Of a stretch of DNA of 57,997 nt, positions 1-57,997 are shown one piece after another. Numbering within the stretch: position 1 is the first letter of the stretch; each line of letters begins with the position of its first letter. Source of the stretch: a virus (Duplodnaviria > Caudoviricetes); IMG/VR virus record IMGVR_UViG_3300020442_004525, positions 1-57,997 of that record; one strand, written 5' to 3'. Position numbers and translations under genes: made by a program. The notes beneath the pieces were generated by a model. The model made no database searches. It had not been told where the DNA came from and was given only the letters and a program-made list of their open reading frames with translations.

Positions 1-447
1 ACTGTTACTGCAAATGGAATTAATTTAGCAACACAAGAAAATTATGATATACAATTAATATCTGCTAATTATTCTATAGTAGCAAAAAGAAAATATAATT
101 ATAGTATAAGAGCTAATGAACATCCTATTAATCAGTTTGTTCCTGGTGCTATGATGCCTTATAGAGTGTCTTTGTCTGAAGTAGAAGTTAATTGTAATAT
201 ATCATCTAATAAAATTATACCTAATATGAATGAAAGCGGTTATCTTCAAAACTCTTTTGAGAGCTTAAACCTTAGGGAGTTGGAAGTTCAGCTTAGTTTG
301 TTTGAGGCTAGGAATTTTAGTACTGGTAGTGAATCTAATAATTTAGCTAATTTTAGTTGCATTGGTAATGTGACTAGTCAAAATCTTGAAGTGTCTGACG
401 GCTCGTATTTGGTTGGGTCTTTTAATGTAATGCAGGTATTGAAATGA
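1..447 (+). CDS. 5'-truncated phage structural protein (possibly tail tube-like)
   Basis: Frame 1 is open from base 1 (TVTANGINLATQ...) to the TGA at 445-447, which overlaps the next ATG (ATGA). It lies directly upstream of the tail-tip operon. The function is a guess. Confidence 0.55.
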   Translation, partial: TVTANGINLATQENYDIQLISANYSIVAKRKYNYSIRANEHPINQFVPGAMMPYRVSLSEVEVNCNISSNKIIPNMNESGYLQNSFESLNLRELEVQLSLFEARNFSTGSESNNLANFSCIGNVTSQNLEVSDGSYLVGSFNVMQVLK

Positions 448-3400
448 GTGTAAAATATAGAGGTTTTTGGGATCCATCTGAATTATATGAAACAGGGGAT
501 ATTGTCGAATATTATAGCAGTTCGGTGGCTGATGCAAGTAAGCCTTATGCTGGAATTTCATCTTATACATATACTAGCGCTGGGTCTACTGTAGGAATAT
601 GCCCTTTAAAAAACTTTACCAACCCTCGCAGTTTATCCACCGCGTCCGCGCCGATAGAAATAAGTCTCTCTAGAGACGTTTTAAGATCTTTTGTTTCCGC
701 CCAGGGAATCTGGAATAGTTATAAATATTATAATCCAGGTGAATGGGAGGGTCCACATGGGGTAACCAAGGCTGGTGGAAAACTTGAAGATGTTAATAGT
801 GAATATTGGGCGGAAGGCGTGGCTACCGAGCAGGCTGAGTGGGGAGATTTAACCAAGTACGACGCATCCCATCAGGAGTATGGATCATCTTCCCAGAAAA
901 CATTATCCAAAGGCAAATATGACACACCTAACGAAGAATTATCTGAAGAATTTTCAGAAGTTCAGGGTGAAACGGACTCTGATGCATATTATATATCTTC
1001 TGTACAAAATTATAAGAACAATTTTAGTGAGTCCGAAAACTATAAAAAATTTGATATTGTTCGAAGTCCTGTGTCTAGCGCATTTTATTATGCACGGTCC
1101 GATATAACTGGAGTTGATCAAAGTTCAACTTTAACTTTTACAAATATAGAAATCAGAGAGCCATCAGATTATACTTATTCTTCTAATCATATTGCAACAA
1201 TAGAATACCTTGGGACTGCCGATTCAGGCTGGGTTGCTAACGGGGAGAGTATCATAAAAGTCGGTCACACTTTAAACTTTTCAGAATTTACTAACGATTT
1301 AAATAACAGACTGCTGATGGTTATAGGTGTTAGTCCTGATTTAATTTGGTTGGGCTCTTTTGGGAATGACGATAAGGAACTAGCTGTTTACGAAAAGATT
1401 ACTGGGAATATGTCGGTAGAGCTGTCGTCTGGTCAGGTTAATATAACAAGTAATGATGCTGTTTGGTCTAGCGATCAATTCTTTTTTGACCCAGACTATG
1501 GGTCTAGCGTAGAATTTAGCGCTTTCAATAAAAAGTTTGAGCACGGTGACGGTTATTCTTCGGTGTCTCCATTTGGAGTTAACTCTATAAGGATGCGGTT
1601 TGACTTGGAGTTTACTAATAGAAGTAATCGAGAAGCTAATGCTATCCTTCATTTTTTGGAAAATAACCTTGGTCAGCACGAACGCCAAAAACCTAGTACC
1701 CAGCTAGAGTATGACCAGGGGATATCTGGTTTTAGGATGGATGGAGAGAGTTTATTTTTTCCATATAATTCAACGGAAAATTTAACAAGAAGATTTCATT
1801 GCTTTGATTTTTCGCACGAAATTGAAAATGAAGATGTTCATACTGTTCGGGCAAAGATAGAAAATAGTACAGCTTCTACATTAACTTTGGCGCACCAAAT
1901 TTTCGTAAAAGAGGCTGGACTGTGGGACGCTGATAAGACTTATAATCAACATGATGTTGTTTTTTGCCATGATAATTCTAAGTACTATTACTCCAAATCT
2001 GCTCGCCCTCAGTCTGGTAATAGGCCTTGGATTCTTGAAGGAGAAGATGCGACTTCAATCAATAAGAATATATGGACAAGAGAGTTTTATTGGTCTCCCT
2101 CTGTACCTTTTAATGTATCTCACTCACCTAGTATAGAGAAGTTTGGTACAGCTCATGGCCCATATACCCAATATTACCCAGAAAACCAGCAGAATGTAAA
2201 CTTATTAGAATTAGATTTAGAATTCGAAAATAGAAGTGACGAGGAGGCTTACGCTATACTTCATTTTCTTGAAATGCATTTAGGTTATTTGTCGTTCTTG
2301 TTTGTTCCACCCTCTCCATATAATAGGAAAAGGAGGTTTTATTGCGAGAAGTGGAAGCATACTTATGTATTTAAAAACAATCATAAAATTTCTGCTACTT
2401 TCGTTCAGTTCCCCCTGGGGCAGAATACACCTCTTGATGATGACGAAATAGATAAGATAGAGGTTAAGGTAAAAAAGAAGCCTGGCAGGTTGTTAATGTC
2501 CTCCGCCCCATCTATTTCGGTTAATCAAAATTACAAAAAAGATGATAGTTTTTATGTTAAAATTCCAATAACACTAGCAAATGATGGAGAGACTGATATT
2601 TTTATAAAAACAATTTCACCAGATCAAAATACTGTTCATTCTGATGCTAAGTTTAAAACTTTAAAATGGGGTGGCTATAAAGATTCTGTTACTACTGGAT
2701 ATATGATAGGTAGTCAAACCTTGTCTTCTACTTCTGATATAAATATTAATGGGAACGATTCTGATGGTGTTGTTATATACAATACAAATTCTGCGCAATA
2801 TATTCATACTGAAAATGGAGTATTATACAAGCTAGAGGCTGGTTCTGAGCCTGAGTATCTTGAGGTTGCTGAACATAAGGCAGATATAACTGAAGCTCCT
2901 GCAGATAATAAAATTAGTCCAGGTGAGAATTATAAATTATTTTGCCAGTTTGACTCAAGCGAAGTAGTGTCTACTACAAGTAGGTCTGCGGAGCATAAAA
3001 CCGAAGTTAATATTACTTACTGTTATGCTCCTTCGAGTGAGCCCCTGTTTGACCCTAGTTTAGAATATACAAAAGGTAATATAGTTCAGCATGCGGGGGT
3101 TGTGTATCAGGCTAAAGAAGATATTTCCCCTGCAGTTTGGAACGCATCTAAATGGGATGAATATATAATAAGCACTTCTATTCCTATTGATGTTGTCGTT
3201 AATCCAGAATTAAGAGACGGGGTTAAAGATAGTATTTCAATAGAAATTTCTAGATTTGATAGGGATAACTCTACTGTAGTTGATTATGATATTAGAGATA
3301 ATTCTGATGCCGTGATCATGCTTAGTCAGAAGGAGAAAAATTTATTTTTTGATATTGCTGGAAGCGTATCTGGGGAGGGTGGTAGGCTTGCTGTACCTTC

Positions 3401-4670
3401 AAGTCCTTTAGATATTGAAAGAATACTAGAAGTTAGTACGGATATAGAAACCTATGTTTACTTGGGTATAAAATACGACCCAGAGAAAGATCAATACTAT
3501 GATTATTATGACCCAAGTTTCGTTAATGTAAGTCAAGGTAACGAAAATATTATTAGCGAAGAAGAGTATTTTGCCCTAGCTCCTTCCGATAAACAAAATT
3601 ACTCTAGGTCTTCTGTGTTAGATTTTTCTGATGTGCCATTGGATCAAGGGGAGGGCGGGGAATATGTTGCGCTTAATATCAAGACTGGAAGTTTTATGCT
3701 TGTTTCTGAGAACTCTAAAATTGTTGAGGGTCATGTTGTTGAAGATACTGAAAGCTTGTCTAATGGATCTATTAATTTGTCGGACTATATATCTTCTCAT
3801 GAAAAAATTGAAGGGAGAAGTCTTGGCGAACTTCAAGAGATTAATGTAACCCTAAAGGGTATATTTTTATCCGAAGACCCGAGGATTCCCGCTATATCAA
3901 CAGGCGGCGGCTATAGTGATGAGGCTGAGTTGAATCTATATCTTGGCACCTCAGACGAGGCCTGTGAGATTATTGGTCGGGGTGGACAGGGCGGTAACGG
4001 AATGATAAGCGAAGGAATTATTTACGAGAATGGACAACCCACTGAAGTCGATTCAGATCTGAACCCTCCTACCTCGGGCGAAGACGGTGGGGATGCTATA
4101 TATATCGACGACCACGTTGGCACTTCGGGGGTTAATATATACTTGGTTAATTGTTCTATACTTGGTGGCGGCGGTGGTGGCGGTGGCGGTGGCTATCAGT
4201 CTGATTTCAAGAGGATAAAAAACTATAATTTTGTTAATATAGGAGGCGGTGGCGGTGGCGGCGCCGGCCATGCTATAGGAGGTTTTCCGCTTGGCGAAAG
4301 ATCTATATCAACCGATGGTTCTTCAGTTAGGGGTGGTCAGCCTATTAATAATGCAACAGAATACAGAAGCGCCTTAACTAAGGGAGGTGATGGGGGCGGA
4401 TTTGGTGAAGACGGTCAACCTGGGGGCGAAGTTGGAACCGTGTTCGAATACAACAGAGTTGGCGCGGGGGGTTCTGCCGGTAGATCTATTTCCTGGGGTT
4501 CTAATATGGTTCCTAATATATTTTTGGATAACGTAAAAATGGATTATGAGACGCATGGGGGTGTCCTATCTTTTTATGATAGTAGTGACAGATCTATAAA
4601 TAACCTTCCTGAGGATTCTAAAGTGGATGTTGCTGGGGAATGTTTACAAAGAACTCAGTCAGATTTATAA
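444..4670 (+). CDS. Enlarged minor tail protein gpM/Dit-like, with two gpM domains, CBM5/12-like modules and a Gly-rich C-terminus
   Basis: Two gpM-like units: FFFDPDYGSS...GDGY...GVN...FDLEFTNRSNREANAILHFLE and FYWSPS...LEFENRSDEEAYAILHFLEMHLGYLSFLFVPP...FYCEKW...ISATFVQ. It precedes gpL as in the lambda M-L-K-I-J order. Confidence 0.8.
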   Translation: MSVKYRGFWDPSELYETGDIVEYYSSSVADASKPYAGISSYTYTSAGSTVGICPLKNFTNPRSLSTASAPIEISLSRDVLRSFVSAQGIWNSYKYYNPGEWEGPHGVTKAGGKLEDVNSEYWAEGVATEQAEWGDLTKYDASHQEYGSSSQKTLSKGKYDTPNEELSEEFSEVQGETDSDAYYISSVQNYKNNFSESENYKKFDIVRSPVSSAFYYARSDITGVDQSSTLTFTNIEIREPSDYTYSSNHIATIEYLGTADSGWVANGESIIKVGHTLNFSEFTNDLNNRLLMVIGVSPDLIWLGSFGNDDKELAVYEKITGNMSVELSSGQVNITSNDAVWSSDQFFFDPDYGSSVEFSAFNKKFEHGDGYSSVSPFGVNSIRMRFDLEFTNRSNREANAILHFLENNLGQHERQKPSTQLEYDQGISGFRMDGESLFFPYNSTENLTRRFHCFDFSHEIENEDVHTVRAKIENSTASTLTLAHQIFVKEAGLWDADKTYNQHDVVFCHDNSKYYYSKSARPQSGNRPWILEGEDATSINKNIWTREFYWSPSVPFNVSHSPSIEKFGTAHGPYTQYYPENQQNVNLLELDLEFENRSDEEAYAILHFLEMHLGYLSFLFVPPSPYNRKRRFYCEKWKHTYVFKNNHKISATFVQFPLGQNTPLDDDEIDKIEVKVKKKPGRLLMSSAPSISVNQNYKKDDSFYVKIPITLANDGETDIFIKTISPDQNTVHSDAKFKTLKWGGYKDSVTTGYMIGSQTLSSTSDININGNDSDGVVIYNTNSAQYIHTENGVLYKLEAGSEPEYLEVAEHKADITEAPADNKISPGENYKLFCQFDSSEVVSTTSRSAEHKTEVNITYCYAPSSEPLFDPSLEYTKGNIVQHAGVVYQAKEDISPAVWNASKWDEYIISTSIPIDVVVNPELRDGVKDSISIEISRFDRDNSTVVDYDIRDNSDAVIMLSQKEKNLFFDIAGSVSGEGGRLAVPSSPLDIERILEVSTDIETYVYLGIKYDPEKDQYYDYYDPSFVNVSQGNENIISEEEYFALAPSDKQNYSRSSVLDFSDVPLDQGEGGEYVALNIKTGSFMLVSENSKIVEGHVVEDTESLSNGSINLSDYISSHEKIEGRSLGELQEINVTLKGIFLSEDPRIPAISTGGGYSDEAELNLYLGTSDEACEIIGRGGQGGNGMISEGIIYENGQPTEVDSDLNPPTSGEDGGDAIYIDDHVGTSGVNIYLVNCSILGGGGGGGGGGYQSDFKRIKNYNFVNIGGGGGGGAGHAIGGFPLGERSISTDGSSVRGGQPINNATEYRSALTKGGDGGGFGEDGQPGGEVGTVFEYNRVGAGGSAGRSISWGSNMVPNIFLDNVKMDYETHGGVLSFYDSSDRSINNLPEDSKVDVAGECLQRTQSDL

Positions 4671-4677
4671 TATATAA

Positions 4678-5796
4678 ATGAAAGAAGAAGATCCATCACT
4701 TAAGAAAGTCGCTGTTGAGCTTTTTAAAATGCAGCCTGATGCTCTGGTTGAATTTTTTGAGATAGATTTCTCTAACCTTCAGGAGGATTTTAGGGAATTA
4801 GAAGAAAAATATGGTAAGCCATTGGGTCTTGCTCAAGGTGCAGAGTCTGTATATAGATTTACGTCAAATATAAATGGGTCTAATCCTTTATACTGGCAGG
4901 GTAAAGGTTATCAACCTCTACCTATTGAGACGTCGGACTTCGAGTCGCCTTCTGACGGAAGGCTTCCTCGACCCAAATTGGTTATCGCTAATCCTTCTGG
5001 GCTTTTATCCTCTATAGTTGCTGTTAATCATGACTTTCATGGGTGCAAAGTAACCAGAAAAAGGACTTTTGTTAAATTTTTAGACGACCAAAATTTTCCA
5101 GCAAATAGTTTTCAGTATAAAGATGTTGATGGAAATTTGATTGATGTTGTAAGAAACCGAACGCAGGACGAGTCGGGTAATGCTATACCTGGAACTAATC
5201 CTTTTGGTAAGGCTGACCCTAATGCTCACCTGCCTGACGATATCTATTATATTAATCGTAAGGTTATGGATTCCAAAACCAGCATAGAGTTTGAAATGAC
5301 ATCTATACTGGAAATTGGAGATTTAAAGTTTCCTGACAGGCAAATCCTTGCAGACTACTGTGGTTTTAGATATAGGGATTCTAGGTCTTGCGGTTATAAA
5401 GGTCTACCCGTAAAAGGGCCTAATGGACAAAGGTTTTCTGTATATGGTATTTATGAATTAACTTTCATTAACTCTAAGGGTGTTAGGAGGACGCTAACAG
5501 ATGATACATTAAATACCGTTCCTTTCTGGGACTCTTCCATACAATACCAAAAAGGTGACGTTGTTAGATTACCTATAGGTCGGCACCCTTCTGTGGAGTC
5601 TTATTATGTATGTATAAAAACACCAAAAAATAATGTTCCCTGCCCCTCACCCTCTTCTAGTGAAGAGATTTGGGTTTTAGATGCTTGCCAAAAAGATTTA
5701 TCCAGCTGTATATGCCATTTTGGTAAAGAGGCTGCGAGCAAAAAGGGGATAAATTTTGGAGGATTTCCGTCTACTGAGGGCGCTAGGTTTTCTTAA
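4678..5796 (+). CDS. Minor tail protein gpL-like (Fe-S cluster tail-tip protein)
   Basis: LVEFFEID, WQGKGYQPLPIE, GRLPRPKLVIAN, KVTRKRTFVKFLD; Cys set YCGFRYR..CGY...DACQKDLSSC; terminal FGGFP. Confidence 0.9.
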   Translation: MKEEDPSLKKVAVELFKMQPDALVEFFEIDFSNLQEDFRELEEKYGKPLGLAQGAESVYRFTSNINGSNPLYWQGKGYQPLPIETSDFESPSDGRLPRPKLVIANPSGLLSSIVAVNHDFHGCKVTRKRTFVKFLDDQNFPANSFQYKDVDGNLIDVVRNRTQDESGNAIPGTNPFGKADPNAHLPDDIYYINRKVMDSKTSIEFEMTSILEIGDLKFPDRQILADYCGFRYRDSRSCGYKGLPVKGPNGQRFSVYGIYELTFINSKGVRRTLTDDTLNTVPFWDSSIQYQKGDVVRLPIGRHPSVESYYVCIKTPKNNVPCPSPSSSEEIWVLDACQKDLSSCICHFGKEAASKKGINFGGFPSTEGARFS

Positions 5797-5797
5797 T

Positions 5798-6142
5798 ATG
5801 GATGAAGGGCTACTCAAGAATATACTTACTCAGTCTAGGGTTTATTTTTTAAAAAATAGATACCAGGAGTCGTGCGGTGTTGTTTTTAATAAAAAGGTAA
5901 AATTTACACCAATAAAAAATGAGGCACCAAGTGGGTGGACTTTCTCTTTAACTCCAAGACTTCACTTAATAAAGTCTAAAATAAAAATAATCTGCCATTC
6001 TCACCCTTTTGGGGATGCGTATCCATCTGCTCTTGATACTAAAACCGCAATAGATCTCGATACTCCTTTTCTTATATATAGCTGTTTATATGATAATTTT
6101 GTATTTTTTGACCTTGAAAAGTGTAAGCCTTATAAGGTCTAA
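5798..6142 (+). CDS. gpK-like JAB/MPN metalloprotease (no NlpC/P60 domain)
   Basis: ESCG plus the JAMM motif HSHPFGDAYPSALD. The ATG at 5798, right after the gpL stop, is preferred over the track start at 5756. Confidence 0.85.
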   Translation: MDEGLLKNILTQSRVYFLKNRYQESCGVVFNKKVKFTPIKNEAPSGWTFSLTPRLHLIKSKIKIICHSHPFGDAYPSALDTKTAIDLDTPFLIYSCLYDNFVFFDLEKCKPYKV

Positions 6143-6148
6143 GGTGTT

Positions 6149-9100
6149 ATGAAAAAGGTATATTTACATGGCGGTTTATCAGATGGCATTCGCTCTGAGT
6201 GGGAGTTGAATGTTAAGACTCCTGCTGAAGCAATACGAGCAATCAATGTAAACTGCCTTGGGGCCTTGCTTGAGAATATTTATAAACTTGCCGATGAGGG
6301 TTCTTGTATCGGATTTGCCTGTTTGTCTTCGGAAGAATCTAAGACTGCTGAGAAAATTAATTCCGAAGAGGATGTCAGTGAACAGGTTATGGTTGAATTT
6401 TTGCAATCCCCTGAAAGGCTTGACATGGAGGGGGATTTTGATGAAATACATATTATGCCCGCTGTGGATGGTAATTTTGTAGTTACCCCCACTTTGACTG
6501 CTGCGTTTATTGCAAAAACAGTATTTATGATGGTCGTAGGAATGCTGATCGCTGGTATTGCTGCAGCTATGTTTCCCCCAGTTAAGGTTACTAACAATAC
6601 TAGAACCACTAAATCCTACTCCTTTGGTGACAGGCCTAATATAAGAAGGCAAGGCGGGCCCATTCCCGTGGGGTATGGCATGTTGAGATTAGGGTCTATA
6701 ACTTCATCTTTTTCTAGAAGAAATAAATTTCTTCCTGGAGGCATAAACAACGGAATGATCGAGTCCTATACCAGCTTCGTAACTCATGATTTAATATCCG
6801 AAGGCCCTATTGAGGGGTTTTGTGATTCTAATGGAATTTCAGTTGCGCCGTATTCCGAAGGTCAGTATAAGAGGTTTGATAAAAACCCTGTTTTAAAGTC
6901 TATATTTATTAATGACGTAAAGCTAATGAATGATCAGGGGCAACTAAATATTATACCCAATGAAGACGCAGGTGCTGGAGAAACACAGCCCATATTTTCT
7001 TTAGGATATAACTCTGACTCAAGAACTCACAAAAACCCAAGCTACGGGATTGATTACGAGAAAAAAGGACAGAGCCCCTTAATTGGTCCAGATAAAAAAA
7101 TAAGCGGCTTTGCTTCAAACGTTAAAAAGTCTGGTGCCAGTGCATTTACATACGCTGTTTCTGACCGAAATGTTGGGATTCTTACCTTGAACATATCTTC
7201 TGAAAGAATGTTTAATAATTGGACGGACAAAAGAGTGCGGCGCAGGCTGTTTGGCACAAGGGTTTCTGTTACACAAGGAACCGATCCAGTAGCAGTGCAG
7301 CTCGCAATTAGAATATTTGATGGAAAGAAGTACGTGAGCCCTATAGACGTTAGGGGTGGCGACAGCTCTTACTCTCAGTTGGAGGATGTTGATAAATCTA
7401 AACAAAATTATACCTCTAATTATACAATGTCTAAATATTTGGGAGAAGGTAATCATAAGCCTCGTATTACGGTTAGTGATTCGCTTTTGGTTAAATATTT
7501 TACATGGACTTTGTTTGAGAGCTTATCAACCAATCAATATCATTTTAGTGGCCCCGCTCATCCTGAGGGCTGGGAATCAACTTTCGTGAGCGTGAGTGAC
7601 TATAATTCTTTGCCCGATAGTCAGCCCTCATCATCAACCACGCCATGGAAGGGATGGTATTTATCTGAGCCATATTCTAAGCCTTTAAAGAGCAAATTAT
7701 TTCATGTCGTGCGCTCTGCTGAAGATTTTGTTCAAAAATTTCAAAGCGCTTATTTATCATCTGCAACATTTGATTTTATGGGGCAAGGGGAAAAGACTTT
7801 GAAAGAAATATTTTCTATGTATTTTGATGATAACAAAAGAATCGAAGAGGGTGTGTTAAAGGATAAATCTAAGTCAAAAATATCTACTGCTGCGGAAGTT
7901 CTGGGTGTGCTGTCTGCTCAAACAAGGTCTGGTGTACGTGCTTCTGATATATTTTTAAATAATTTTCACCTGTGTATGTCTTTAATAAAATCCCACCTTG
8001 ATGAAGATCAAACATTAGGTAATGATGGTAATATTTATGTCACGAGAAGTAAAATGTATTATAGGCATATTGGTAAAACTTATGCTAAAAATATGTGGGA
8101 GGTTCTTGCGCTTGCCAAAAAAGGAAGTAATTGGTCATTTGACAAAAAGAAGCAGAAATGGTTCAAATATAAAAGTAAGCAGTATATTAGCTCACTTCAA
8201 TACAGTACTCGTAATTTAAAATTTCGAAATCAAAATGGTGATCTGGTTAGTAGTCCTTTTAAAGATCAAAGCGATAACCCTTGGGTTAGCGCTGGCAATT
8301 GGAACTTTAACCAAAGTATTATTACGATCAGGGGTATAAGTACGGCTCCTGCATCTATAGATTTTAATATTCAACTTCCTTATATTGGTCAAGGAGAGTC
8401 TCTTACTGTGCAGCTTGTAAGAATTACACCCGAAATCACAGGTGTTCAAGCTCAAGCCGAAACTCAAAAGAGGTTATCCCTTAAGGGTATACGTCAACAT
8501 AAAACAATAGCTGGAAAAAGAATGAGCTTCTCAAGTCCATGTACTGCGTGGATAGCTACGGAATTTGATTCTGTAAATTTTCAGCAAATTCCTGATAGAA
8601 ATTATTTGGTTAAGCTTAAAAAAGTTGCAGTGCCTAGTAATTATAATGTTTACTCTAGATCATGTCTAGGTGCGTGGAACGGTTTGTTTAGGGGACAGCT
8701 TGATGGTGATAGATTTAGTGATATATCTGAAAGCGATTTAGTGTGGACGGAAAACCCCGCCTGGATTTTATTGGATATACTTACTAACACTAGATTCGGC
8801 ATCGGTAAATCTGGATTATCTGCAGAAGATATAGATATATGGAATTTGTATAATGTTTCTAAATTCTGCGATGAGTTGGTTGAGACAGGTTTTCCTAATG
8901 AAAGGCCATATCGAGCTTTTGTTACAGATAATCGAAGTCCAGATGATGTATCCGAGGGTGTTCCCGCTAAAAATTATTTAATAGGTTCTGGCGCTCAGGA
9001 TGCAGAGTATTGGGATCAATTTTCTAAAGCTAAAACTTTCGAGGTTTTGGTGGTGGATGAAAATGGAGAGCTTGTTACTGAGGAAGAATTCTCCAGGGAA

Positions 9101-11560
9101 TTTAATCAAGGTTTCGCTGACGTTGGTAACACTGCCGCTTCTGGTAATAATGGTAAAACCGTGGCATTTTTTATGGAAGACGGCTCTGTTGACAGAAAAA
9201 TCATTTCTTCTATTGACGTTTCTAGGAGGGCCTTGATATTGTACGGCCCTAGTTTTATACTGCACCCCACCACCAAAAACGTTACTTCTCATAGTTTGGT
9301 TGGGGAGGGTCTTGCTTCGGGTCAGGAGTTTCAAATAACAGAGGGTAAGTGTGTTGCGGAAGTTAGTTACCCCTTGGTTGAACCGAGATTTTCAATAAAC
9401 ACCATATATACAGAGCAGGAAAATGCATTAGATGTTGTGCGGGAGTTGACGTCATCCTTTCGAACGGTGTTAAATTACATTAATGGACAAATATCTTTTT
9501 CACCTGAAAATTATCAAGAGCCCGTCATGCTATTCACGGATGCTAATGTTGATAAAAGTGGCTTTGCTTACGCTGGTGCAAGTAAGGCTTCTCGGGTTAC
9601 TGTCGCAAAAGTGACCTATACTGATAGGTTTGATGAATTTAAATCTAAGGTTGAATATTTTGAGGATCCTAGTGGTATAGAAAAATTTGGGTATATAGAA
9701 CAAGATATTATTGGGTTGGGCTGCACTTCAAGAGGGCAGGCTCAGAGGCTCGCCAGGTTTACTGTGGTGGCTCCCCTTCTTGAGGGAGAGATCGTCTCTT
9801 TTAAGTGTGGTCTTGAAGGTTCTATGCTATACCCTGGAGCTATAATTGAAATATCGGACAGTAGGCGCTTCGGCCAGAATGTTAATGGCCGGATAAAAAA
9901 AATAGAGAAGGATTCTCGATCGATTTCTATAGATAAAATAATTTCAAACGTAAAGTTTTATGACCCTGTGACTGATAAAGATAATGATCGGGTGGAATTA
10001 TGTATAGCATCTCCCCAGGGATTTGAGGAGGTTGGTGTTAGGGAGTCTTCCGATGGAGAGCCTACGGGGTTATATAAAAAAATGAAAATTCTTTCTGCCG
10101 CTTCTTCTGAATTTGATGTTGAGGATCAAGAGTCTTTAATTGCCGGATCAAAAAGAAGTCAAATAATATACTTTGATGGATTTCTTTCGTCTAATAAAAG
10201 AAAAATCGTAGAACTTAGGAGGAAGTATAAATTTACCGTAAAGCCTTTATCTAAAAATATAAAAAGCCCATACCATGGATTGGGTTCTGGTGATATTATT
10301 CAATTTATTTCATTTGGAGTTTTGCCTCAAATTTCATATATGGTTGGTAGCGAAGAAACCGTTAGGAAAGTTGAGTCCTTTGATTACTTTAGGGTTAATG
10401 CAGACTATATATCTAATCATAATTTCAAAATAGAATACATCTCAAATTATGGAGGGTCTAATGAAAGTTTTCACGAAGTTACTTTTGAGGATTCAGGTTT
10501 TGTTACAAGGGATGAAGATATTTCTGGGGGAGAGCACTTTTATTATATAGAGAAAAGCGTCAAAAATGTAATTGATGATACCGTATCGTCGCTTGAGCAA
10601 GTTTCTGTTGGTTCTGCTTGGGCAATTAGAGGTTATCGTAGGGAGTTTTTTGGAGAACTAGAAAGACAAGCCCAGAATCTACAGAGCGCTTTAGCTACTA
10701 TTGGTTCGGAGTCTATTAATGATTCTAATAAATATTGGAGTGACCTCTTTGGCGCTTTTACTGTTACTCGATATGATTCTGTGCATAGAAACTTTTTGCA
10801 AATAGATCAATCATCAAACTCTGGAAGTGGTCTTGGGGGATTTTCTATATCAATAGACCCTGCTGGCGATTTTCTTCGACAAGAAAATTCCCTACCATAT
10901 CGAGCTGTTGATCATTTTTTATTTGGGAAAATGAGGTTTTTGAGCTCAATTAGTATCTTGGTGGAATCCGAGAGTCCGACAGGAGAAATTGAATTGTTTC
11001 ATTTTTATCGTCCGAGTTTGGAATATGGAATTTTAAGATGTGAGTCTTCAGCCCTTGCCTCTAGCGGTAGCAAGGTTGACTTTAAGGATGTTGCTAGAGA
11101 TCATATACAGATTAACTCTAATAGATGGAAAGTGTTTAATAGGCAGGAAACTTTTACAACAAAGAGTGGGGAAACGGTTACTAGGCAGTGTAATTATATC
11201 AAGGTAGATGATAAGGTTAATGGGCCAACTTTAGCAGAAGTTGAACTAGCTTTATCTGGTGGAATTGATGATGTTAGTGATGTGTCAGATATAAATATAG
11301 AGATTCAGGTTCCAATAAACTATGATATTAATGATTATAAAAATGTGGGTAGAAGGCAATATAGGATTAACTCTATTTCTGAGGAAAATGGTAGCTACGA
11401 TATTAAAGCTAGCGAATACAACCGAGAGAAATTTGGAATCATTGAAAAGTCGCTTAGTCTTAATCGACCTAGCTTGCCAATTCCCCCTCAGGTTAATATG
11501 TCTATACCTAAGGCGCCGTCGGATATAACAATAAAGGATTTAACATTTAGAAATGAGTAG
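6149..11560 (+). CDS. Fused tail assembly protein gpI (ubiquitin-like) and central tail fibre/tip protein gpJ core
   Basis: gpI motifs KVYLHGGL...VKTPAEAIRAI...IHIMPAVDG, hydrophobic segment, GGPIPVGYG. gpJ motifs DLISEGPIEG, WTENPAWILLDILTNTRFG, YNVSKFCDELV, EPRFSIN, GCTSRGQAQR. Confidence 0.88.
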   Translation: MKKVYLHGGLSDGIRSEWELNVKTPAEAIRAINVNCLGALLENIYKLADEGSCIGFACLSSEESKTAEKINSEEDVSEQVMVEFLQSPERLDMEGDFDEIHIMPAVDGNFVVTPTLTAAFIAKTVFMMVVGMLIAGIAAAMFPPVKVTNNTRTTKSYSFGDRPNIRRQGGPIPVGYGMLRLGSITSSFSRRNKFLPGGINNGMIESYTSFVTHDLISEGPIEGFCDSNGISVAPYSEGQYKRFDKNPVLKSIFINDVKLMNDQGQLNIIPNEDAGAGETQPIFSLGYNSDSRTHKNPSYGIDYEKKGQSPLIGPDKKISGFASNVKKSGASAFTYAVSDRNVGILTLNISSERMFNNWTDKRVRRRLFGTRVSVTQGTDPVAVQLAIRIFDGKKYVSPIDVRGGDSSYSQLEDVDKSKQNYTSNYTMSKYLGEGNHKPRITVSDSLLVKYFTWTLFESLSTNQYHFSGPAHPEGWESTFVSVSDYNSLPDSQPSSSTTPWKGWYLSEPYSKPLKSKLFHVVRSAEDFVQKFQSAYLSSATFDFMGQGEKTLKEIFSMYFDDNKRIEEGVLKDKSKSKISTAAEVLGVLSAQTRSGVRASDIFLNNFHLCMSLIKSHLDEDQTLGNDGNIYVTRSKMYYRHIGKTYAKNMWEVLALAKKGSNWSFDKKKQKWFKYKSKQYISSLQYSTRNLKFRNQNGDLVSSPFKDQSDNPWVSAGNWNFNQSIITIRGISTAPASIDFNIQLPYIGQGESLTVQLVRITPEITGVQAQAETQKRLSLKGIRQHKTIAGKRMSFSSPCTAWIATEFDSVNFQQIPDRNYLVKLKKVAVPSNYNVYSRSCLGAWNGLFRGQLDGDRFSDISESDLVWTENPAWILLDILTNTRFGIGKSGLSAEDIDIWNLYNVSKFCDELVETGFPNERPYRAFVTDNRSPDDVSEGVPAKNYLIGSGAQDAEYWDQFSKAKTFEVLVVDENGELVTEEEFSREFNQGFADVGNTAASGNNGKTVAFFMEDGSVDRKIISSIDVSRRALILYGPSFILHPTTKNVTSHSLVGEGLASGQEFQITEGKCVAEVSYPLVEPRFSINTIYTEQENALDVVRELTSSFRTVLNYINGQISFSPENYQEPVMLFTDANVDKSGFAYAGASKASRVTVAKVTYTDRFDEFKSKVEYFEDPSGIEKFGYIEQDIIGLGCTSRGQAQRLARFTVVAPLLEGEIVSFKCGLEGSMLYPGAIIEISDSRRFGQNVNGRIKKIEKDSRSISIDKIISNVKFYDPVTDKDNDRVELCIASPQGFEEVGVRESSDGEPTGLYKKMKILSAASSEFDVEDQESLIAGSKRSQIIYFDGFLSSNKRKIVELRRKYKFTVKPLSKNIKSPYHGLGSGDIIQFISFGVLPQISYMVGSEETVRKVESFDYFRVNADYISNHNFKIEYISNYGGSNESFHEVTFEDSGFVTRDEDISGGEHFYYIEKSVKNVIDDTVSSLEQVSVGSAWAIRGYRREFFGELERQAQNLQSALATIGSESINDSNKYWSDLFGAFTVTRYDSVHRNFLQIDQSSNSGSGLGGFSISIDPAGDFLRQENSLPYRAVDHFLFGKMRFLSSISILVESESPTGEIELFHFYRPSLEYGILRCESSALASSGSKVDFKDVARDHIQINSNRWKVFNRQETFTTKSGETVTRQCNYIKVDDKVNGPTLAEVELALSGGIDDVSDVSDINIEIQVPINYDINDYKNVGRRQYRINSISEENGSYDIKASEYNREKFGIIEKSLSLNRPSLPIPPQVNMSIPKAPSDITIKDLTFRNE

Positions 11561-14500
11561 TCGGGTTAATATATTAGTTAGTTTTAAAATCTATAGTAAG
11601 ACTGATACTTACTATCTCGTTGGCTCTTCTAATACGGGTAGTTTTACTCATAAATTAGGCAGGGGTTGGGATGCAGATGGATCTCCCGACTTATATCATA
11701 GTAGAATTGATGTTAGCGAGGTCGCTGATCTTGAGGCTAATGGTTTTCTTGTATCCAAAGTTGTTCCCCTTGGAGAAAAGTACGGAGACTATAGAATGCG
11801 CATGTATGCAGAAAATGAATTAGGAATAAGGTCTGCTTACGTTGAATTAGATAAGGTTATTCCTGCACCTGATATAGATGGTACTTTTAGGTTTAATAGC
11901 ATATATGTTGATAGATTGATCGAAGAAAAGCCATCTGCTTATTCTGTGGTAAAAAAGTCTCCTCGTAGGGCTGCTCCAAGTTTAGAACTAGATAACTCTT
12001 TGGTTGTAGAAAGCGAGTTTATCGGAAGGAGTGCGTTAATTAAATGGGATCTTAAAGCGCCTTATGGTTTTACAGGTTCTCCTAAGGGCACTTTGGTTCA
12101 GCCTTCTAATATAGATTTATTCGAAAGTTTATTTAGTCATTTTGAGGTATATTTTTATAAAGAGAACCCAGAAGAGAGAATATCTACACAAGATGATGTT
12201 AATAGTCCTCCTGCTGGGTCTGCGGTTTTTGATTCTGAGTTGCCTGTATCAGAAGTGGGGCAAATTGTCGATTTAAGCTTTGATAAAAGAGTTGGCGAAA
12301 AGATTATCGATGAGGATAATTTTGAAATTGGTTTTTCTAAAAATTTTATAGAGGATTTAATGGGTGATGGTGAACGTTTTATCTATGTTAAAGTTGTTGG
12401 TAAGGATATATTTTATAATAGCGCAGATGATAAATACATGCACCGCTTTACTGGAGTAATAAAGGTTGAAAATACCCGAAGTCGAATACAGGAAGCATTT
12501 GCGGATTTGTATGGGAATCAAATGACTCTATCTTATGTTAATCGAGATAGAGACTTTCAGGGTGGAAAAGTTGTTTTAAGATCTTTTTCATCTCAAGATA
12601 ATGTTACGTGGACTCATTCTGATTCTGCCGTACTGAATTCCGCTGGAGCATCTAATGTTTTTAAGCAGAAATGGAGTTCCCCTACTAATAGGAATTATTA
12701 TAAATATATTTTAGAAATACATGATTCTTATGGATTTTGCGGATATCATTCTGTGTCTAGCAGGGGAGTGCTTAAGGGATTTTTTACAAAAAAACTAACT
12801 GGAGAAACGCAAGGAGAGGATACCCAGGAGGAAGCTTTAGATGCAGCTATAGTAGATACTCATGCTTGGCAATCCGAAAGAAAAATAGGATCTATATCTA
12901 TAAAAGAAAATGGATCTAGTTTTGACGTGTCATGGAATGTCGTCGATTCTCAAGGTCATTTAATTAGCCCACCCGCCCCAAGTAAGGATGCATCGGGCGT
13001 TCCTATTTTTACAATGGGAGACCGAATAGAAATCGAAGATCTCGCAGGTTTTACAGTTAACTTTGAGTGCCCTGATGAATATATAAATAGTGGGAATTCT
13101 TTTCCTATTAGAGACGCTTTTGATTTAGGCATACTAGGTATTGAGGCAGAAGATCAAAATGGAAACAAAACTTATAAGGCTGGATCTCCTGAGAATGATT
13201 CATTCGGGCAATTAGTTATTCCAGAAACCATCGGTATAACGGACGGGGTTTTGACTGCCGAAAATAAATTATCAATTAATTTAGATACATCAATACAATT
13301 ATCAAAACAAGAAAATGCTGATTTATATAGAAGTTGGTTTAATCATTTAAATTATACTGATGTTCCAGTTGGTAGTGAATTTAGAGTATTGTATGAAGAG
13401 AATAATAATACTGATGTTGGTAGTTATAAAGATAAAGGTTTTTATGCTGTCGATGCCCAAAGGAGAATCAAGCTTGCTGTTTCACTGATTGATAGCGAGG
13501 GTCGGATAATCGACACAAAAATCGGCGAGGGATATAATGCTCCTCCTCGGATATTAGTTAAGCAGGGATTGAGTTCTGATCCATCTTCTGTTTCTTCTGC
13601 GTCAGTTAGGTCGACTGATTTGGTTGAGTTTAAGTTATCGCTAAATGAAAAGACTAATACTGTGGCCGTATTTAGAAGACCCGTTGAGGAGCCTAATAAA
13701 GAAGAGGTGGGTCATCCGGATTTTGAGGATAAGTATTACGGTATTGGTGGAGAGTCTAATGTAGATAAAACCAGAGTAGATGATCCTGATCACGCTAAGC
13801 CTATATCGGTATATAATTTTAAAGACGCAGATTATTTTGCGAAAGATAACCCCACCTCTAAGGATGTTATGCTTTATGGATTTGGTGTTGAGATGGATCG
13901 GTGGGTAAAAGATGACGACCCTGAAGATTTCATTAGTAATGCTGAATATGTTCTTTTACCTGACGACGCTGAAGCTATGGTCGCTGCTGGCGCTAGTAAT
14001 CACAAGAAACAATATGTGCGATTCGAGGTTACTGGTAAAAATATAAGCAACGCAGAAGAAGGTGGGTTCTTTACTGCTTTTATTGATTCCAAGGGTAATA
14101 AAGCCAACTCTGATTCTTTTGGGACTAAAAATTTCTTAGCGGGAGGAAGAGTTATAGGCTCTGATAATAATATAACTATTGTAGATCAACCCCCGCTTAT
14201 TAGAGAGCAAGGGTTACTTAGAAGAAAAGCTCCTGGAACTCAGTATGACTATATGCTTCTTCCTTTTGACTCTTTTGGAACTGGAGAGGCCTGGCTTCCT
14301 GATAGAATAAATTTCTACGGAGGAGTATTGTTTTCTCAAGACGAAAACGGAGCAATTGGTACTGTAGATTTTGACGCCCCTTTTCCGCCAGAAGGACTAC
14401 AAGTAAGAGGTGCAAATAAAACGTTCTTTCTGGAGTGGCAATCCCCCGCTTTTGATGCTGGTGATGTAGATTTTTATAATTTGTATTACATTAATGATTC

Positions 14501-17500
14501 TAGGTCTGAAACTGAACGCCTTGGTCTTGGTGGGTCTGATACTAGGATAGCTGATGGAGATATTTTAAGATTTAATAAAGATGATTATGTGCATGAAGAT
14601 TCAGAATTTCATGCTATAGATTTAGATTTCCAAGCAGAAAATAACAATACATTTGGATCTGTTGTGCCATGGCAGGAGCAAGCCTATAATAAAAATCACT
14701 ATGTAAAATCAAGACCAAGGGGCGATTCTAGCAAAGCATTTAGGTTGTATAAGGCAAATGCTGACACTACGGAAAACGATATTCCGGGAAAATCTGACCT
14801 TTGGGATGAACAGGTGAATGTTCAGCTTTGGGAAAATGGAACTGCAATTCATCGAGATGATGTAAAATTTAACGAGAGATCTTCTCAGCAAGAGAGTGAT
14901 GGTGGAGGTGGAAGTCAGACCTTTGGTTTGATTTTTTATAGCTCATTTAAAAATTATACCCCTGGTCAAATTGCATTCCGTGATAACAAGTGTTATATTT
15001 GCACTGGCGCTACTACTGGAAATTTTAATGCACAAAACTGGTCTTTGGTTGAAGGAGTTTCTATAGAGGAAATAAAAATTCCCGTTACAGAAACCTCTCT
15101 GACTGTGGTTGCTGACACGAATGATAAAGGTTATTTCTTTTTTGAATCTGTCGATAGAATACAAAATAGAAGTAGGCTGCATGTTGATCCAACTAAACCA
15201 GAAAGCGAATCTAATGAATATACTCACCAGTTGGGAAAATCTACACTAAAAGATATAGCTAATTTTGAGCAGGAATTAAGCGCTGAATTTCCTAATGCTA
15301 TAATGTTGAGGCCTTCTGATCCTTTTGAAATTGTTGATAAAACAAACTATGATAATGCGAAAATAAAGTGGAAGGCGCATTATCTTTATAATGATGGATA
15401 TGGTTATTTTATGCCTGCTGGTGAAATATCCCTGAGGTCGGACGCCACTTACATTAAAGATAAAACTATAGATAGCGGACAGTTTATTAGACACATATAT
15501 TGGAACCCTCGATACGGTTATAATACTAACGCCACATCAGACCCGTGGACCGCAAGAATAACAGAGAGCACCACCGTAAGGGAAAACCAACTACCTTACA
15601 GAAAAAAATCAGGACATGATGAAGCTCCAACTAGAATAAGCTCAGAAACTTTCAATGAACTTGCACAAACCAGGTGGGTTGCTAAATCGGACTCTAATGT
15701 TACTGATAGAGAAGTTTTTAGCGATCCTGGTAGTTCTGATTATTATGAGTGGTCAAGCTCTATGTATGAAGAGGTTCCTGCGGCAGAAAGAGATAATGAC
15801 TCTTCTTTGTCTGATAAAGAATCTGATACTAATATAGACTATAGGGCATACTATTCGTTTTCAACGGGAAATCCTGCTTCTCAAATATACAACCGAAGAC
15901 AACAGGGTACCGATCACTGGCTTTCAGATCCAACTAGGTCTAGTACTATCTATGATGAATTAAATAAAGTTACAGATGTTATTCATGAGACTGCTGCTCC
16001 AGTAGGATTTGGGACATTTGGACTACATATCACAAGAAGCGAGTCAATGAAAACAAATAAGTCTCCAGAGAATAATGTTACTGACGGACTGCTTGAGGAT
16101 GGTGGTTTTCAAATATGTAGGATAGATCATATTGGTGGAGAGTATAGTCACACTGTTAATTTTGAAGTTTTTAATAATGCTACTATTGGTCAAGCTAATA
16201 TTTCAAACGCAACCATTACTAGCGCGCAAATAACAGATCTTAGCGCAGATAGAATTACTGCTGGAATAATAGGATCTCATCGAATACAAATTGGTAACGC
16301 ATTGATTCCTGAGGTTACTGATGGATCTCTGGGAGATGCTCAAGATGACTCTCATAATGGAGGGCCTGCAAGCGTTATGCCAGATGGAACTAGTCTGGCC
16401 GCTGGAGCTGATGATGCATATACTAATAGTAAGTATGTCTACGGATCAATAACAAGCCAAGGATTTGATCATACAACGAAAGGGAAGCCAGGGTTTTTTA
16501 TTAGTGGGGATGGACAATTTGGATTTCAGACAACAAACGGTGGAATTTATTTAAGGGGCGGGTTGGATACTGATAGAAATCAAGATAATAGTCCGACTCA
16601 ATTGGTTATTAGGGGAACTTTGATTCAAGAGAATTCTGATCCGTTTGTTAAAATGGAAATGAGTTCGTCTGTTCAAAATTTAAGTTTTAATGAGCATGCC
16701 GAGAATCATTTTTATTACGAAAATAATGGTAAGTATAATATTTACGGAACAGAAGCCACGGTACTTCGACCTTCTAATGGAGAGGTGACTGTATCTTATA
16801 ATATACAAAACGCATATCATACCGACGGCTCTCCATATGATATTAACGAGCTTCAACTAATTATGTATGTTGACGGAGATCCCTCTAGAACAATCGATCA
16901 GAAGGATGTATTTAAATTAATTAAATCGAGCGCTCTTCCGACTTATCAGCAAAGATGGGTTCTCAAAAGCATTTGGCACGGGAGTAGTGTTAATAGGGAT
17001 TCAACGTTACTTCAGCCGGATCAAATACTTACATCTGATCCGAACGATCCTGATCTTTATGAAGAAATTCTTGTTCAAGAAAGTAGTGTTCATGGAGAAT
17101 GTTTAGTTAATGGTTCTGTTGATTCAACTCGTAAAAACAAGACAGCCTGTGAGAATGGCACTCCAGCTGGAGCTTGGGTTCCTGTTGTTAGGGATACTGG
17201 GCCAAACCTTGGTTTAAATGATGTAGATGACCTTAATAAAGGAGGTTCTATTACCTTTGATTTTGTTGGAGGTAGGTATGGGGACACAGCCGAATTAGTT
17301 GACGCCGAACCTTCAATGATATTTTTTACTGGTGCGCCAATCACTGATGTTTCAGAAGTAGTCGAAAGAATAGAGGAGGAGGATTTAAATGATGTCGGAG
17401 AGGATCCTGGTAATACTTTGATTCCGATAGCCGATTCTGTTACAATAGTCTTGAGAATGGTTTCCAGGGCACCTGTATGGAGTTCTACTCAAACTTACCT

Positions 17501-20500
17501 TGCGGGCGAATTAGTTAATCACAGTGGCAAGGTATGGAGGTCAGTTCATAACGGAAGTAATAATAAAGATCAAACTCCATCATCTTCTTCGACTTACTGG
17601 GATGAGGAGCCTGCTGGAGAGGTTGTTGTTGAGGAGAAATCTGTAACTATATTTAGAAAAGATCAACCAACTAACCTAGCTTCAATAGATCTTGTATCTA
17701 CTGGTAGCGGCATAATAAGAAATAGCGATAGTAATGAATCGGTTACTGTTAAGCCCGTATTGACCCATGGCGCTACTCAATATAGTTTAGAACAAACTTC
17801 AGATTTAGAAGATTGGATGAAGACTCTTCGCGGTCAGATGGCAATTTACCAAGGACCACCAAACCTTCTAAAACAAAACAAATATAAACTATTAACCAGC
17901 GGGAAGGATGCAAGTTTTTCTATAACTCTTAAAAACGAAGATGTTCTTGAGGGTAAAACCACATTATATCTTGTTGATACCAAGGATAATTCTAATTGGC
18001 CTGACGCTAGGGACTCCCTGAGTGTCTACAAAGAAGTTGCTACTATAGACGTGATTGATGTTAACGATGGTGTTGATGTCGGACACATAGACTTGGATAA
18101 GGCCGACAAGTTTTATACTAGAGAGTATTTAATAAGGCCAAGTAGTGGTGGCACGGTAGATTACTCTAGCTCGTATAAGCTAGAAGAGATAGATGAAAAA
18201 ACCTTTGATGCAACCATAAGAATAACAAGTCAGGATGGCAGAGAGTTGTCAAAAGAGATTTTTGTCAAAATCAAAAACGTTGCCCTCGGAAAATACATTG
18301 AGAAAAAAGACATCACCATCGAAGATAAGAGTGGAAATACTATATGCTCTTTTGCGTCAAACGCAGAAAACCTCGCTCCTGTAATGGTGCCTTTTACTCT
18401 TGATAACGATAATGAAGTTTCTAAGCAAAGCGAATACGATGTCGTAACGGGAGATAGCGCTGACGACCTTAAAAAAACTGGGGTCGGTCGAGTATATTTT
18501 AGCGTTGATAATAGACAGCATGTAACCGAAATAGTTATCCGATTCGACTTTATTAAAACCCGTGGTAACACTATAGCAGTAATTGGTAGCGATAATGAGA
18601 CAAGCTCTACTCATTATAAAGTTCATCCTTTGGACAGCGTTAAAACTTGGGGTGGTTTTTCGGGCGAAAACTTTACATTTGCTGCTGATATGGTTCCACA
18701 GATCAGTGTCGAAGAAAATATATTAATTAATACTTTAATAAGACCAAATCCATCTTTTCGATTGTCTTTAACAAAACCATATATAACATACAGTAGAAAT
18801 AGTATAAATGATAATAATCAAACAAGTAATCAAAATCTGCTTAGAAGATCTGAAAATATTATACCTATTCAATTATATATGGGTGAAGATAATATTACAG
18901 ATGAAGTTGATAATAAACCTACTGGTGCTGAATTTAGTATGGATATTATTCCTACTTTTGGTTTTGTTGTTTCTTATGAATTTTTAAATGGAACTCATTC
19001 TGATGATAAGTGCTACTGGCCTAAAAATGAAACCGCCGCAAGAAGCGCTATCGATGATTTAAAAAGCGAAGATATTGAAGAAGGTGTTTATTATGATAAA
19101 GCCTCGGGTATATGGAAAATCGCTGATAGCGATGGATCTCATATTGCTGCAGATTCGAATTTCTTGTACTATATACCTCCTAGGCTTTCTGATTTACCAG
19201 GAATGGGTAACTCTAAGATAAAAATTAAAGCAAGTTACACAAGATCAAATGTTCCTGTTGCAAGCTCTGGGTTGAGGGGTGCGAGTAACGGCGCTTTTGC
19301 TACAGATAATTTTACTGATATCGAAACGATTAATGTGGTTGAGACTTTAAACGGCGAGTCTGCGCCGTTTGCTATTCAAACCAATGAAACTGTTGCTGTG
19401 GAGGTTAATCCTGCTGGAAAGATAATCAAGGCGGTTAGCGAAACCACTTTTGACTCTGAGGTTAGAGTTAAGGTTGCTGATGATGATGTAGCTTTACTTA
19501 ATAGTAGTGATCAGTTGCTTGATGGATTTGTTTTATCTTCAGCCTCAACCAGTCCCGCTATCAATAGAATCGTGTTTGAGTCGAGTTCTGCAAAAAGTAT
19601 CGCTCACAACACAACCTTAACCTTTAAGAATAGTGGCGGTTCAGACGTGAAGCTTTATGATTTTGATGACAGCGAAATTAAAATCAAAACTAAAGACGGT
19701 TCCACTGCAAGCGTAAAATATATATCAATGTTTGATGAAAATGATTCTAATCAAACTGGAATGCTTGAGGCTGGGCATACGTTAGCATTCTATGATAACA
19801 GTGGTAAAATTGTTGCGTCTTCTAAAATGCCTAAAATATTTAAACAAGGAATCGCTCTTTTGGTCAACGATAAGTTTACTGACGATATAAACTCTCAGTA
19901 CTTTGCAACTAATCAAGAATGGAAGAAGGTTGCCAGTAATAATAAAAATGATACATATGTGATCAGTGACTTTATGTGGGGTGCTGGTGCTACTGGTTCT
20001 AACCCTACTGGTTCGAAGGAATTGCTCGTAGGCGATACTATCATGAATGATAGTGGTCAAGCTTGGTTTGGGTCAGATGCTAACTCTGCCATCACTGTTC
20101 AGGCGCAAATTGCGTTTTATGCTACATCCAGGACGTGGAGAACTGACGAAGTTGTTTCAACCTCTGTTTCTCGACAGGTAAGGTCTGCAACTCAAGGAGA
20201 AACTGGCGCAACTATCGTTTATAGATCTGGCAGGTGGACTGCTTCAACTCAATACATAGGCACCACAAAACGAAGAGAAGTTGTTAGGCATGAAGATAAA
20301 TATTATATTACAACGGAAAATGCATCAATATTAGCATTTGGGTTGAATTCGCTGGCAGAATTAGAAAGCACAGGAGATCTTTCTTTTGATGCTTTGTATC
20401 AAGGCGAAAATGATAGCTCCGATGCTAACACTCTGAGCAAGTGGAAGCAAGCATTTCAAGGCCAGACATTATCAGACCAAGAAATTACTGAGAGGAGATT

Positions 20501-23500
20501 AAAGCCAGGGTTCGCAGGAGACAATGTCAATAACGTTGCCCCAATATGGGAAGAATTTGGCGTTCAGGTGGAGTCTGTCGCAACAAACCTTCTTTTAGCC
20601 CATGATGTAAGAGTTCAGCGAGGTATTGTGGCTGGATTGGATGACGCTACAGAGGGATTTTTTGCTTCGCAAATTGATATCACACACTTGGATGCTAATG
20701 GAGATTATAAATACGGATATGATGCAAGGCCAGGAGAACGTGCTGTTAGTATAAAAATTCCAGACAATCCTATAGCTATCGGGAAATTTGCTGATAGAGA
20801 ATTTAAGAACGAAAATGGAGTCTCGGTGACACTCGCAGAGTATCAAAATCTTACTGCCGAAGAAAAAGACCGATATTCTCAATTTGATAAAACAGGCACT
20901 GAACACGCTAATTCTCCAGAGGTTGCATATCTACTTGGCGATAGTGATTATGATGCTGGGCATCCGTTTAATCCAACGTTAACAACCACATGGAAAGTTC
21001 CTTTTACTAATGTGCCTGGTTTCTTTATAGGTTATCATAGATTGGCTTATGATCTGTCTAGTGATGCCGATCCTTTTCTTCGAAAGGATTATAGTGAGCA
21101 GGCTGATTTTCAAAACACCTTTAATTCTCACCTGCCCATGATGGAATTCAGGAGTCACACTGGAAACTTTTTAAGATGGGACGGATTGAGATTGGAAATG
21201 TACGGTTCCGTGATAAACGGATCGGTTAACCCAAGTAATATCAGTATATCTTTAGGGGTTTCTGATTCTATTCGAGTATTTTCAGATCAAACTTTATATT
21301 CTGGTCAAATTTTCTGCGGCGGAGGCTTTAATAATTATCTTCCAGATTCTTTAGAATCCTTGGGCTCTGCAATAGTTGGAGGCGGAGCCAATAGAATCTA
21401 CGGAAAGTTTTCTGCTATTGCTGGCGGCTATGGTAATTCTATTCATGGATCATTTTCCTTCATAGGGTCTGGGTTTGGTAATGTTATAAATACTGGATCT
21501 ACTGGGCTGCTAGGTTACAGTTCGAAAGTTGCTGGTGCTGAAGATATGAATAAAAAATTCAGTGAAGTTCCTGCGAATAGCATGGATAATATGGTCAAAG
21601 GATTTTATCAAGAAATATTTAATAGGGATGGATCACAGGCTGAGCATACTTATTGGAAAAATAGCGCCATCAATAATAATTGGACAATTTCTCAATTGTA
21701 CGGAACGATAACTAATTCAGATGAATACTGGGAAAATGGAATGCGGAACAAGGTAGACGTCGGATGGGGTTCTAGTTATGGCGGAGAAAAAATAGAAGGC
21801 AATAGCATATCTAATCCTTTTAATGCTATTGTTACTGGTAAGGGTAATAGTATTATAGATTCTAAATATAGTATCATTGGTTCTGGTTTTGGTAATCTAA
21901 TTGATAATAGTCAATATTCCTCGATTCTTAATGGCCAAGGAAATTCGATAACGCATCGTGATAGCGGTGCAAGGAGAGACTCTAACGTAACTGATTCAGG
22001 TATATACATAACTAACGAGGGCACAACTAACGCTAAGTTAGGAGACGGTACTAATGCTATGATAGCGGCAAGTAGTAGTAGTAGATCTAGTGAAACTATG
22101 TATCAGGGTTTATCTGTTTTTAATAATTTAAAGAAGAAAGAGGGGGATGATAACGAAAATTGGTATATAGTTAATAAAGTCAATGTTAATAAGGAAGATG
22201 GCGATTTTGACGCAATAGATGATGATGATATTGATGTCTCTTCCTTGATGATTTATGATAATACTGACGGCTGGTATTTCATGGCTAGCGAAAGAAGATT
22301 TAATGCGTGGGTTGATGGTGGTAGAGACCCCAATCTTAAATTCGGTAGGTGGGCTTATATCCCCGCTGTTGCAGGACCTTACTTCTGGTGCCCCGTGACC
22401 CTACAATACTACTCTCTTAAAACTGGACCGAGCGATATACTTCTTACTGCTTCTCAGGCCGTCGCTCAAGCGGGAGTCACTGGAGATGGCCAGTTTGAAT
22501 GGTCATGGGTTGTTTTAAGCGAGGATAATCTGGATTATCACACTATCAGTGAGACAACTATTAGGAGCCAAAAGCCAGGCTTCCTTCCAGATTTGGAGTT
22601 GCTTAATTTTATAGACATGTCTCTTCCTGTAGATGCTAAAAATGGAAGCGGTAGATTTGGATATAATACAATTGCTGGGGGAAGTCGGAATTTAATTAAT
22701 CGGAGTTCTAATTCAGCCCTGATTGGTTCTGCTAATAGTTATGTATCTGATTTAAAAAATGCAGTAGTCGGCGGTATGACTAATCGAATTTTTGGTTCCG
22801 CTGTTAAGGTTGACGGTAGTGGAGCTACAGTAAGTCGTATGGCTAAAGACTTGCAAAAGGGTGTTACTGTATTTGGTTCAGAAAATATATTTGATGTTAG
22901 AGATGTTAATTGGGCTTATGACGATCTTATGTCTGCTATCGTTGGTTCTCAAAATACAATCATAGGTTGTAGAAAATCTGTTATTTTGGGCACTGGTAAT
23001 CAATTAAAGGGAGGTAATAAACCAATTACCCCTAGTGGGACTGCGGGTCTGAATTCTTCAGGATGGAGTACTCTCTATGGAGCAACTACCCCCTCATATT
23101 ATAGTATATCTGGAACAGAAGTAAATATCCTGGGAACAAATAACGTAATCAGAGGTAGTAACCTGTTCGCTCGAAACTTGTCTATATTTGGATCTAATTT
23201 CGTACTAACTTCACAAGAGCAAATCGTAAACTCTTATTATATAGGCAACCCGTTTCCTGCTGGCGGACTTCTAACGAGACTGTTTGTTGCTGCTGATGGT
23301 GGAGCGTACTTTACTGGAGACGTGGTCTCTTTCGCCTTGTCTGACGAGAAATATAAGGATAACATTCAACTAATCTCAGACCCTATCGATAAAATAAAGG
23401 GAATAAGAGGCGTTAGTTTTGATTGGAACGACCAGCAAGAAGTTTATCAAGGTCATGATGTAGGCGTGATTGCGCAAGAGGTTGAGTCCGTATTTCCTGA

Positions 23501-23660
23501 AGTTGTTGAAACAAGAAAGACGGGTAAGGCGGTTAAATATGAAAAGCTTACGCCCCTGTTAATTGAAGCCGTAAAAAGTCAGCAAGAACAAATTGAGTCT
23601 CTTAAGAAATGTGTTGAAGAATTAACATCAACCATTAACAAGCTTAAGCAGGACTCTTGA
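11553..23660 (+). CDS. Giant (4035 aa) tail fibre/adhesin with FN3-like domains and a C-terminal Peptidase_S74 intramolecular chaperone
   Basis: FN3-like PFPPEGLQV...FFLEWQSP...FYNLYY. gpJ-type IGQANISNATITSAQITDLSADRITAG. Beta-roll repeats SAIVGGGANRI/SIIGSGFGN. C-terminal SDEKYKDNI...GVSFDW...VGVIAQEVE...VKYEKLTPLLIEAVK. Confidence 0.85.
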   Translation: MSSRVNILVSFKIYSKTDTYYLVGSSNTGSFTHKLGRGWDADGSPDLYHSRIDVSEVADLEANGFLVSKVVPLGEKYGDYRMRMYAENELGIRSAYVELDKVIPAPDIDGTFRFNSIYVDRLIEEKPSAYSVVKKSPRRAAPSLELDNSLVVESEFIGRSALIKWDLKAPYGFTGSPKGTLVQPSNIDLFESLFSHFEVYFYKENPEERISTQDDVNSPPAGSAVFDSELPVSEVGQIVDLSFDKRVGEKIIDEDNFEIGFSKNFIEDLMGDGERFIYVKVVGKDIFYNSADDKYMHRFTGVIKVENTRSRIQEAFADLYGNQMTLSYVNRDRDFQGGKVVLRSFSSQDNVTWTHSDSAVLNSAGASNVFKQKWSSPTNRNYYKYILEIHDSYGFCGYHSVSSRGVLKGFFTKKLTGETQGEDTQEEALDAAIVDTHAWQSERKIGSISIKENGSSFDVSWNVVDSQGHLISPPAPSKDASGVPIFTMGDRIEIEDLAGFTVNFECPDEYINSGNSFPIRDAFDLGILGIEAEDQNGNKTYKAGSPENDSFGQLVIPETIGITDGVLTAENKLSINLDTSIQLSKQENADLYRSWFNHLNYTDVPVGSEFRVLYEENNNTDVGSYKDKGFYAVDAQRRIKLAVSLIDSEGRIIDTKIGEGYNAPPRILVKQGLSSDPSSVSSASVRSTDLVEFKLSLNEKTNTVAVFRRPVEEPNKEEVGHPDFEDKYYGIGGESNVDKTRVDDPDHAKPISVYNFKDADYFAKDNPTSKDVMLYGFGVEMDRWVKDDDPEDFISNAEYVLLPDDAEAMVAAGASNHKKQYVRFEVTGKNISNAEEGGFFTAFIDSKGNKANSDSFGTKNFLAGGRVIGSDNNITIVDQPPLIREQGLLRRKAPGTQYDYMLLPFDSFGTGEAWLPDRINFYGGVLFSQDENGAIGTVDFDAPFPPEGLQVRGANKTFFLEWQSPAFDAGDVDFYNLYYINDSRSETERLGLGGSDTRIADGDILRFNKDDYVHEDSEFHAIDLDFQAENNNTFGSVVPWQEQAYNKNHYVKSRPRGDSSKAFRLYKANADTTENDIPGKSDLWDEQVNVQLWENGTAIHRDDVKFNERSSQQESDGGGGSQTFGLIFYSSFKNYTPGQIAFRDNKCYICTGATTGNFNAQNWSLVEGVSIEEIKIPVTETSLTVVADTNDKGYFFFESVDRIQNRSRLHVDPTKPESESNEYTHQLGKSTLKDIANFEQELSAEFPNAIMLRPSDPFEIVDKTNYDNAKIKWKAHYLYNDGYGYFMPAGEISLRSDATYIKDKTIDSGQFIRHIYWNPRYGYNTNATSDPWTARITESTTVRENQLPYRKKSGHDEAPTRISSETFNELAQTRWVAKSDSNVTDREVFSDPGSSDYYEWSSSMYEEVPAAERDNDSSLSDKESDTNIDYRAYYSFSTGNPASQIYNRRQQGTDHWLSDPTRSSTIYDELNKVTDVIHETAAPVGFGTFGLHITRSESMKTNKSPENNVTDGLLEDGGFQICRIDHIGGEYSHTVNFEVFNNATIGQANISNATITSAQITDLSADRITAGIIGSHRIQIGNALIPEVTDGSLGDAQDDSHNGGPASVMPDGTSLAAGADDAYTNSKYVYGSITSQGFDHTTKGKPGFFISGDGQFGFQTTNGGIYLRGGLDTDRNQDNSPTQLVIRGTLIQENSDPFVKMEMSSSVQNLSFNEHAENHFYYENNGKYNIYGTEATVLRPSNGEVTVSYNIQNAYHTDGSPYDINELQLIMYVDGDPSRTIDQKDVFKLIKSSALPTYQQRWVLKSIWHGSSVNRDSTLLQPDQILTSDPNDPDLYEEILVQESSVHGECLVNGSVDSTRKNKTACENGTPAGAWVPVVRDTGPNLGLNDVDDLNKGGSITFDFVGGRYGDTAELVDAEPSMIFFTGAPITDVSEVVERIEEEDLNDVGEDPGNTLIPIADSVTIVLRMVSRAPVWSSTQTYLAGELVNHSGKVWRSVHNGSNNKDQTPSSSSTYWDEEPAGEVVVEEKSVTIFRKDQPTNLASIDLVSTGSGIIRNSDSNESVTVKPVLTHGATQYSLEQTSDLEDWMKTLRGQMAIYQGPPNLLKQNKYKLLTSGKDASFSITLKNEDVLEGKTTLYLVDTKDNSNWPDARDSLSVYKEVATIDVIDVNDGVDVGHIDLDKADKFYTREYLIRPSSGGTVDYSSSYKLEEIDEKTFDATIRITSQDGRELSKEIFVKIKNVALGKYIEKKDITIEDKSGNTICSFASNAENLAPVMVPFTLDNDNEVSKQSEYDVVTGDSADDLKKTGVGRVYFSVDNRQHVTEIVIRFDFIKTRGNTIAVIGSDNETSSTHYKVHPLDSVKTWGGFSGENFTFAADMVPQISVEENILINTLIRPNPSFRLSLTKPYITYSRNSINDNNQTSNQNLLRRSENIIPIQLYMGEDNITDEVDNKPTGAEFSMDIIPTFGFVVSYEFLNGTHSDDKCYWPKNETAARSAIDDLKSEDIEEGVYYDKASGIWKIADSDGSHIAADSNFLYYIPPRLSDLPGMGNSKIKIKASYTRSNVPVASSGLRGASNGAFATDNFTDIETINVVETLNGESAPFAIQTNETVAVEVNPAGKIIKAVSETTFDSEVRVKVADDDVALLNSSDQLLDGFVLSSASTSPAINRIVFESSSAKSIAHNTTLTFKNSGGSDVKLYDFDDSEIKIKTKDGSTASVKYISMFDENDSNQTGMLEAGHTLAFYDNSGKIVASSKMPKIFKQGIALLVNDKFTDDINSQYFATNQEWKKVASNNKNDTYVISDFMWGAGATGSNPTGSKELLVGDTIMNDSGQAWFGSDANSAITVQAQIAFYATSRTWRTDEVVSTSVSRQVRSATQGETGATIVYRSGRWTASTQYIGTTKRREVVRHEDKYYITTENASILAFGLNSLAELESTGDLSFDALYQGENDSSDANTLSKWKQAFQGQTLSDQEITERRLKPGFAGDNVNNVAPIWEEFGVQVESVATNLLLAHDVRVQRGIVAGLDDATEGFFASQIDITHLDANGDYKYGYDARPGERAVSIKIPDNPIAIGKFADREFKNENGVSVTLAEYQNLTAEEKDRYSQFDKTGTEHANSPEVAYLLGDSDYDAGHPFNPTLTTTWKVPFTNVPGFFIGYHRLAYDLSSDADPFLRKDYSEQADFQNTFNSHLPMMEFRSHTGNFLRWDGLRLEMYGSVINGSVNPSNISISLGVSDSIRVFSDQTLYSGQIFCGGGFNNYLPDSLESLGSAIVGGGANRIYGKFSAIAGGYGNSIHGSFSFIGSGFGNVINTGSTGLLGYSSKVAGAEDMNKKFSEVPANSMDNMVKGFYQEIFNRDGSQAEHTYWKNSAINNNWTISQLYGTITNSDEYWENGMRNKVDVGWGSSYGGEKIEGNSISNPFNAIVTGKGNSIIDSKYSIIGSGFGNLIDNSQYSSILNGQGNSITHRDSGARRDSNVTDSGIYITNEGTTNAKLGDGTNAMIAASSSSRSSETMYQGLSVFNNLKKKEGDDNENWYIVNKVNVNKEDGDFDAIDDDDIDVSSLMIYDNTDGWYFMASERRFNAWVDGGRDPNLKFGRWAYIPAVAGPYFWCPVTLQYYSLKTGPSDILLTASQAVAQAGVTGDGQFEWSWVVLSEDNLDYHTISETTIRSQKPGFLPDLELLNFIDMSLPVDAKNGSGRFGYNTIAGGSRNLINRSSNSALIGSANSYVSDLKNAVVGGMTNRIFGSAVKVDGSGATVSRMAKDLQKGVTVFGSENIFDVRDVNWAYDDLMSAIVGSQNTIIGCRKSVILGTGNQLKGGNKPITPSGTAGLNSSGWSTLYGATTPSYYSISGTEVNILGTNNVIRGSNLFARNLSIFGSNFVLTSQEQIVNSYYIGNPFPAGGLLTRLFVAADGGAYFTGDVVSFALSDEKYKDNIQLISDPIDKIKGIRGVSFDWNDQQEVYQGHDVGVIAQEVESVFPEVVETRKTGKAVKYEKLTPLLIEAVKSQQEQIESLKKCVEELTSTINKLKQDS

Positions 23661-24395
23661 TTCTGCTGGCGGTATGTCTGTCCAATCTTCCCAAGAGGAT
23701 GCTGCTTCGTGCCTATACTTTCCATCCCTCCACCAGTCTCTTAATACTTGTTTGAAATCTTCAAAAGATGCGCAATTCATTTTATTGGCTGCGTTTGATT
23801 CTAGTATTGACGATGGAGTGATTCCGCTTGGGGATTCTGATTTTTGTAGAGAGCTATTTTTCTTTCCGTTGTTTTTATTTATTTCATCGTCTCCAACGAT
23901 ATGTACGTTTAGGAAATTTCTAACACACCTTACGAAGGCTCTATTGCAGGCTATTGTTTCTAGGAAGATTTGACCAAAGTCACTGGTATTATTGATTGTT
24001 GCATTAGCCATGTCTTCGAAGATTACAGAATTCCCGCTGGTTTCATAGTTACCTGTGAATTTAATAGTGCATATAACCGCAACGTGTTCTTCGCTGCATT
24101 TTTCAACCTTATACCTAACTTCTTCGATACCCCTAAGCCTGGCAAGTTCTTTAATTCCACTTAGTTTAATTAGAAGTTGATGATCTTTGAGTCCTTCAAT
24201 AGAGGATGGGTATTGCATGTTTCTGCTTTTGAACCAGTCTCTGTTTGGGAATAGATGCTCTTCTCCTATCATGGCTCTCCAATTAATCGAGCCATCTTCA
24301 TTGAATGAATAATTGTGATTTGTTAACAGGCCGTTTTCGTCTCTCTTGAAGAGACTTGGGCTTGGCGAGGTTTTTTTAGTTGTTTTAGTTGCCAT
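23628..24395 (-). CDS. Putative single-strand annealing/recombination protein (Rad52/Sak-like)
   Basis: LSGIKELA...VAVICTIKF...LETIACNRAFVRCVRNFLNV resembles phage SSAP cores. It has its own sigma70 promoter. Confidence 0.45.
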   Translation of the reverse strand: MATKTTKKTSPSPSLFKRDENGLLTNHNYSFNEDGSINWRAMIGEEHLFPNRDWFKSRNMQYPSSIEGLKDHQLLIKLSGIKELARLRGIEEVRYKVEKCSEEHVAVICTIKFTGNYETSGNSVIFEDMANATINNTSDFGQIFLETIACNRAFVRCVRNFLNVHIVGDDEINKNNGKKNSSLQKSESPSGITPSSILESNAANKMNCASFEDFKQVLRDWWRDGKYRHEAASSWEDWTDIPPAESRVLLKLVNG

Positions 24396-25548
24396 AATTA
24401 AATATTTTGAAAAATTCTATTTCTTTATAAAACTCGGGCGAGTCTATAACTTTTTCTACATCACTTTTTTCTATACCCTGATCTAGGTAAGCTTTGCATG
24501 AATAAAATTTATTGTCTGATATGATCATTAGTGATGATTTAAAGTAAGAATTATCGCATAAAATAGAAGAATTGTCAAGATCTTTTTTTGTTGTATACTC
24601 TTGCTCTTTTATATTTAATGGAAATAGATCTAATCTTACATCCGATATATTGCTTGATCCTGTATAGTTGATTGCTAAATTTATTCCTGTAGCTTTTAAT
24701 TTTAATACATAATCATTATTAATTCCTTCATGTAATAATAATATTATTTTTTTAATATTCTTTTTATGTTTTCTTAAAATATTTAAATCTACTTCTTTAT
24801 CTATGTATAGAGCAATTTGATGATTCTTTATCCAATATTCTAGAAACTCCGTATTGTCTGTATAGTCTTGTCTTATTGTTAATATTGAGTTCTTTAGAAA
24901 GTTTATGTTTTTATTTGGAAAAAAGTTTGGAACAATATCTGTTACAACTTGACTGTAAGAATCTCCTAGGTGGACTGCCTCTGTTTGATTTATTATTCCA
25001 TCTCCGAGTAGTAGCTTAATTAATTCATACGCTATTTCGTTTGGGAATATTTTATCTATTCTTTTTTCTTCTTCATTAGGGGCGTAAGAAGGTTTGAATT
25101 TTGTATAATCTGGAGAAAAGAATTTATGCTCCCCTTTCCAAAATGGATGGCAGGTGTTTGGGAACGTTGGCCCGAATAATGTTACTAGCGGAACATTATA
25201 AAAACCTGCCACATGAGAAGAAAATGAATCATTGCTTAGGTGCAGCATGGATTTACTGAGTATAAAAAAAGTTTCTCGCAATTTTGTTTTACCTAGAAGG
25301 CTTATTGTGCCGTCTATGTGAGAATCGTGCGTTTCGCCAATCTGTAGGATGCTTATACCCCTCTCATCTAGGACGGGTTTAATTATTGATATTACATCTT
25401 TATAATGACTGTAGTTCTTGGAGTTCATGCCTGAGCCCGCATGAAGGGTAATATACTTATCCGCAGGAGGTGGATAGAATAAGGGTTCTATATGGGGTTT
25501 TGATATTTTGACCCCTGCAGTTAATGCGAAATTTTCAACTAGGTGCAT
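24385..25548 (-). CDS. Glycosyltransferase family 9-like, C-terminal (nucleotide-sugar binding) half plus extension
   Basis: YITLHAGSG...K.Y, ILQIG, LLGKTKLRETFFIL, NDSFSSHVAG..NVPLVTLFGPT. Confidence 0.8.
   Translation of the reverse strand: MHLVENFALTAGVKISKPHIEPLFYPPPADKYITLHAGSGMNSKNYSHYKDVISIIKPVLDERGISILQIGETHDSHIDGTISLLGKTKLRETFFILSKSMLHLSNDSFSSHVAGFYNVPLVTLFGPTFPNTCHPFWKGEHKFFSPDYTKFKPSYAPNEEEKRIDKIFPNEIAYELIKLLLGDGIINQTEAVHLGDSYSQVVTDIVPNFFPNKNINFLKNSILTIRQDYTDNTEFLEYWIKNHQIALYIDKEVDLNILRKHKKNIKKIILLLHEGINNDYVLKLKATGINLAINYTGSSNISDVRLDLFPLNIKEQEYTTKKDLDNSSILCDNSYFKSSLMIISDNKFYSCKAYLDQGIEKSDVEKVIDSPEFYKEIEFFKIFNYGN
24550..24578 (-). promoter_or_regulatory. sigma70-type promoter inside the GT9 gene, upstream of the SSAP-like gene
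   Basis: TTGACA (24578-24573), 17 nt spacer, TGc-GATAAT (24555-24550). Confidence 0.65.
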
Positions 25549-27482
25549 AATTCTAGGGAGATTTTATCTTCTCCGTTTCTTGTGTAGTTTAATACTCTTT
25601 GATTGTTTACATTTAATATAATTGCCACATTAAAAAAACTTTCTTGATCTGGCCTGTCGGTCCTATTGCTAAAACCCTCTAGCATTAGGGCATCAGAACA
25701 GAATGGGTCATATGGTATAACCTTATAGAGGTAAGGGTTTCCTTCGAGTATGGGGAAGTATTCTTTATTTGTGATAAAATAAATATCATAATCTTTATAA
25801 GTTTTGGATAAGTCTTCGAATAAACTTGTGGCCATGAAAACATCTCCGATGCTTTTTGGCAGTACAAGTGCAATTCTTTTATTGGGTCTATCAAAGTCAA
25901 TATACTCTCTTATGTCGTACTCTTCGCGAGGTCTGCTTGCAACTTCTTTTTCGTTATTCTTTTTTAAGGCTGATAGTATTTTTTCCCTAGGGGTTCCCGC
26001 CTGAAGTTTATTTAATAAGAATGGCAAGACTTCATCTCTTTCAGATATTTTAAGTTTTAATATTTCATTATATATAAAAAGTATATAATCTTTATCAGAT
26101 AAACCTTGTGGTATTGGCTTGGAGAAATCCGCTTCTAGACTACTTAATTTATAATCCCAAGATATTTCCTTGGGTTCATCTATGAGTTTCATTAATTTTT
26201 TACAATTGTTTTCTATAGAATATTCGTTTAATACGAAATCCCTACCTGTCTTACCCATTCTTTCTCTTTTTTCTTTGCTTAATTTGGAAACTTTTACTAG
26301 TTTAGAGAAAATACTCTCGGGAGAGGTGCTTGCTTTGATGAATTGGGTGTTTGGTTCCCTGTATTCGTTCCATGATAGTGGGAAACTTCCTGTTGATTCA
26401 CTGGAGCAATCCTCTCCGCAGCTATAATTGGTCACTAGGGTTACTAATTCACAAAGCTTAGCTTCTTGTATGGGGATTTCTTGACCACCTGAAGTAAACG
26501 GGTGGCAGTATACATCCATTAAATTATATATTTCATTTAGCTGCTTTTCAGAAGGGCCATTATGAACCGTTATCGTTTTCTGGGAAGCTTTCTCCCCACA
26601 AAACCTACAATCCTGCGGGGTTTGTTTTGATTTTGACTCTCCTTGGAATGGTTTAATTTCATAATTACCACACTCCTTGCAATAGTAAGTTGTTAGTACG
26701 TCACTATTATCAACTTTTTTTTCTTTTAATAAAGAAGGTATATCCCAGCCTTCCTCCCACGAGGTGTGCAGTAAGAGTTTTGCGTTTTTATTTTTCTCTT
26801 TAAATTTTAAGAAGCCATCTACTAAATTGGTGACAGATTTTCTTAACTGATTTCTGAAAACAAAACCTATGATAAAATCATTTTCACTTATACCGAATCT
26901 ATGTCTTAATTCTGATTTATGTTCATTGCTTAATTTAAAAAAGTTTTTAGAGTCTACTGGGCCGTGAATGCATTCTGTATTTTTTACACCTTTCGATTTA
27001 AGTTCTTTTTGTGGGAAATTGGACCAAGTTAAAAAATGGTCTGTATTTCTCGCTGCCTCATATGCTGACTTCAATATCGGGTTTGAATCTAATGTTACCC
27101 ATAGGATTGTTTTAATCTGTCTCCACCATTTGCGCTCCCACAAACCAGAGAAAGCCCAGAGGTCTTCAGCTCCTATATATACGTCAGGTTTTTCTTGCTC
27201 TATGACATCTTCTATCCTTAGGTGTCCATAACCTACTTTATTTTTAAAATTATTATCTGATTTAATTCTTTCTTCTACGGCCTGATCGTCTGGAAAACCT
27301 CCCACAGCTTTCCATGGGAAAGTCTCTAATGCTGGAGAGTTTTCTTTAACGCCATTAGCGAGCTCTACGATATCATATTTTCCGGTTTTGTATAAATAAG
27401 TTAAAACGTTTCTAGCGTTCTTACCGAAACCAGATAATACTTTAGAGCAATTGCTGTGGTATAGAATTTTTTTTTTAGCCAT
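25539..27482 (-). CDS. GT4-like glycosyltransferase with a Zn-ribbon insert, a DUF4214-like helical domain and a C-terminal GT9 N-domain
   Basis: SGFGKNA, GFVFRNQLRK, EIYNLMDVYCHPFTSGGQEIPIQEAK. CKEC/CRFC insert. IALVLPKSIGDVFMATSLF...ILEGNPYL. Confidence 0.82.
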   Translation of the reverse strand: MAKKKILYHSNCSKVLSGFGKNARNVLTYLYKTGKYDIVELANGVKENSPALETFPWKAVGGFPDDQAVEERIKSDNNFKNKVGYGHLRIEDVIEQEKPDVYIGAEDLWAFSGLWERKWWRQIKTILWVTLDSNPILKSAYEAARNTDHFLTWSNFPQKELKSKGVKNTECIHGPVDSKNFFKLSNEHKSELRHRFGISENDFIIGFVFRNQLRKSVTNLVDGFLKFKEKNKNAKLLLHTSWEEGWDIPSLLKEKKVDNSDVLTTYYCKECGNYEIKPFQGESKSKQTPQDCRFCGEKASQKTITVHNGPSEKQLNEIYNLMDVYCHPFTSGGQEIPIQEAKLCELVTLVTNYSCGEDCSSESTGSFPLSWNEYREPNTQFIKASTSPESIFSKLVKVSKLSKEKRERMGKTGRDFVLNEYSIENNCKKLMKLIDEPKEISWDYKLSSLEADFSKPIPQGLSDKDYILFIYNEILKLKISERDEVLPFLLNKLQAGTPREKILSALKKNNEKEVASRPREEYDIREYIDFDRPNKRIALVLPKSIGDVFMATSLFEDLSKTYKDYDIYFITNKEYFPILEGNPYLYKVIPYDPFCSDALMLEGFSNRTDRPDQESFFNVAIILNVNNQRVLNYTRNGEDKISLELCT

Positions 27483-28024
27483 CAGAAGGGAGCTTCATCT
27501 TGGTCTAATACGTCACCTTGATTGCTGTCTACTTCTTCTTTAGCTTTACTTTTAAAATTTGAAGCTGTCTCTTCAAAATATACGAAGAGGTACTTTTTCA
27601 TAAAAGATTTTAAGGTTTCAGTTTCCCCTGGTTCAAGTGGGATTCTAAAAGTTTGATTTCCATTCCTTGTTAAAACCATTCCAAATGCGGGTATGGTGTT
27701 ACCCTGCTTAGTTTGCTTGTCCCACGGTGTGAATTTAATTGATGTACTATTATCGTTAAAAGTATGATAAGAGCTGTATTCATACCTATGGTTGAATGCG
27801 GAAATAATTGAGCCAATCTCCCATTCGTTGAATTTAACATTAATATTCTTTTCTGGGTTATCTTTATTCTGGGAAAAGCTAGCTTTCTTAGTTTTGTCAT
27901 TCCAGCTATGTTGTTGAATGGCGCTAACATAAAACGAAGGAGTTCCATTTGGTGATTTTCCTACGCTAAAATTGCAAGCACAACCAGAATTTTTACTATT
28001 TGGTTTGTATAGACTTAGATTCAT
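27482..28024 (-). CDS. Putative Whirly/PC4-fold ssDNA-binding protein with an acidic SSB-like tail
   Basis: SLYK...VKFNEWEIGSIISA...YH...IKFTP...FRIPLEPGE pattern and C-terminal DQDEAPF. Confidence 0.55.
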   Translation of the reverse strand: MNLSLYKPNSKNSGCACNFSVGKSPNGTPSFYVSAIQQHSWNDKTKKASFSQNKDNPEKNINVKFNEWEIGSIISAFNHRYEYSSYHTFNDNSTSIKFTPWDKQTKQGNTIPAFGMVLTRNGNQTFRIPLEPGETETLKSFMKKYLFVYFEETASNFKSKAKEEVDSNQGDVLDQDEAPF

Positions 28025-28040
28025 AATTTAATTGCTTTAA

Positions 28041-28069
28041 ATTATAGCAAAATAATATCTTTATGTCAA
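28041..28069 (-). promoter_or_regulatory. Perfect consensus sigma70 promoter for the Whirly-like/GT operon
   Basis: TTGACA (28069-28064), 17 nt spacer, TGc-TATAAT (28046-28041). Confidence 0.85.
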
Positions 28070-28073
28070 GTAA

Positions 28074-30557
28074 TTATTGACAGCTTTCACAAACCTCTCC
28101 ATTTTTCATGGCTTCAATGCTACAAGCTGAAGGTTCGCTAGTTGCTGTTGAGGAGGTTTCGCTTGTGACAGATTTTTCAACTTTTGTTGCTGCCTGATTC
28201 CTTAAATAGTAAGTTGTCTTTAGTCCGTGTTCCCAGCAGCTCATGTAGATATCGTTGAGGTATTTTAGGGAAGACGTACTATTGTAGAGGTTAAAACTTA
28301 CCGCTTGGTCTATCCATTTTTGCCTTACTGCGTTACATTCTATTAGCTTGAACATATCCCTGTCGAAAGCGGTCTTGTACTTTTCTTTAAGATCGTCTGG
28401 AATATTTCCATTAAGAAATTTTAAGTCTCCATCGGCTTGCTTAACTAAACCTGCGATTTCACTATTCCACAAACCTCTCTCTTTCATATCGTTTACGAAA
28501 TGAGGGTTTGTAATGAAGAAGTTTCCGCTTTTATTTTCGTAAACAAAAAGAACTGAGAAGTTGGGCTCTATGCTCTGTTCTATCCCGTTGATATAGCCTA
28601 TTGTTGCTGTTGGAGCTATTGCCATAACATTAGAATTTCTCATTCCGTGTTCTTGAACGTGCATTCTTACTTCTTTCCATTCGTCAAGAGTTTGCCCTTT
28701 GCCTGTTAATGGTTTGCCTGTAACAGACTGTTTAGGGACTTTTTGAACCCCTCTATAAACCATTAAGTTATTATAGGAATCGATTGGAAAGACCCCTTTG
28801 CTCCATAATGAACCTTCATAGGTTTTGTATGCGCCTTTTTCCTTGGCTAGTATAGAACTTGCGTATATCGCCTGCATGGAATAGAACTCAAATAGTTTAT
28901 CGTTGAATTCTACAGCTTCATCACTATCTATATTTATGTTTAGCTTATGCAGGACGTCATGAAGTGCCATCATGCCTAGACCTATAGGCCTGTGTTGCAT
29001 ATTGCTGTTTCTGGCTTCCGGTGTTGGATAAAAATTTAAATCGACTACGCTATCTAGCGCTCTAATCGCTGTATGAATTGTTGTTTTAAGCTTATCATAA
29101 TCAATACCCCCATCTTCTTTTAAATGGTTTAGTAGATTGATTGAGCCTAGATTGCATACCGCTGTTTCTCCAATCTCGGTTTTTTCACCCTTGTCGTATT
29201 TAGAGGCTTTTGTATGAAGTGTAATCTCGGTGCAGAGGTTACTACTGTGTACCACTCCTTCATGTTGATTGGTATACCTGATATTACAGGGGTCTTTAAA
29301 CGTGTTCCATGGATGAGAGGTTTCAAAGAGAACCTTGAGCATTTTTTTCCACAGTTCTTTGGCTGGAGTTTTTCTAAAGTTTTTAATTTCGCCGTATTCT
29401 GCGGCACGGCATGCATCTTCATACCTATCATCAAATTCTTTACCAAAGAAATCATGTAAGGTTCTTCCGTCTTCGTAGGTCATTTCAGAGGGATCGAAAA
29501 AGTACCAGTCTTCTTCGTTCTTGACCCTCCTCATGAATTCATCGGGAATCCATGCCGCCGTATTCATGTCGTGGCACCTTAATCTATCGTCTCCTGTATT
29601 TCTCCTGAGATTAAGAAAGTCTTCAAAGTCTAAATGCCAAGGTTCTAGGTATGCGCAGCCTGCTCCAGGCCTCTTTCCTCCTTGATTAACTGCAACTAGT
29701 AAATCGTTATATATTTTTAACCACGGGACTAAACCGCTAGATATTCCATTCGTGCCTTTAATGTGGGAACCTGTAGACCTGAAGGGTGTAACATCTAGGC
29801 CTAAGCCTCCCGCATACTTACTCTTTCTTGCTTCTTGCCAAGCTCCATCGAAAATACCGTCGATGCTATCATCAAAAGTATTTAAATAGCAAGAGCTTAA
29901 TTGAGATCTAACTGTACCACTATTAAAGAGGGTGGGGGTAGATGATGTATAAAGGAATTGACTGAACATGTCGTAATATTTAATCGCCCACTCCTCTTTG
30001 TTTTCTTCGTTTAAGGCCAAGCCCATGGCAACCCTCATCCAAAAACTCTGAGGAGCTTCCATGATTTTCCCGTCCTCTCTTATAAAATACCTATCTGTTA
30101 GAATCTGAATCCCTAGATATTTAAAGGATAGATCCCTTCTGATTTTTAAAGCTTCTGAAAGTTTCTTTAGGTCATACTCTAGCATTCTTTCGTTTAGCTT
30201 TCCTGATTTAACAAGTTTCTTTACGCCTTGTACGAAGCTCTTTCTGTACTGGAGTTTAAAAATATCTGAATCCACTCCTTCTCTAAATACTTCCTTATAT
30301 AGTGAGTTTAGTAGTAGTCTTGCTGCAGCGAAGGAGTAGTTTGGTTCTTTTTCTATTTTTTGCCTCGCTGAAAATACTAAAGCGCTATCAATTTCTTGGG
30401 TAGTAATTTTGTTAAAAAGACCTATCTGTGCATCTAGTATAACCTCGCTGGCTGAAACACCATCTAGTTCTTCGCATGCTCTTTCTGCACATTTGTTTAT
30501 TTTTTCTACTTTGAAATCTTCTAGTCTTCCGTTTCGTTTCTTTACTTGAATATTCAT
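28074..30557 (-). CDS. nrdA: Ribonucleotide reductase class I alpha subunit with ATP cone
   Basis: VKKRNG ATP cone, TPTLFNSG, QLSSCYL, SNLCTEI, VCNLGSINL, AIAPTAT, GLKTTYYLR, C-terminal CESCQ. Confidence 0.96.
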   Translation of the reverse strand: MNIQVKKRNGRLEDFKVEKINKCAERACEELDGVSASEVILDAQIGLFNKITTQEIDSALVFSARQKIEKEPNYSFAAARLLLNSLYKEVFREGVDSDIFKLQYRKSFVQGVKKLVKSGKLNERMLEYDLKKLSEALKIRRDLSFKYLGIQILTDRYFIREDGKIMEAPQSFWMRVAMGLALNEENKEEWAIKYYDMFSQFLYTSSTPTLFNSGTVRSQLSSCYLNTFDDSIDGIFDGAWQEARKSKYAGGLGLDVTPFRSTGSHIKGTNGISSGLVPWLKIYNDLLVAVNQGGKRPGAGCAYLEPWHLDFEDFLNLRRNTGDDRLRCHDMNTAAWIPDEFMRRVKNEEDWYFFDPSEMTYEDGRTLHDFFGKEFDDRYEDACRAAEYGEIKNFRKTPAKELWKKMLKVLFETSHPWNTFKDPCNIRYTNQHEGVVHSSNLCTEITLHTKASKYDKGEKTEIGETAVCNLGSINLLNHLKEDGGIDYDKLKTTIHTAIRALDSVVDLNFYPTPEARNSNMQHRPIGLGMMALHDVLHKLNINIDSDEAVEFNDKLFEFYSMQAIYASSILAKEKGAYKTYEGSLWSKGVFPIDSYNNLMVYRGVQKVPKQSVTGKPLTGKGQTLDEWKEVRMHVQEHGMRNSNVMAIAPTATIGYINGIEQSIEPNFSVLFVYENKSGNFFITNPHFVNDMKERGLWNSEIAGLVKQADGDLKFLNGNIPDDLKEKYKTAFDRDMFKLIECNAVRQKWIDQAVSFNLYNSTSSLKYLNDIYMSCWEHGLKTTYYLRNQAATKVEKSVTSETSSTATSEPSACSIEAMKNGEVCESCQ

Positions 30558-30572
30558 TTAATGATTGGTTTT

Positions 30573-30601
30573 ATAATAACACTTATTGAATTTAATTGCA
30601 A
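30573..30601 (-). promoter_or_regulatory. sigma70-type promoter for nrdA
   Basis: TTGCAA (30601-30596), 17 nt spacer, TGt-TATTAT (30578-30573). Confidence 0.6.
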
Positions 30602-30624
30602 TAAAAAACATAAGATGTTAATAA

Positions 30625-31473
30625 TTAAATTTGATTTATGTTCTGCAGCCACCCTGACTCTTGGGATCTGAGTGGTCTGTATCTTCTGTAGCTACATGTC
30701 CAGGTTATTTCGCCCAGTCTGATGATGGGAATAATTCTAAAATTCCTTTTCATCATTTCTTTAGATTTGTGTGTTTTTGAAAGATCTTCACCCTTGTTTT
30801 TTAGGAAAGCTCTGCATATTAATTGCTCTGGAAATTTTACCCCATCTGCAAATGGAGTGTTGCACATATATACTGCCGTTTGGAATGCTCTTAGCATCGT
30901 GCAAGTGGGTGCGCCAATAATGTGGTCTGATATATGAAACTTCTCCTCCTGGTCTTTTCTGAAGAAAATGTCTGAGGTGAAAATCTTGCCATACTCTTTG
31001 AACATTTCCCTTGCGAAAACCTCTAGTTGTGAGTAGATTTCATCTGATCTTACCTTGATCGACATGTTTCCAGTCGCAGCTTCTAGCCCGTTTCTTGTTG
31101 TGAAATTTTGAAAAATCCATGGTGAGGCACCCCTGCTGCCTAATCTTTTTTCATAACGAGGTAGGTCTTCGTATTTATTTAATACTAGAGTGATTGATGG
31201 ATCATCTATTAGGTCTTTAATTATTTCCAAATTGTCATTATCCCAACATGATATAACTAAGTTTCCTAGCATTTTATCTTCTGTCAGTGGGTTTCCTTCT
31301 AATTTTTTTGATAAATATTGCCTGCTTTTAATTAATTTTAAATAAATTGGTATGGACTCCCTCATTCTTTCGTTAATTGGCCCCTGTATAATTATTGAAA
31401 GAGAGTTCTCTAGTGCTTCCATTTTGGGGAGCATTCTTTTTAAGTAAGAAAGATACCAATCATCCATGTTCAT
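30625..31473 (-). CDS. WavE-like lipopolysaccharide/glycan synthesis protein
   Basis: LSIIIQGP, LVISCW, Q..TT.NGL, IKVRSD, SDHI, FPEQLI. Start set at the ATG at 31473 (ATGA overlap with the upstream stop). Confidence 0.65.
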   Translation of the reverse strand: MNMDDWYLSYLKRMLPKMEALENSLSIIIQGPINERMRESIPIYLKLIKSRQYLSKKLEGNPLTEDKMLGNLVISCWDNDNLEIIKDLIDDPSITLVLNKYEDLPRYEKRLGSRGASPWIFQNFTTRNGLEAATGNMSIKVRSDEIYSQLEVFAREMFKEYGKIFTSDIFFRKDQEEKFHISDHIIGAPTCTMLRAFQTAVYMCNTPFADGVKFPEQLICRAFLKNKGEDLSKTHKSKEMMKRNFRIIPIIRLGEITWTCSYRRYRPLRSQESGWLQNINQI

Positions 31474-31892
31474 GATAGATAGTCCGAGCAAACCCCGAAA
31501 CAATTCTGGTACTTTGCGTATTTAGAGTTGTTGCATACTATTATAGATTTCTCGCACACTTTTCTGTGCGGATATGTCCAGATAAACCCTTTTGAGGTTA
31601 ACGTGTACGCATCGTTCTCGTGCCAAAAGACATTGAGTTGATGCATTGATGATAGTAATTCAAGTGATTCTATGTTTTTACAATGAATCCAAAGACTGTC
31701 TCTATATTCTAATAGGAAATCTAGATCTATGTCGTACTGCGCTTGGTCATGCCCTGAGTAAAATCCATCGTGAAACCAAACGTCGATTTCTGCATCAAAG
31801 CCTTTGTTGATTGCATGTACGATGTGATTCGGATTGTTTTCATTTTCTGGATCTTTTCCCGAGGTATTGCCTCTATGCGCTATTAGTTTCAT
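31470..31892 (-). CDS. Short glycerophosphodiester phosphodiesterase (GDPD/PLC-like)
   Basis: LIAHRGN...EN...GFDAEIDVW...GHD...WIHCKN...GVCSD. Confidence 0.8.
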   Translation of the reverse strand: MKLIAHRGNTSGKDPENENNPNHIVHAINKGFDAEIDVWFHDGFYSGHDQAQYDIDLDFLLEYRDSLWIHCKNIESLELLSSMHQLNVFWHENDAYTLTSKGFIWTYPHRKVCEKSIIVCNNSKYAKYQNCFGVCSDYLS

Positions 31893-33258
31893 AATTATTT
31901 ATGAAAAAACTTAAATCCTCAGGAGTTCCCAAGCCCCACATTGAGTCTTTTGGTATTCCGAAAATTTTAATTTTCTCTCCATTTAATATACACTCATTAT
32001 ATACTGGGCAAACGTAAAATTCGTTATTGGTTCTGATATTTTTCTCGATCATTTGCTCCGCAGCTCTGACGTAATTCTCTCCGTGCTTGAAATAATAAAC
32101 CCCCACAGTTGCATGGTTGCTTATGGGTTTTTTCTCTGCGACCTCTTGAACGAACCCATCTTCATCGAGTTTTGCGTATGACCATTTCGGGTGAGAGGAT
32201 TCAAATGTAAGTATACCCCCATCCGTTTCATCTCCTATCATTGAGTACATGAATTGATTACTATCCCAATCTAGAAATTGGTCTGAGTTGGCTATGAGTA
32301 GTGGTTCTTTATTGTTTATAAAACTTTTCGCTAGTAAGGTTGTGCATGCCGCACCTTCTGTTAAGCCTTCTACTTGTATGATTTTGCAGTTTGGGGCTAT
32401 TAGATTTAGGGTATGCTGTAGTGCGTATTTTTCGTAGTGGGATTTCTGTACTATGAATATGTAGTTTGCGTTGATATTTAAACTCTCTACTACGGCTTGT
32501 ATCATCGGCTTTCCTTTTACGTCGATGAGTGGCTTGGGAAAAGTGTAACCCGCCTGCTCGAATCTACTGCCCGCTCCAGCCATTGGTATTAGTACGTTCA
32601 TGCTCCCGCCTTCCCATTTTGTTTTTTCATAAGGTTTGTCTTCGATTTTGTTTATATAATTCATAATTTTATTAAAAGTTAAATCATCAGGATTTTTAAT
32701 GGCTCCTAAGTGGGCTCCAGAATTTAGCACCGCTTCCCTTCCTGTGTTGGAGTCTTCTAATATTAACGTGTGCCTTGAGGGAATACCTGACTGAGTCATG
32801 ATCTTATAATACATTTCAGGGTTAGGTTTAGATCTTAATACGTCTTGATTTGATACTATATGGTCAAAGAAATGCAATATTTTTTTATTATGTAATGATG
32901 TTATTATACTATCTCTTACTGAGTTTGATGCTACTGATAATTTAAAATTTTGATCTTTTAATTTTTGTAGTATTAAGGATAATCTTCTATCCTCTACATA
33001 ATTATTCATTAAGTTTAATGTTATTTCTTGTTTTCTTGCCCAGACTTGGTTGTACATGTCTTTTGGTAGACCTTTGTTTTTGGTTAGTAATTCTAATTTT
33101 TTTGTCGTTGGTAGTCCATCGTAAGTTGATAGATGTTCCTCTTTGGTTATTGCGAAATCTGGGCATATTTCCCTGAGTGCGGCGTCAAATGATTTAAAGT
33201 GTAACTCTCTAGAGTCTATGAGCACACCATCTAGATCGAATATAATTTGTTTTATCAT
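31873..33258 (-). CDS. HAD phosphatase fused to a sugar nucleotidyltransferase-like (BcbE-type GT-A) domain
   Basis: IIFDLDGVLIDS, SKPNPE, ILEDS (HAD). IPMAGAGSRF...PKPLIDV, TEGAACT, IANSDQ, VAEKKPIS, NNEFYVCP, GLGTPEDL. Confidence 0.9.
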   Translation of the reverse strand: MIKQIIFDLDGVLIDSRELHFKSFDAALREICPDFAITKEEHLSTYDGLPTTKKLELLTKNKGLPKDMYNQVWARKQEITLNLMNNYVEDRRLSLILQKLKDQNFKLSVASNSVRDSIITSLHNKKILHFFDHIVSNQDVLRSKPNPEMYYKIMTQSGIPSRHTLILEDSNTGREAVLNSGAHLGAIKNPDDLTFNKIMNYINKIEDKPYEKTKWEGGSMNVLIPMAGAGSRFEQAGYTFPKPLIDVKGKPMIQAVVESLNINANYIFIVQKSHYEKYALQHTLNLIAPNCKIIQVEGLTEGAACTTLLAKSFINNKEPLLIANSDQFLDWDSNQFMYSMIGDETDGGILTFESSHPKWSYAKLDEDGFVQEVAEKKPISNHATVGVYYFKHGENYVRAAEQMIEKNIRTNNEFYVCPVYNECILNGEKIKIFGIPKDSMWGLGTPEDLSFFINNYETNSA

Positions 33259-33998
33259 TTTATAAGTTTTAATAATATATTATTAAAAGAAGAGGATCCT
33301 GTCAACTGTTTGTATTTACATTGCTGAATATTTAGACATATTGTTAATACTGATTCTGGAACTTTAATCATGTATTCTGGGTAACCTTCATTCCATAGCA
33401 TCTGGATTGCTGTAGAAATACTGAATATACTGTTCATATATTTATTCATTTGATCTGGGTGTCCTATCGCAATTTGATCATTAATTTGATTAGGTAAAGA
33501 TGCTTTATCATAGACGAAGCTGAATGCGAATTCTTTCTTTAACTCTTCTTCATGATTATATATATTTGTGCTTTCGAATAGTGGTAGTCTTATATGTTTG
33601 TTTTTTGCGCAATCTTTTAATTCATGTACTTTTATTTGTTCAAGAACCTGTATGTCAGGCCTTAATCTAATTACTAAATCATATTCTTTTTTCTTGAAGG
33701 TCATATGATCCTGTATCATTGTGTTTAGAATTTTAAGTCCTGCTGCCATAGGTATCAAGCCTGCGCCAGGCTCGCATGGTAGTTTGTCTGTAGGCCCTAA
33801 AAAATCCATGGTTTCTTCAAAGTTTAAAATCTTCCTCTTAACAGGATTGTAGACGTTGCAGAAGTCATATGAGGGTTGGTCATCCCAGGTGGTTACGAAT
33901 ATATCTGGCTTCAGTGGCCACACGATATTCTCTAAGATTGACTCCCAGCAATCTTCCCATCGGCCTAATTTGCCACTAAAGCAAAGCGCGACCTTTAT
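33255..33998 (-). CDS. Putative glycosyltransferase (KVALCFSG / YDLVIRLRPD type), probable ATA start
   Basis: The frame extends upstream of the track start as IKVALCFSGKLGRW...PDIFVTTW. Also YDLVIRLRPD, NDQIAIG and PE motifs. Confidence 0.65.
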   Translation of the reverse strand: MKVALCFSGKLGRWEDCWESILENIVWPLKPDIFVTTWDDQPSYDFCNVYNPVKRKILNFEETMDFLGPTDKLPCEPGAGLIPMAAGLKILNTMIQDHMTFKKKEYDLVIRLRPDIQVLEQIKVHELKDCAKNKHIRLPLFESTNIYNHEEELKKEFAFSFVYDKASLPNQINDQIAIGHPDQMNKYMNSIFSISTAIQMLWNEGYPEYMIKVPESVLTICLNIQQCKYKQLTGSSSFNNILLKLIK

Positions 33999-34918
33999 TT
34001 TTCGACCCTCCTTATAACATGCCTGTCTAAATTTTTGCCTTCTAAGTTCGGATTTAAGAAAAAGTTGTTTGATTTAATTAGGTTCATGAGTGCCTCCACC
34101 ATTTTTTCGGCATCATACTCTAGAGGGTAATATAGTTGCGGAAATGTTAGCCACCTAGTTTGGAATGCTAGAGGGCATATGTGTGGGTCTTTACATTCTT
34201 TGGCCCAGGAAAGCGTTGGTATGTTGAACATGTAACCAAAGTACTTTATTCCGGAATCTATAGCAAGTAAACCCGAGCTTGATTTTATCATTGATATGAT
34301 TGTTGGTAGACTGTCTGACACTATCTCTACGTGCCCCTGTTCTTCTATGTTGTCCCTTATGAAGTCTTCGGTTGAAGGTGTTGATAGGATTTTTATGTCA
34401 AACAAAGGCGGTATGTTAGATATGATTTTGTTTATATAGCTTTTGCTCATTCTGTGGTTGTTGCCCATGTTATCTGAAGCTAGATGTAGGACAACATAGG
34501 AGTTGTTTGCATTGTAAGGCAGTATTTTTAAGCTTGGTTTCGGGAAGTGGTAAAAGTAGTTTTGCCAGTGGAAATCGTAGTATATCCATTCCATCCAGTC
34601 TAGGTGGAGATTGTAGAACTTATCGTAATTTAACATTTGAGCTTTTTGCTCGGGGTCTGTGTTGTTGATGTGTGCTGCAAAATTTTCTGAACCAAATTGT
34701 GAGGAGATTCTGTATTCGTCCGATTGTCTTTTGAGTAAAGTTCGACTAGAGTAAAAATCATACAGGCTAAGTAGAGTATCTGACTGGAGGCTTTTGCCTC
34801 CTGTGTCTGAAAATAAATGTATTTCTGCTCCAGGGTACTTATCTAGTATAGCAGGAACGAATCTATTGGCTAGAAGATGGTCTCCTAGTCCTCCTTCCAT
34901 TCTTACTGAAATTTTCAT
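33995..34918 (-). CDS. GT9-like glycosyltransferase
   Basis: GGLGDHLLA at the N-terminus, YVVLH, LLAIDSG...FNIPTL. Confidence 0.7.
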   Translation of the reverse strand: MKISVRMEGGLGDHLLANRFVPAILDKYPGAEIHLFSDTGGKSLQSDTLLSLYDFYSSRTLLKRQSDEYRISSQFGSENFAAHINNTDPEQKAQMLNYDKFYNLHLDWMEWIYYDFHWQNYFYHFPKPSLKILPYNANNSYVVLHLASDNMGNNHRMSKSYINKIISNIPPLFDIKILSTPSTEDFIRDNIEEQGHVEIVSDSLPTIISMIKSSSGLLAIDSGIKYFGYMFNIPTLSWAKECKDPHICPLAFQTRWLTFPQLYYPLEYDAEKMVEALMNLIKSNNFFLNPNLEGKNLDRHVIRRVEK

Positions 34919-35232
34919 TGAGCGTGAACCCCCCTTATAAATACGTTATTTTTATCTTTTACAAAAGTTAATAACTCGGTTGATGTTGCTCCATTGAGCT
35001 GGCATCGATTTATGTGTCCATTTTCGGATAATCTCTTGAGGCTATCCGATATCCTACTTAAAGATATATTCCCCAAGTCCTTGCACATCTTAACCCTGTT
35101 TATGTAAACGGGTTTACCATGCGCAGCCTTGCTACATAAGTACATGTATATCATGATATCTGAGGGTATCATCCTCTTCGAGATCGTGTCGTTGAAAATT
35201 TCACTAGGTATAGATATGAATTTTTGTCGCAT
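34915..35232 (-). CDS. Winged helix-turn-helix protein (phage replication initiator N-terminal-like)
   Basis: FISIP, IMIYMYLCS, KMCKDLGNISLSRISDSLKRLSENGHI. Confidence 0.6.
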   Translation of the reverse strand: MRQKFISIPSEIFNDTISKRMIPSDIMIYMYLCSKAAHGKPVYINRVKMCKDLGNISLSRISDSLKRLSENGHINRCQLNGATSTELLTFVKDKNNVFIRGVHAQ

Positions 35233-35239
35233 GTTTGAT

Positions 35240-35268
35240 ATATTATTAAAAATTTAAATATAAGTCAA
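35240..35268 (-). promoter_or_regulatory. Leftward sigma70 promoter (near-leaderless)
   Basis: TTGACT (35268-35263), 17 nt spacer, TAATAT (35245-35240). The ATG is at 35232. Confidence 0.65.
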
Positions 35269-35369
35269 GATTGTTTTTTCACACGAGGGTGTTTGAAAAA
35301 TCCTTCATCTATTAATTTACATAAATATTATATATTATACTTAGGTATATATTACTGGATATAACTTTC

Positions 35370-35398
35370 TTGACATCTAGTTGTTGTTATGATATTCT
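35370..35398 (+). promoter_or_regulatory. Rightward sigma70 promoter (near-leaderless)
   Basis: TTGACA (35370-35375), 17 nt spacer, TGa-TATTCT (35393-35398). The ATG is at 35408. Confidence 0.75.
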
Positions 35399-35407
35399 TA
35401 TAACTTA

Positions 35408-35719
35408 ATGAAAATCATAAAAAGCCAAACATCGTCATCAGTATTTTACTACATCAGTTCGGGTAACTGGAGTTCTGTGGTATCTGCTAGATCCAGGAAG
35501 GATGCCCTAAGGCAGTTATTTAATGATATTATTAAAAATCCTGGAAGATACGGTCCAATAGGTACTGTTATAGTATTAATGGATATTGATGAAGCTATGA
35601 AAGACTTAACGCTGGAAAGCGCTCTTAAATTTATCTCAACAGAGGAAGCTCTTGAGATGGTGGGGGATCCAGATATAAGCGAATCTATTTTAGGGGAGGG
35701 TGATCCAGGTGAATTTTAA
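35408..35719 (+). CDS. Hypothetical protein
   Basis: 103-aa ORF directly after the promoter, first gene of the rightward operon. Confidence 0.7.
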   Translation: MKIIKSQTSSSVFYYISSGNWSSVVSARSRKDALRQLFNDIIKNPGRYGPIGTVIVLMDIDEAMKDLTLESALKFISTEEALEMVGDPDISESILGEGDPGEF

Positions 35720-36269
35720 TGTAATAGGAGTAATGGGTAATGCTAGATCTGGTAAAGATACTGCATACCTGTCGATTAAAGATATATTCTTTGATCTTAA
35801 AGTTCATCGGGTTGCCTTTGCAGATGAATTAAAAAAAGAGTGCGACTCATTCCTTAGAGATAATATAGGAATTTCTGCATTCACCGAATCCCCAGAGGAA
35901 AAAGAGATTATTAGACCCTTCTTAGTTACATATGGAACTCATGTTAGGAGGAAACTAGATCCTAATTGCTGGATCAAGAAAGCGGAAGAATCTATGTGCC
36001 ACGAGGGTGATAGTGTTAATGTCATTACGGACACTAGATACCCAAATGAGGCTAAATGGATCAAACAAAACAAAGGGTTACTAATATTTCTTAGCAGGGA
36101 TGGAATAAAACCAGCAAACGAAGAGGAAGAAATAAACAACCCTATATTACAATCAATGGCGGATGTAGTAATCGAAATGCCAACCTTCCAAAAAGACTAT
36201 TTATCAAGATGCAGACATATAATCCAGAATCAGTTAAACAACTTACAGATACAGAATTGTGTAGCTTAA
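35709..36269 (+). CDS. Deoxynucleoside monophosphate kinase (T4 gp1-like)
   Basis: P-loop GNARSGKDT, FADELK, RPFLVTYGT, VITDTRYPNEA. GTG at 35709 follows a GGGGAGGG SD. Confidence 0.85.
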   Translation: MNFNVIGVMGNARSGKDTAYLSIKDIFFDLKVHRVAFADELKKECDSFLRDNIGISAFTESPEEKEIIRPFLVTYGTHVRRKLDPNCWIKKAEESMCHEGDSVNVITDTRYPNEAKWIKQNKGLLIFLSRDGIKPANEEEEINNPILQSMADVVIEMPTFQKDYLSRCRHIIQNQLNNLQIQNCVA

Positions 36270-36823
36270 TTAAACGACATAACTCAAATGAAGCATTAGG
36301 TGAACTAAACAATCGCCACGGAGCTTTAATTGTATCTATAGCAACAAGGTTATCCAAAAAATATGACAATTGGAATATAACCCAAGAGATTATAGATGAT
36401 GCATATTACATCATGTACCTCTCTGCATTAAAGTATAAACCAGATAAAAAAACTAAATTTTCTACTTTCGTTGGCAATGAGACAAAGTGGGCTTACTTAA
36501 ATAAGTGCAATAAATTTAAAAACCTAGTATCAAACATATCAAAACTCGAGTTAATAATGAAGTTCATTCCATCAACCACACAGAACGAGTCATCACAGGA
36601 CGAATTACTAGATTGCGTCTATTCGTTAATAAATACCCACCCAGACGTAAGGATGCATAAAATATTTAAACTAAGATATCAAGTGGGAAAAAATAACAAT
36701 GTAATGCCCTGGCATTTAATAGGTTATAAACTCGGATTAAGTGCGCAAGGTTGTATTAATATACATAACTCGGGAATATCTTATTTGAAAGAAAAACTAA
36801 AAAAGGAAGGAGTATCATGTTAA
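36209..36823 (+). CDS. Phage RNA polymerase sigma factor (sigma70 family)
   Basis: TDTEL...EALGEL; region 2 ALKYKPDKKTKFSTFV; region 4 IFKLRY...PWHLIGYKLGLSAQGCINIH...LK. Confidence 0.8.
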   Translation: MQTYNPESVKQLTDTELCSLIKRHNSNEALGELNNRHGALIVSIATRLSKKYDNWNITQEIIDDAYYIMYLSALKYKPDKKTKFSTFVGNETKWAYLNKCNKFKNLVSNISKLELIMKFIPSTTQNESSQDELLDCVYSLINTHPDVRMHKIFKLRYQVGKNNNVMPWHLIGYKLGLSAQGCINIHNSGISYLKEKLKKEGVSC

Positions 36824-37197
36824 ATAGATTTTCAGCAATAGGGAACTTAACGCAAGACCCGCAATTAAGGCCTGTGTCAGACAAATACAAAGTTTGCAAA
36901 TTCACGATCGCAATCAATAATCCCATCAGGAAAACAGTCTTATTCATGGATGTTGAAACCTGGGGTAAAACCGCAGAGAACTGTCAAAAATTCCTATCAA
37001 AAGGATCATCTGTAGCGGTTGATGGCAGGCTAGATGCCAGTAAGTGGCAAGACAAAAACGGAGTTAACAGAACAAAGATGTTTTGTACAGCAGATAATGT
37101 TCACTTCTTAAAAGGTAAGAGTAACGAAGGGCCACAGCAACCCTCTAGCCAGGAAGAATTTGATGAGGAAGAGGATCCAGATGAAGTACCATTCTGA
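36817..37197 (+). CDS. ssb: Single-stranded DNA-binding protein
   Basis: NRFSAIGNLTQDPQLR, WGKTAE, KGSSVAVDGRL, acidic tail DEVPF. Confidence 0.95.
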   Translation: MLNRFSAIGNLTQDPQLRPVSDKYKVCKFTIAINNPIRKTVLFMDVETWGKTAENCQKFLSKGSSVAVDGRLDASKWQDKNGVNRTKMFCTADNVHFLKGKSNEGPQQPSSQEEFDEEEDPDEVPF

Positions 37198-38288
37198 TGA
37201 ACGAAATTATAATAAAATGCCCAATAAACCACCTCTCTTACGGAAATATATCTTACAATATCTTAAGAGAGTTATTTAAATCAGGTATAAAAACATCCAT
37301 ATTTCCTGTATCAAATAAAATAGATATATCAATTTACGACAAGACAACTAAAGATTTTTCTGACTGGATTCAGGAAGGGGTAAGCCGGAGATACATGCAT
37401 TTAGACAGGGATGCACCATTCTTAAACATATGGCATATAGCGGGAGCAGAAGATAGAATATCAAATAATTCCGTATTATATACATTCCATGAAACTAGCG
37501 AAGTGACAGAACAAGAAAAGAATATATGCAAACTATACAATAAAGTTATTTTTAGTAGTACCTACTCCTCAGATATCTTTAATAACTCAGGCTTAGAGCA
37601 CTGCGGGTACTCAAATCCGGGCTTTGATGAAGATTTATATATAAATAATTCATATAAATTAAAAAATAAAATACACTTCGGCATAATGGGTAAGCTTGAA
37701 AACAGGAAGCATACTATAAAATTAATAAAATTATGGATCAAAAACTTTGGAAATGATCACAATTATCAATTGTCATGCTGTGTAACAAACCCGTTCTTAC
37801 CAAAGGATCATATCGACAAATTAAAAGAAGTAGTATTTGACGGAAGAAACATAACAAATGTAAACTTTCTTGAATTTATGCCAAAAAATTCTCAAGTAAA
37901 TGCTTACCTAAACTCAATAGACATCGATATAGGTGGGATGAGCGGAGCAGAAGGCTGGAACCTACCATCCTTTAATGCTACCTGCCTAGGAAAATGGAGC
38001 ATAGTGTTAAATTGCACGGCGCACAAAGATTGGGCAAACAAACACAACTGCATCTTAGTTGAACCAAACGGACAGGATAGTATAGAAGACGGCGTCTTTT
38101 TCACCAAGGGTTCTGAATTCAATGCTGGAAATAAATACTCATTTAATAATGAAGACTTTGAAAATGCACTACATAAAGCTATAAACAAAGTAAAGAATAA
38201 CATAATAAATGAAGAAGGATTAAAATTAACTAAAATTTTCACATATAAAAATACATTAAAAAATATTATAAAACATTTTGATATATAA
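37197..38288 (+). CDS. GT4-like glycosyltransferase
   Basis: LSYGNIS, YTFHE, GKLENRKH, SGAEGWNLP. Confidence 0.78.
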   Translation: MNEIIIKCPINHLSYGNISYNILRELFKSGIKTSIFPVSNKIDISIYDKTTKDFSDWIQEGVSRRYMHLDRDAPFLNIWHIAGAEDRISNNSVLYTFHETSEVTEQEKNICKLYNKVIFSSTYSSDIFNNSGLEHCGYSNPGFDEDLYINNSYKLKNKIHFGIMGKLENRKHTIKLIKLWIKNFGNDHNYQLSCCVTNPFLPKDHIDKLKEVVFDGRNITNVNFLEFMPKNSQVNAYLNSIDIDIGGMSGAEGWNLPSFNATCLGKWSIVLNCTAHKDWANKHNCILVEPNGQDSIEDGVFFTKGSEFNAGNKYSFNNEDFENALHKAINKVKNNIINEEGLKLTKIFTYKNTLKNIIKHFDI

Positions 38289-38306
38289 AAATAACAATCA
38301 TATTAT
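38278..38306 (+). promoter_or_regulatory. sigma70-type promoter (near-leaderless)
   Basis: TTGATA (38278-38283), 17 nt spacer, TATTAT (38301-38306). The ATG is at 38315. Confidence 0.55.
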
Positions 38307-38314
38307 ATATTGTT

Positions 38315-38653
38315 ATGCCATTATATGTTTTTCAGCATCCTGAGTCAGGAGAAGTAGTAGAAGTTGTTCTAGGCATGAACGATGATAAGTTTTATATAGA
38401 TGAAAAAGGGACTGAATGGAACCGCGTATTTCTCGCGCCCAATGCAAATATAGACGCTGATATCGACCCATTTTCATCAAGGGGTTTTGTTGATAAAACT
38501 AACACAAAAGGCTCGATGGGAGACCTTATGGAAAGGTCTAAAGAGATGAGCGAGAAGAGAAAAGACAAGCTGGGCTACGACCCTGTTCAACAAAAATATT
38601 TCAAAGAATACTCAAAAAAAAGGCGTGGAATGAAACATACACTAGATAGATAG
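38315..38653 (+). CDS. FmdB-like small protein lacking the Zn-binding cysteines
   Basis: MPLYVFQHPESGEVVEVV...W.RVF..P N-terminus. Confidence 0.55.
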   Translation: MPLYVFQHPESGEVVEVVLGMNDDKFYIDEKGTEWNRVFLAPNANIDADIDPFSSRGFVDKTNTKGSMGDLMERSKEMSEKRKDKLGYDPVQQKYFKEYSKKRRGMKHTLDR

Positions 38654-38673
38654 ATAAAATATCACAATTCCTG

Positions 38674-38687
38674 GTGTAATAGTATAC
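38674..38687 (+). promoter_or_regulatory. Putative late promoter (GTGTA motif)
   Basis: GTGTAATAGTATAC-ATG. The same motif and spacing occur at 45411 and 52954. Confidence 0.6.
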
Positions 38688-40772
38688 ATGCCGGACTATA
38701 AAAAGAACCCTATCTTCCACTCTGATATCAACAGGATTCAGAGTCATGAGCCAAATATAACGTTTGGTTACTCCTGGGATGATGTGTCGGGAAAATGGAT
38801 TCCAACAGCTAAAGATATAACTGTTGACATGCGTTCCACGAACGCAATCCTAGAGGGGATATCTGGCGAGCTGTCAAACATCCACGTCGACGTAGAGATA
38901 GATAGCGACAAAAGGTCTCATGAATTACTGGAGTCTATTTCGGGCTCCCTAGAGGCCGTAGGAATGGTTGATGATGCCAATACGCATAGGTTATTGTCAG
39001 GCATATCTGGCCAGCTTTCAGGCATACATGTAGATGTAGAAATCGATAGCGACACAAGGTCACATGAATTATTAGAAGAAATATCCAACTCCGTATCAAG
39101 TTTAAGTAAGGTAGATGACGAAACGACGCACAGTTTATTATCAGGAATATCCGGCGAGCTATCAGAGATACATGTGGATGTCGCAATAGACCACGATACA
39201 AGGGCTCACGAGTTATTAGAAGAGATATCTAACTCTGTATCCAGCCTAAGTAAAGTAGACGATGAAACGACGCACAGTTTATTATCAGGAATATCTGGTG
39301 AGTTATCAGAAATCCATGTGGACGTTGCAATAGATCACGATACGAGATCACATGAGTTACTGGAATCAATCAAAGATGGGATCTCAAATTTAGGAGATAG
39401 TAATGACGAAACCACTCATGAACTCCTAAGAGAGATATCAGAAGAACTCTCCAAGATTCATGTTGATGTAGAAATCGACCATGATGTAAGGTCTCACGAA
39501 TTACTGGAATCAATTTCGGGTGGTATTGGTAGCCTAGGAGACAGCAGCGACGCAGAAACCCACAGGCTTCTACAAGAAATATCAAATGAATTATCAAATA
39601 TTCATGTGGATGTAGAACTTGACCATGACACGCAAACACACCAACTACTAGACCAGATTAATGAAAACCTAAAATTAATTGACGTAAATATTATAGGCAA
39701 CAACCTATCAGATACAGAGACTCATAGAATATTATCAGGAATTTCTGGACATGACGACTGTCACTACAGACAAAACCAAAGGATGCTTGGAGCAATCAAG
39801 GACGCTTCGGAGAACTTAAACCTCTCAGTAGAAGAGCTTAAAAAAGACTTCAGGGAAGTTACATACCACAAAAAAGTATTCGAGAAGCACGTATTAATGC
39901 CCGAACAGTCCCCGACGCAACCACCACAAGCCCCCCTTTCGTTCGAAGAAAAAATATTTAAACTAAGAAAAGATCGACAAAATAGCGAGTATTTATTCAT
40001 GAAAGAATCCTATGACGGAGTCGATCGAGATAGAGTAGAGGATATGGAAGAGTCTATGGAATTTGCAATCTACGGAGAAAAGTACGTAGGGGACGATGCA
40101 GATTGGCACAGCTTCTTTCCGCTCGCCAAACGACTAGGCAACAGTGATAGGATCAATTTATTTAATAATGATATATACCCCCTAGAAATAAAATTTCAAG
40201 GGGGAGACTCCACGTGGATTGACCCAGGTTATAAAGTTGAAATGTCAAAAGAAGAAGCATCTCAATTATTCATAAGAAATCAATTTGCTATCTCGAAATT
40301 TGAAGTAGAATACTCCTTACAAAGGTTGTACACCCCAGAAGAACAATTCACAAGGAACGACGAACACGAGTATACCCTAGGTCACCAAACCTACGGCAGG
40401 GTTGGCTTAACCTCTATGGCTATAAGTGAAAGTTTCCTTTATGTTAAATATTTAAATAAATGGAAAAGAGTAGCGATAGCTAGTTGGCAAGATATAGATA
40501 CTAGAACCCAACACGCATTCCCAATATCTTACTTTGATGCATATTCAGACGTAAACTATCTTTACCTAAATACGAACGAAGGAGAAAGAAGGGTATTAAT
40601 CGCAGACTGGGAAACTACGGACAAAATACCAATAGATAGCCACAATAAAATCTGGGCAGATAATGACTTTATATATGCAAAGCTACCAAGCAGGCTAGAT
40701 GCTATCTGTGAAGACAGATTAGGACACTCATCCTGGAAAAGATACCCTATAACAATTTTTAGTAAATCATGA
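38688..40772 (+). CDS. His/acidic repeat-containing putative virion fibre protein
   Basis: 694-aa ORF with 48-aa tandem repeats and a C-terminal (YLY...WKRV.I..W) x3 module. Confidence 0.7.
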   Translation: MPDYKKNPIFHSDINRIQSHEPNITFGYSWDDVSGKWIPTAKDITVDMRSTNAILEGISGELSNIHVDVEIDSDKRSHELLESISGSLEAVGMVDDANTHRLLSGISGQLSGIHVDVEIDSDTRSHELLEEISNSVSSLSKVDDETTHSLLSGISGELSEIHVDVAIDHDTRAHELLEEISNSVSSLSKVDDETTHSLLSGISGELSEIHVDVAIDHDTRSHELLESIKDGISNLGDSNDETTHELLREISEELSKIHVDVEIDHDVRSHELLESISGGIGSLGDSSDAETHRLLQEISNELSNIHVDVELDHDTQTHQLLDQINENLKLIDVNIIGNNLSDTETHRILSGISGHDDCHYRQNQRMLGAIKDASENLNLSVEELKKDFREVTYHKKVFEKHVLMPEQSPTQPPQAPLSFEEKIFKLRKDRQNSEYLFMKESYDGVDRDRVEDMEESMEFAIYGEKYVGDDADWHSFFPLAKRLGNSDRINLFNNDIYPLEIKFQGGDSTWIDPGYKVEMSKEEASQLFIRNQFAISKFEVEYSLQRLYTPEEQFTRNDEHEYTLGHQTYGRVGLTSMAISESFLYVKYLNKWKRVAIASWQDIDTRTQHAFPISYFDAYSDVNYLYLNTNEGERRVLIADWETTDKIPIDSHNKIWADNDFIYAKLPSRLDAICEDRLGHSSWKRYPITIFSKS
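38860..39750 (+). repeat. About 6 copies of a 144-bp (48-aa) coding tandem repeat
   Basis: ISGELS.IHVDV.ID.D.RSHELLE.IS......DD.TTH.LL. HVDV recurs at 144-nt spacing (about 38883, 39027, 39171 and onward). Confidence 0.9.
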
Positions 40773-41458
40773 AGATAAGTAAGTTTAAAGATATAGACAA
40801 CTACCAAGATAGAAAAGACAAAAAAGAGGTCACAGATCTACTTGAGGGTATAAAAGACTCAGGTGAAACTACTGCGGCGGAAATATCTAACGTATCTTCA
40901 GGACAGCAAGATATAATTGACAGGCTAGAATCAGTTCAAGACAGAATTGAAAAACTACCCTCTAGATCCGACAGAACTAAAATATTCAGCCAAAAAGTAG
41001 AGGAGGATCTTATTATATTAGAAACTCCAGATGAACTATTCTCAATAGAACAAGATTGTGAGGATTTTTTCGACAGGACATCTCAACTACCAGAGGTAAA
41101 TCAGTTTTTTATTTTATCAGAAGAAGCTAGGGATGATAGGTGCGTCAAACGTACTTATAATTTTGACCTGGAACAACCTCTAGCGATAAGACTCGACAGC
41201 TACCTCGGAGATGAGAACGGCTTCATTAACGCCTTCGGGCAACTGGAAAATAAAAGCTCGGATATAACCATAATAAATGATACTTTATATAAACTGAGGC
41301 TAAGGATGGATGACGTAGAGTCGGATATCAGCATTGAAGACGGTTTTTCAGCAACATTCAATGACCTCGAAAATGACAACATCTTATCCTTCAAGAGAGA
41401 TCACACTATATCTGGTTATGTTTTAAACTATGTAGTTGAAGGTAAGATGAACTCATGA
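40769..41458 (+). CDS. Hypothetical protein, paralogous to the central domain of the upstream ORF
   Basis: SDITIINDTLYKLRL vs SDRINLFNNDIYPLEI; ISGYVLNY vs ISKFEVEY. Confidence 0.65.
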   Translation: MKISKFKDIDNYQDRKDKKEVTDLLEGIKDSGETTAAEISNVSSGQQDIIDRLESVQDRIEKLPSRSDRTKIFSQKVEEDLIILETPDELFSIEQDCEDFFDRTSQLPEVNQFFILSEEARDDRCVKRTYNFDLEQPLAIRLDSYLGDENGFINAFGQLENKSSDITIINDTLYKLRLRMDDVESDISIEDGFSATFNDLENDNILSFKRDHTISGYVLNYVVEGKMNS

Positions 41459-42387
41459 AAATTACCCGTCATAAAAGCCTCGTAAGAGAAATTGCTCCAG
41501 GAATTATTGTTGTTGGAAACAACCCCTTTGCTCCAACACTACGACTGGACGAGCTCTCCTCTAGAGCTCAATTAAACAACGAAGACGTACTAGTTAAACC
41601 TGACTTAACTAATATTTCGGGAGATAGCTTAGATTACAAAAACTTGCATTCCATCTCAGGCTCCTTCGAGACGCGTCCTAACGTCAAAGGCTTAGACGTA
41701 ATGCTTTCAGGAGATTTAGATAATCAAATTAACGATTTAATAAACCAAGACCAAAACACCATATCAGAACTAAATATTACAAGTGGCATCTTAAATGAGA
41801 CACTCGAAAATGCAAGCGGAATATTAAACGACAAAATCATATACGAATCTCAAGTCAGATTCACTAAAGACGATGGGCTACAGCACTCAATAGTATTATC
41901 AAGTGGAATTTTAAATGACAAAATAGAAGAAGAATCACTAACAAGAGAGTCTAGCGATCAAGAAATAAATACCAAAATAGATGTATTAAACCAAGAGGTC
42001 AACGATAAAATAACCGTAGCCAGCGGCGACTTACAAAATTCCGTAGATAAAATCAGCGGTCAGCTCGAAGCAGAAACCGATTACAGAACCGCTATGGATA
42101 ATAACTTAAACCTGAGCATTATTGAGATCAGCGGTCAACTCGAAGCAGAAACCGATTCCAGAACCACTGCAGACAATAATTTAAATCTTAAAATAGATGA
42201 AGTCAGCGGACGCTTAGATTCAGAATCTCAAACAAGAGAGGATTCAATTAACTCACTAAATCTCAAGGTTGATAATTTCAGTGGAGAAGTTGACTCCAAG
42301 ATTGAAGACCTTGAGCAAAATGCCCTAGGAATAAGCTACGCTGAGGCCGCAGACCTAGCCAAAAAATGGGCAATAATCCTAGGTTAA
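41455..42387 (+). CDS. Coiled-coil putative structural protein
   Basis: Repeats SG.L.AE...R...D..L..KI and C-terminal AKKWAIILG. Confidence 0.7.
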   Translation: MKITRHKSLVREIAPGIIVVGNNPFAPTLRLDELSSRAQLNNEDVLVKPDLTNISGDSLDYKNLHSISGSFETRPNVKGLDVMLSGDLDNQINDLINQDQNTISELNITSGILNETLENASGILNDKIIYESQVRFTKDDGLQHSIVLSSGILNDKIEEESLTRESSDQEINTKIDVLNQEVNDKITVASGDLQNSVDKISGQLEAETDYRTAMDNNLNLSIIEISGQLEAETDSRTTADNNLNLKIDEVSGRLDSESQTREDSINSLNLKVDNFSGEVDSKIEDLEQNALGISYAEAADLAKKWAIILG

Positions 42388-44099
42388 TCAGGATATCTAT
42401 TTATCTGAACATCTATTTTTAAATCTGCATTTTTTACAGCATCTACATTTAAACCATCAACGCTCAGCATTCCAGTGCTCTTATTTAATCCAAAAGGCAG
42501 ATTTTCTGATTTTTTCGTGGGAGCAGATGGGTCACTAGAATCAGTAACTTCAACTTGTAGATTTGCAGAAGTTAAATCTGAAGTGTGGTAATCGTTAAAA
42601 TAAACATTCAACCCCTTAGATTCGTTGTAAAAATCAATACTCTGAGGATTCAAACTCGTTCCCTCAATATCAGACATAGAACCAACACTAAATTTAATGT
42701 TCGGATTGGCAGAATTTGAAATAATTGTACTTCCGTCTAGTAAGGAGTTCATTAAATCCCCACCTTGCTTGCCCCTTAATCTATTACCACCTGTAGCGCC
42801 CAGGTGATTAAAATGGCCTATTACATAATCACTATTTTGCCAATCCATCCTATTGGTTAAAAAACTACTGTGGTCGAGTGCGAATTCAAAATAATCATTA
42901 GGTTTAGATTGTACAAGTTCAATCAGCTTTTTAAGTGGGACCTCATTAATGTAATGGTAATCCATAAAAACGCGGATCCTAATACTTCCATCTTCTAAAT
43001 CTTCTTGGATATAAATTTCGTTCTTCTTTCTTGTTCCAGTTGCCTCTGGATCATCTACCGAGTGCCACAAGTTATGTTCACCTAAGTAACTAAAGGGCGT
43101 ATACCTTTTATCATAAAAATATACATAAAGATTATTATTTCCTTTGTGCTTCGCCCTTATGCCCAGGTAGGATTCATTAACAAAGTAAACCTCCCCGTAA
43201 GTAGCCCTATCTCCACTAAAATCATATCCATTCACTTCTTCTAGGGATAACTTTTCAGGAAAAACGGGCAATGACATAAAAGGTTTTGGCCTGGAATTAT
43301 CACTCGCTCCCGACCCATCATTAATGGCTAAATTCGACACAGTCATATAGTGATAATCATTAGGTAATCCACTAAAAAATTGCAAGTCTGTAAAATTTTC
43401 AGTAAACTGATGCTCTACAATTAAATCTCCAACCTGAAACTCTAATTTACCATTTTCGTCAAAATAAAAATCAATATTATAACGAGTAGGACTTATGGGT
43501 CTTATATCCCAACTTGCACTAGCGATTACCGTTTGAGTTGTATGATTCTTTATTTTAATACCCAGATCATGGTACGTATCTAGAGAAACGGAATAAAGGT
43601 CTCCCCCAAAGTGAAATCTAAATATGTCTGTAGGTGAATAATAAGTATGACTAGCCCAACATGTCCAATAATTAATAAAAATACCTTTCGAAAACTTGCT
43701 CAAATCAAATTTAAACATTGATTGCTGATTATCACTCCTACCCTGAAAGTGATAGCCATAGTATTGTTTATATTCATCCTCTGAATTAAAAGTATTTAGA
43801 TTTGTCGAAAACCTATTTATTGAACGATTGGTTCCACTCTGGAGTTGCACGACATAAGCACTAAAAAAATCACCCGTCGTTGTCGCCCAGTCTTTATCAT
43901 AAAACTCATGACTTTTATTAACCCCCGTGAAAGGTCCCTCGGTCTGCACCCCATTCAACCTTACGCTACTCATAGCGCCATTTATTAATCCCCCAAACAA
44001 CCTAACCAACCCTTCAGGATTCATAGATTTATGATACAGACCATTATGCCAATAAGGCTTGGAGAAATAACTAAACCCTGTTCTTAATAATTTAGCCAT
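42384..44099 (-). CDS. Beta-rich (lectin/ConA-like) putative virion protein
   Basis: 571 aa, aromatic-rich. Shares MAK..RTG and AINDGSG..DNS.P with the neighbouring ORF. Confidence 0.6.
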   Translation of the reverse strand: MAKLLRTGFSYFSKPYWHNGLYHKSMNPEGLVRLFGGLINGAMSSVRLNGVQTEGPFTGVNKSHEFYDKDWATTTGDFFSAYVVQLQSGTNRSINRFSTNLNTFNSEDEYKQYYGYHFQGRSDNQQSMFKFDLSKFSKGIFINYWTCWASHTYYSPTDIFRFHFGGDLYSVSLDTYHDLGIKIKNHTTQTVIASASWDIRPISPTRYNIDFYFDENGKLEFQVGDLIVEHQFTENFTDLQFFSGLPNDYHYMTVSNLAINDGSGASDNSRPKPFMSLPVFPEKLSLEEVNGYDFSGDRATYGEVYFVNESYLGIRAKHKGNNNLYVYFYDKRYTPFSYLGEHNLWHSVDDPEATGTRKKNEIYIQEDLEDGSIRIRVFMDYHYINEVPLKKLIELVQSKPNDYFEFALDHSSFLTNRMDWQNSDYVIGHFNHLGATGGNRLRGKQGGDLMNSLLDGSTIISNSANPNIKFSVGSMSDIEGTSLNPQSIDFYNESKGLNVYFNDYHTSDLTSANLQVEVTDSSDPSAPTKKSENLPFGLNKSTGMLSVDGLNVDAVKNADLKIDVQINRYPD

Positions 44100-44101
44100 A
44101 A

Positions 44102-45397
44102 TCAGGAGTCCAAATATTTTAACCTAAATCTATAATTATCACTAGGACCAAAGGGCCAATTCGAGGGACTAGAGTTATCAAGGGTAAAGTCTCTTATAAA
44201 TTTAGTAGTAGGGCTTAATTGTAAAGCAAAGTCTTCGGATGTTTTATAACTAGGAGTAACTATGTTATGAAACTCAATTCTTCCAAATTGCGATGGAGCA
44301 AATCCCACTAGATCATCAATCCTAACAGGACAGTATTCAATTGCTGTAAAATCATCACGCGACATTGGATTTCCATCTTGATCGAAAGCCCAACTAGAAA
44401 CGTCAGTATCCAAGTCCAATACCAATTCTCCATTCTTTTGAATTTCAATAAATGTTCCATCATCACCATCTGAAAGAGCTTCATCTACAGTTACGCCAGA
44501 ATTATTATTAACCAAAGAACTCTGAGAGTCGTTATAAGCTAAACTTTCAGTAACTCGGTATGATCTTATGCTTCCAGGCATTGAATTATCTACTCCTCCA
44601 GAGCCGTCGTTAACAGCAATATCGTCTAGTGGCTCACCATTCCTTGTTTGTCCGCTCAGAGAAGCCACGGTCCATTGCGAAAAAGCCCCTGAATCCAGGA
44701 TCCATCCTAGGTTTTTCATGTCATACGAAACCTCAACTCCGTCATAAGACGCATAGATTACCCCAACATTATCTACAGAAAACTTTAGATTTATCCAAGT
44801 ATATCTTTCTATCGAAGTGATGTCCGCGCTTTCGGCAAGAATATTGTGATTATTGTCGGTAATGTAAATTCTTCTTTTGAATGGCTCTCCATCTACAATT
44901 CCAATCCAGGCCAATACGCTTCCGTGGTCCGCCCAAACCCTACCAATAATCATACCGTAGGCGTTCGCTCCCCCAGAATCTGGATCAATATAAAAACCAG
45001 TTGCCCTACTCCACCAATTTGCAAAAAAACCTTCAGTAAACTTCGAGGCGTCGAACTGGCCTATTCCATTTTGTCCATTATACCAAACTGCAGTACAACC
45101 CTTACCGTTAGCATTCAGGCTTCTAGCGGACACATTATTAGGATTGCAATACGCATTAGAGGTGGTGCTATAAAAGTTTTCAGCATAAAAGGTATCCTCC
45201 CCATCTAATGGCTGATCAGGAAAAGTCGAAGTATCCGCTCCGTAAAAATTCTTCTCATGATTTGAATTAAAATACGCAAATTTTGTTATCAATTTTTCAC
45301 CAGCGCAAGCATATTGATTAAACTCATTAACGGTTATATATCTTGCGGCATGATTTAGGTTCATAACCTCCCATCCAGTTCTTATTTTTTTAGCCAT
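44102..45397 (-). CDS. Beta-rich (lectin/ConA-like) putative virion protein, paralogue of 42384-44099
   Basis: MAKKIRTGW, FDASKFTEGFFANWW, TWINLKF, DDIAVNDGSGGVDNSMP. Confidence 0.6.
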   Translation of the reverse strand: MAKKIRTGWEVMNLNHAARYITVNEFNQYACAGEKLITKFAYFNSNHEKNFYGADTSTFPDQPLDGEDTFYAENFYSTTSNAYCNPNNVSARSLNANGKGCTAVWYNGQNGIGQFDASKFTEGFFANWWSRATGFYIDPDSGGANAYGMIIGRVWADHGSVLAWIGIVDGEPFKRRIYITDNNHNILAESADITSIERYTWINLKFSVDNVGVIYASYDGVEVSYDMKNLGWILDSGAFSQWTVASLSGQTRNGEPLDDIAVNDGSGGVDNSMPGSIRSYRVTESLAYNDSQSSLVNNNSGVTVDEALSDGDDGTFIEIQKNGELVLDLDTDVSSWAFDQDGNPMSRDDFTAIEYCPVRIDDLVGFAPSQFGRIEFHNIVTPSYKTSEDFALQLSPTTKFIRDFTLDNSSPSNWPFGPSDNYRFRLKYLDS

Positions 45398-45411
45398 ATT
45401 ATTTTATACAC
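45398..45411 (-). promoter_or_regulatory. Putative late promoter (GTGTA motif)
   Basis: GTGTATAAAATAAT-ATG on the minus strand, within a 17-nt intergenic gap. Confidence 0.6.
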
Positions 45412-45414
45412 ATT

Positions 45415-48384
45415 TTATGTGCTCTCCTCCATAATTATTTCCAATACAGGGCGACGACCAACCCTAGTTAATTCTGTCTGCAGGCTTTCCTCTGTCACAA
45501 TCAATTCGATATTTGGCTCAGATACAACGTTAAACTTATTTAAATAAGCCACAGGGGTTTCCATAAAAGTAAATTCTGAGTTTATTTTTGAAGTTTTAAT
45601 CAGAAGGTCTCCAGGTTCAAGTATCAACTCCACCGCCATTTCTCCGAATCCTGCCCTGCCATCTCCTTCCATAATCAGCTCCATAGCTATTCCGTCCATG
45701 CTAATATCTGCAAAAGATTTTGTTGGGTCAGAAGGAAAGTCGTCAATATTATCCCCAGTTTGATCGCTATCCGCATCCACAGTTTCACGAGGATCGTTCG
45801 GGAATGCGTCAGCATTGTCTCCGATTCCGTCTGAATCACTATCAGCGCTTTCGGTTGGGTCCTCAGGGAATGCATCTATTTCATCAGGCACCCCATCTCC
45901 ATCAGTATCAGTGTCATAAAGTGGATCATTAGGGAATGCATCTGCATTATCCCCTGTTCCATCTCCGTCGCTATCCGCACTTTCAGTTGGGTCATTCGGG
46001 AATACGTCCGAATTATCACCAACACCATCACCATCACTATCAACGGTTTCCGTAGGGTCATTTGGAAATGCGTCTGTATTATCACCTACTCCATCGCTAT
46101 CGCTATCAGTTGTCTCGGATGGGTCGCTTGGGAAGTCGTCAGCATTGTCACCAACACCATCGCTATCACTATCAACGGTTTCTGTTGGGTCATTTGGAAA
46201 CGCGTCTGTGTTATCCCCAACTCCGTCTCCGTCACTATCAGCGCTTTCAGTTGGGTCATTTGGAAATGCATCAGATATATCAGGATACCTATCCCCGTCG
46301 GTATCTACAGGTATAGAATCAGAATAGAAGCTGGCGATTAAACCTAGGGACGCAGGAGGATACTTGGCGCTTCCATGACCATAATCCTCTCCATCAACTC
46401 CATTCGTTGCGCTATTCGGCATGTAATAAGTTTGACCATTAAGAGTGTGGGTATGAAAATCTGTTAAACCTTGACTGGATAAATATAAGGGCCAATAGAA
46501 ACCGTCTCCCTCAACATAAGTATAAAGAGGATCGTTTGAGGAAATATTAGCGTCATATGGGAATACGTCAGTGTTATCTCCCACGCCATCCCCATCACTA
46601 TCAGCGCTTTCAGATGGGTCAGCAGGAAACGCGTCTGTGTTATCCCCAACTCCGTCTCCGTCACTATCAGCGCTTTCATTTGGGTCACTTGGGAATGCAT
46701 CAGATATATCAGGATATCTATCCCCGTCGGTATCTACAGGTATAGAATCAGAGTAGAAACTGGCAGTTAAACCTAAAGAATCAGGAGGGTACCTGACATC
46801 CCCTTGCCCATAATCTTCTCCATCAACGCCAGTTGATGCATCATTAGGCATGTAATAAGTTTTTCCGTTTAGTACATAAGTTTGAAAATCTGACGCATCT
46901 GGATTTACTCCAGTTAAACCTAAATATAAAGGCCAGTAGAAACCGTCTCCCTCCACATAGGTATAAAGAGCGTCATTTGATGAAATATTAGCGTCATCCG
47001 GGAATTGGTCTGCATTATCGCCTACGCCATCTCCGTCGCTATCGATTGACTCTGTGGGGTCATTAGGGAATACATCGGAATTATCACCAACGCCATCTCC
47101 ATCAGAATCTAAATGTTCCGTAGGATCATTAGGTAAATCATCTGCATGTTCACCGTATCCATCTCCATCCACGTCAGACCAATCCGCACTAAAAGATGAG
47201 ACTTCCAGTACGCCATTAACTCGAAGAAAAGTAAAAATTAACTTAGACCCTCCAGCTGTTTCATACTCACTATCAAAACCCTTAGCGCTAACAGAAGCTG
47301 GGTAATCAACCACTCCATCGGAAGATTTAGCAAAAGTACTCCCCTCGAACAAAGAGTGTTTAGCATTAAAAATCATTCCATTTAAAGAAATGCTTGTAAC
47401 ATTCACCCCGTCCGTAATATAAGAAACCTCAGAAGGCAACTCAATAAGACCCAATTCCGAAACCTTCCTAACAGAAGTTCCCTTGGGATGATAATTTTTT
47501 AAAGCTGTAGTAAACACCAAAGAGCCAAATCCTGCGACAGTTACTTGCTCTTCAGAATTAGTACCTTCCCCAATAATAAGGTTATCACCCAAAGAGAATA
47601 ATGATACATCATCTACTTCGAGTACATTTGTGCCAGATCCAGTATCCTGAGAGACAAACGTAACACCGCTAAATGAAGAGTTATAAGAAGGACTATAGTC
47701 CGCGTCCATTTCGTTAGGTATCCCATCTCCGTCAAGATCGGGGTCGGAATTATCACCTATACCATCTCCATCAGTATCAATAGATTCTCCTGGGTCATTC
47801 GGGAATACATCAGAATTATCACCAACACCATCACCATCCGTATCAGTGGTTTCTGTAGCGTCAAAAGGAAAGGCGTCTTGATTATCAAAAACTCCGTCGC
47901 CGTCACTATCAGGATTAGCATAGGCCTTAGCAAGGATATGAATCTTAAAACCCGAAGACCTTATTTCATCACTAATATAAAAATCAAATTCACTATTCCT
48001 TATATTCGCTACCCCTGTAACATAAAAATTAAAATCCACACCCACAGGAGACTCTAACTGACAAAAAACGGAAACCAAATCACCCACAAGGTTTTTTCCA
48101 AAAGAAAGTGTCGATGAAGTAAAACCTATAGGAAGATCGTAAGAAATAACAGCCTCAGAACCAGAACTTTCCCCAATACTAATTGTATCCCTAATTGCTT
48201 TCCAAAACAAATCCCCATTAGAATTAAAGTCAGCTATATAAAATTGACCAGACTCGCTCGAAGCAACAGCGCCCTCAAAAGGAGGGTCCGTTTCATCCAG
48301 AAAGTCTGTAGAAACCTTCTGAAGCTTTAGTGGCATAGCTGCCAGAATATTACCTAATTGAGCCTGAATATTACTTAAACTCAT
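45415..48384 (-). CDS. Thrombospondin type-3 repeat (Ca-binding) protein
   Basis: About 20 D.DGDGVGDN.D.FP.DP.E repeats. Confidence 0.88.
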   Translation of the reverse strand: MSLSNIQAQLGNILAAMPLKLQKVSTDFLDETDPPFEGAVASSESGQFYIADFNSNGDLFWKAIRDTISIGESSGSEAVISYDLPIGFTSSTLSFGKNLVGDLVSVFCQLESPVGVDFNFYVTGVANIRNSEFDFYISDEIRSSGFKIHILAKAYANPDSDGDGVFDNQDAFPFDATETTDTDGDGVGDNSDVFPNDPGESIDTDGDGIGDNSDPDLDGDGIPNEMDADYSPSYNSSFSGVTFVSQDTGSGTNVLEVDDVSLFSLGDNLIIGEGTNSEEQVTVAGFGSLVFTTALKNYHPKGTSVRKVSELGLIELPSEVSYITDGVNVTSISLNGMIFNAKHSLFEGSTFAKSSDGVVDYPASVSAKGFDSEYETAGGSKLIFTFLRVNGVLEVSSFSADWSDVDGDGYGEHADDLPNDPTEHLDSDGDGVGDNSDVFPNDPTESIDSDGDGVGDNADQFPDDANISSNDALYTYVEGDGFYWPLYLGLTGVNPDASDFQTYVLNGKTYYMPNDASTGVDGEDYGQGDVRYPPDSLGLTASFYSDSIPVDTDGDRYPDISDAFPSDPNESADSDGDGVGDNTDAFPADPSESADSDGDGVGDNTDVFPYDANISSNDPLYTYVEGDGFYWPLYLSSQGLTDFHTHTLNGQTYYMPNSATNGVDGEDYGHGSAKYPPASLGLIASFYSDSIPVDTDGDRYPDISDAFPNDPTESADSDGDGVGDNTDAFPNDPTETVDSDSDGVGDNADDFPSDPSETTDSDSDGVGDNTDAFPNDPTETVDSDGDGVGDNSDVFPNDPTESADSDGDGTGDNADAFPNDPLYDTDTDGDGVPDEIDAFPEDPTESADSDSDGIGDNADAFPNDPRETVDADSDQTGDNIDDFPSDPTKSFADISMDGIAMELIMEGDGRAGFGEMAVELILEPGDLLIKTSKINSEFTFMETPVAYLNKFNVVSEPNIELIVTEESLQTELTRVGRRPVLEIIMEEST
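45730..47180 (-). repeat. TSP3 repeat tract (about 69-bp units) with a larger ~430-bp duplication
   Basis: The block ANISSND.LYTYVEGDGFYWPLYL...FYSDSIPVDTDGDRYPDISDAFP occurs twice (tcagatatatcagga at 46271 and 46700). Confidence 0.85.
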
Positions 48385-50651
48385 TAGATACTTTCCTCCA
48401 CGGTTATAAATACATCTTTAACATTCCCAGCGTTTGTGATAACTTGGTTATCTATAACAATTTTATTATTATCTATAACCCCAAAAGCAGCCTCAAGATT
48501 ACTAGTTCCATCTTGTTTTGCGCCATCAATAGCTGAATCATAATTGACAGAAAAAGAATTACCACCTTCAGGCTGAACAGAAACAGTCAATTTTGAAATA
48601 TTATAAATATCAACACCCAACTCGACAGGCTCATAAGCTGTAGCTAAAGCCTTAACAGTGCGCTGATTAAAACCTCTGACAGTTGCAATATCCTCTCCGG
48701 AAAACGTTTCTCCAATCACCTTAGTACCAGTAAAGTTTATAGTAAAAGGCCCCCTGGGAGTTTGATCACTAACAGATAACTGCAAAGAATATCTTTTATC
48801 ATTAACCCTGTTTAAATTTGAAACAGATATATTTGCATCAGATACAGAATCTACAGTTAAATCAGAAACCTCCTCACCCAAGCTAATAGTGATATTATTT
48901 AATACCGCTCCAGAATTTGAAGAACTAAAAGTATTCGGAGAGAAACTTAAAGAAGGTATGGTTCCAAAAGATTGAATCTGAACAGAAGAACTTGAAAAGC
49001 TAGATGTCCGCCCATTAGAAGCTTTCCATAAAGTTACAGACATAGATCCACTGGTTCTATTTGAAGCATTCTCAGCGGAGACAACAAACGGTTCTTGAGT
49101 TAAACCTGTACTTGGGGTTGAAATAAACTTCAATACAGAGCTTTTAGAAAAATTATAATAATCAAAGTTATTAGCTGAAACATTAAAATTAACCCGATCA
49201 GTGGTATTATTTATTATACCTGTGGTATTAGAAACTTGAGTGGTACTGAGGTGGGTTGTCACCTGACTAGTATACATTATGTGGCCATTATCAATTCCAG
49301 ATCCCGCTTGGCCATTATGAGCATGAGATCTACCTGCGGATGCATCAGCAATTGATCCATTAACCCAAGCCACAAACCAACCAACCGTAGGGTTACTTGA
49401 GGAAATCTTTATGGCAAGAGTTTTACCGTCGCCACTTAAGGAAAATTCATTAGAAGACTGACTAAAACTAAGCGTTGCGGATGTTACTCCTAAATAAATC
49501 CCTGTTAAATTAACATAAACATATCTACTGGGCCATCGTCCATGATTAGTGCCTATTCTAATCTGCACTCCAGTCACTACCGTAGTAGGAACTATAGAGA
49601 AAGATAAGCTTCCAGACGGAGATTGATTATTGGTAGTAATTGTATTAGAAGATGTTAATGTTGTAGATTCATTTCCAACTAAATCCCAAGTTTTTGCTGT
49701 AAATGTTTTATCAGAAGGAGAATTTCCTGCTCCAGATATATTTACATTAGCCTCAACAGTAAAAGTTCCGTCACCATTATCAGTAAAGCCACTATAGATA
49801 TATTTTGATGATATCGCTGAACCACTAAGCAATACTCTGTCAGGCTGCTTCCTGACTGTAACCCTAACCCTTGCAGTATCACCATTTTTTGCCTCAGTTT
49901 GCTGAGAAGAAACATTTCCGTCTGTGGCAGAATTAAAAGACGAAGTTCCATAAAAGCTTGATGTGCCCTGTAAATTAATAAACTCCGCACTAACAACCTC
50001 TGGAGGTTGGTCTCTTTCAAGGCTCACGAAAGTCTTCCTGGATCCATTCTTAAAAAAGTAGGTTTTAGGAGTAGAAGAGTCTAACCTAACTGTTGCATTA
50101 AAAGAGTACCCATTTGAGTGAATACTTAAATCTTGATCATCTATTCGTATCGCATTCTCTGAGTCACCACTAACATAATAAAATATTTCAGGTTTATAAG
50201 TTTGAGCATCACCCCGCTCAACCATAAGCTTAACATCGACTTGGTTACTAGCAGTCCTAACCTTTCTCACGATAGCTCCACCATACTCGGATTCTAAAAT
50301 TTCCCTAACTCCGCCAACAGCAGTTACATCTGTCACAAAAACAGGTCCAGTATCTAAACCTCCAGAAGTCTCAGAATCCCCACCTCCCCCAGAAGTCTCT
50401 GCAGCAGTTAGAGATCCAACAACTATCTCATCAAAGAATCCAGTTTGACCTCTGAATACGAACCCGCTAATGTCCCCAGATTCCGTAGTGAAATCAACAA
50501 TCTGAGAAACTCTCATGTCTCCAGAAACCGTCAGGTCTCCCCTAACGGTTACGTCGTTTATGAAATCTTTATGCCCAAATACTTCCTCATCTCCACTTAA
50601 TCTCATGTAGAGTCCAGATATAGGGTCTTCTTTTGGTATAAATCCTGCCAT
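48384..50651 (-). CDS. Ser/Thr-rich, Ig-like putative structural protein
   Basis: 755 aa. LYMRLSGDEEVFGHKDF N-terminal motif; FTDNGDGTFTV and AKTWDLVGNES Ig-like strands. Confidence 0.6.
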   Translation of the reverse strand: MAGFIPKEDPISGLYMRLSGDEEVFGHKDFINDVTVRGDLTVSGDMRVSQIVDFTTESGDISGFVFRGQTGFFDEIVVGSLTAAETSGGGGDSETSGGLDTGPVFVTDVTAVGGVREILESEYGGAIVRKVRTASNQVDVKLMVERGDAQTYKPEIFYYVSGDSENAIRIDDQDLSIHSNGYSFNATVRLDSSTPKTYFFKNGSRKTFVSLERDQPPEVVSAEFINLQGTSSFYGTSSFNSATDGNVSSQQTEAKNGDTARVRVTVRKQPDRVLLSGSAISSKYIYSGFTDNGDGTFTVEANVNISGAGNSPSDKTFTAKTWDLVGNESTTLTSSNTITTNNQSPSGSLSFSIVPTTVVTGVQIRIGTNHGRWPSRYVYVNLTGIYLGVTSATLSFSQSSNEFSLSGDGKTLAIKISSSNPTVGWFVAWVNGSIADASAGRSHAHNGQAGSGIDNGHIMYTSQVTTHLSTTQVSNTTGIINNTTDRVNFNVSANNFDYYNFSKSSVLKFISTPSTGLTQEPFVVSAENASNRTSGSMSVTLWKASNGRTSSFSSSSVQIQSFGTIPSLSFSPNTFSSSNSGAVLNNITISLGEEVSDLTVDSVSDANISVSNLNRVNDKRYSLQLSVSDQTPRGPFTINFTGTKVIGETFSGEDIATVRGFNQRTVKALATAYEPVELGVDIYNISKLTVSVQPEGGNSFSVNYDSAIDGAKQDGTSNLEAAFGVIDNNKIVIDNQVITNAGNVKDVFITVEESI

Positions 50652-50959
50652 CAGATATCAGTATATGTTACGGTGACAGTTACCCTGCCTCCAACTTGCG
50701 CCTCGACCCATATTGAGTCTCCAGCTTCTAATATAAACTTTTCTTCTAAGGTGAAAGTTTGACTTGGAGGTATATAAAGTTTAGCTAAAACTTTATTCTC
50801 CAAAGATGGTGATTCTCCGTCTTGAACGACATAAAGATCTATAACGTCCGCATGCTTAGTGTCAGCGTTACATAAAAATATACAGAGATTCGCAAGCTTA
50901 GTCTGCCCAGCATTTATTATCTCAGATAACCCGTCTACAGTAAATTTATTCTCAATCAT
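50651..50959 (-). CDS. Small conserved-type phage structural protein
   Basis: IFLCN...IDLYVV...IPPSQTF...KFILEAGDSI. Translationally coupled to the portal gene. Confidence 0.65.
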   Translation of the reverse strand: MIENKFTVDGLSEIINAGQTKLANLCIFLCNADTKHADVIDLYVVQDGESPSLENKVLAKLYIPPSQTFTLEEKFILEAGDSIWVEAQVGGRVTVTVTYTDI

Positions 50960-52940
50960 TCTCTTGCCTCCGCTTACTGTGATAATATAGAGCTGCAGGA
51001 TATATAGACATTTCTTTGGTTTGACTAATTTCTAAAACATCTTCAATGCAACCCAGACTAGATATTTTATTATTATCATCTATGCAAGCCTTGGCTAGAG
51101 ATTCCCATGATTCTAGTTCTGTAGAACAAATAATGGATTCGCACAAATCTTCTGCGGCTTTGTCTTGGGCTTTATTTAATTTCTTTTTATATTTAGATCT
51201 CAAACCCTTTTTCACAAACTCGCTCAGACTTTCAGCTTTATAGATAATTTGTTGAATATCTTCCCTGGATATTTTATCTCCAGAACTTTCTTGAGGTATG
51301 CCCTTGGTTCCTGCGGGTCTACCAGTCTCTCCACCCCCTGGTGTCACAGGCTGTTCGGAGCCAGCAGGTTCAATCATAGGAACTCCACCTACCAACGGAT
51401 TATAAAGGCCGTCCTCTCTTTCTTTTGAATATTCCTCTTGAGCATTTTTTAAGTCTACGCTCTGAGGGTAAATTCCAGTTTTAATTGCATCAATCCCTTG
51501 TTCAGGAGTAAGAACTCCCAATTCAAGCAATCGCGTGACAACTCTTTGAAATTGTACTTCATCCTTAATATCTATTTCTTCAAATTTAGCCCGAGGATAA
51601 TCCCTAAGGCCTAAATTTTGACACACCATTTTAATTTGAGGCTGAAGAAAATCATTAAGAAAAGCGTTTCTAGCTTCCTTTAGTCTTTCTAAAAATATTT
51701 CTGCTTTAACTTGAGTATTACTATATCTTTCATCTCCTACGATTATATTTTGAAGACCCTCCTTAATATCTTGATTAACTATTTGATATTTATCTGGCCC
51801 AACTACTTTTCTTAAATCTGGTATAACAAAGTCAGCCTTGGTAGTATAATCACTAACAAGAACCCTGCCGACACTTTCGTTCATAAATAGGTGTTGCATA
51901 GCCTCTAGGTTTTTGGGGTTTATCCCGCCTTTATCTGGCTCAGTACCCATTGTGATTAATAAAATTACATTCTCTATAGTTCTACATATAGCCTGATCAA
52001 TTTTCTTTAGCTCAATCTTATAATTAATATCATCTAAGACTGGGTAACCAAAAGGAACAGCGAAGGGCTCATAATCTTGTTTTTTATAAAAGGAATATAT
52101 AAGGCGCTGAGGCTCTAATGGAATCTCAACACCATCCCTAGTAAAAGTTCCGTTTTTAATTTTCTTTTTTAATTCAGCATCTAAACTTTTATAAACTTGT
52201 TCATCATACTCAGTTTTAGGGTCTGCCAATCTTTCCAGATCATACTCAGACAGCACCTTAAAATACGCCCCTTCGGAAAAAGATGTAGACCTTTTGGCTG
52301 TAATATCGTACGGGTTTAAAAATATATATTTTAAAGGAATCATGCCGGGCTTAATGGAAGAACCATAAACCTTAGATATCTTATTAAAGTCTTCTACAGA
52401 AAACTTTCCGTCAACCCTGTATATAAAAATATTACCAGATCTATAATACTCCCTAAAGTATTGATCTCTAATTTTCCATAGACCAATCTTATCAAACCAC
52501 TTTAAGCAAAAATCTCTACCCTTCTGATTTCCACCCTCTAGGATAATTTCTGAATTAGCAAACTCAGACATTACATCTACAGCATTCCTGAAGATTGGTA
52601 TATTAGCGTAAGCCTTCTGGCAAAGTTCTACAGCCTGCCTTATATTTATACCAGTTGAACTAGAGTCGTACGGCAATAGCCCAGATTCAATATTAGAAAA
52701 TTGATTCTTCTTATCAGAATGATGTATCTTATTCTTCCTTTTGGCGTTAGGCAAAGAATTAGACTCAGTCCTACTTGCCAAAGCCTCTATAGCAAAACTA
52801 TGATTAGACTGAGAATAATAATTATCTCCAGCAAAAATTGGCGGCACGGAAACCTCTGGATTAATATTGAGATTACCCGTTGAAGACTTATCAAACTTTT
52901 TCCAATAGTCAGACTTTTTTGTATACTTCCTCTTTTTCAC
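50952..52940 (-). CDS. Portal protein
   Basis: AY...PIFRNAVDVMSEF, FREYYRSGNIFIY, KKQDYEPFAVP, FLERLKEARNAF..DFLQPQIK, P.AKFEE, GRPAG tail. GTG start. Confidence 0.8.
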   Translation of the reverse strand: MKKRKYTKKSDYWKKFDKSSTGNLNINPEVSVPPIFAGDNYYSQSNHSFAIEALASRTESNSLPNAKRKNKIHHSDKKNQFSNIESGLLPYDSSSTGINIRQAVELCQKAYANIPIFRNAVDVMSEFANSEIILEGGNQKGRDFCLKWFDKIGLWKIRDQYFREYYRSGNIFIYRVDGKFSVEDFNKISKVYGSSIKPGMIPLKYIFLNPYDITAKRSTSFSEGAYFKVLSEYDLERLADPKTEYDEQVYKSLDAELKKKIKNGTFTRDGVEIPLEPQRLIYSFYKKQDYEPFAVPFGYPVLDDINYKIELKKIDQAICRTIENVILLITMGTEPDKGGINPKNLEAMQHLFMNESVGRVLVSDYTTKADFVIPDLRKVVGPDKYQIVNQDIKEGLQNIIVGDERYSNTQVKAEIFLERLKEARNAFLNDFLQPQIKMVCQNLGLRDYPRAKFEEIDIKDEVQFQRVVTRLLELGVLTPEQGIDAIKTGIYPQSVDLKNAQEEYSKEREDGLYNPLVGGVPMIEPAGSEQPVTPGGGETGRPAGTKGIPQESSGDKISREDIQQIIYKAESLSEFVKKGLRSKYKKKLNKAQDKAAEDLCESIICSTELESWESLAKACIDDNNKISSLGCIEDVLEISQTKEMSIYPAALYYHSKRRQEND

Positions 52941-53057
52941 TGATTATTTTACACAATATATTATGCAAAAGTCCAAGTAAAGTCCAAAGTTAACTTTTAA
53001 ACATTCATTTTACAGTTTAAACTCTAATATACAAAGCAATCGTGTAATTAAAAAAAC
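52941..53057. promoter_or_regulatory. Divergent control region with two GTGTA motifs, a direct repeat and a palindrome
   Basis: Minus-strand GTGTAAAATAATCA-GTG (52954). Plus-strand GTGTAATTAAAAAAAC-ATG (53042). AAAGTCCAA twice; AAAGTTAACTTT at 52986-52997. Confidence 0.6.
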
Positions 53058-54185
53058 ATGAACATAGCCATCGTTTCAAATTTTAGCAAAAGCATCTTCT
53101 CCAACGGCTTAACTCAGAACCTTCTTTATCTACACGGGGTTTTAGATAAAAGCGGATTTAATGTTTTTTTTATAGATTTATCAAGAGAAACTAAATCTAA
53201 AAAAATAGAAAAAACAAACAAAACATTCTTGAAAAACAAGCAAGTTATACCAATGCGAAATTTAAACAAAAGACATAAATGCGACATAATCTTAAACCCA
53301 TCAATGGCAATAATAGAATCTGAAAAAGATTTTATTTTATCTAAAATACAATGCAAACCAAAATATGTCACAATAAAATACGGAAACAATACCATATCAA
53401 GAATGCAAAGATGGTTCTTAAATAAAGCTGAGTCCACCGCCCTACATGAACCAATTAAATCGGAACCGTTTTACGATGCAGCACTACTATCCCCCCACTT
53501 TTACTACGCGCACCAAGCAGAAGGGATTATAAATGAATGTAACATAAAAACAATACCATACCTATGGTCTCCTGAAATTTTCATAAAACAATCTAAACTT
53601 TATGGAATCGATGATCTTTATTATAAAAAAACAAAATCAAGACAAATCGTTGTACCAGAACCAAACCTTGAAATTGCAAAAAATTTCTACATACCCATAT
53701 TGTCACTTATCCACCTACTAAGAACCAATCCGAACCACTTTGATGAAGCGACTATAACAAACAGTATGAATATAATACAAGAAAAAGGTATTAAAAATTT
53801 TATATTATATAATTTAGGATTAAACAAATTTCCAAAGAAAATATTTTTCGATGAGAGGCATGTACTATGCAGCACTTTAAATAAATATAATCCATTAATT
53901 TTAACACATCAGTTATTTTGCGAATTAAATTATGTATTCCTTGAGTCCTTGCATTTTGGTTACCCGCTTGTTCATAACTCAAAAATGATCGAGAACCACG
54001 GCTACTTCTATAAAGATTTCCAATGTATTGACGCGGCAGAAAAAATAAAAGAAGCGTTCGAATCCCATAACGACAAACTTCAGGAATATATAGACTCATC
54101 TCAAGAAGAAACCTGGAAGTACAACCCAGACAACCCCGAGGTGCAACGGAGCTACGAATCACTTATGAATGATTTAATAAAATGA
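53058..54185 (+). CDS. DUF2827-like putative glycosyltransferase (paralogue 1)
   Basis: SIFSNGLTQN, IPYLWSP, EPNLEIAKNFYIP, THQLFCELNYVFLE..GYPLVHNS..GYFY. Confidence 0.75.
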   Translation: MNIAIVSNFSKSIFSNGLTQNLLYLHGVLDKSGFNVFFIDLSRETKSKKIEKTNKTFLKNKQVIPMRNLNKRHKCDIILNPSMAIIESEKDFILSKIQCKPKYVTIKYGNNTISRMQRWFLNKAESTALHEPIKSEPFYDAALLSPHFYYAHQAEGIINECNIKTIPYLWSPEIFIKQSKLYGIDDLYYKKTKSRQIVVPEPNLEIAKNFYIPILSLIHLLRTNPNHFDEATITNSMNIIQEKGIKNFILYNLGLNKFPKKIFFDERHVLCSTLNKYNPLILTHQLFCELNYVFLESLHFGYPLVHNSKMIENHGYFYKDFQCIDAAEKIKEAFESHNDKLQEYIDSSQEETWKYNPDNPEVQRSYESLMNDLIK

Positions 54186-55291
54186 AAATAGCAATAACAT
54201 CTAAATTCACATCAAGTTTTTTTTCAAACGGTTTAAACCAAAACCTAGTACTATTATATGAATGCTTAGAACAGTGTGGATTTGAAGTTTATTTTCTAGA
54301 TTTTACAAATAAAAATAACAACGAAGTCTTTAATGAGCATTTCTTCCTGCAAAACAAAAACATATTAAACTGGTGGGAATTTCAAGATTCAACACTACAA
54401 ATAGACATGCTATTATGCCCCGGAGTTTCAGCAAATACAGACATCAAAAAATGCTTAAGGCTTAAAAATCCGTCCGTAAAATTCGTAGCAGTTAAGTATG
54501 GCAACAATTTAATAACTGACAGTCATAAATTTTTTCTATCAAACCCTCCTATATATTATTCAATGGATTCAGACAGGGGAATGGATCACGTACTTTACTC
54601 ACCTCACTATAAATTCCAAAGACAGTATTATGAATTCACAGAACGAGCTCCAAGCAGCGAAATACCATACATATGGGATCCAAAATTTATAGAGTTTGAA
54701 AGTAATAACCTATCAATAGACCCAACCTTTAAACCTTGCGAAAAACCAAACATAGCAGTAGTAGAGCCAAATTTAAACATATCAAAAACATCATTCTTAC
54801 CCTTTCTATCCATAGTAAACTTAATCGAAAAGAATAAGTCGAACACGTTCGACCAGGCTTATATTTTTTCAGCCAACAATAATACAGATCACACAAACCT
54901 CGCAGAATACCTCTATAAACATACAATCCTAAAAGAAAACAGGGCAAAGATCTTCTTTGATCAAAGAGAAAAGATGCCAATTATTTTATCAAGAGATAAT
55001 CCAATTATACTATCTCATCAGTTTTACAATGAATTAAATTATGTATACCTAGAAGCAATCTATTACAACTATCCATTAGTTCATAATAGTGAAGCATTTA
55101 AGGATTACGGCTTTTACTACAGTGGCTTCAATATAGAAGATGCATCAAATCAACTATTACTTGCGATAGAAAAAGCTAAAGATTGGCCAAGAGATATCTC
55201 ACACATAGGCTTACATCTAATAGAGAAATACAGTATCAAGAAAAACAAAAACAAAATAAAGAAAATTTTACTAGATATAAAAAATGATTAA
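54182..55291 (+). CDS. DUF2827-like putative glycosyltransferase (paralogue 2)
   Basis: SFFSNGLNQN, IPYIWDP, EPNLNISKTSFLP, SHQFYNELNYVYLE..YPLVHNS..YGFYY. Confidence 0.78.
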   Translation: MKIAITSKFTSSFFSNGLNQNLVLLYECLEQCGFEVYFLDFTNKNNNEVFNEHFFLQNKNILNWWEFQDSTLQIDMLLCPGVSANTDIKKCLRLKNPSVKFVAVKYGNNLITDSHKFFLSNPPIYYSMDSDRGMDHVLYSPHYKFQRQYYEFTERAPSSEIPYIWDPKFIEFESNNLSIDPTFKPCEKPNIAVVEPNLNISKTSFLPFLSIVNLIEKNKSNTFDQAYIFSANNNTDHTNLAEYLYKHTILKENRAKIFFDQREKMPIILSRDNPIILSHQFYNELNYVYLEAIYYNYPLVHNSEAFKDYGFYYSGFNIEDASNQLLLAIEKAKDWPRDISHIGLHLIEKYSIKKNKNKIKKILLDIKND

Positions 55292-56360
55292 TATAGGCAT
55301 AACTTGCGAACTATCCAAATCTATTTGGACAGGAAGCTTAAAGCAATCTGCGATATTCTTATATGAATGTTTAGAACGTTGTGGATTCAATCCTTTATAC
55401 CTATCAAACAATAGACAGATTAGCGATTTCAACAAAAACCACAAAGCTTACAACATAAACCAGATACTATACGATAAGTTTCCAAAGCTAGATATAATAA
55501 TCATGCACGGATTCACAATAAACGACGAAGAAATTGACAAAATTAAAAAAATTCATAAAAATTGTAAATTTATTTTATTCTACAATAATCATAGAATATA
55601 TGTTGATCAGCAGAACCTATTGTCTGGTAGAAGTTTTTCAGAAAGGGTAAATAAAGTAGATGAAATTTGGCTATATGGTCACCATTCAGACTGCGCTCAG
55701 TATGTAAAATACTATCACGGCACAGACGCCGCAGTAAGAACTGTACCGTTTCTCTGGTCTCCTTTTTATATAAACCTAGCAAAACGAAAACTAAACTTAG
55801 AATTTAACGAAGAGCTTCAACCTCAAGTTTTAGTTTTAGAACCTAATGAAAATTCCTCAAAAACCTGCTTAATACCACTATTAATATGCGAAAGCTTTAA
55901 TATGAGTTTCGGAAATGCTTGTACAAGCTTTAGCTTATTCAATACGGATAAAATAAAAGTAAACAAAGGTGCCAAGGAGTTAATCTCAACCTTTTCGGCA
56001 TCCCAACAAAACAAAGTTTTTTTAAATAAAAAATGGAAATTTATAGATGCAATAAGCAGACTCGGGCAGTTCGTATTATCTCACAACACGCACAGCGAAA
56101 TCAATAATTTATTTTTAGAAACCCTCCATCTAAACTTACCACTAATCCACAACTCTAAAGTTATTAAAAACTATGGCTATTATTATCAAGACCATGACAT
56201 ACGCACGGCGTCAAATCAAATTTATAATGCCATATGCAACCACTCTGAAAATCTAGAAATATACAACAAGGAAAATCAAAATTTAATTAGAGGCCTTTCC
56301 CCCACGGAATCAAGTAATGTTTTATTTTTTCAAAAAATAATTTCCCATTTACTAAAATAA
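55284..56360 (+). CDS. DUF2827-like protein (paralogue 3, divergent motifs)
   Basis: SIWTGSLKQS, VPFLWSP, EPNENSSKTCLIP, SHNTHSEINNLFLE..LPLIHNS..YGYYY. Confidence 0.72.
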   Translation: MINIGITCELSKSIWTGSLKQSAIFLYECLERCGFNPLYLSNNRQISDFNKNHKAYNINQILYDKFPKLDIIIMHGFTINDEEIDKIKKIHKNCKFILFYNNHRIYVDQQNLLSGRSFSERVNKVDEIWLYGHHSDCAQYVKYYHGTDAAVRTVPFLWSPFYINLAKRKLNLEFNEELQPQVLVLEPNENSSKTCLIPLLICESFNMSFGNACTSFSLFNTDKIKVNKGAKELISTFSASQQNKVFLNKKWKFIDAISRLGQFVLSHNTHSEINNLFLETLHLNLPLIHNSKVIKNYGYYYQDHDIRTASNQIYNAICNHSENLEIYNKENQNLIRGLSPTESSNVLFFQKIISHLLK

Positions 56361-56375
56361 TGAGTATATAAGGGC

Positions 56376-57740
56376 ATGCCTAGAAGTACCAACTTCGAGG
56401 AGCTAGTACTAGATGGAATTTCGCTCAAAAAGAGCGCTTCAGATAAACTTGAAGTAAACTCCGTAGTACTTGCCGATGCAGATGATATATCAAGTGTTGA
56501 TTTAAGAATCAATGCGCAAGAAACAAATCGCTCGGACGACGTAGACAGTCTTGATACTCGCGTTTCTCTTGAGGAAAGCACTGAAACCGCTAAGGTTGGA
56601 AGTGTTGACACAAGGGTTGGCGCAGCAGAAGACGATCGCTCTACAGACGTAGACAGTCTTGACACTCGCGTTTCTCTTGAGGAAAGCACTGAAACCGCTA
56701 AGGTTGGAAGTGTTGACACAAGGGTTGGCGCAGCAGAAGACGATCGCTCTACAGATGTGGACAGTCTCGACACCCGAGTTTCTCTTGAGGAAAGCACTGA
56801 AACCGCTAAGGTTGGCAGCGTTGACACAAGGGTTGGGCTTGCAGAAACAAATCGCTCCACGAATGTAGATAGTCTTGACACTAGGGTATCCCTTGAAGAA
56901 AGCACTGAGGCCGCTGAGGTTGTCAGTATTGACACAAGGTTGAGCATTGATGAGGCTGCAGATTCTGGAAAGTTTGACAGTATCGACGACCGCATATCTC
57001 TTGAGGAAAGCACTGAAACCGCTAAGGTTGGCAGTATTGACACAAGAGTCGGCGCAGCAGAAGACGATCGCTCTACAGACGTAGACAGTCTTGATACTCG
57101 CGTTTCTCTTGAGGAAAGCACTGAAACCGCTAAGGTTGGCAGTATTGACACAAGAGTCGGCGCAGCAGAAGACGACCGTTCCACAGACGTAGACAGTCTT
57201 GATACTCGCGTTTCTCTTGAGGAAAGCACTGAAACCGCTAAGGTTGGCAGTATTGACACAAGAGTCGGCGCAGCAGAAGACGACCGTTCTACAGACGTAA
57301 ACAGTCTTGATACTCGTGTCTCTCTTGAGGAAAGCACTGAAACCGCTAAGGTTGGAAGTGTTGACACAAGGGTTGGCGCTCAAGAATCAAAACGTTCGAC
57401 AGACGTAGCAAGTATTGACACAAGACTTGCCGCAGAAGCGAAATCAACACAAATCTCGCTAGACATCCCAATCAGCGGAAATGCATCACATTTAGATGTT
57501 AATTTCTCAAGTGCAGGGTTTGACGCATCAGATACGGTGATTGTATATGGAGCAATTAGAGACGCTGCAGATAGCGCATCTAATCCAATTATAGCATCCC
57601 AGATTTCTGGAGCAAATAGTCATAATAGCGTTACATTTATTTTCTCGGACTCGATCCCAGAAAATACAAGCAGTGCGATACATAACCAAAATAGTGATTA
57701 TGTTATGGACTGCATATTCAAACAAGAAAACCAAAACTAA
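56376..57740 (+). CDS. Ser/Thr/Asp-rich coiled-coil repeat fibre protein
   Basis: 36-aa repeat VDSLDTRVSLEESTETAKVGSVDTRVGAAEDDRSTD, then a small C-terminal beta domain. GAGTA 14 nt upstream. Confidence 0.8.
   Translation: MPRSTNFEELVLDGISLKKSASDKLEVNSVVLADADDISSVDLRINAQETNRSDDVDSLDTRVSLEESTETAKVGSVDTRVGAAEDDRSTDVDSLDTRVSLEESTETAKVGSVDTRVGAAEDDRSTDVDSLDTRVSLEESTETAKVGSVDTRVGLAETNRSTNVDSLDTRVSLEESTEAAEVVSIDTRLSIDEAADSGKFDSIDDRISLEESTETAKVGSIDTRVGAAEDDRSTDVDSLDTRVSLEESTETAKVGSIDTRVGAAEDDRSTDVDSLDTRVSLEESTETAKVGSIDTRVGAAEDDRSTDVNSLDTRVSLEESTETAKVGSVDTRVGAQESKRSTDVASIDTRLAAEAKSTQISLDIPISGNASHLDVNFSSAGFDASDTVIVYGAIRDAADSASNPIIASQISGANSHNSVTFIFSDSIPENTSSAIHNQNSDYVMDCIFKQENQN
56490..57430 (+). repeat. 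About 8 copies of a 108-bp tandem repeat (two 54-bp half-units)
   Basis: tctcttgaggaaagcactgaaaccgctaaggttgg recurs every 108 nt, nearly identical. Confidence 0.95.
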
Positions 57741-57763
57741 TTTTGGTTAGAAAGTTATAAAAA

Positions 57764-57997
57764 ATGCCAAATAAAGTAGCATTAGAGCAGATTGCCTTAA
57801 GCAACACTGACGTTGTTATCTCAACAGATAACAAGCTTTTCGTCGGAGGCACCAGGCAAGCTGATAGCATAAATATTGCGAGTGTTGACACTCGTATCTC
57901 TCTTGAAGAAAGCACCGAGACCGCTAAGGTTGGAAGTCTTGACACAAGAGTTGGCGCAGAAGAAGACAATCGTTCTTCAGACGTAGCCAGCATTGAC
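57764..57997 (+). CDS. 3'-truncated paralogue of the repeat fibre protein
   Basis: ATG at 57764: MPNKVALEQIALSNTD...IASVDTRISLEESTETAKVGSLDTRVGAEEDNRSSDVASID, open to the window end. Confidence 0.8.
   Translation, partial: MPNKVALEQIALSNTDVVISTDNKLFVGGTRQADSINIASVDTRISLEESTETAKVGSLDTRVGAEEDNRSSDVASID

Follow-up and report, generated by a model that had tools for sequence, protein, structure and literature searches.

A phage-encoded Whirly-type protein with an SSB-like C-terminal tip suggests that an uncultured marine phage may carry a second kind of SSB for DNA replication or recombination

Described Whirly-type and SSB proteins and the phage gene

To our knowledge, the OB fold is common to nearly all replicative SSBs described so far, and the tip of the bacterial SSB recruits partner proteins. 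Plant Whirly proteins (WHY1/2/3, StWhy2 and PBF-2 p24; PF08536) carry a conserved lysine-containing motif, named 'KGKAAL', in their first sheet. Whirly proteins first became known as transcription factors that bind ssDNA, and the PC4-like protein of phage T5 has been linked to recombination-dependent replication, both as stated in the available part of one source (PMC7549692). A characterised phage protein with a Whirly fold, ChmC (PhiPA3 gp61, Chimalliviridae), is described in the accessible text of its report as a homotetramer with a beta-beta-beta-alpha repeat that binds RNA better than DNA, and as having a disordered C-terminal region of 50-70 residues, rich in N/G and S/D/E, that drives condensates (10.1101/2023.09.22.559000). 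Small viral proteins annotated as 'Whirly transcription factor' (BFVD A0A6J5NR37; Atlas PF08536 clusters) are also on record, and our literature search found no publication on them.

The phage protein analysed here resembles plant Whirly proteins in its predicted beta4-alpha/beta4-alpha fold, its core of about 150-180 aa and its predicted self-association through helices, and differs from them in being encoded by a phage rather than in the plant nucleus, in falling below the Pfam threshold, in its acidic Pro-Phe tail and in a first half without detectable sequence similarity. With the OB-fold SSBs (PF00436) it shares the disordered acidic Pro-Phe C-terminus of the bacterial type, whereas it lacks the OB fold, its linker, at about 13 residues, is very short, and position -3 of the tip is mostly Ala in its family and Ile/Val in SSB. 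As far as the available ChmC text goes, the two proteins have in common a phage-encoded Whirly fold, homotetramers (predicted in the present case) and a disordered C-terminal region, but the present tail is short and acidic and the genomic contexts are unlike. The type II PC4-like proteins (T5 PC4-like 4bg7, YdbC, SP_0782) belong to the same ssDNA-binder superfamily; they are single dimerising beta4-alpha units, in contrast to the tandem (type I) arrangement predicted here, and are absent among the listed fold matches. The viral 'Whirly transcription factor' proteins are the closest viral structural neighbours, although the annotated ones are shorter (127-141 aa).

The window, that is, the whole stretch of 57,997 bases that was analysed, contains the following features of interest.

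28069..28041, minus strand: sigma-70-type promoter, TTGACA-17-TATAAT, with a TG extension before the -10 box (12/12 matches)
27482..28024, minus strand: gene P0001 for the Whirly-fold protein (ORF, fold model, family profile, four-copy model and Atlas matches)
27788..28024, minus strand: residues 1-79, first beta-sheet and helix 1 (residues 67-79; AF2 secondary structure)
27524..27778, minus strand: residues 83-167, second four-stranded sheet and long helix 2 (residues 132-167; AF2, profile alignment and four-copy model)
27485..27523, minus strand: residues 168-180, acidic tail ending DQDEAPF, of low confidence and probably disordered (pLDDT < 50 at residues 171-177; tail statistics)
25539..27482, minus strand: 647-aa glycosyltransferase-1-like protein (phmmer E 1.9e-166 to a gene of G005)
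24385..25548, minus strand: GT9 (heptosyltransferase-like) gene, with a 10-nt overlap with the 647-aa glycosyltransferase gene (present in 71/80 loci)
23628..24395, minus strand: orf255, last of the four-gene cassette (present in 76/80 loci)
36817..37197, plus strand: canonical OB-fold SSB, 126 aa, ending DPDEVPF (Pfam PF00436, E 2.1e-23)

The sequence-only reading had proposed a 180-aa ORF with a defined series of motifs behind a perfect promoter. Translation of the window bears this out: the ORF at 27482..28024 (-) encodes 180 aa plus a stop, and all of the motifs are present in the order claimed, namely LSLYKPN, VKFNEWEIGSIISAF, EYSSYHTF, SIKFTPWD, AFGMVLTRN, TFRIPLEPGETETLKSF and the C-terminus LDQDEAPF. 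The promoter was likewise found, within the 49 nt that separate the RNR stop codon from the ATG of the Whirly-like gene, with 16 nt from the end of the -10 box to that ATG; no Shine-Dalgarno sequence is visible ahead of the ATG. Perfect TTGACA-17-TATAAT occurs once in the window (0.03 expected; present in 3/100 shuffles), and the promoters of relatives mostly read TTGAxx-16-TATAAT and lie 33-52 nt ahead of the start. A strong host-type promoter of its own would drive the gene.

Predicted fold, self-association and sequence relation to Whirly

The AlphaFold (AF2) model of the 180-aa protein (pLDDT 89.4) has a beta4-alpha/beta4-alpha topology, so that the tandem beta-beta-beta-beta-alpha (type I PC4-like) arrangement of Whirly proteins is present in the predicted fold. 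A Foldseek search against the PDB gave 17 matches at E ≤ 1e-3, of which ranks 1-10 were all plant Whirly structures (WHY1/2/3, StWhy2, PBF-2; E 3e-05 to 1.6e-04, target-normalised TM 0.52-0.65), with MRP1/2 and Pur-alpha ranked next. The duplicated Whirly/PC4 fold anticipated from the sequence was therefore recovered by the modelling and structure search, with both the repeated unit and the plant Whirly proteins as the ten best PDB matches. The best BFVD match was a phage protein that bears the name 'Whirly transcription factor' (A0A6J5NR37; E 1e-05, target-normalised TM 0.67), and in the Atlas PF08536 was carried by 13-25% of the members in the nearest named clusters, with one structural match at TM 0.63/0.87. 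An identity as an OB-fold SSB was rejected, since the protein has no PF00436 match and its predicted fold is Whirly-like.

Self-association was supported by a four-copy model, which scored 0.90 in three runs, compared with 0.00 for the best of three controls, although the use of four copies with a custom alignment differs from the set-up in which the score was calibrated (the 0.90 mark was reached by 20/30 proteins solved as one-chain pairs and by 1/23 solved as single chains). At least 83% of contacts agreed among the runs, partner pLDDT was at least 81, and the predicted tetramer interface comprised residues 67-82 and 131-154, that is, helices 1 and 2. The tetramer passed its controls in the model, a result that may have its source in likeness to solved Whirly tetramers. 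In the mechanism we propose, ssDNA binding would fall to the two four-stranded sheets and tetramer assembly to the two helices.

The sequence relation to Whirly emerged from the family rather than from the single protein. The broad A2 profile, built from 101 family sequences, was searched against 177,635 PDB sequences, and its top five matches were WHY2 (E 0.0074), two StWhy2 entries (0.0075 each), WHY1 (0.45) and WHY3 (0.91), with profile positions 56-151 aligned to Whirly residues 63-164 in the motif order that the sequence-only reading had given for the plant proteins. Pfam Whirly was matched individually by 6/101 members (best E 5e-05) and was the sole family matched by more than one of them. 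The expected Whirly match in Pfam and the PDB consequently held at family level, while the window protein itself had no Pfam Whirly (PF08536) match even at E ≤ 10. The Pfam Whirly model likewise gave 0/5 matches at E ≤ 1 in five related whole records; with the single window sequence, the PHROGs search returned 0 families and phmmer against the PDB a best E of 1.6 with no Whirly; and precomputed Pfam annotation was empty for all 120 listed matches in both homolog searches. Two other candidates were set aside: DNTTIP1_dimer, the sole Pfam match of the single window sequence (E 0.032, below its cut-off), and adenovirus fibre, the only PDB match of the narrow A1 profile (E 0.065), Whirly being reached by the A2 profile alone. 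The likeness to plant Whirly in the A2 alignment is confined to the second half of the protein (second repeat and helices), and the first half carries a family-invariant YKPN...G...A motif, seen as YKPNxKNxG within residues 1-79 in the invariant columns of the family alignments. Taken together, a Whirly-type reading of the phage protein is supported, and a link to the origin of organellar Whirly proteins is a lead from remote homology only.

The same fold matches raise the question of RNA. The protein could bind RNA and handle phage mRNAs, in the way of ChmC from nucleus-forming jumbo phages or of trypanosome MRP1/2, and the presence of MRP1/2 among the fold matches fits such a role, as does the tetrameric Whirly fold of ChmC with its preference for RNA over DNA in the available part of that report (10.1101/2023.09.22.559000), which also counts against our preferred ssDNA-binding reading. 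We consider it unlikely, because the best matches in both fold and sequence are the DNA-binding plant Whirly proteins, because the gene of relatives lies in a replisome operon (see below), and because the tail is short and acidic-aromatic, unlike the long N/G-rich region in the accessible description of ChmC. Moreover, when three family members were compared by tblastn with 50,697 GenBank phage records, no match appeared at E ≤ 1e-3, which led us to reject membership in the ChmC family and meant that no cultured relative or host was identified.

C-terminal tip, canonical SSB and replisome context

The acidic Pro-Phe end predicted from the sequence was confirmed as DQDEAPF, which differs from the tip of the phage's own SSB (DEVPF) at only one of the last five positions. 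The canonical SSB had itself been claimed with this DEVPF end, and it is the single PF00436 match in the window record, 9 kb from the Whirly-like gene. Among the 85 window ORFs of at least 70 aa, these two proteins alone end in DE[AV]PF. PF after acidic residues ends 31/36 aligned close relatives, and acidic-[AVP]PF ends are found in 69/80 related viral loci, a conservation that marks the tail as more than an accident of a single sequence. In the wider family (at least 453 clusters at 50% identity, all from uncultured phages), an acidic tail ending PF, W, F or PFx was present in 307/452 unique sequences; by class, 154 were acidic-PF, 110 acidic-W and 134 had no acidic tail, which indicates that the core function does not require it. 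Tail type is clade-specific: a tree of 171 rows needs at least 10 changes, versus a shuffled mean of 85. Ala occupies position -3 of the tip in 102/154 members of the PF class, where SSBs have Ile or Val, and the two kinds of tip are thus not identical.

We then compared tail type with the presence of SSB, which was scored on whole records because a reach of ±10 kb makes SSB absence unreliable. A PF00436 SSB was present in 4/4 whole records with PF tails, as well as in the window, and in 2/2 tail-less records, so that a single SSB accompanies the PF-tailed as well as the tail-less members; PF00436 was found in 0/9 whole records with W/F tails, an absence in the W-tail phages that is judged by the PF00436 and PF08804 models only. 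The gp32 model (PF08804) matched 0/5 records, but its positive control also matched nowhere. Where a complete SSB lay within reach of a PF-tail locus, it also ended in [IV]PF (19/19).

The genomic position of the relatives points in the same direction. In W/F-tailed relatives the gene directly follows DnaB, primase, PD(D/E)XK nuclease, PHP-exonuclease and DnaE genes (Pfam), and DnaE lies upstream in 76/80 loci and within 300 nt in 56/80; in these replisome operons the Whirly-like gene stands at the place expected for an SSB gene. This gene context, together with a tail type that tracks SSB presence, strengthens the earlier proposal that the protein binds ssDNA and mimics the SSB C-terminus. 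We therefore favour, as the fairly probable explanation, a homotetrameric Whirly-fold protein of the phage replication/recombination module that would bind ssDNA and dock its partners by its tip. Its acidic tail, short, flexible and ending DEAPF, would offer partners a docking site as the C-terminus of bacterial SSB does, and the four-in-five identity of the tip to DEVPF argues for a second SSB-like protein that may share its client or clients with the canonical SSB. The presence of that canonical SSB also weighs against this explanation, as the role of the Whirly-like protein may be redundant or different.

Two further readings bear on the tip and the operon. As a decoy, the protein would use its SSB-like tip to titrate host SSB-docking proteins (repair/restart enzymes, defence sensors) in takeover or counter-defence, with DNA binding secondary; a tip nearly identical to that of SSB, a strong promoter of host type that would suit early expression and a tetramer that would display four tips are all compatible with it. 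We regard it as very unlikely, given that W/F-tailed homologs belong to the replisome operon of phages whose genomes gave no SSB match with the models used, which fits a working SSB better, and that 32 invariant columns in an alignment of 36 close sequences represent core conservation far beyond what a scaffold would need. A sequence-specific transcription factor for phage genes, the role first described for plant PBF-2/p24 and PC4, would be in keeping with the original discovery of Whirly proteins in the available text cited above (PMC7549692), but the context offers no pointer to transcription, and the linkage to replication genes and the SSB-like tails point elsewhere; this is the reading to which we give almost no weight.

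Returning to the ssDNA-binding protein that we prefer, many members of this widespread phage family, with its predicted Whirly fold, Whirly sequence similarity and SSB-style tails, hold the SSB position of a replisome operon. Tentatively, in a large clade of uncultured aquatic phages whose replisomes are of the DnaE type, the Whirly type could be the working replicative SSB, one without an OB fold; this, if true, would represent a new SSB architecture and a natural experiment on the co-evolution of SSB tips and clients. A broader version joins to this replicative role tips that evolved to dock replisome and recombination partners and were re-tuned to Pro-Phe beside a bacterial-type SSB, in a lineage that would be the source or closest surviving sister of organellar Whirly; we hold the whole of it to be improbable, and if true it would offer a concrete candidate for prokaryotic-virus roots of organellar Whirly. 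Other organellar replication enzymes, in parallel, have a phage origin.

The glycosyltransferase cassette and orf255

Downstream of the Whirly-like gene, the start of the 647-aa glycosyltransferase gene and the stop of the Whirly-like gene overlap in TGATG and share base 27482, so the two are probably translationally coupled. A homolog of this glycosyltransferase lies downstream in 72/80, 75/80 and 77/77 loci, immediately so in 64, 69 and 58, and the cassette order Whirly-like, glycosyltransferase, GT9, orf255 is conserved among loci. By tblastn against GenBank phage records, the 647-aa protein reached only 24-25% identity, in three Synechococcus phage records.

A role as an SSB leaves this near-universal coupling unexplained, and both the shared stop/start base and the downstream homologs would suit an accessory of DNA (or other) glycosylation, in which the protein would hold nascent or single-stranded DNA, or dock by its tail, to let the co-translated glycosyltransferases act, and its main partners would be the GT1-like and GT9 enzymes, not the replisome. 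Nearby genes also encode a dNMP kinase, a HAD/sugar-nucleotidyltransferase fusion and a third glycosyltransferase, a gene set from which we infer compatibility with DNA hypermodification and which would fit the glycosylation role as well. This role nevertheless appears unlikely to us, as both glycosyltransferase genes are missing from the cassette in the tail-less clade (L064-L071), where orf255 directly follows the Whirly-like gene, and as the tails resemble SSB tips and their type tracks the presence or absence of SSB.

The most conserved neighbour of the Whirly-like gene is orf255, with 219 locus matches. It had no PDB sequence match and no consistent Pfam or PHROG family. Its AF2 model (pLDDT 87.2) has a beta-beta-beta-alpha core, the best fold matches were RAD52 and Mgm101, none reaching E 1e-3, and the nearest named Atlas clusters were SSAP_Sak (score 0.90) and Rad52_Rad22 (score 0.89). 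As a weak lead from these models, orf255 is a candidate RAD52/Sak-type single-strand annealing protein. Within the ssDNA-binding explanation, the Whirly-like protein would probably be specialised in recombination or annealing together with this co-transcribed RAD52-like candidate. In the available parts of two reports, the C-tail of the cognate SSB is important to phage annealing proteins (10.1101/2020.04.14.041095; PMC5928155), and the tails of the present family could serve as handles to find cognate annealing proteins for recombineering.

Homology and predicted fold

The AlphaFold2 model of the Whirly-like protein, built from 36 close relatives (alignment A1), reached a pLDDT of 89.4 with a low-confidence C-terminal tail, and runs from a first sheet and helix (H67-79) to a second four-stranded sheet and a long helix (H132-167). 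Foldseek against the PDB returned 17 matches at E ≤ 1e-3, of which ranks 1-10 were exclusively plant Whirly structures (WHY2, WHY3, StWhy2, PBF-2, WHY1; E 3e-05 to 1.6e-04, target-normalised TM 0.52-0.65), followed by trypanosome MRP1/2 and next by Pur-alpha. The protein Atlas gave one structural match with TM 0.63/0.87, and its nearest named clusters were viral, with PF08536 in 13-25% of members. The best viral structure match was a 141-aa uncultured-phage protein named 'Whirly transcription factor'; that the window protein is a transcription factor seems to us very improbable.

As a single query the protein matched nothing in Pfam, PHROGs or PDB sequences, tblastn found no match in 50,697 GenBank phage records, and no GenBank relative of the window's phage group could be detected by way of this protein. 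The Pfam Whirly model matched none of five related complete records, nor the window protein, which is thus a non-member by the Pfam criterion. A word-indexed search recovered a family of 160 proteins at E ≤ 1e-3, all unnamed or 'hypothetical' (none of the 120 family matches listed had a precomputed Pfam domain), and an exhaustive search recovered 453 cluster representatives at the same threshold. The sequence evidence for Whirly came from a family alignment widened to 101 diverse members (A2): six of these individually matched Pfam Whirly (best E 5e-05), the sole family matched by more than one member, and the top five of 177,635 PDB sequences for the A2 profile were WHY2 (E 0.0074), two StWhy2 (0.0075 each), WHY1 (0.45) and WHY3 (0.91). 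The A2 segments K-l-n-e-f-E-i-G-g-i-i and f-s-a-y-H aligned to aLSptEvGSLIS and EFFH of Whirly, and g-f-s-l-s-v and f-s-i-g-l-e-x-g-E-a-e-l-L-k to YFISLSV and FVVPVTKAEFAVMK, reproducing the motif correspondence given in the sequence-only reading. Its claim of Whirly fold and homology is supported by the model, the ten leading Foldseek matches, the A2 profile and the six Pfam matches; our conclusion is that this phage protein is genuinely, if remotely, related to Whirly and has a type I PC4-like fold.

In the tetramer modelling that had been proposed as a check, four copies scored 0.90 in three runs and none of three controls scored above 0.00; the runs agreed in at least 83% of contacts, partner pLDDT was at least 81, and helices 67-82 and 131-154 formed the interface. 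In the calibration, 20 of 30 proteins solved as one-chain pairs reached the 0.90 mark, as did 1 of 23 single-chain proteins, and our run departs from it in both copy number (four) and the use of our own alignment; because of this, and because Whirly tetramers are already solved, the predicted tetramer is read as likeness more than proof. Residues 177-180 (window 27485-27496), the APF tip, were among the confident inter-chain contacts; the tip may dock back onto the modelled tetramer, which carries no weight in the argument.

Phage Whirly-fold proteins as such are already known, and some viral proteins are auto-named 'Whirly' in databases. ChmC of nucleus-forming jumbo phages is described as a Whirly-fold RNA-binding tetramer (10.1101/2023.09.22.559000); for the window protein, we consider a role as an RNA binder unlikely. 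Phage T5 is described as having a type II PC4-like protein (PMC7549692), whereas the fold predicted here is type I. Recent papers describe Whirly as unique to plants or place its origin in the ancestor of Chloroplastida. The titles and abstract openings listed for the literature on Whirly, phages and origin contained no Whirly-fold protein that has an SSB-type tip or lies in a phage replisome operon, and no phage relative of plant Whirly.

The gene and its acidic tail

Whirly-like gene and SSB context in the window
27482-28024, minus strand: Whirly-like gene, 180-aa ORF ending LDQDEAPF
28074-30557: class I ribonucleotide reductase (RNR) large subunit (Pfam E 3.8e-175)
36817-37197, plus strand: canonical SSB (PF00436, E 2.1e-23), ending DPDEVPF

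All motifs quoted in the sequence-only reading were present in the stated order, together with the LDQDEAPF terminus, and the coexisting canonical SSB that it had named was confirmed. Among 85 window ORFs of at least 70 aa, these two proteins were the only ones with DE[AV]PF ends. The Whirly-like start lies 49 nt past the RNR stop codon, and this gap holds the claimed perfect TTGACA-17-TATAAT promoter, with a TG extension, which occurs once in the 57,997-base window versus 0.03 expected by chance; across A1 relatives, 31 of 62 distinct upstream regions scored at least 10/12. In many relatives (upstream regions of loci L010-L060) only about 5-20 nt separate the end of a TATAAT-like box from the start codon and no Shine-Dalgarno is visible, which suggests leaderless or near-leaderless mRNAs.

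Within A1, tails were acidic with [AVP]PF in 31 of 36 proteins (no tail in four, YEF in one), and in the 80 best of 191 confirmed related viral loci 69 ended in PF, seven were tail-less and four had other ends. The census was extended to 452 unique full-length family sequences.

Tail classes among 452 family sequences
Acidic tail with terminal PF: 154
Acidic tail with terminal W: 110
Acidic tail with terminal F not preceded by P: 30
Acidic tail with 1-3 residues after PF: 13
Acidic tail lacking: 134
Any other type: 11

In the PF class, 102 sequences have Ala at position -3, 33 have Val, 12 Pro and 3 Ile. A FastTree was built from 171 core sequences after the tails had been cut off; on it, tail classes required at least 10 changes versus a shuffled mean of 85, which indicates a lineage trait lost or altered several times; all 52 PF-tailed rows fell inside one well-supported 69-row set, along with 15 tail-less rows. 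The only other window ORF with an acidic-aromatic end (35408-35719, plus strand, 103 aa, no family match) terminates in GEGDPGEF.

Replication context and proposed role

Scans of viral contigs with the W-tailed (A3) and other (A4) subfamilies gave 520 and 488 relatives, 80 of each being kept. A DnaE homolog lay upstream of the Whirly-like gene in 76 of 80 A3 loci (upstream sequence extended for 3 kb or more in 72), ending within 300 nt of its start in 56 of 80. G005, a complete record of 178 kb whose Whirly-like protein is W-tailed, was examined end to end.

Replisome operon of G005, in gene order (genes 1-6 assigned by Pfam)
1: DnaB-type helicase
2: DnaG-like primase
3: PD-(D/E)XK nuclease
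4: PHP domain protein
5: RNase T-type exonuclease
6: DNA polymerase III alpha (DnaE)
7: Whirly-like protein, terminus EEEDTW
8: GT1-like glycosyltransferase, 645 aa, ortholog of window 25539-27482 (phmmer E 1.9e-166)

The nuclease (L246:8850-9833; G005 48850-49833) itself has an acidic-aromatic C-terminus, DDDPFLDF. DnaE was present in all four complete records related to the window phage; in the closest one, 41 kb separate it from the Whirly-like gene. RNR adjacency was confined to L001-L008, and the Whirly-like gene is relocated behind the RNR gene in the window lineage.

Whole-record searches with the Pfam model found a PF00436 SSB in 0 of 9 W- or F-tailed records (three 91-100% complete, the others 66-87%), an absence that refers to PF00436, and to gp32 in five records searched without a positive control, rather than to every SSB type. 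The same search found one SSB each in 4 of 4 PF-tailed records and the window, and an SSB ending [IV]PF in both tail-less records. In PF-tail loci with a complete SSB ORF within 10 kb, the SSB ended [IV]PF in 19 of 19. Seven tail-less loci (L064-L067, L069-L071) carried an adjacent SSB ending FEF rather than [IV]PF, about 2.1 kb upstream of the Whirly-like gene, and lacked both glycosyltransferase genes in the cassette.

The C-terminal tip of bacterial SSB recruits partner proteins, and by analogy the flexible acidic tip of the Whirly-like protein would do the same. Its sheets would contact ssDNA, as described for Whirly and PC4-like proteins (review PMC7549692), in a tetrameric ssDNA-binding protein. 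The three-way pattern, in which W/F-tailed members belong to replisome operons of phages where the Pfam SSB search found none, PF-tailed members accompany PF-tipped SSBs and tail-less members accompany an SSB, supports an SSB-like function of the family and client docking by the tail. A tip acting as a decoy for host SSB clients is decidedly unlikely. In the window, which also encodes an OB-fold SSB, the likeliest role of the protein is that of a second SSB with a specialised task; ssDNA binding and tail function are well-motivated and fairly probable inferences.

The downstream cassette

The order Whirly-like/GT1-like/GT9 (heptosyltransferase-like)/orf255 is conserved, with the GT1-like gene in 72, GT9 in 71 and orf255 in 76 of 80 loci, and the junctions in the window overlap by 1, 10 and 11 nt. 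The SSB-like reading does not explain the near-universal coupling to the glycosyltransferase gene, which is its main loose end; a role as a glycosylation accessory has, in our estimate, a low probability.

The most conserved neighbour, orf255 (window 23628-24395, minus strand; 219 locus matches in total), matched neither Pfam nor PHROGs. Its model (pLDDT 87.2) has a beta-beta-beta-alpha core and a helical domain. The best fold matches were to RAD52 from human (E 3.4e-3, probability 0.92) and Mgm101 from yeast, none reaching E 1e-3 and all with target-normalised TM ≤ 0.40. The nearest named Atlas clusters were SSAP_Sak (19% of members, score 0.90) and Rad52_Rad22 (20%, 0.89). These concordant but weak fold and language-model leads make orf255 a candidate RAD52/Sak-type annealing protein. 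Phage annealing proteins are reported to rely on cognate SSB tails (10.1101/2020.04.14.041095, PMC5928155), which the linkage to this candidate fits.

Sugar-handling genes also occupy the replication module (window 24385-27482, 31873-33258, 35700-36269 and 37197-38288): the GT1-like protein, which bears a Cys-x2-Cys zinc-ribbon-like insert, the GT9 enzyme, a HAD/sugar-nucleotidyltransferase fusion, a dNMP kinase and one further glycosyltransferase, a set compatible with glycosylated (hypermodified) phage DNA. Three very large co-directional ORFs (1408, 1803 and 4035 aa) lie within window 444-23660 on the plus strand, and the 1408-aa ORF and a 372-aa ORF (4678-5796) matched PHROG tail or tail-fibre families. 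CheckV estimated 38% completeness for this whole virus record, and near-identical DNA was found in marine metagenome runs from several studies.
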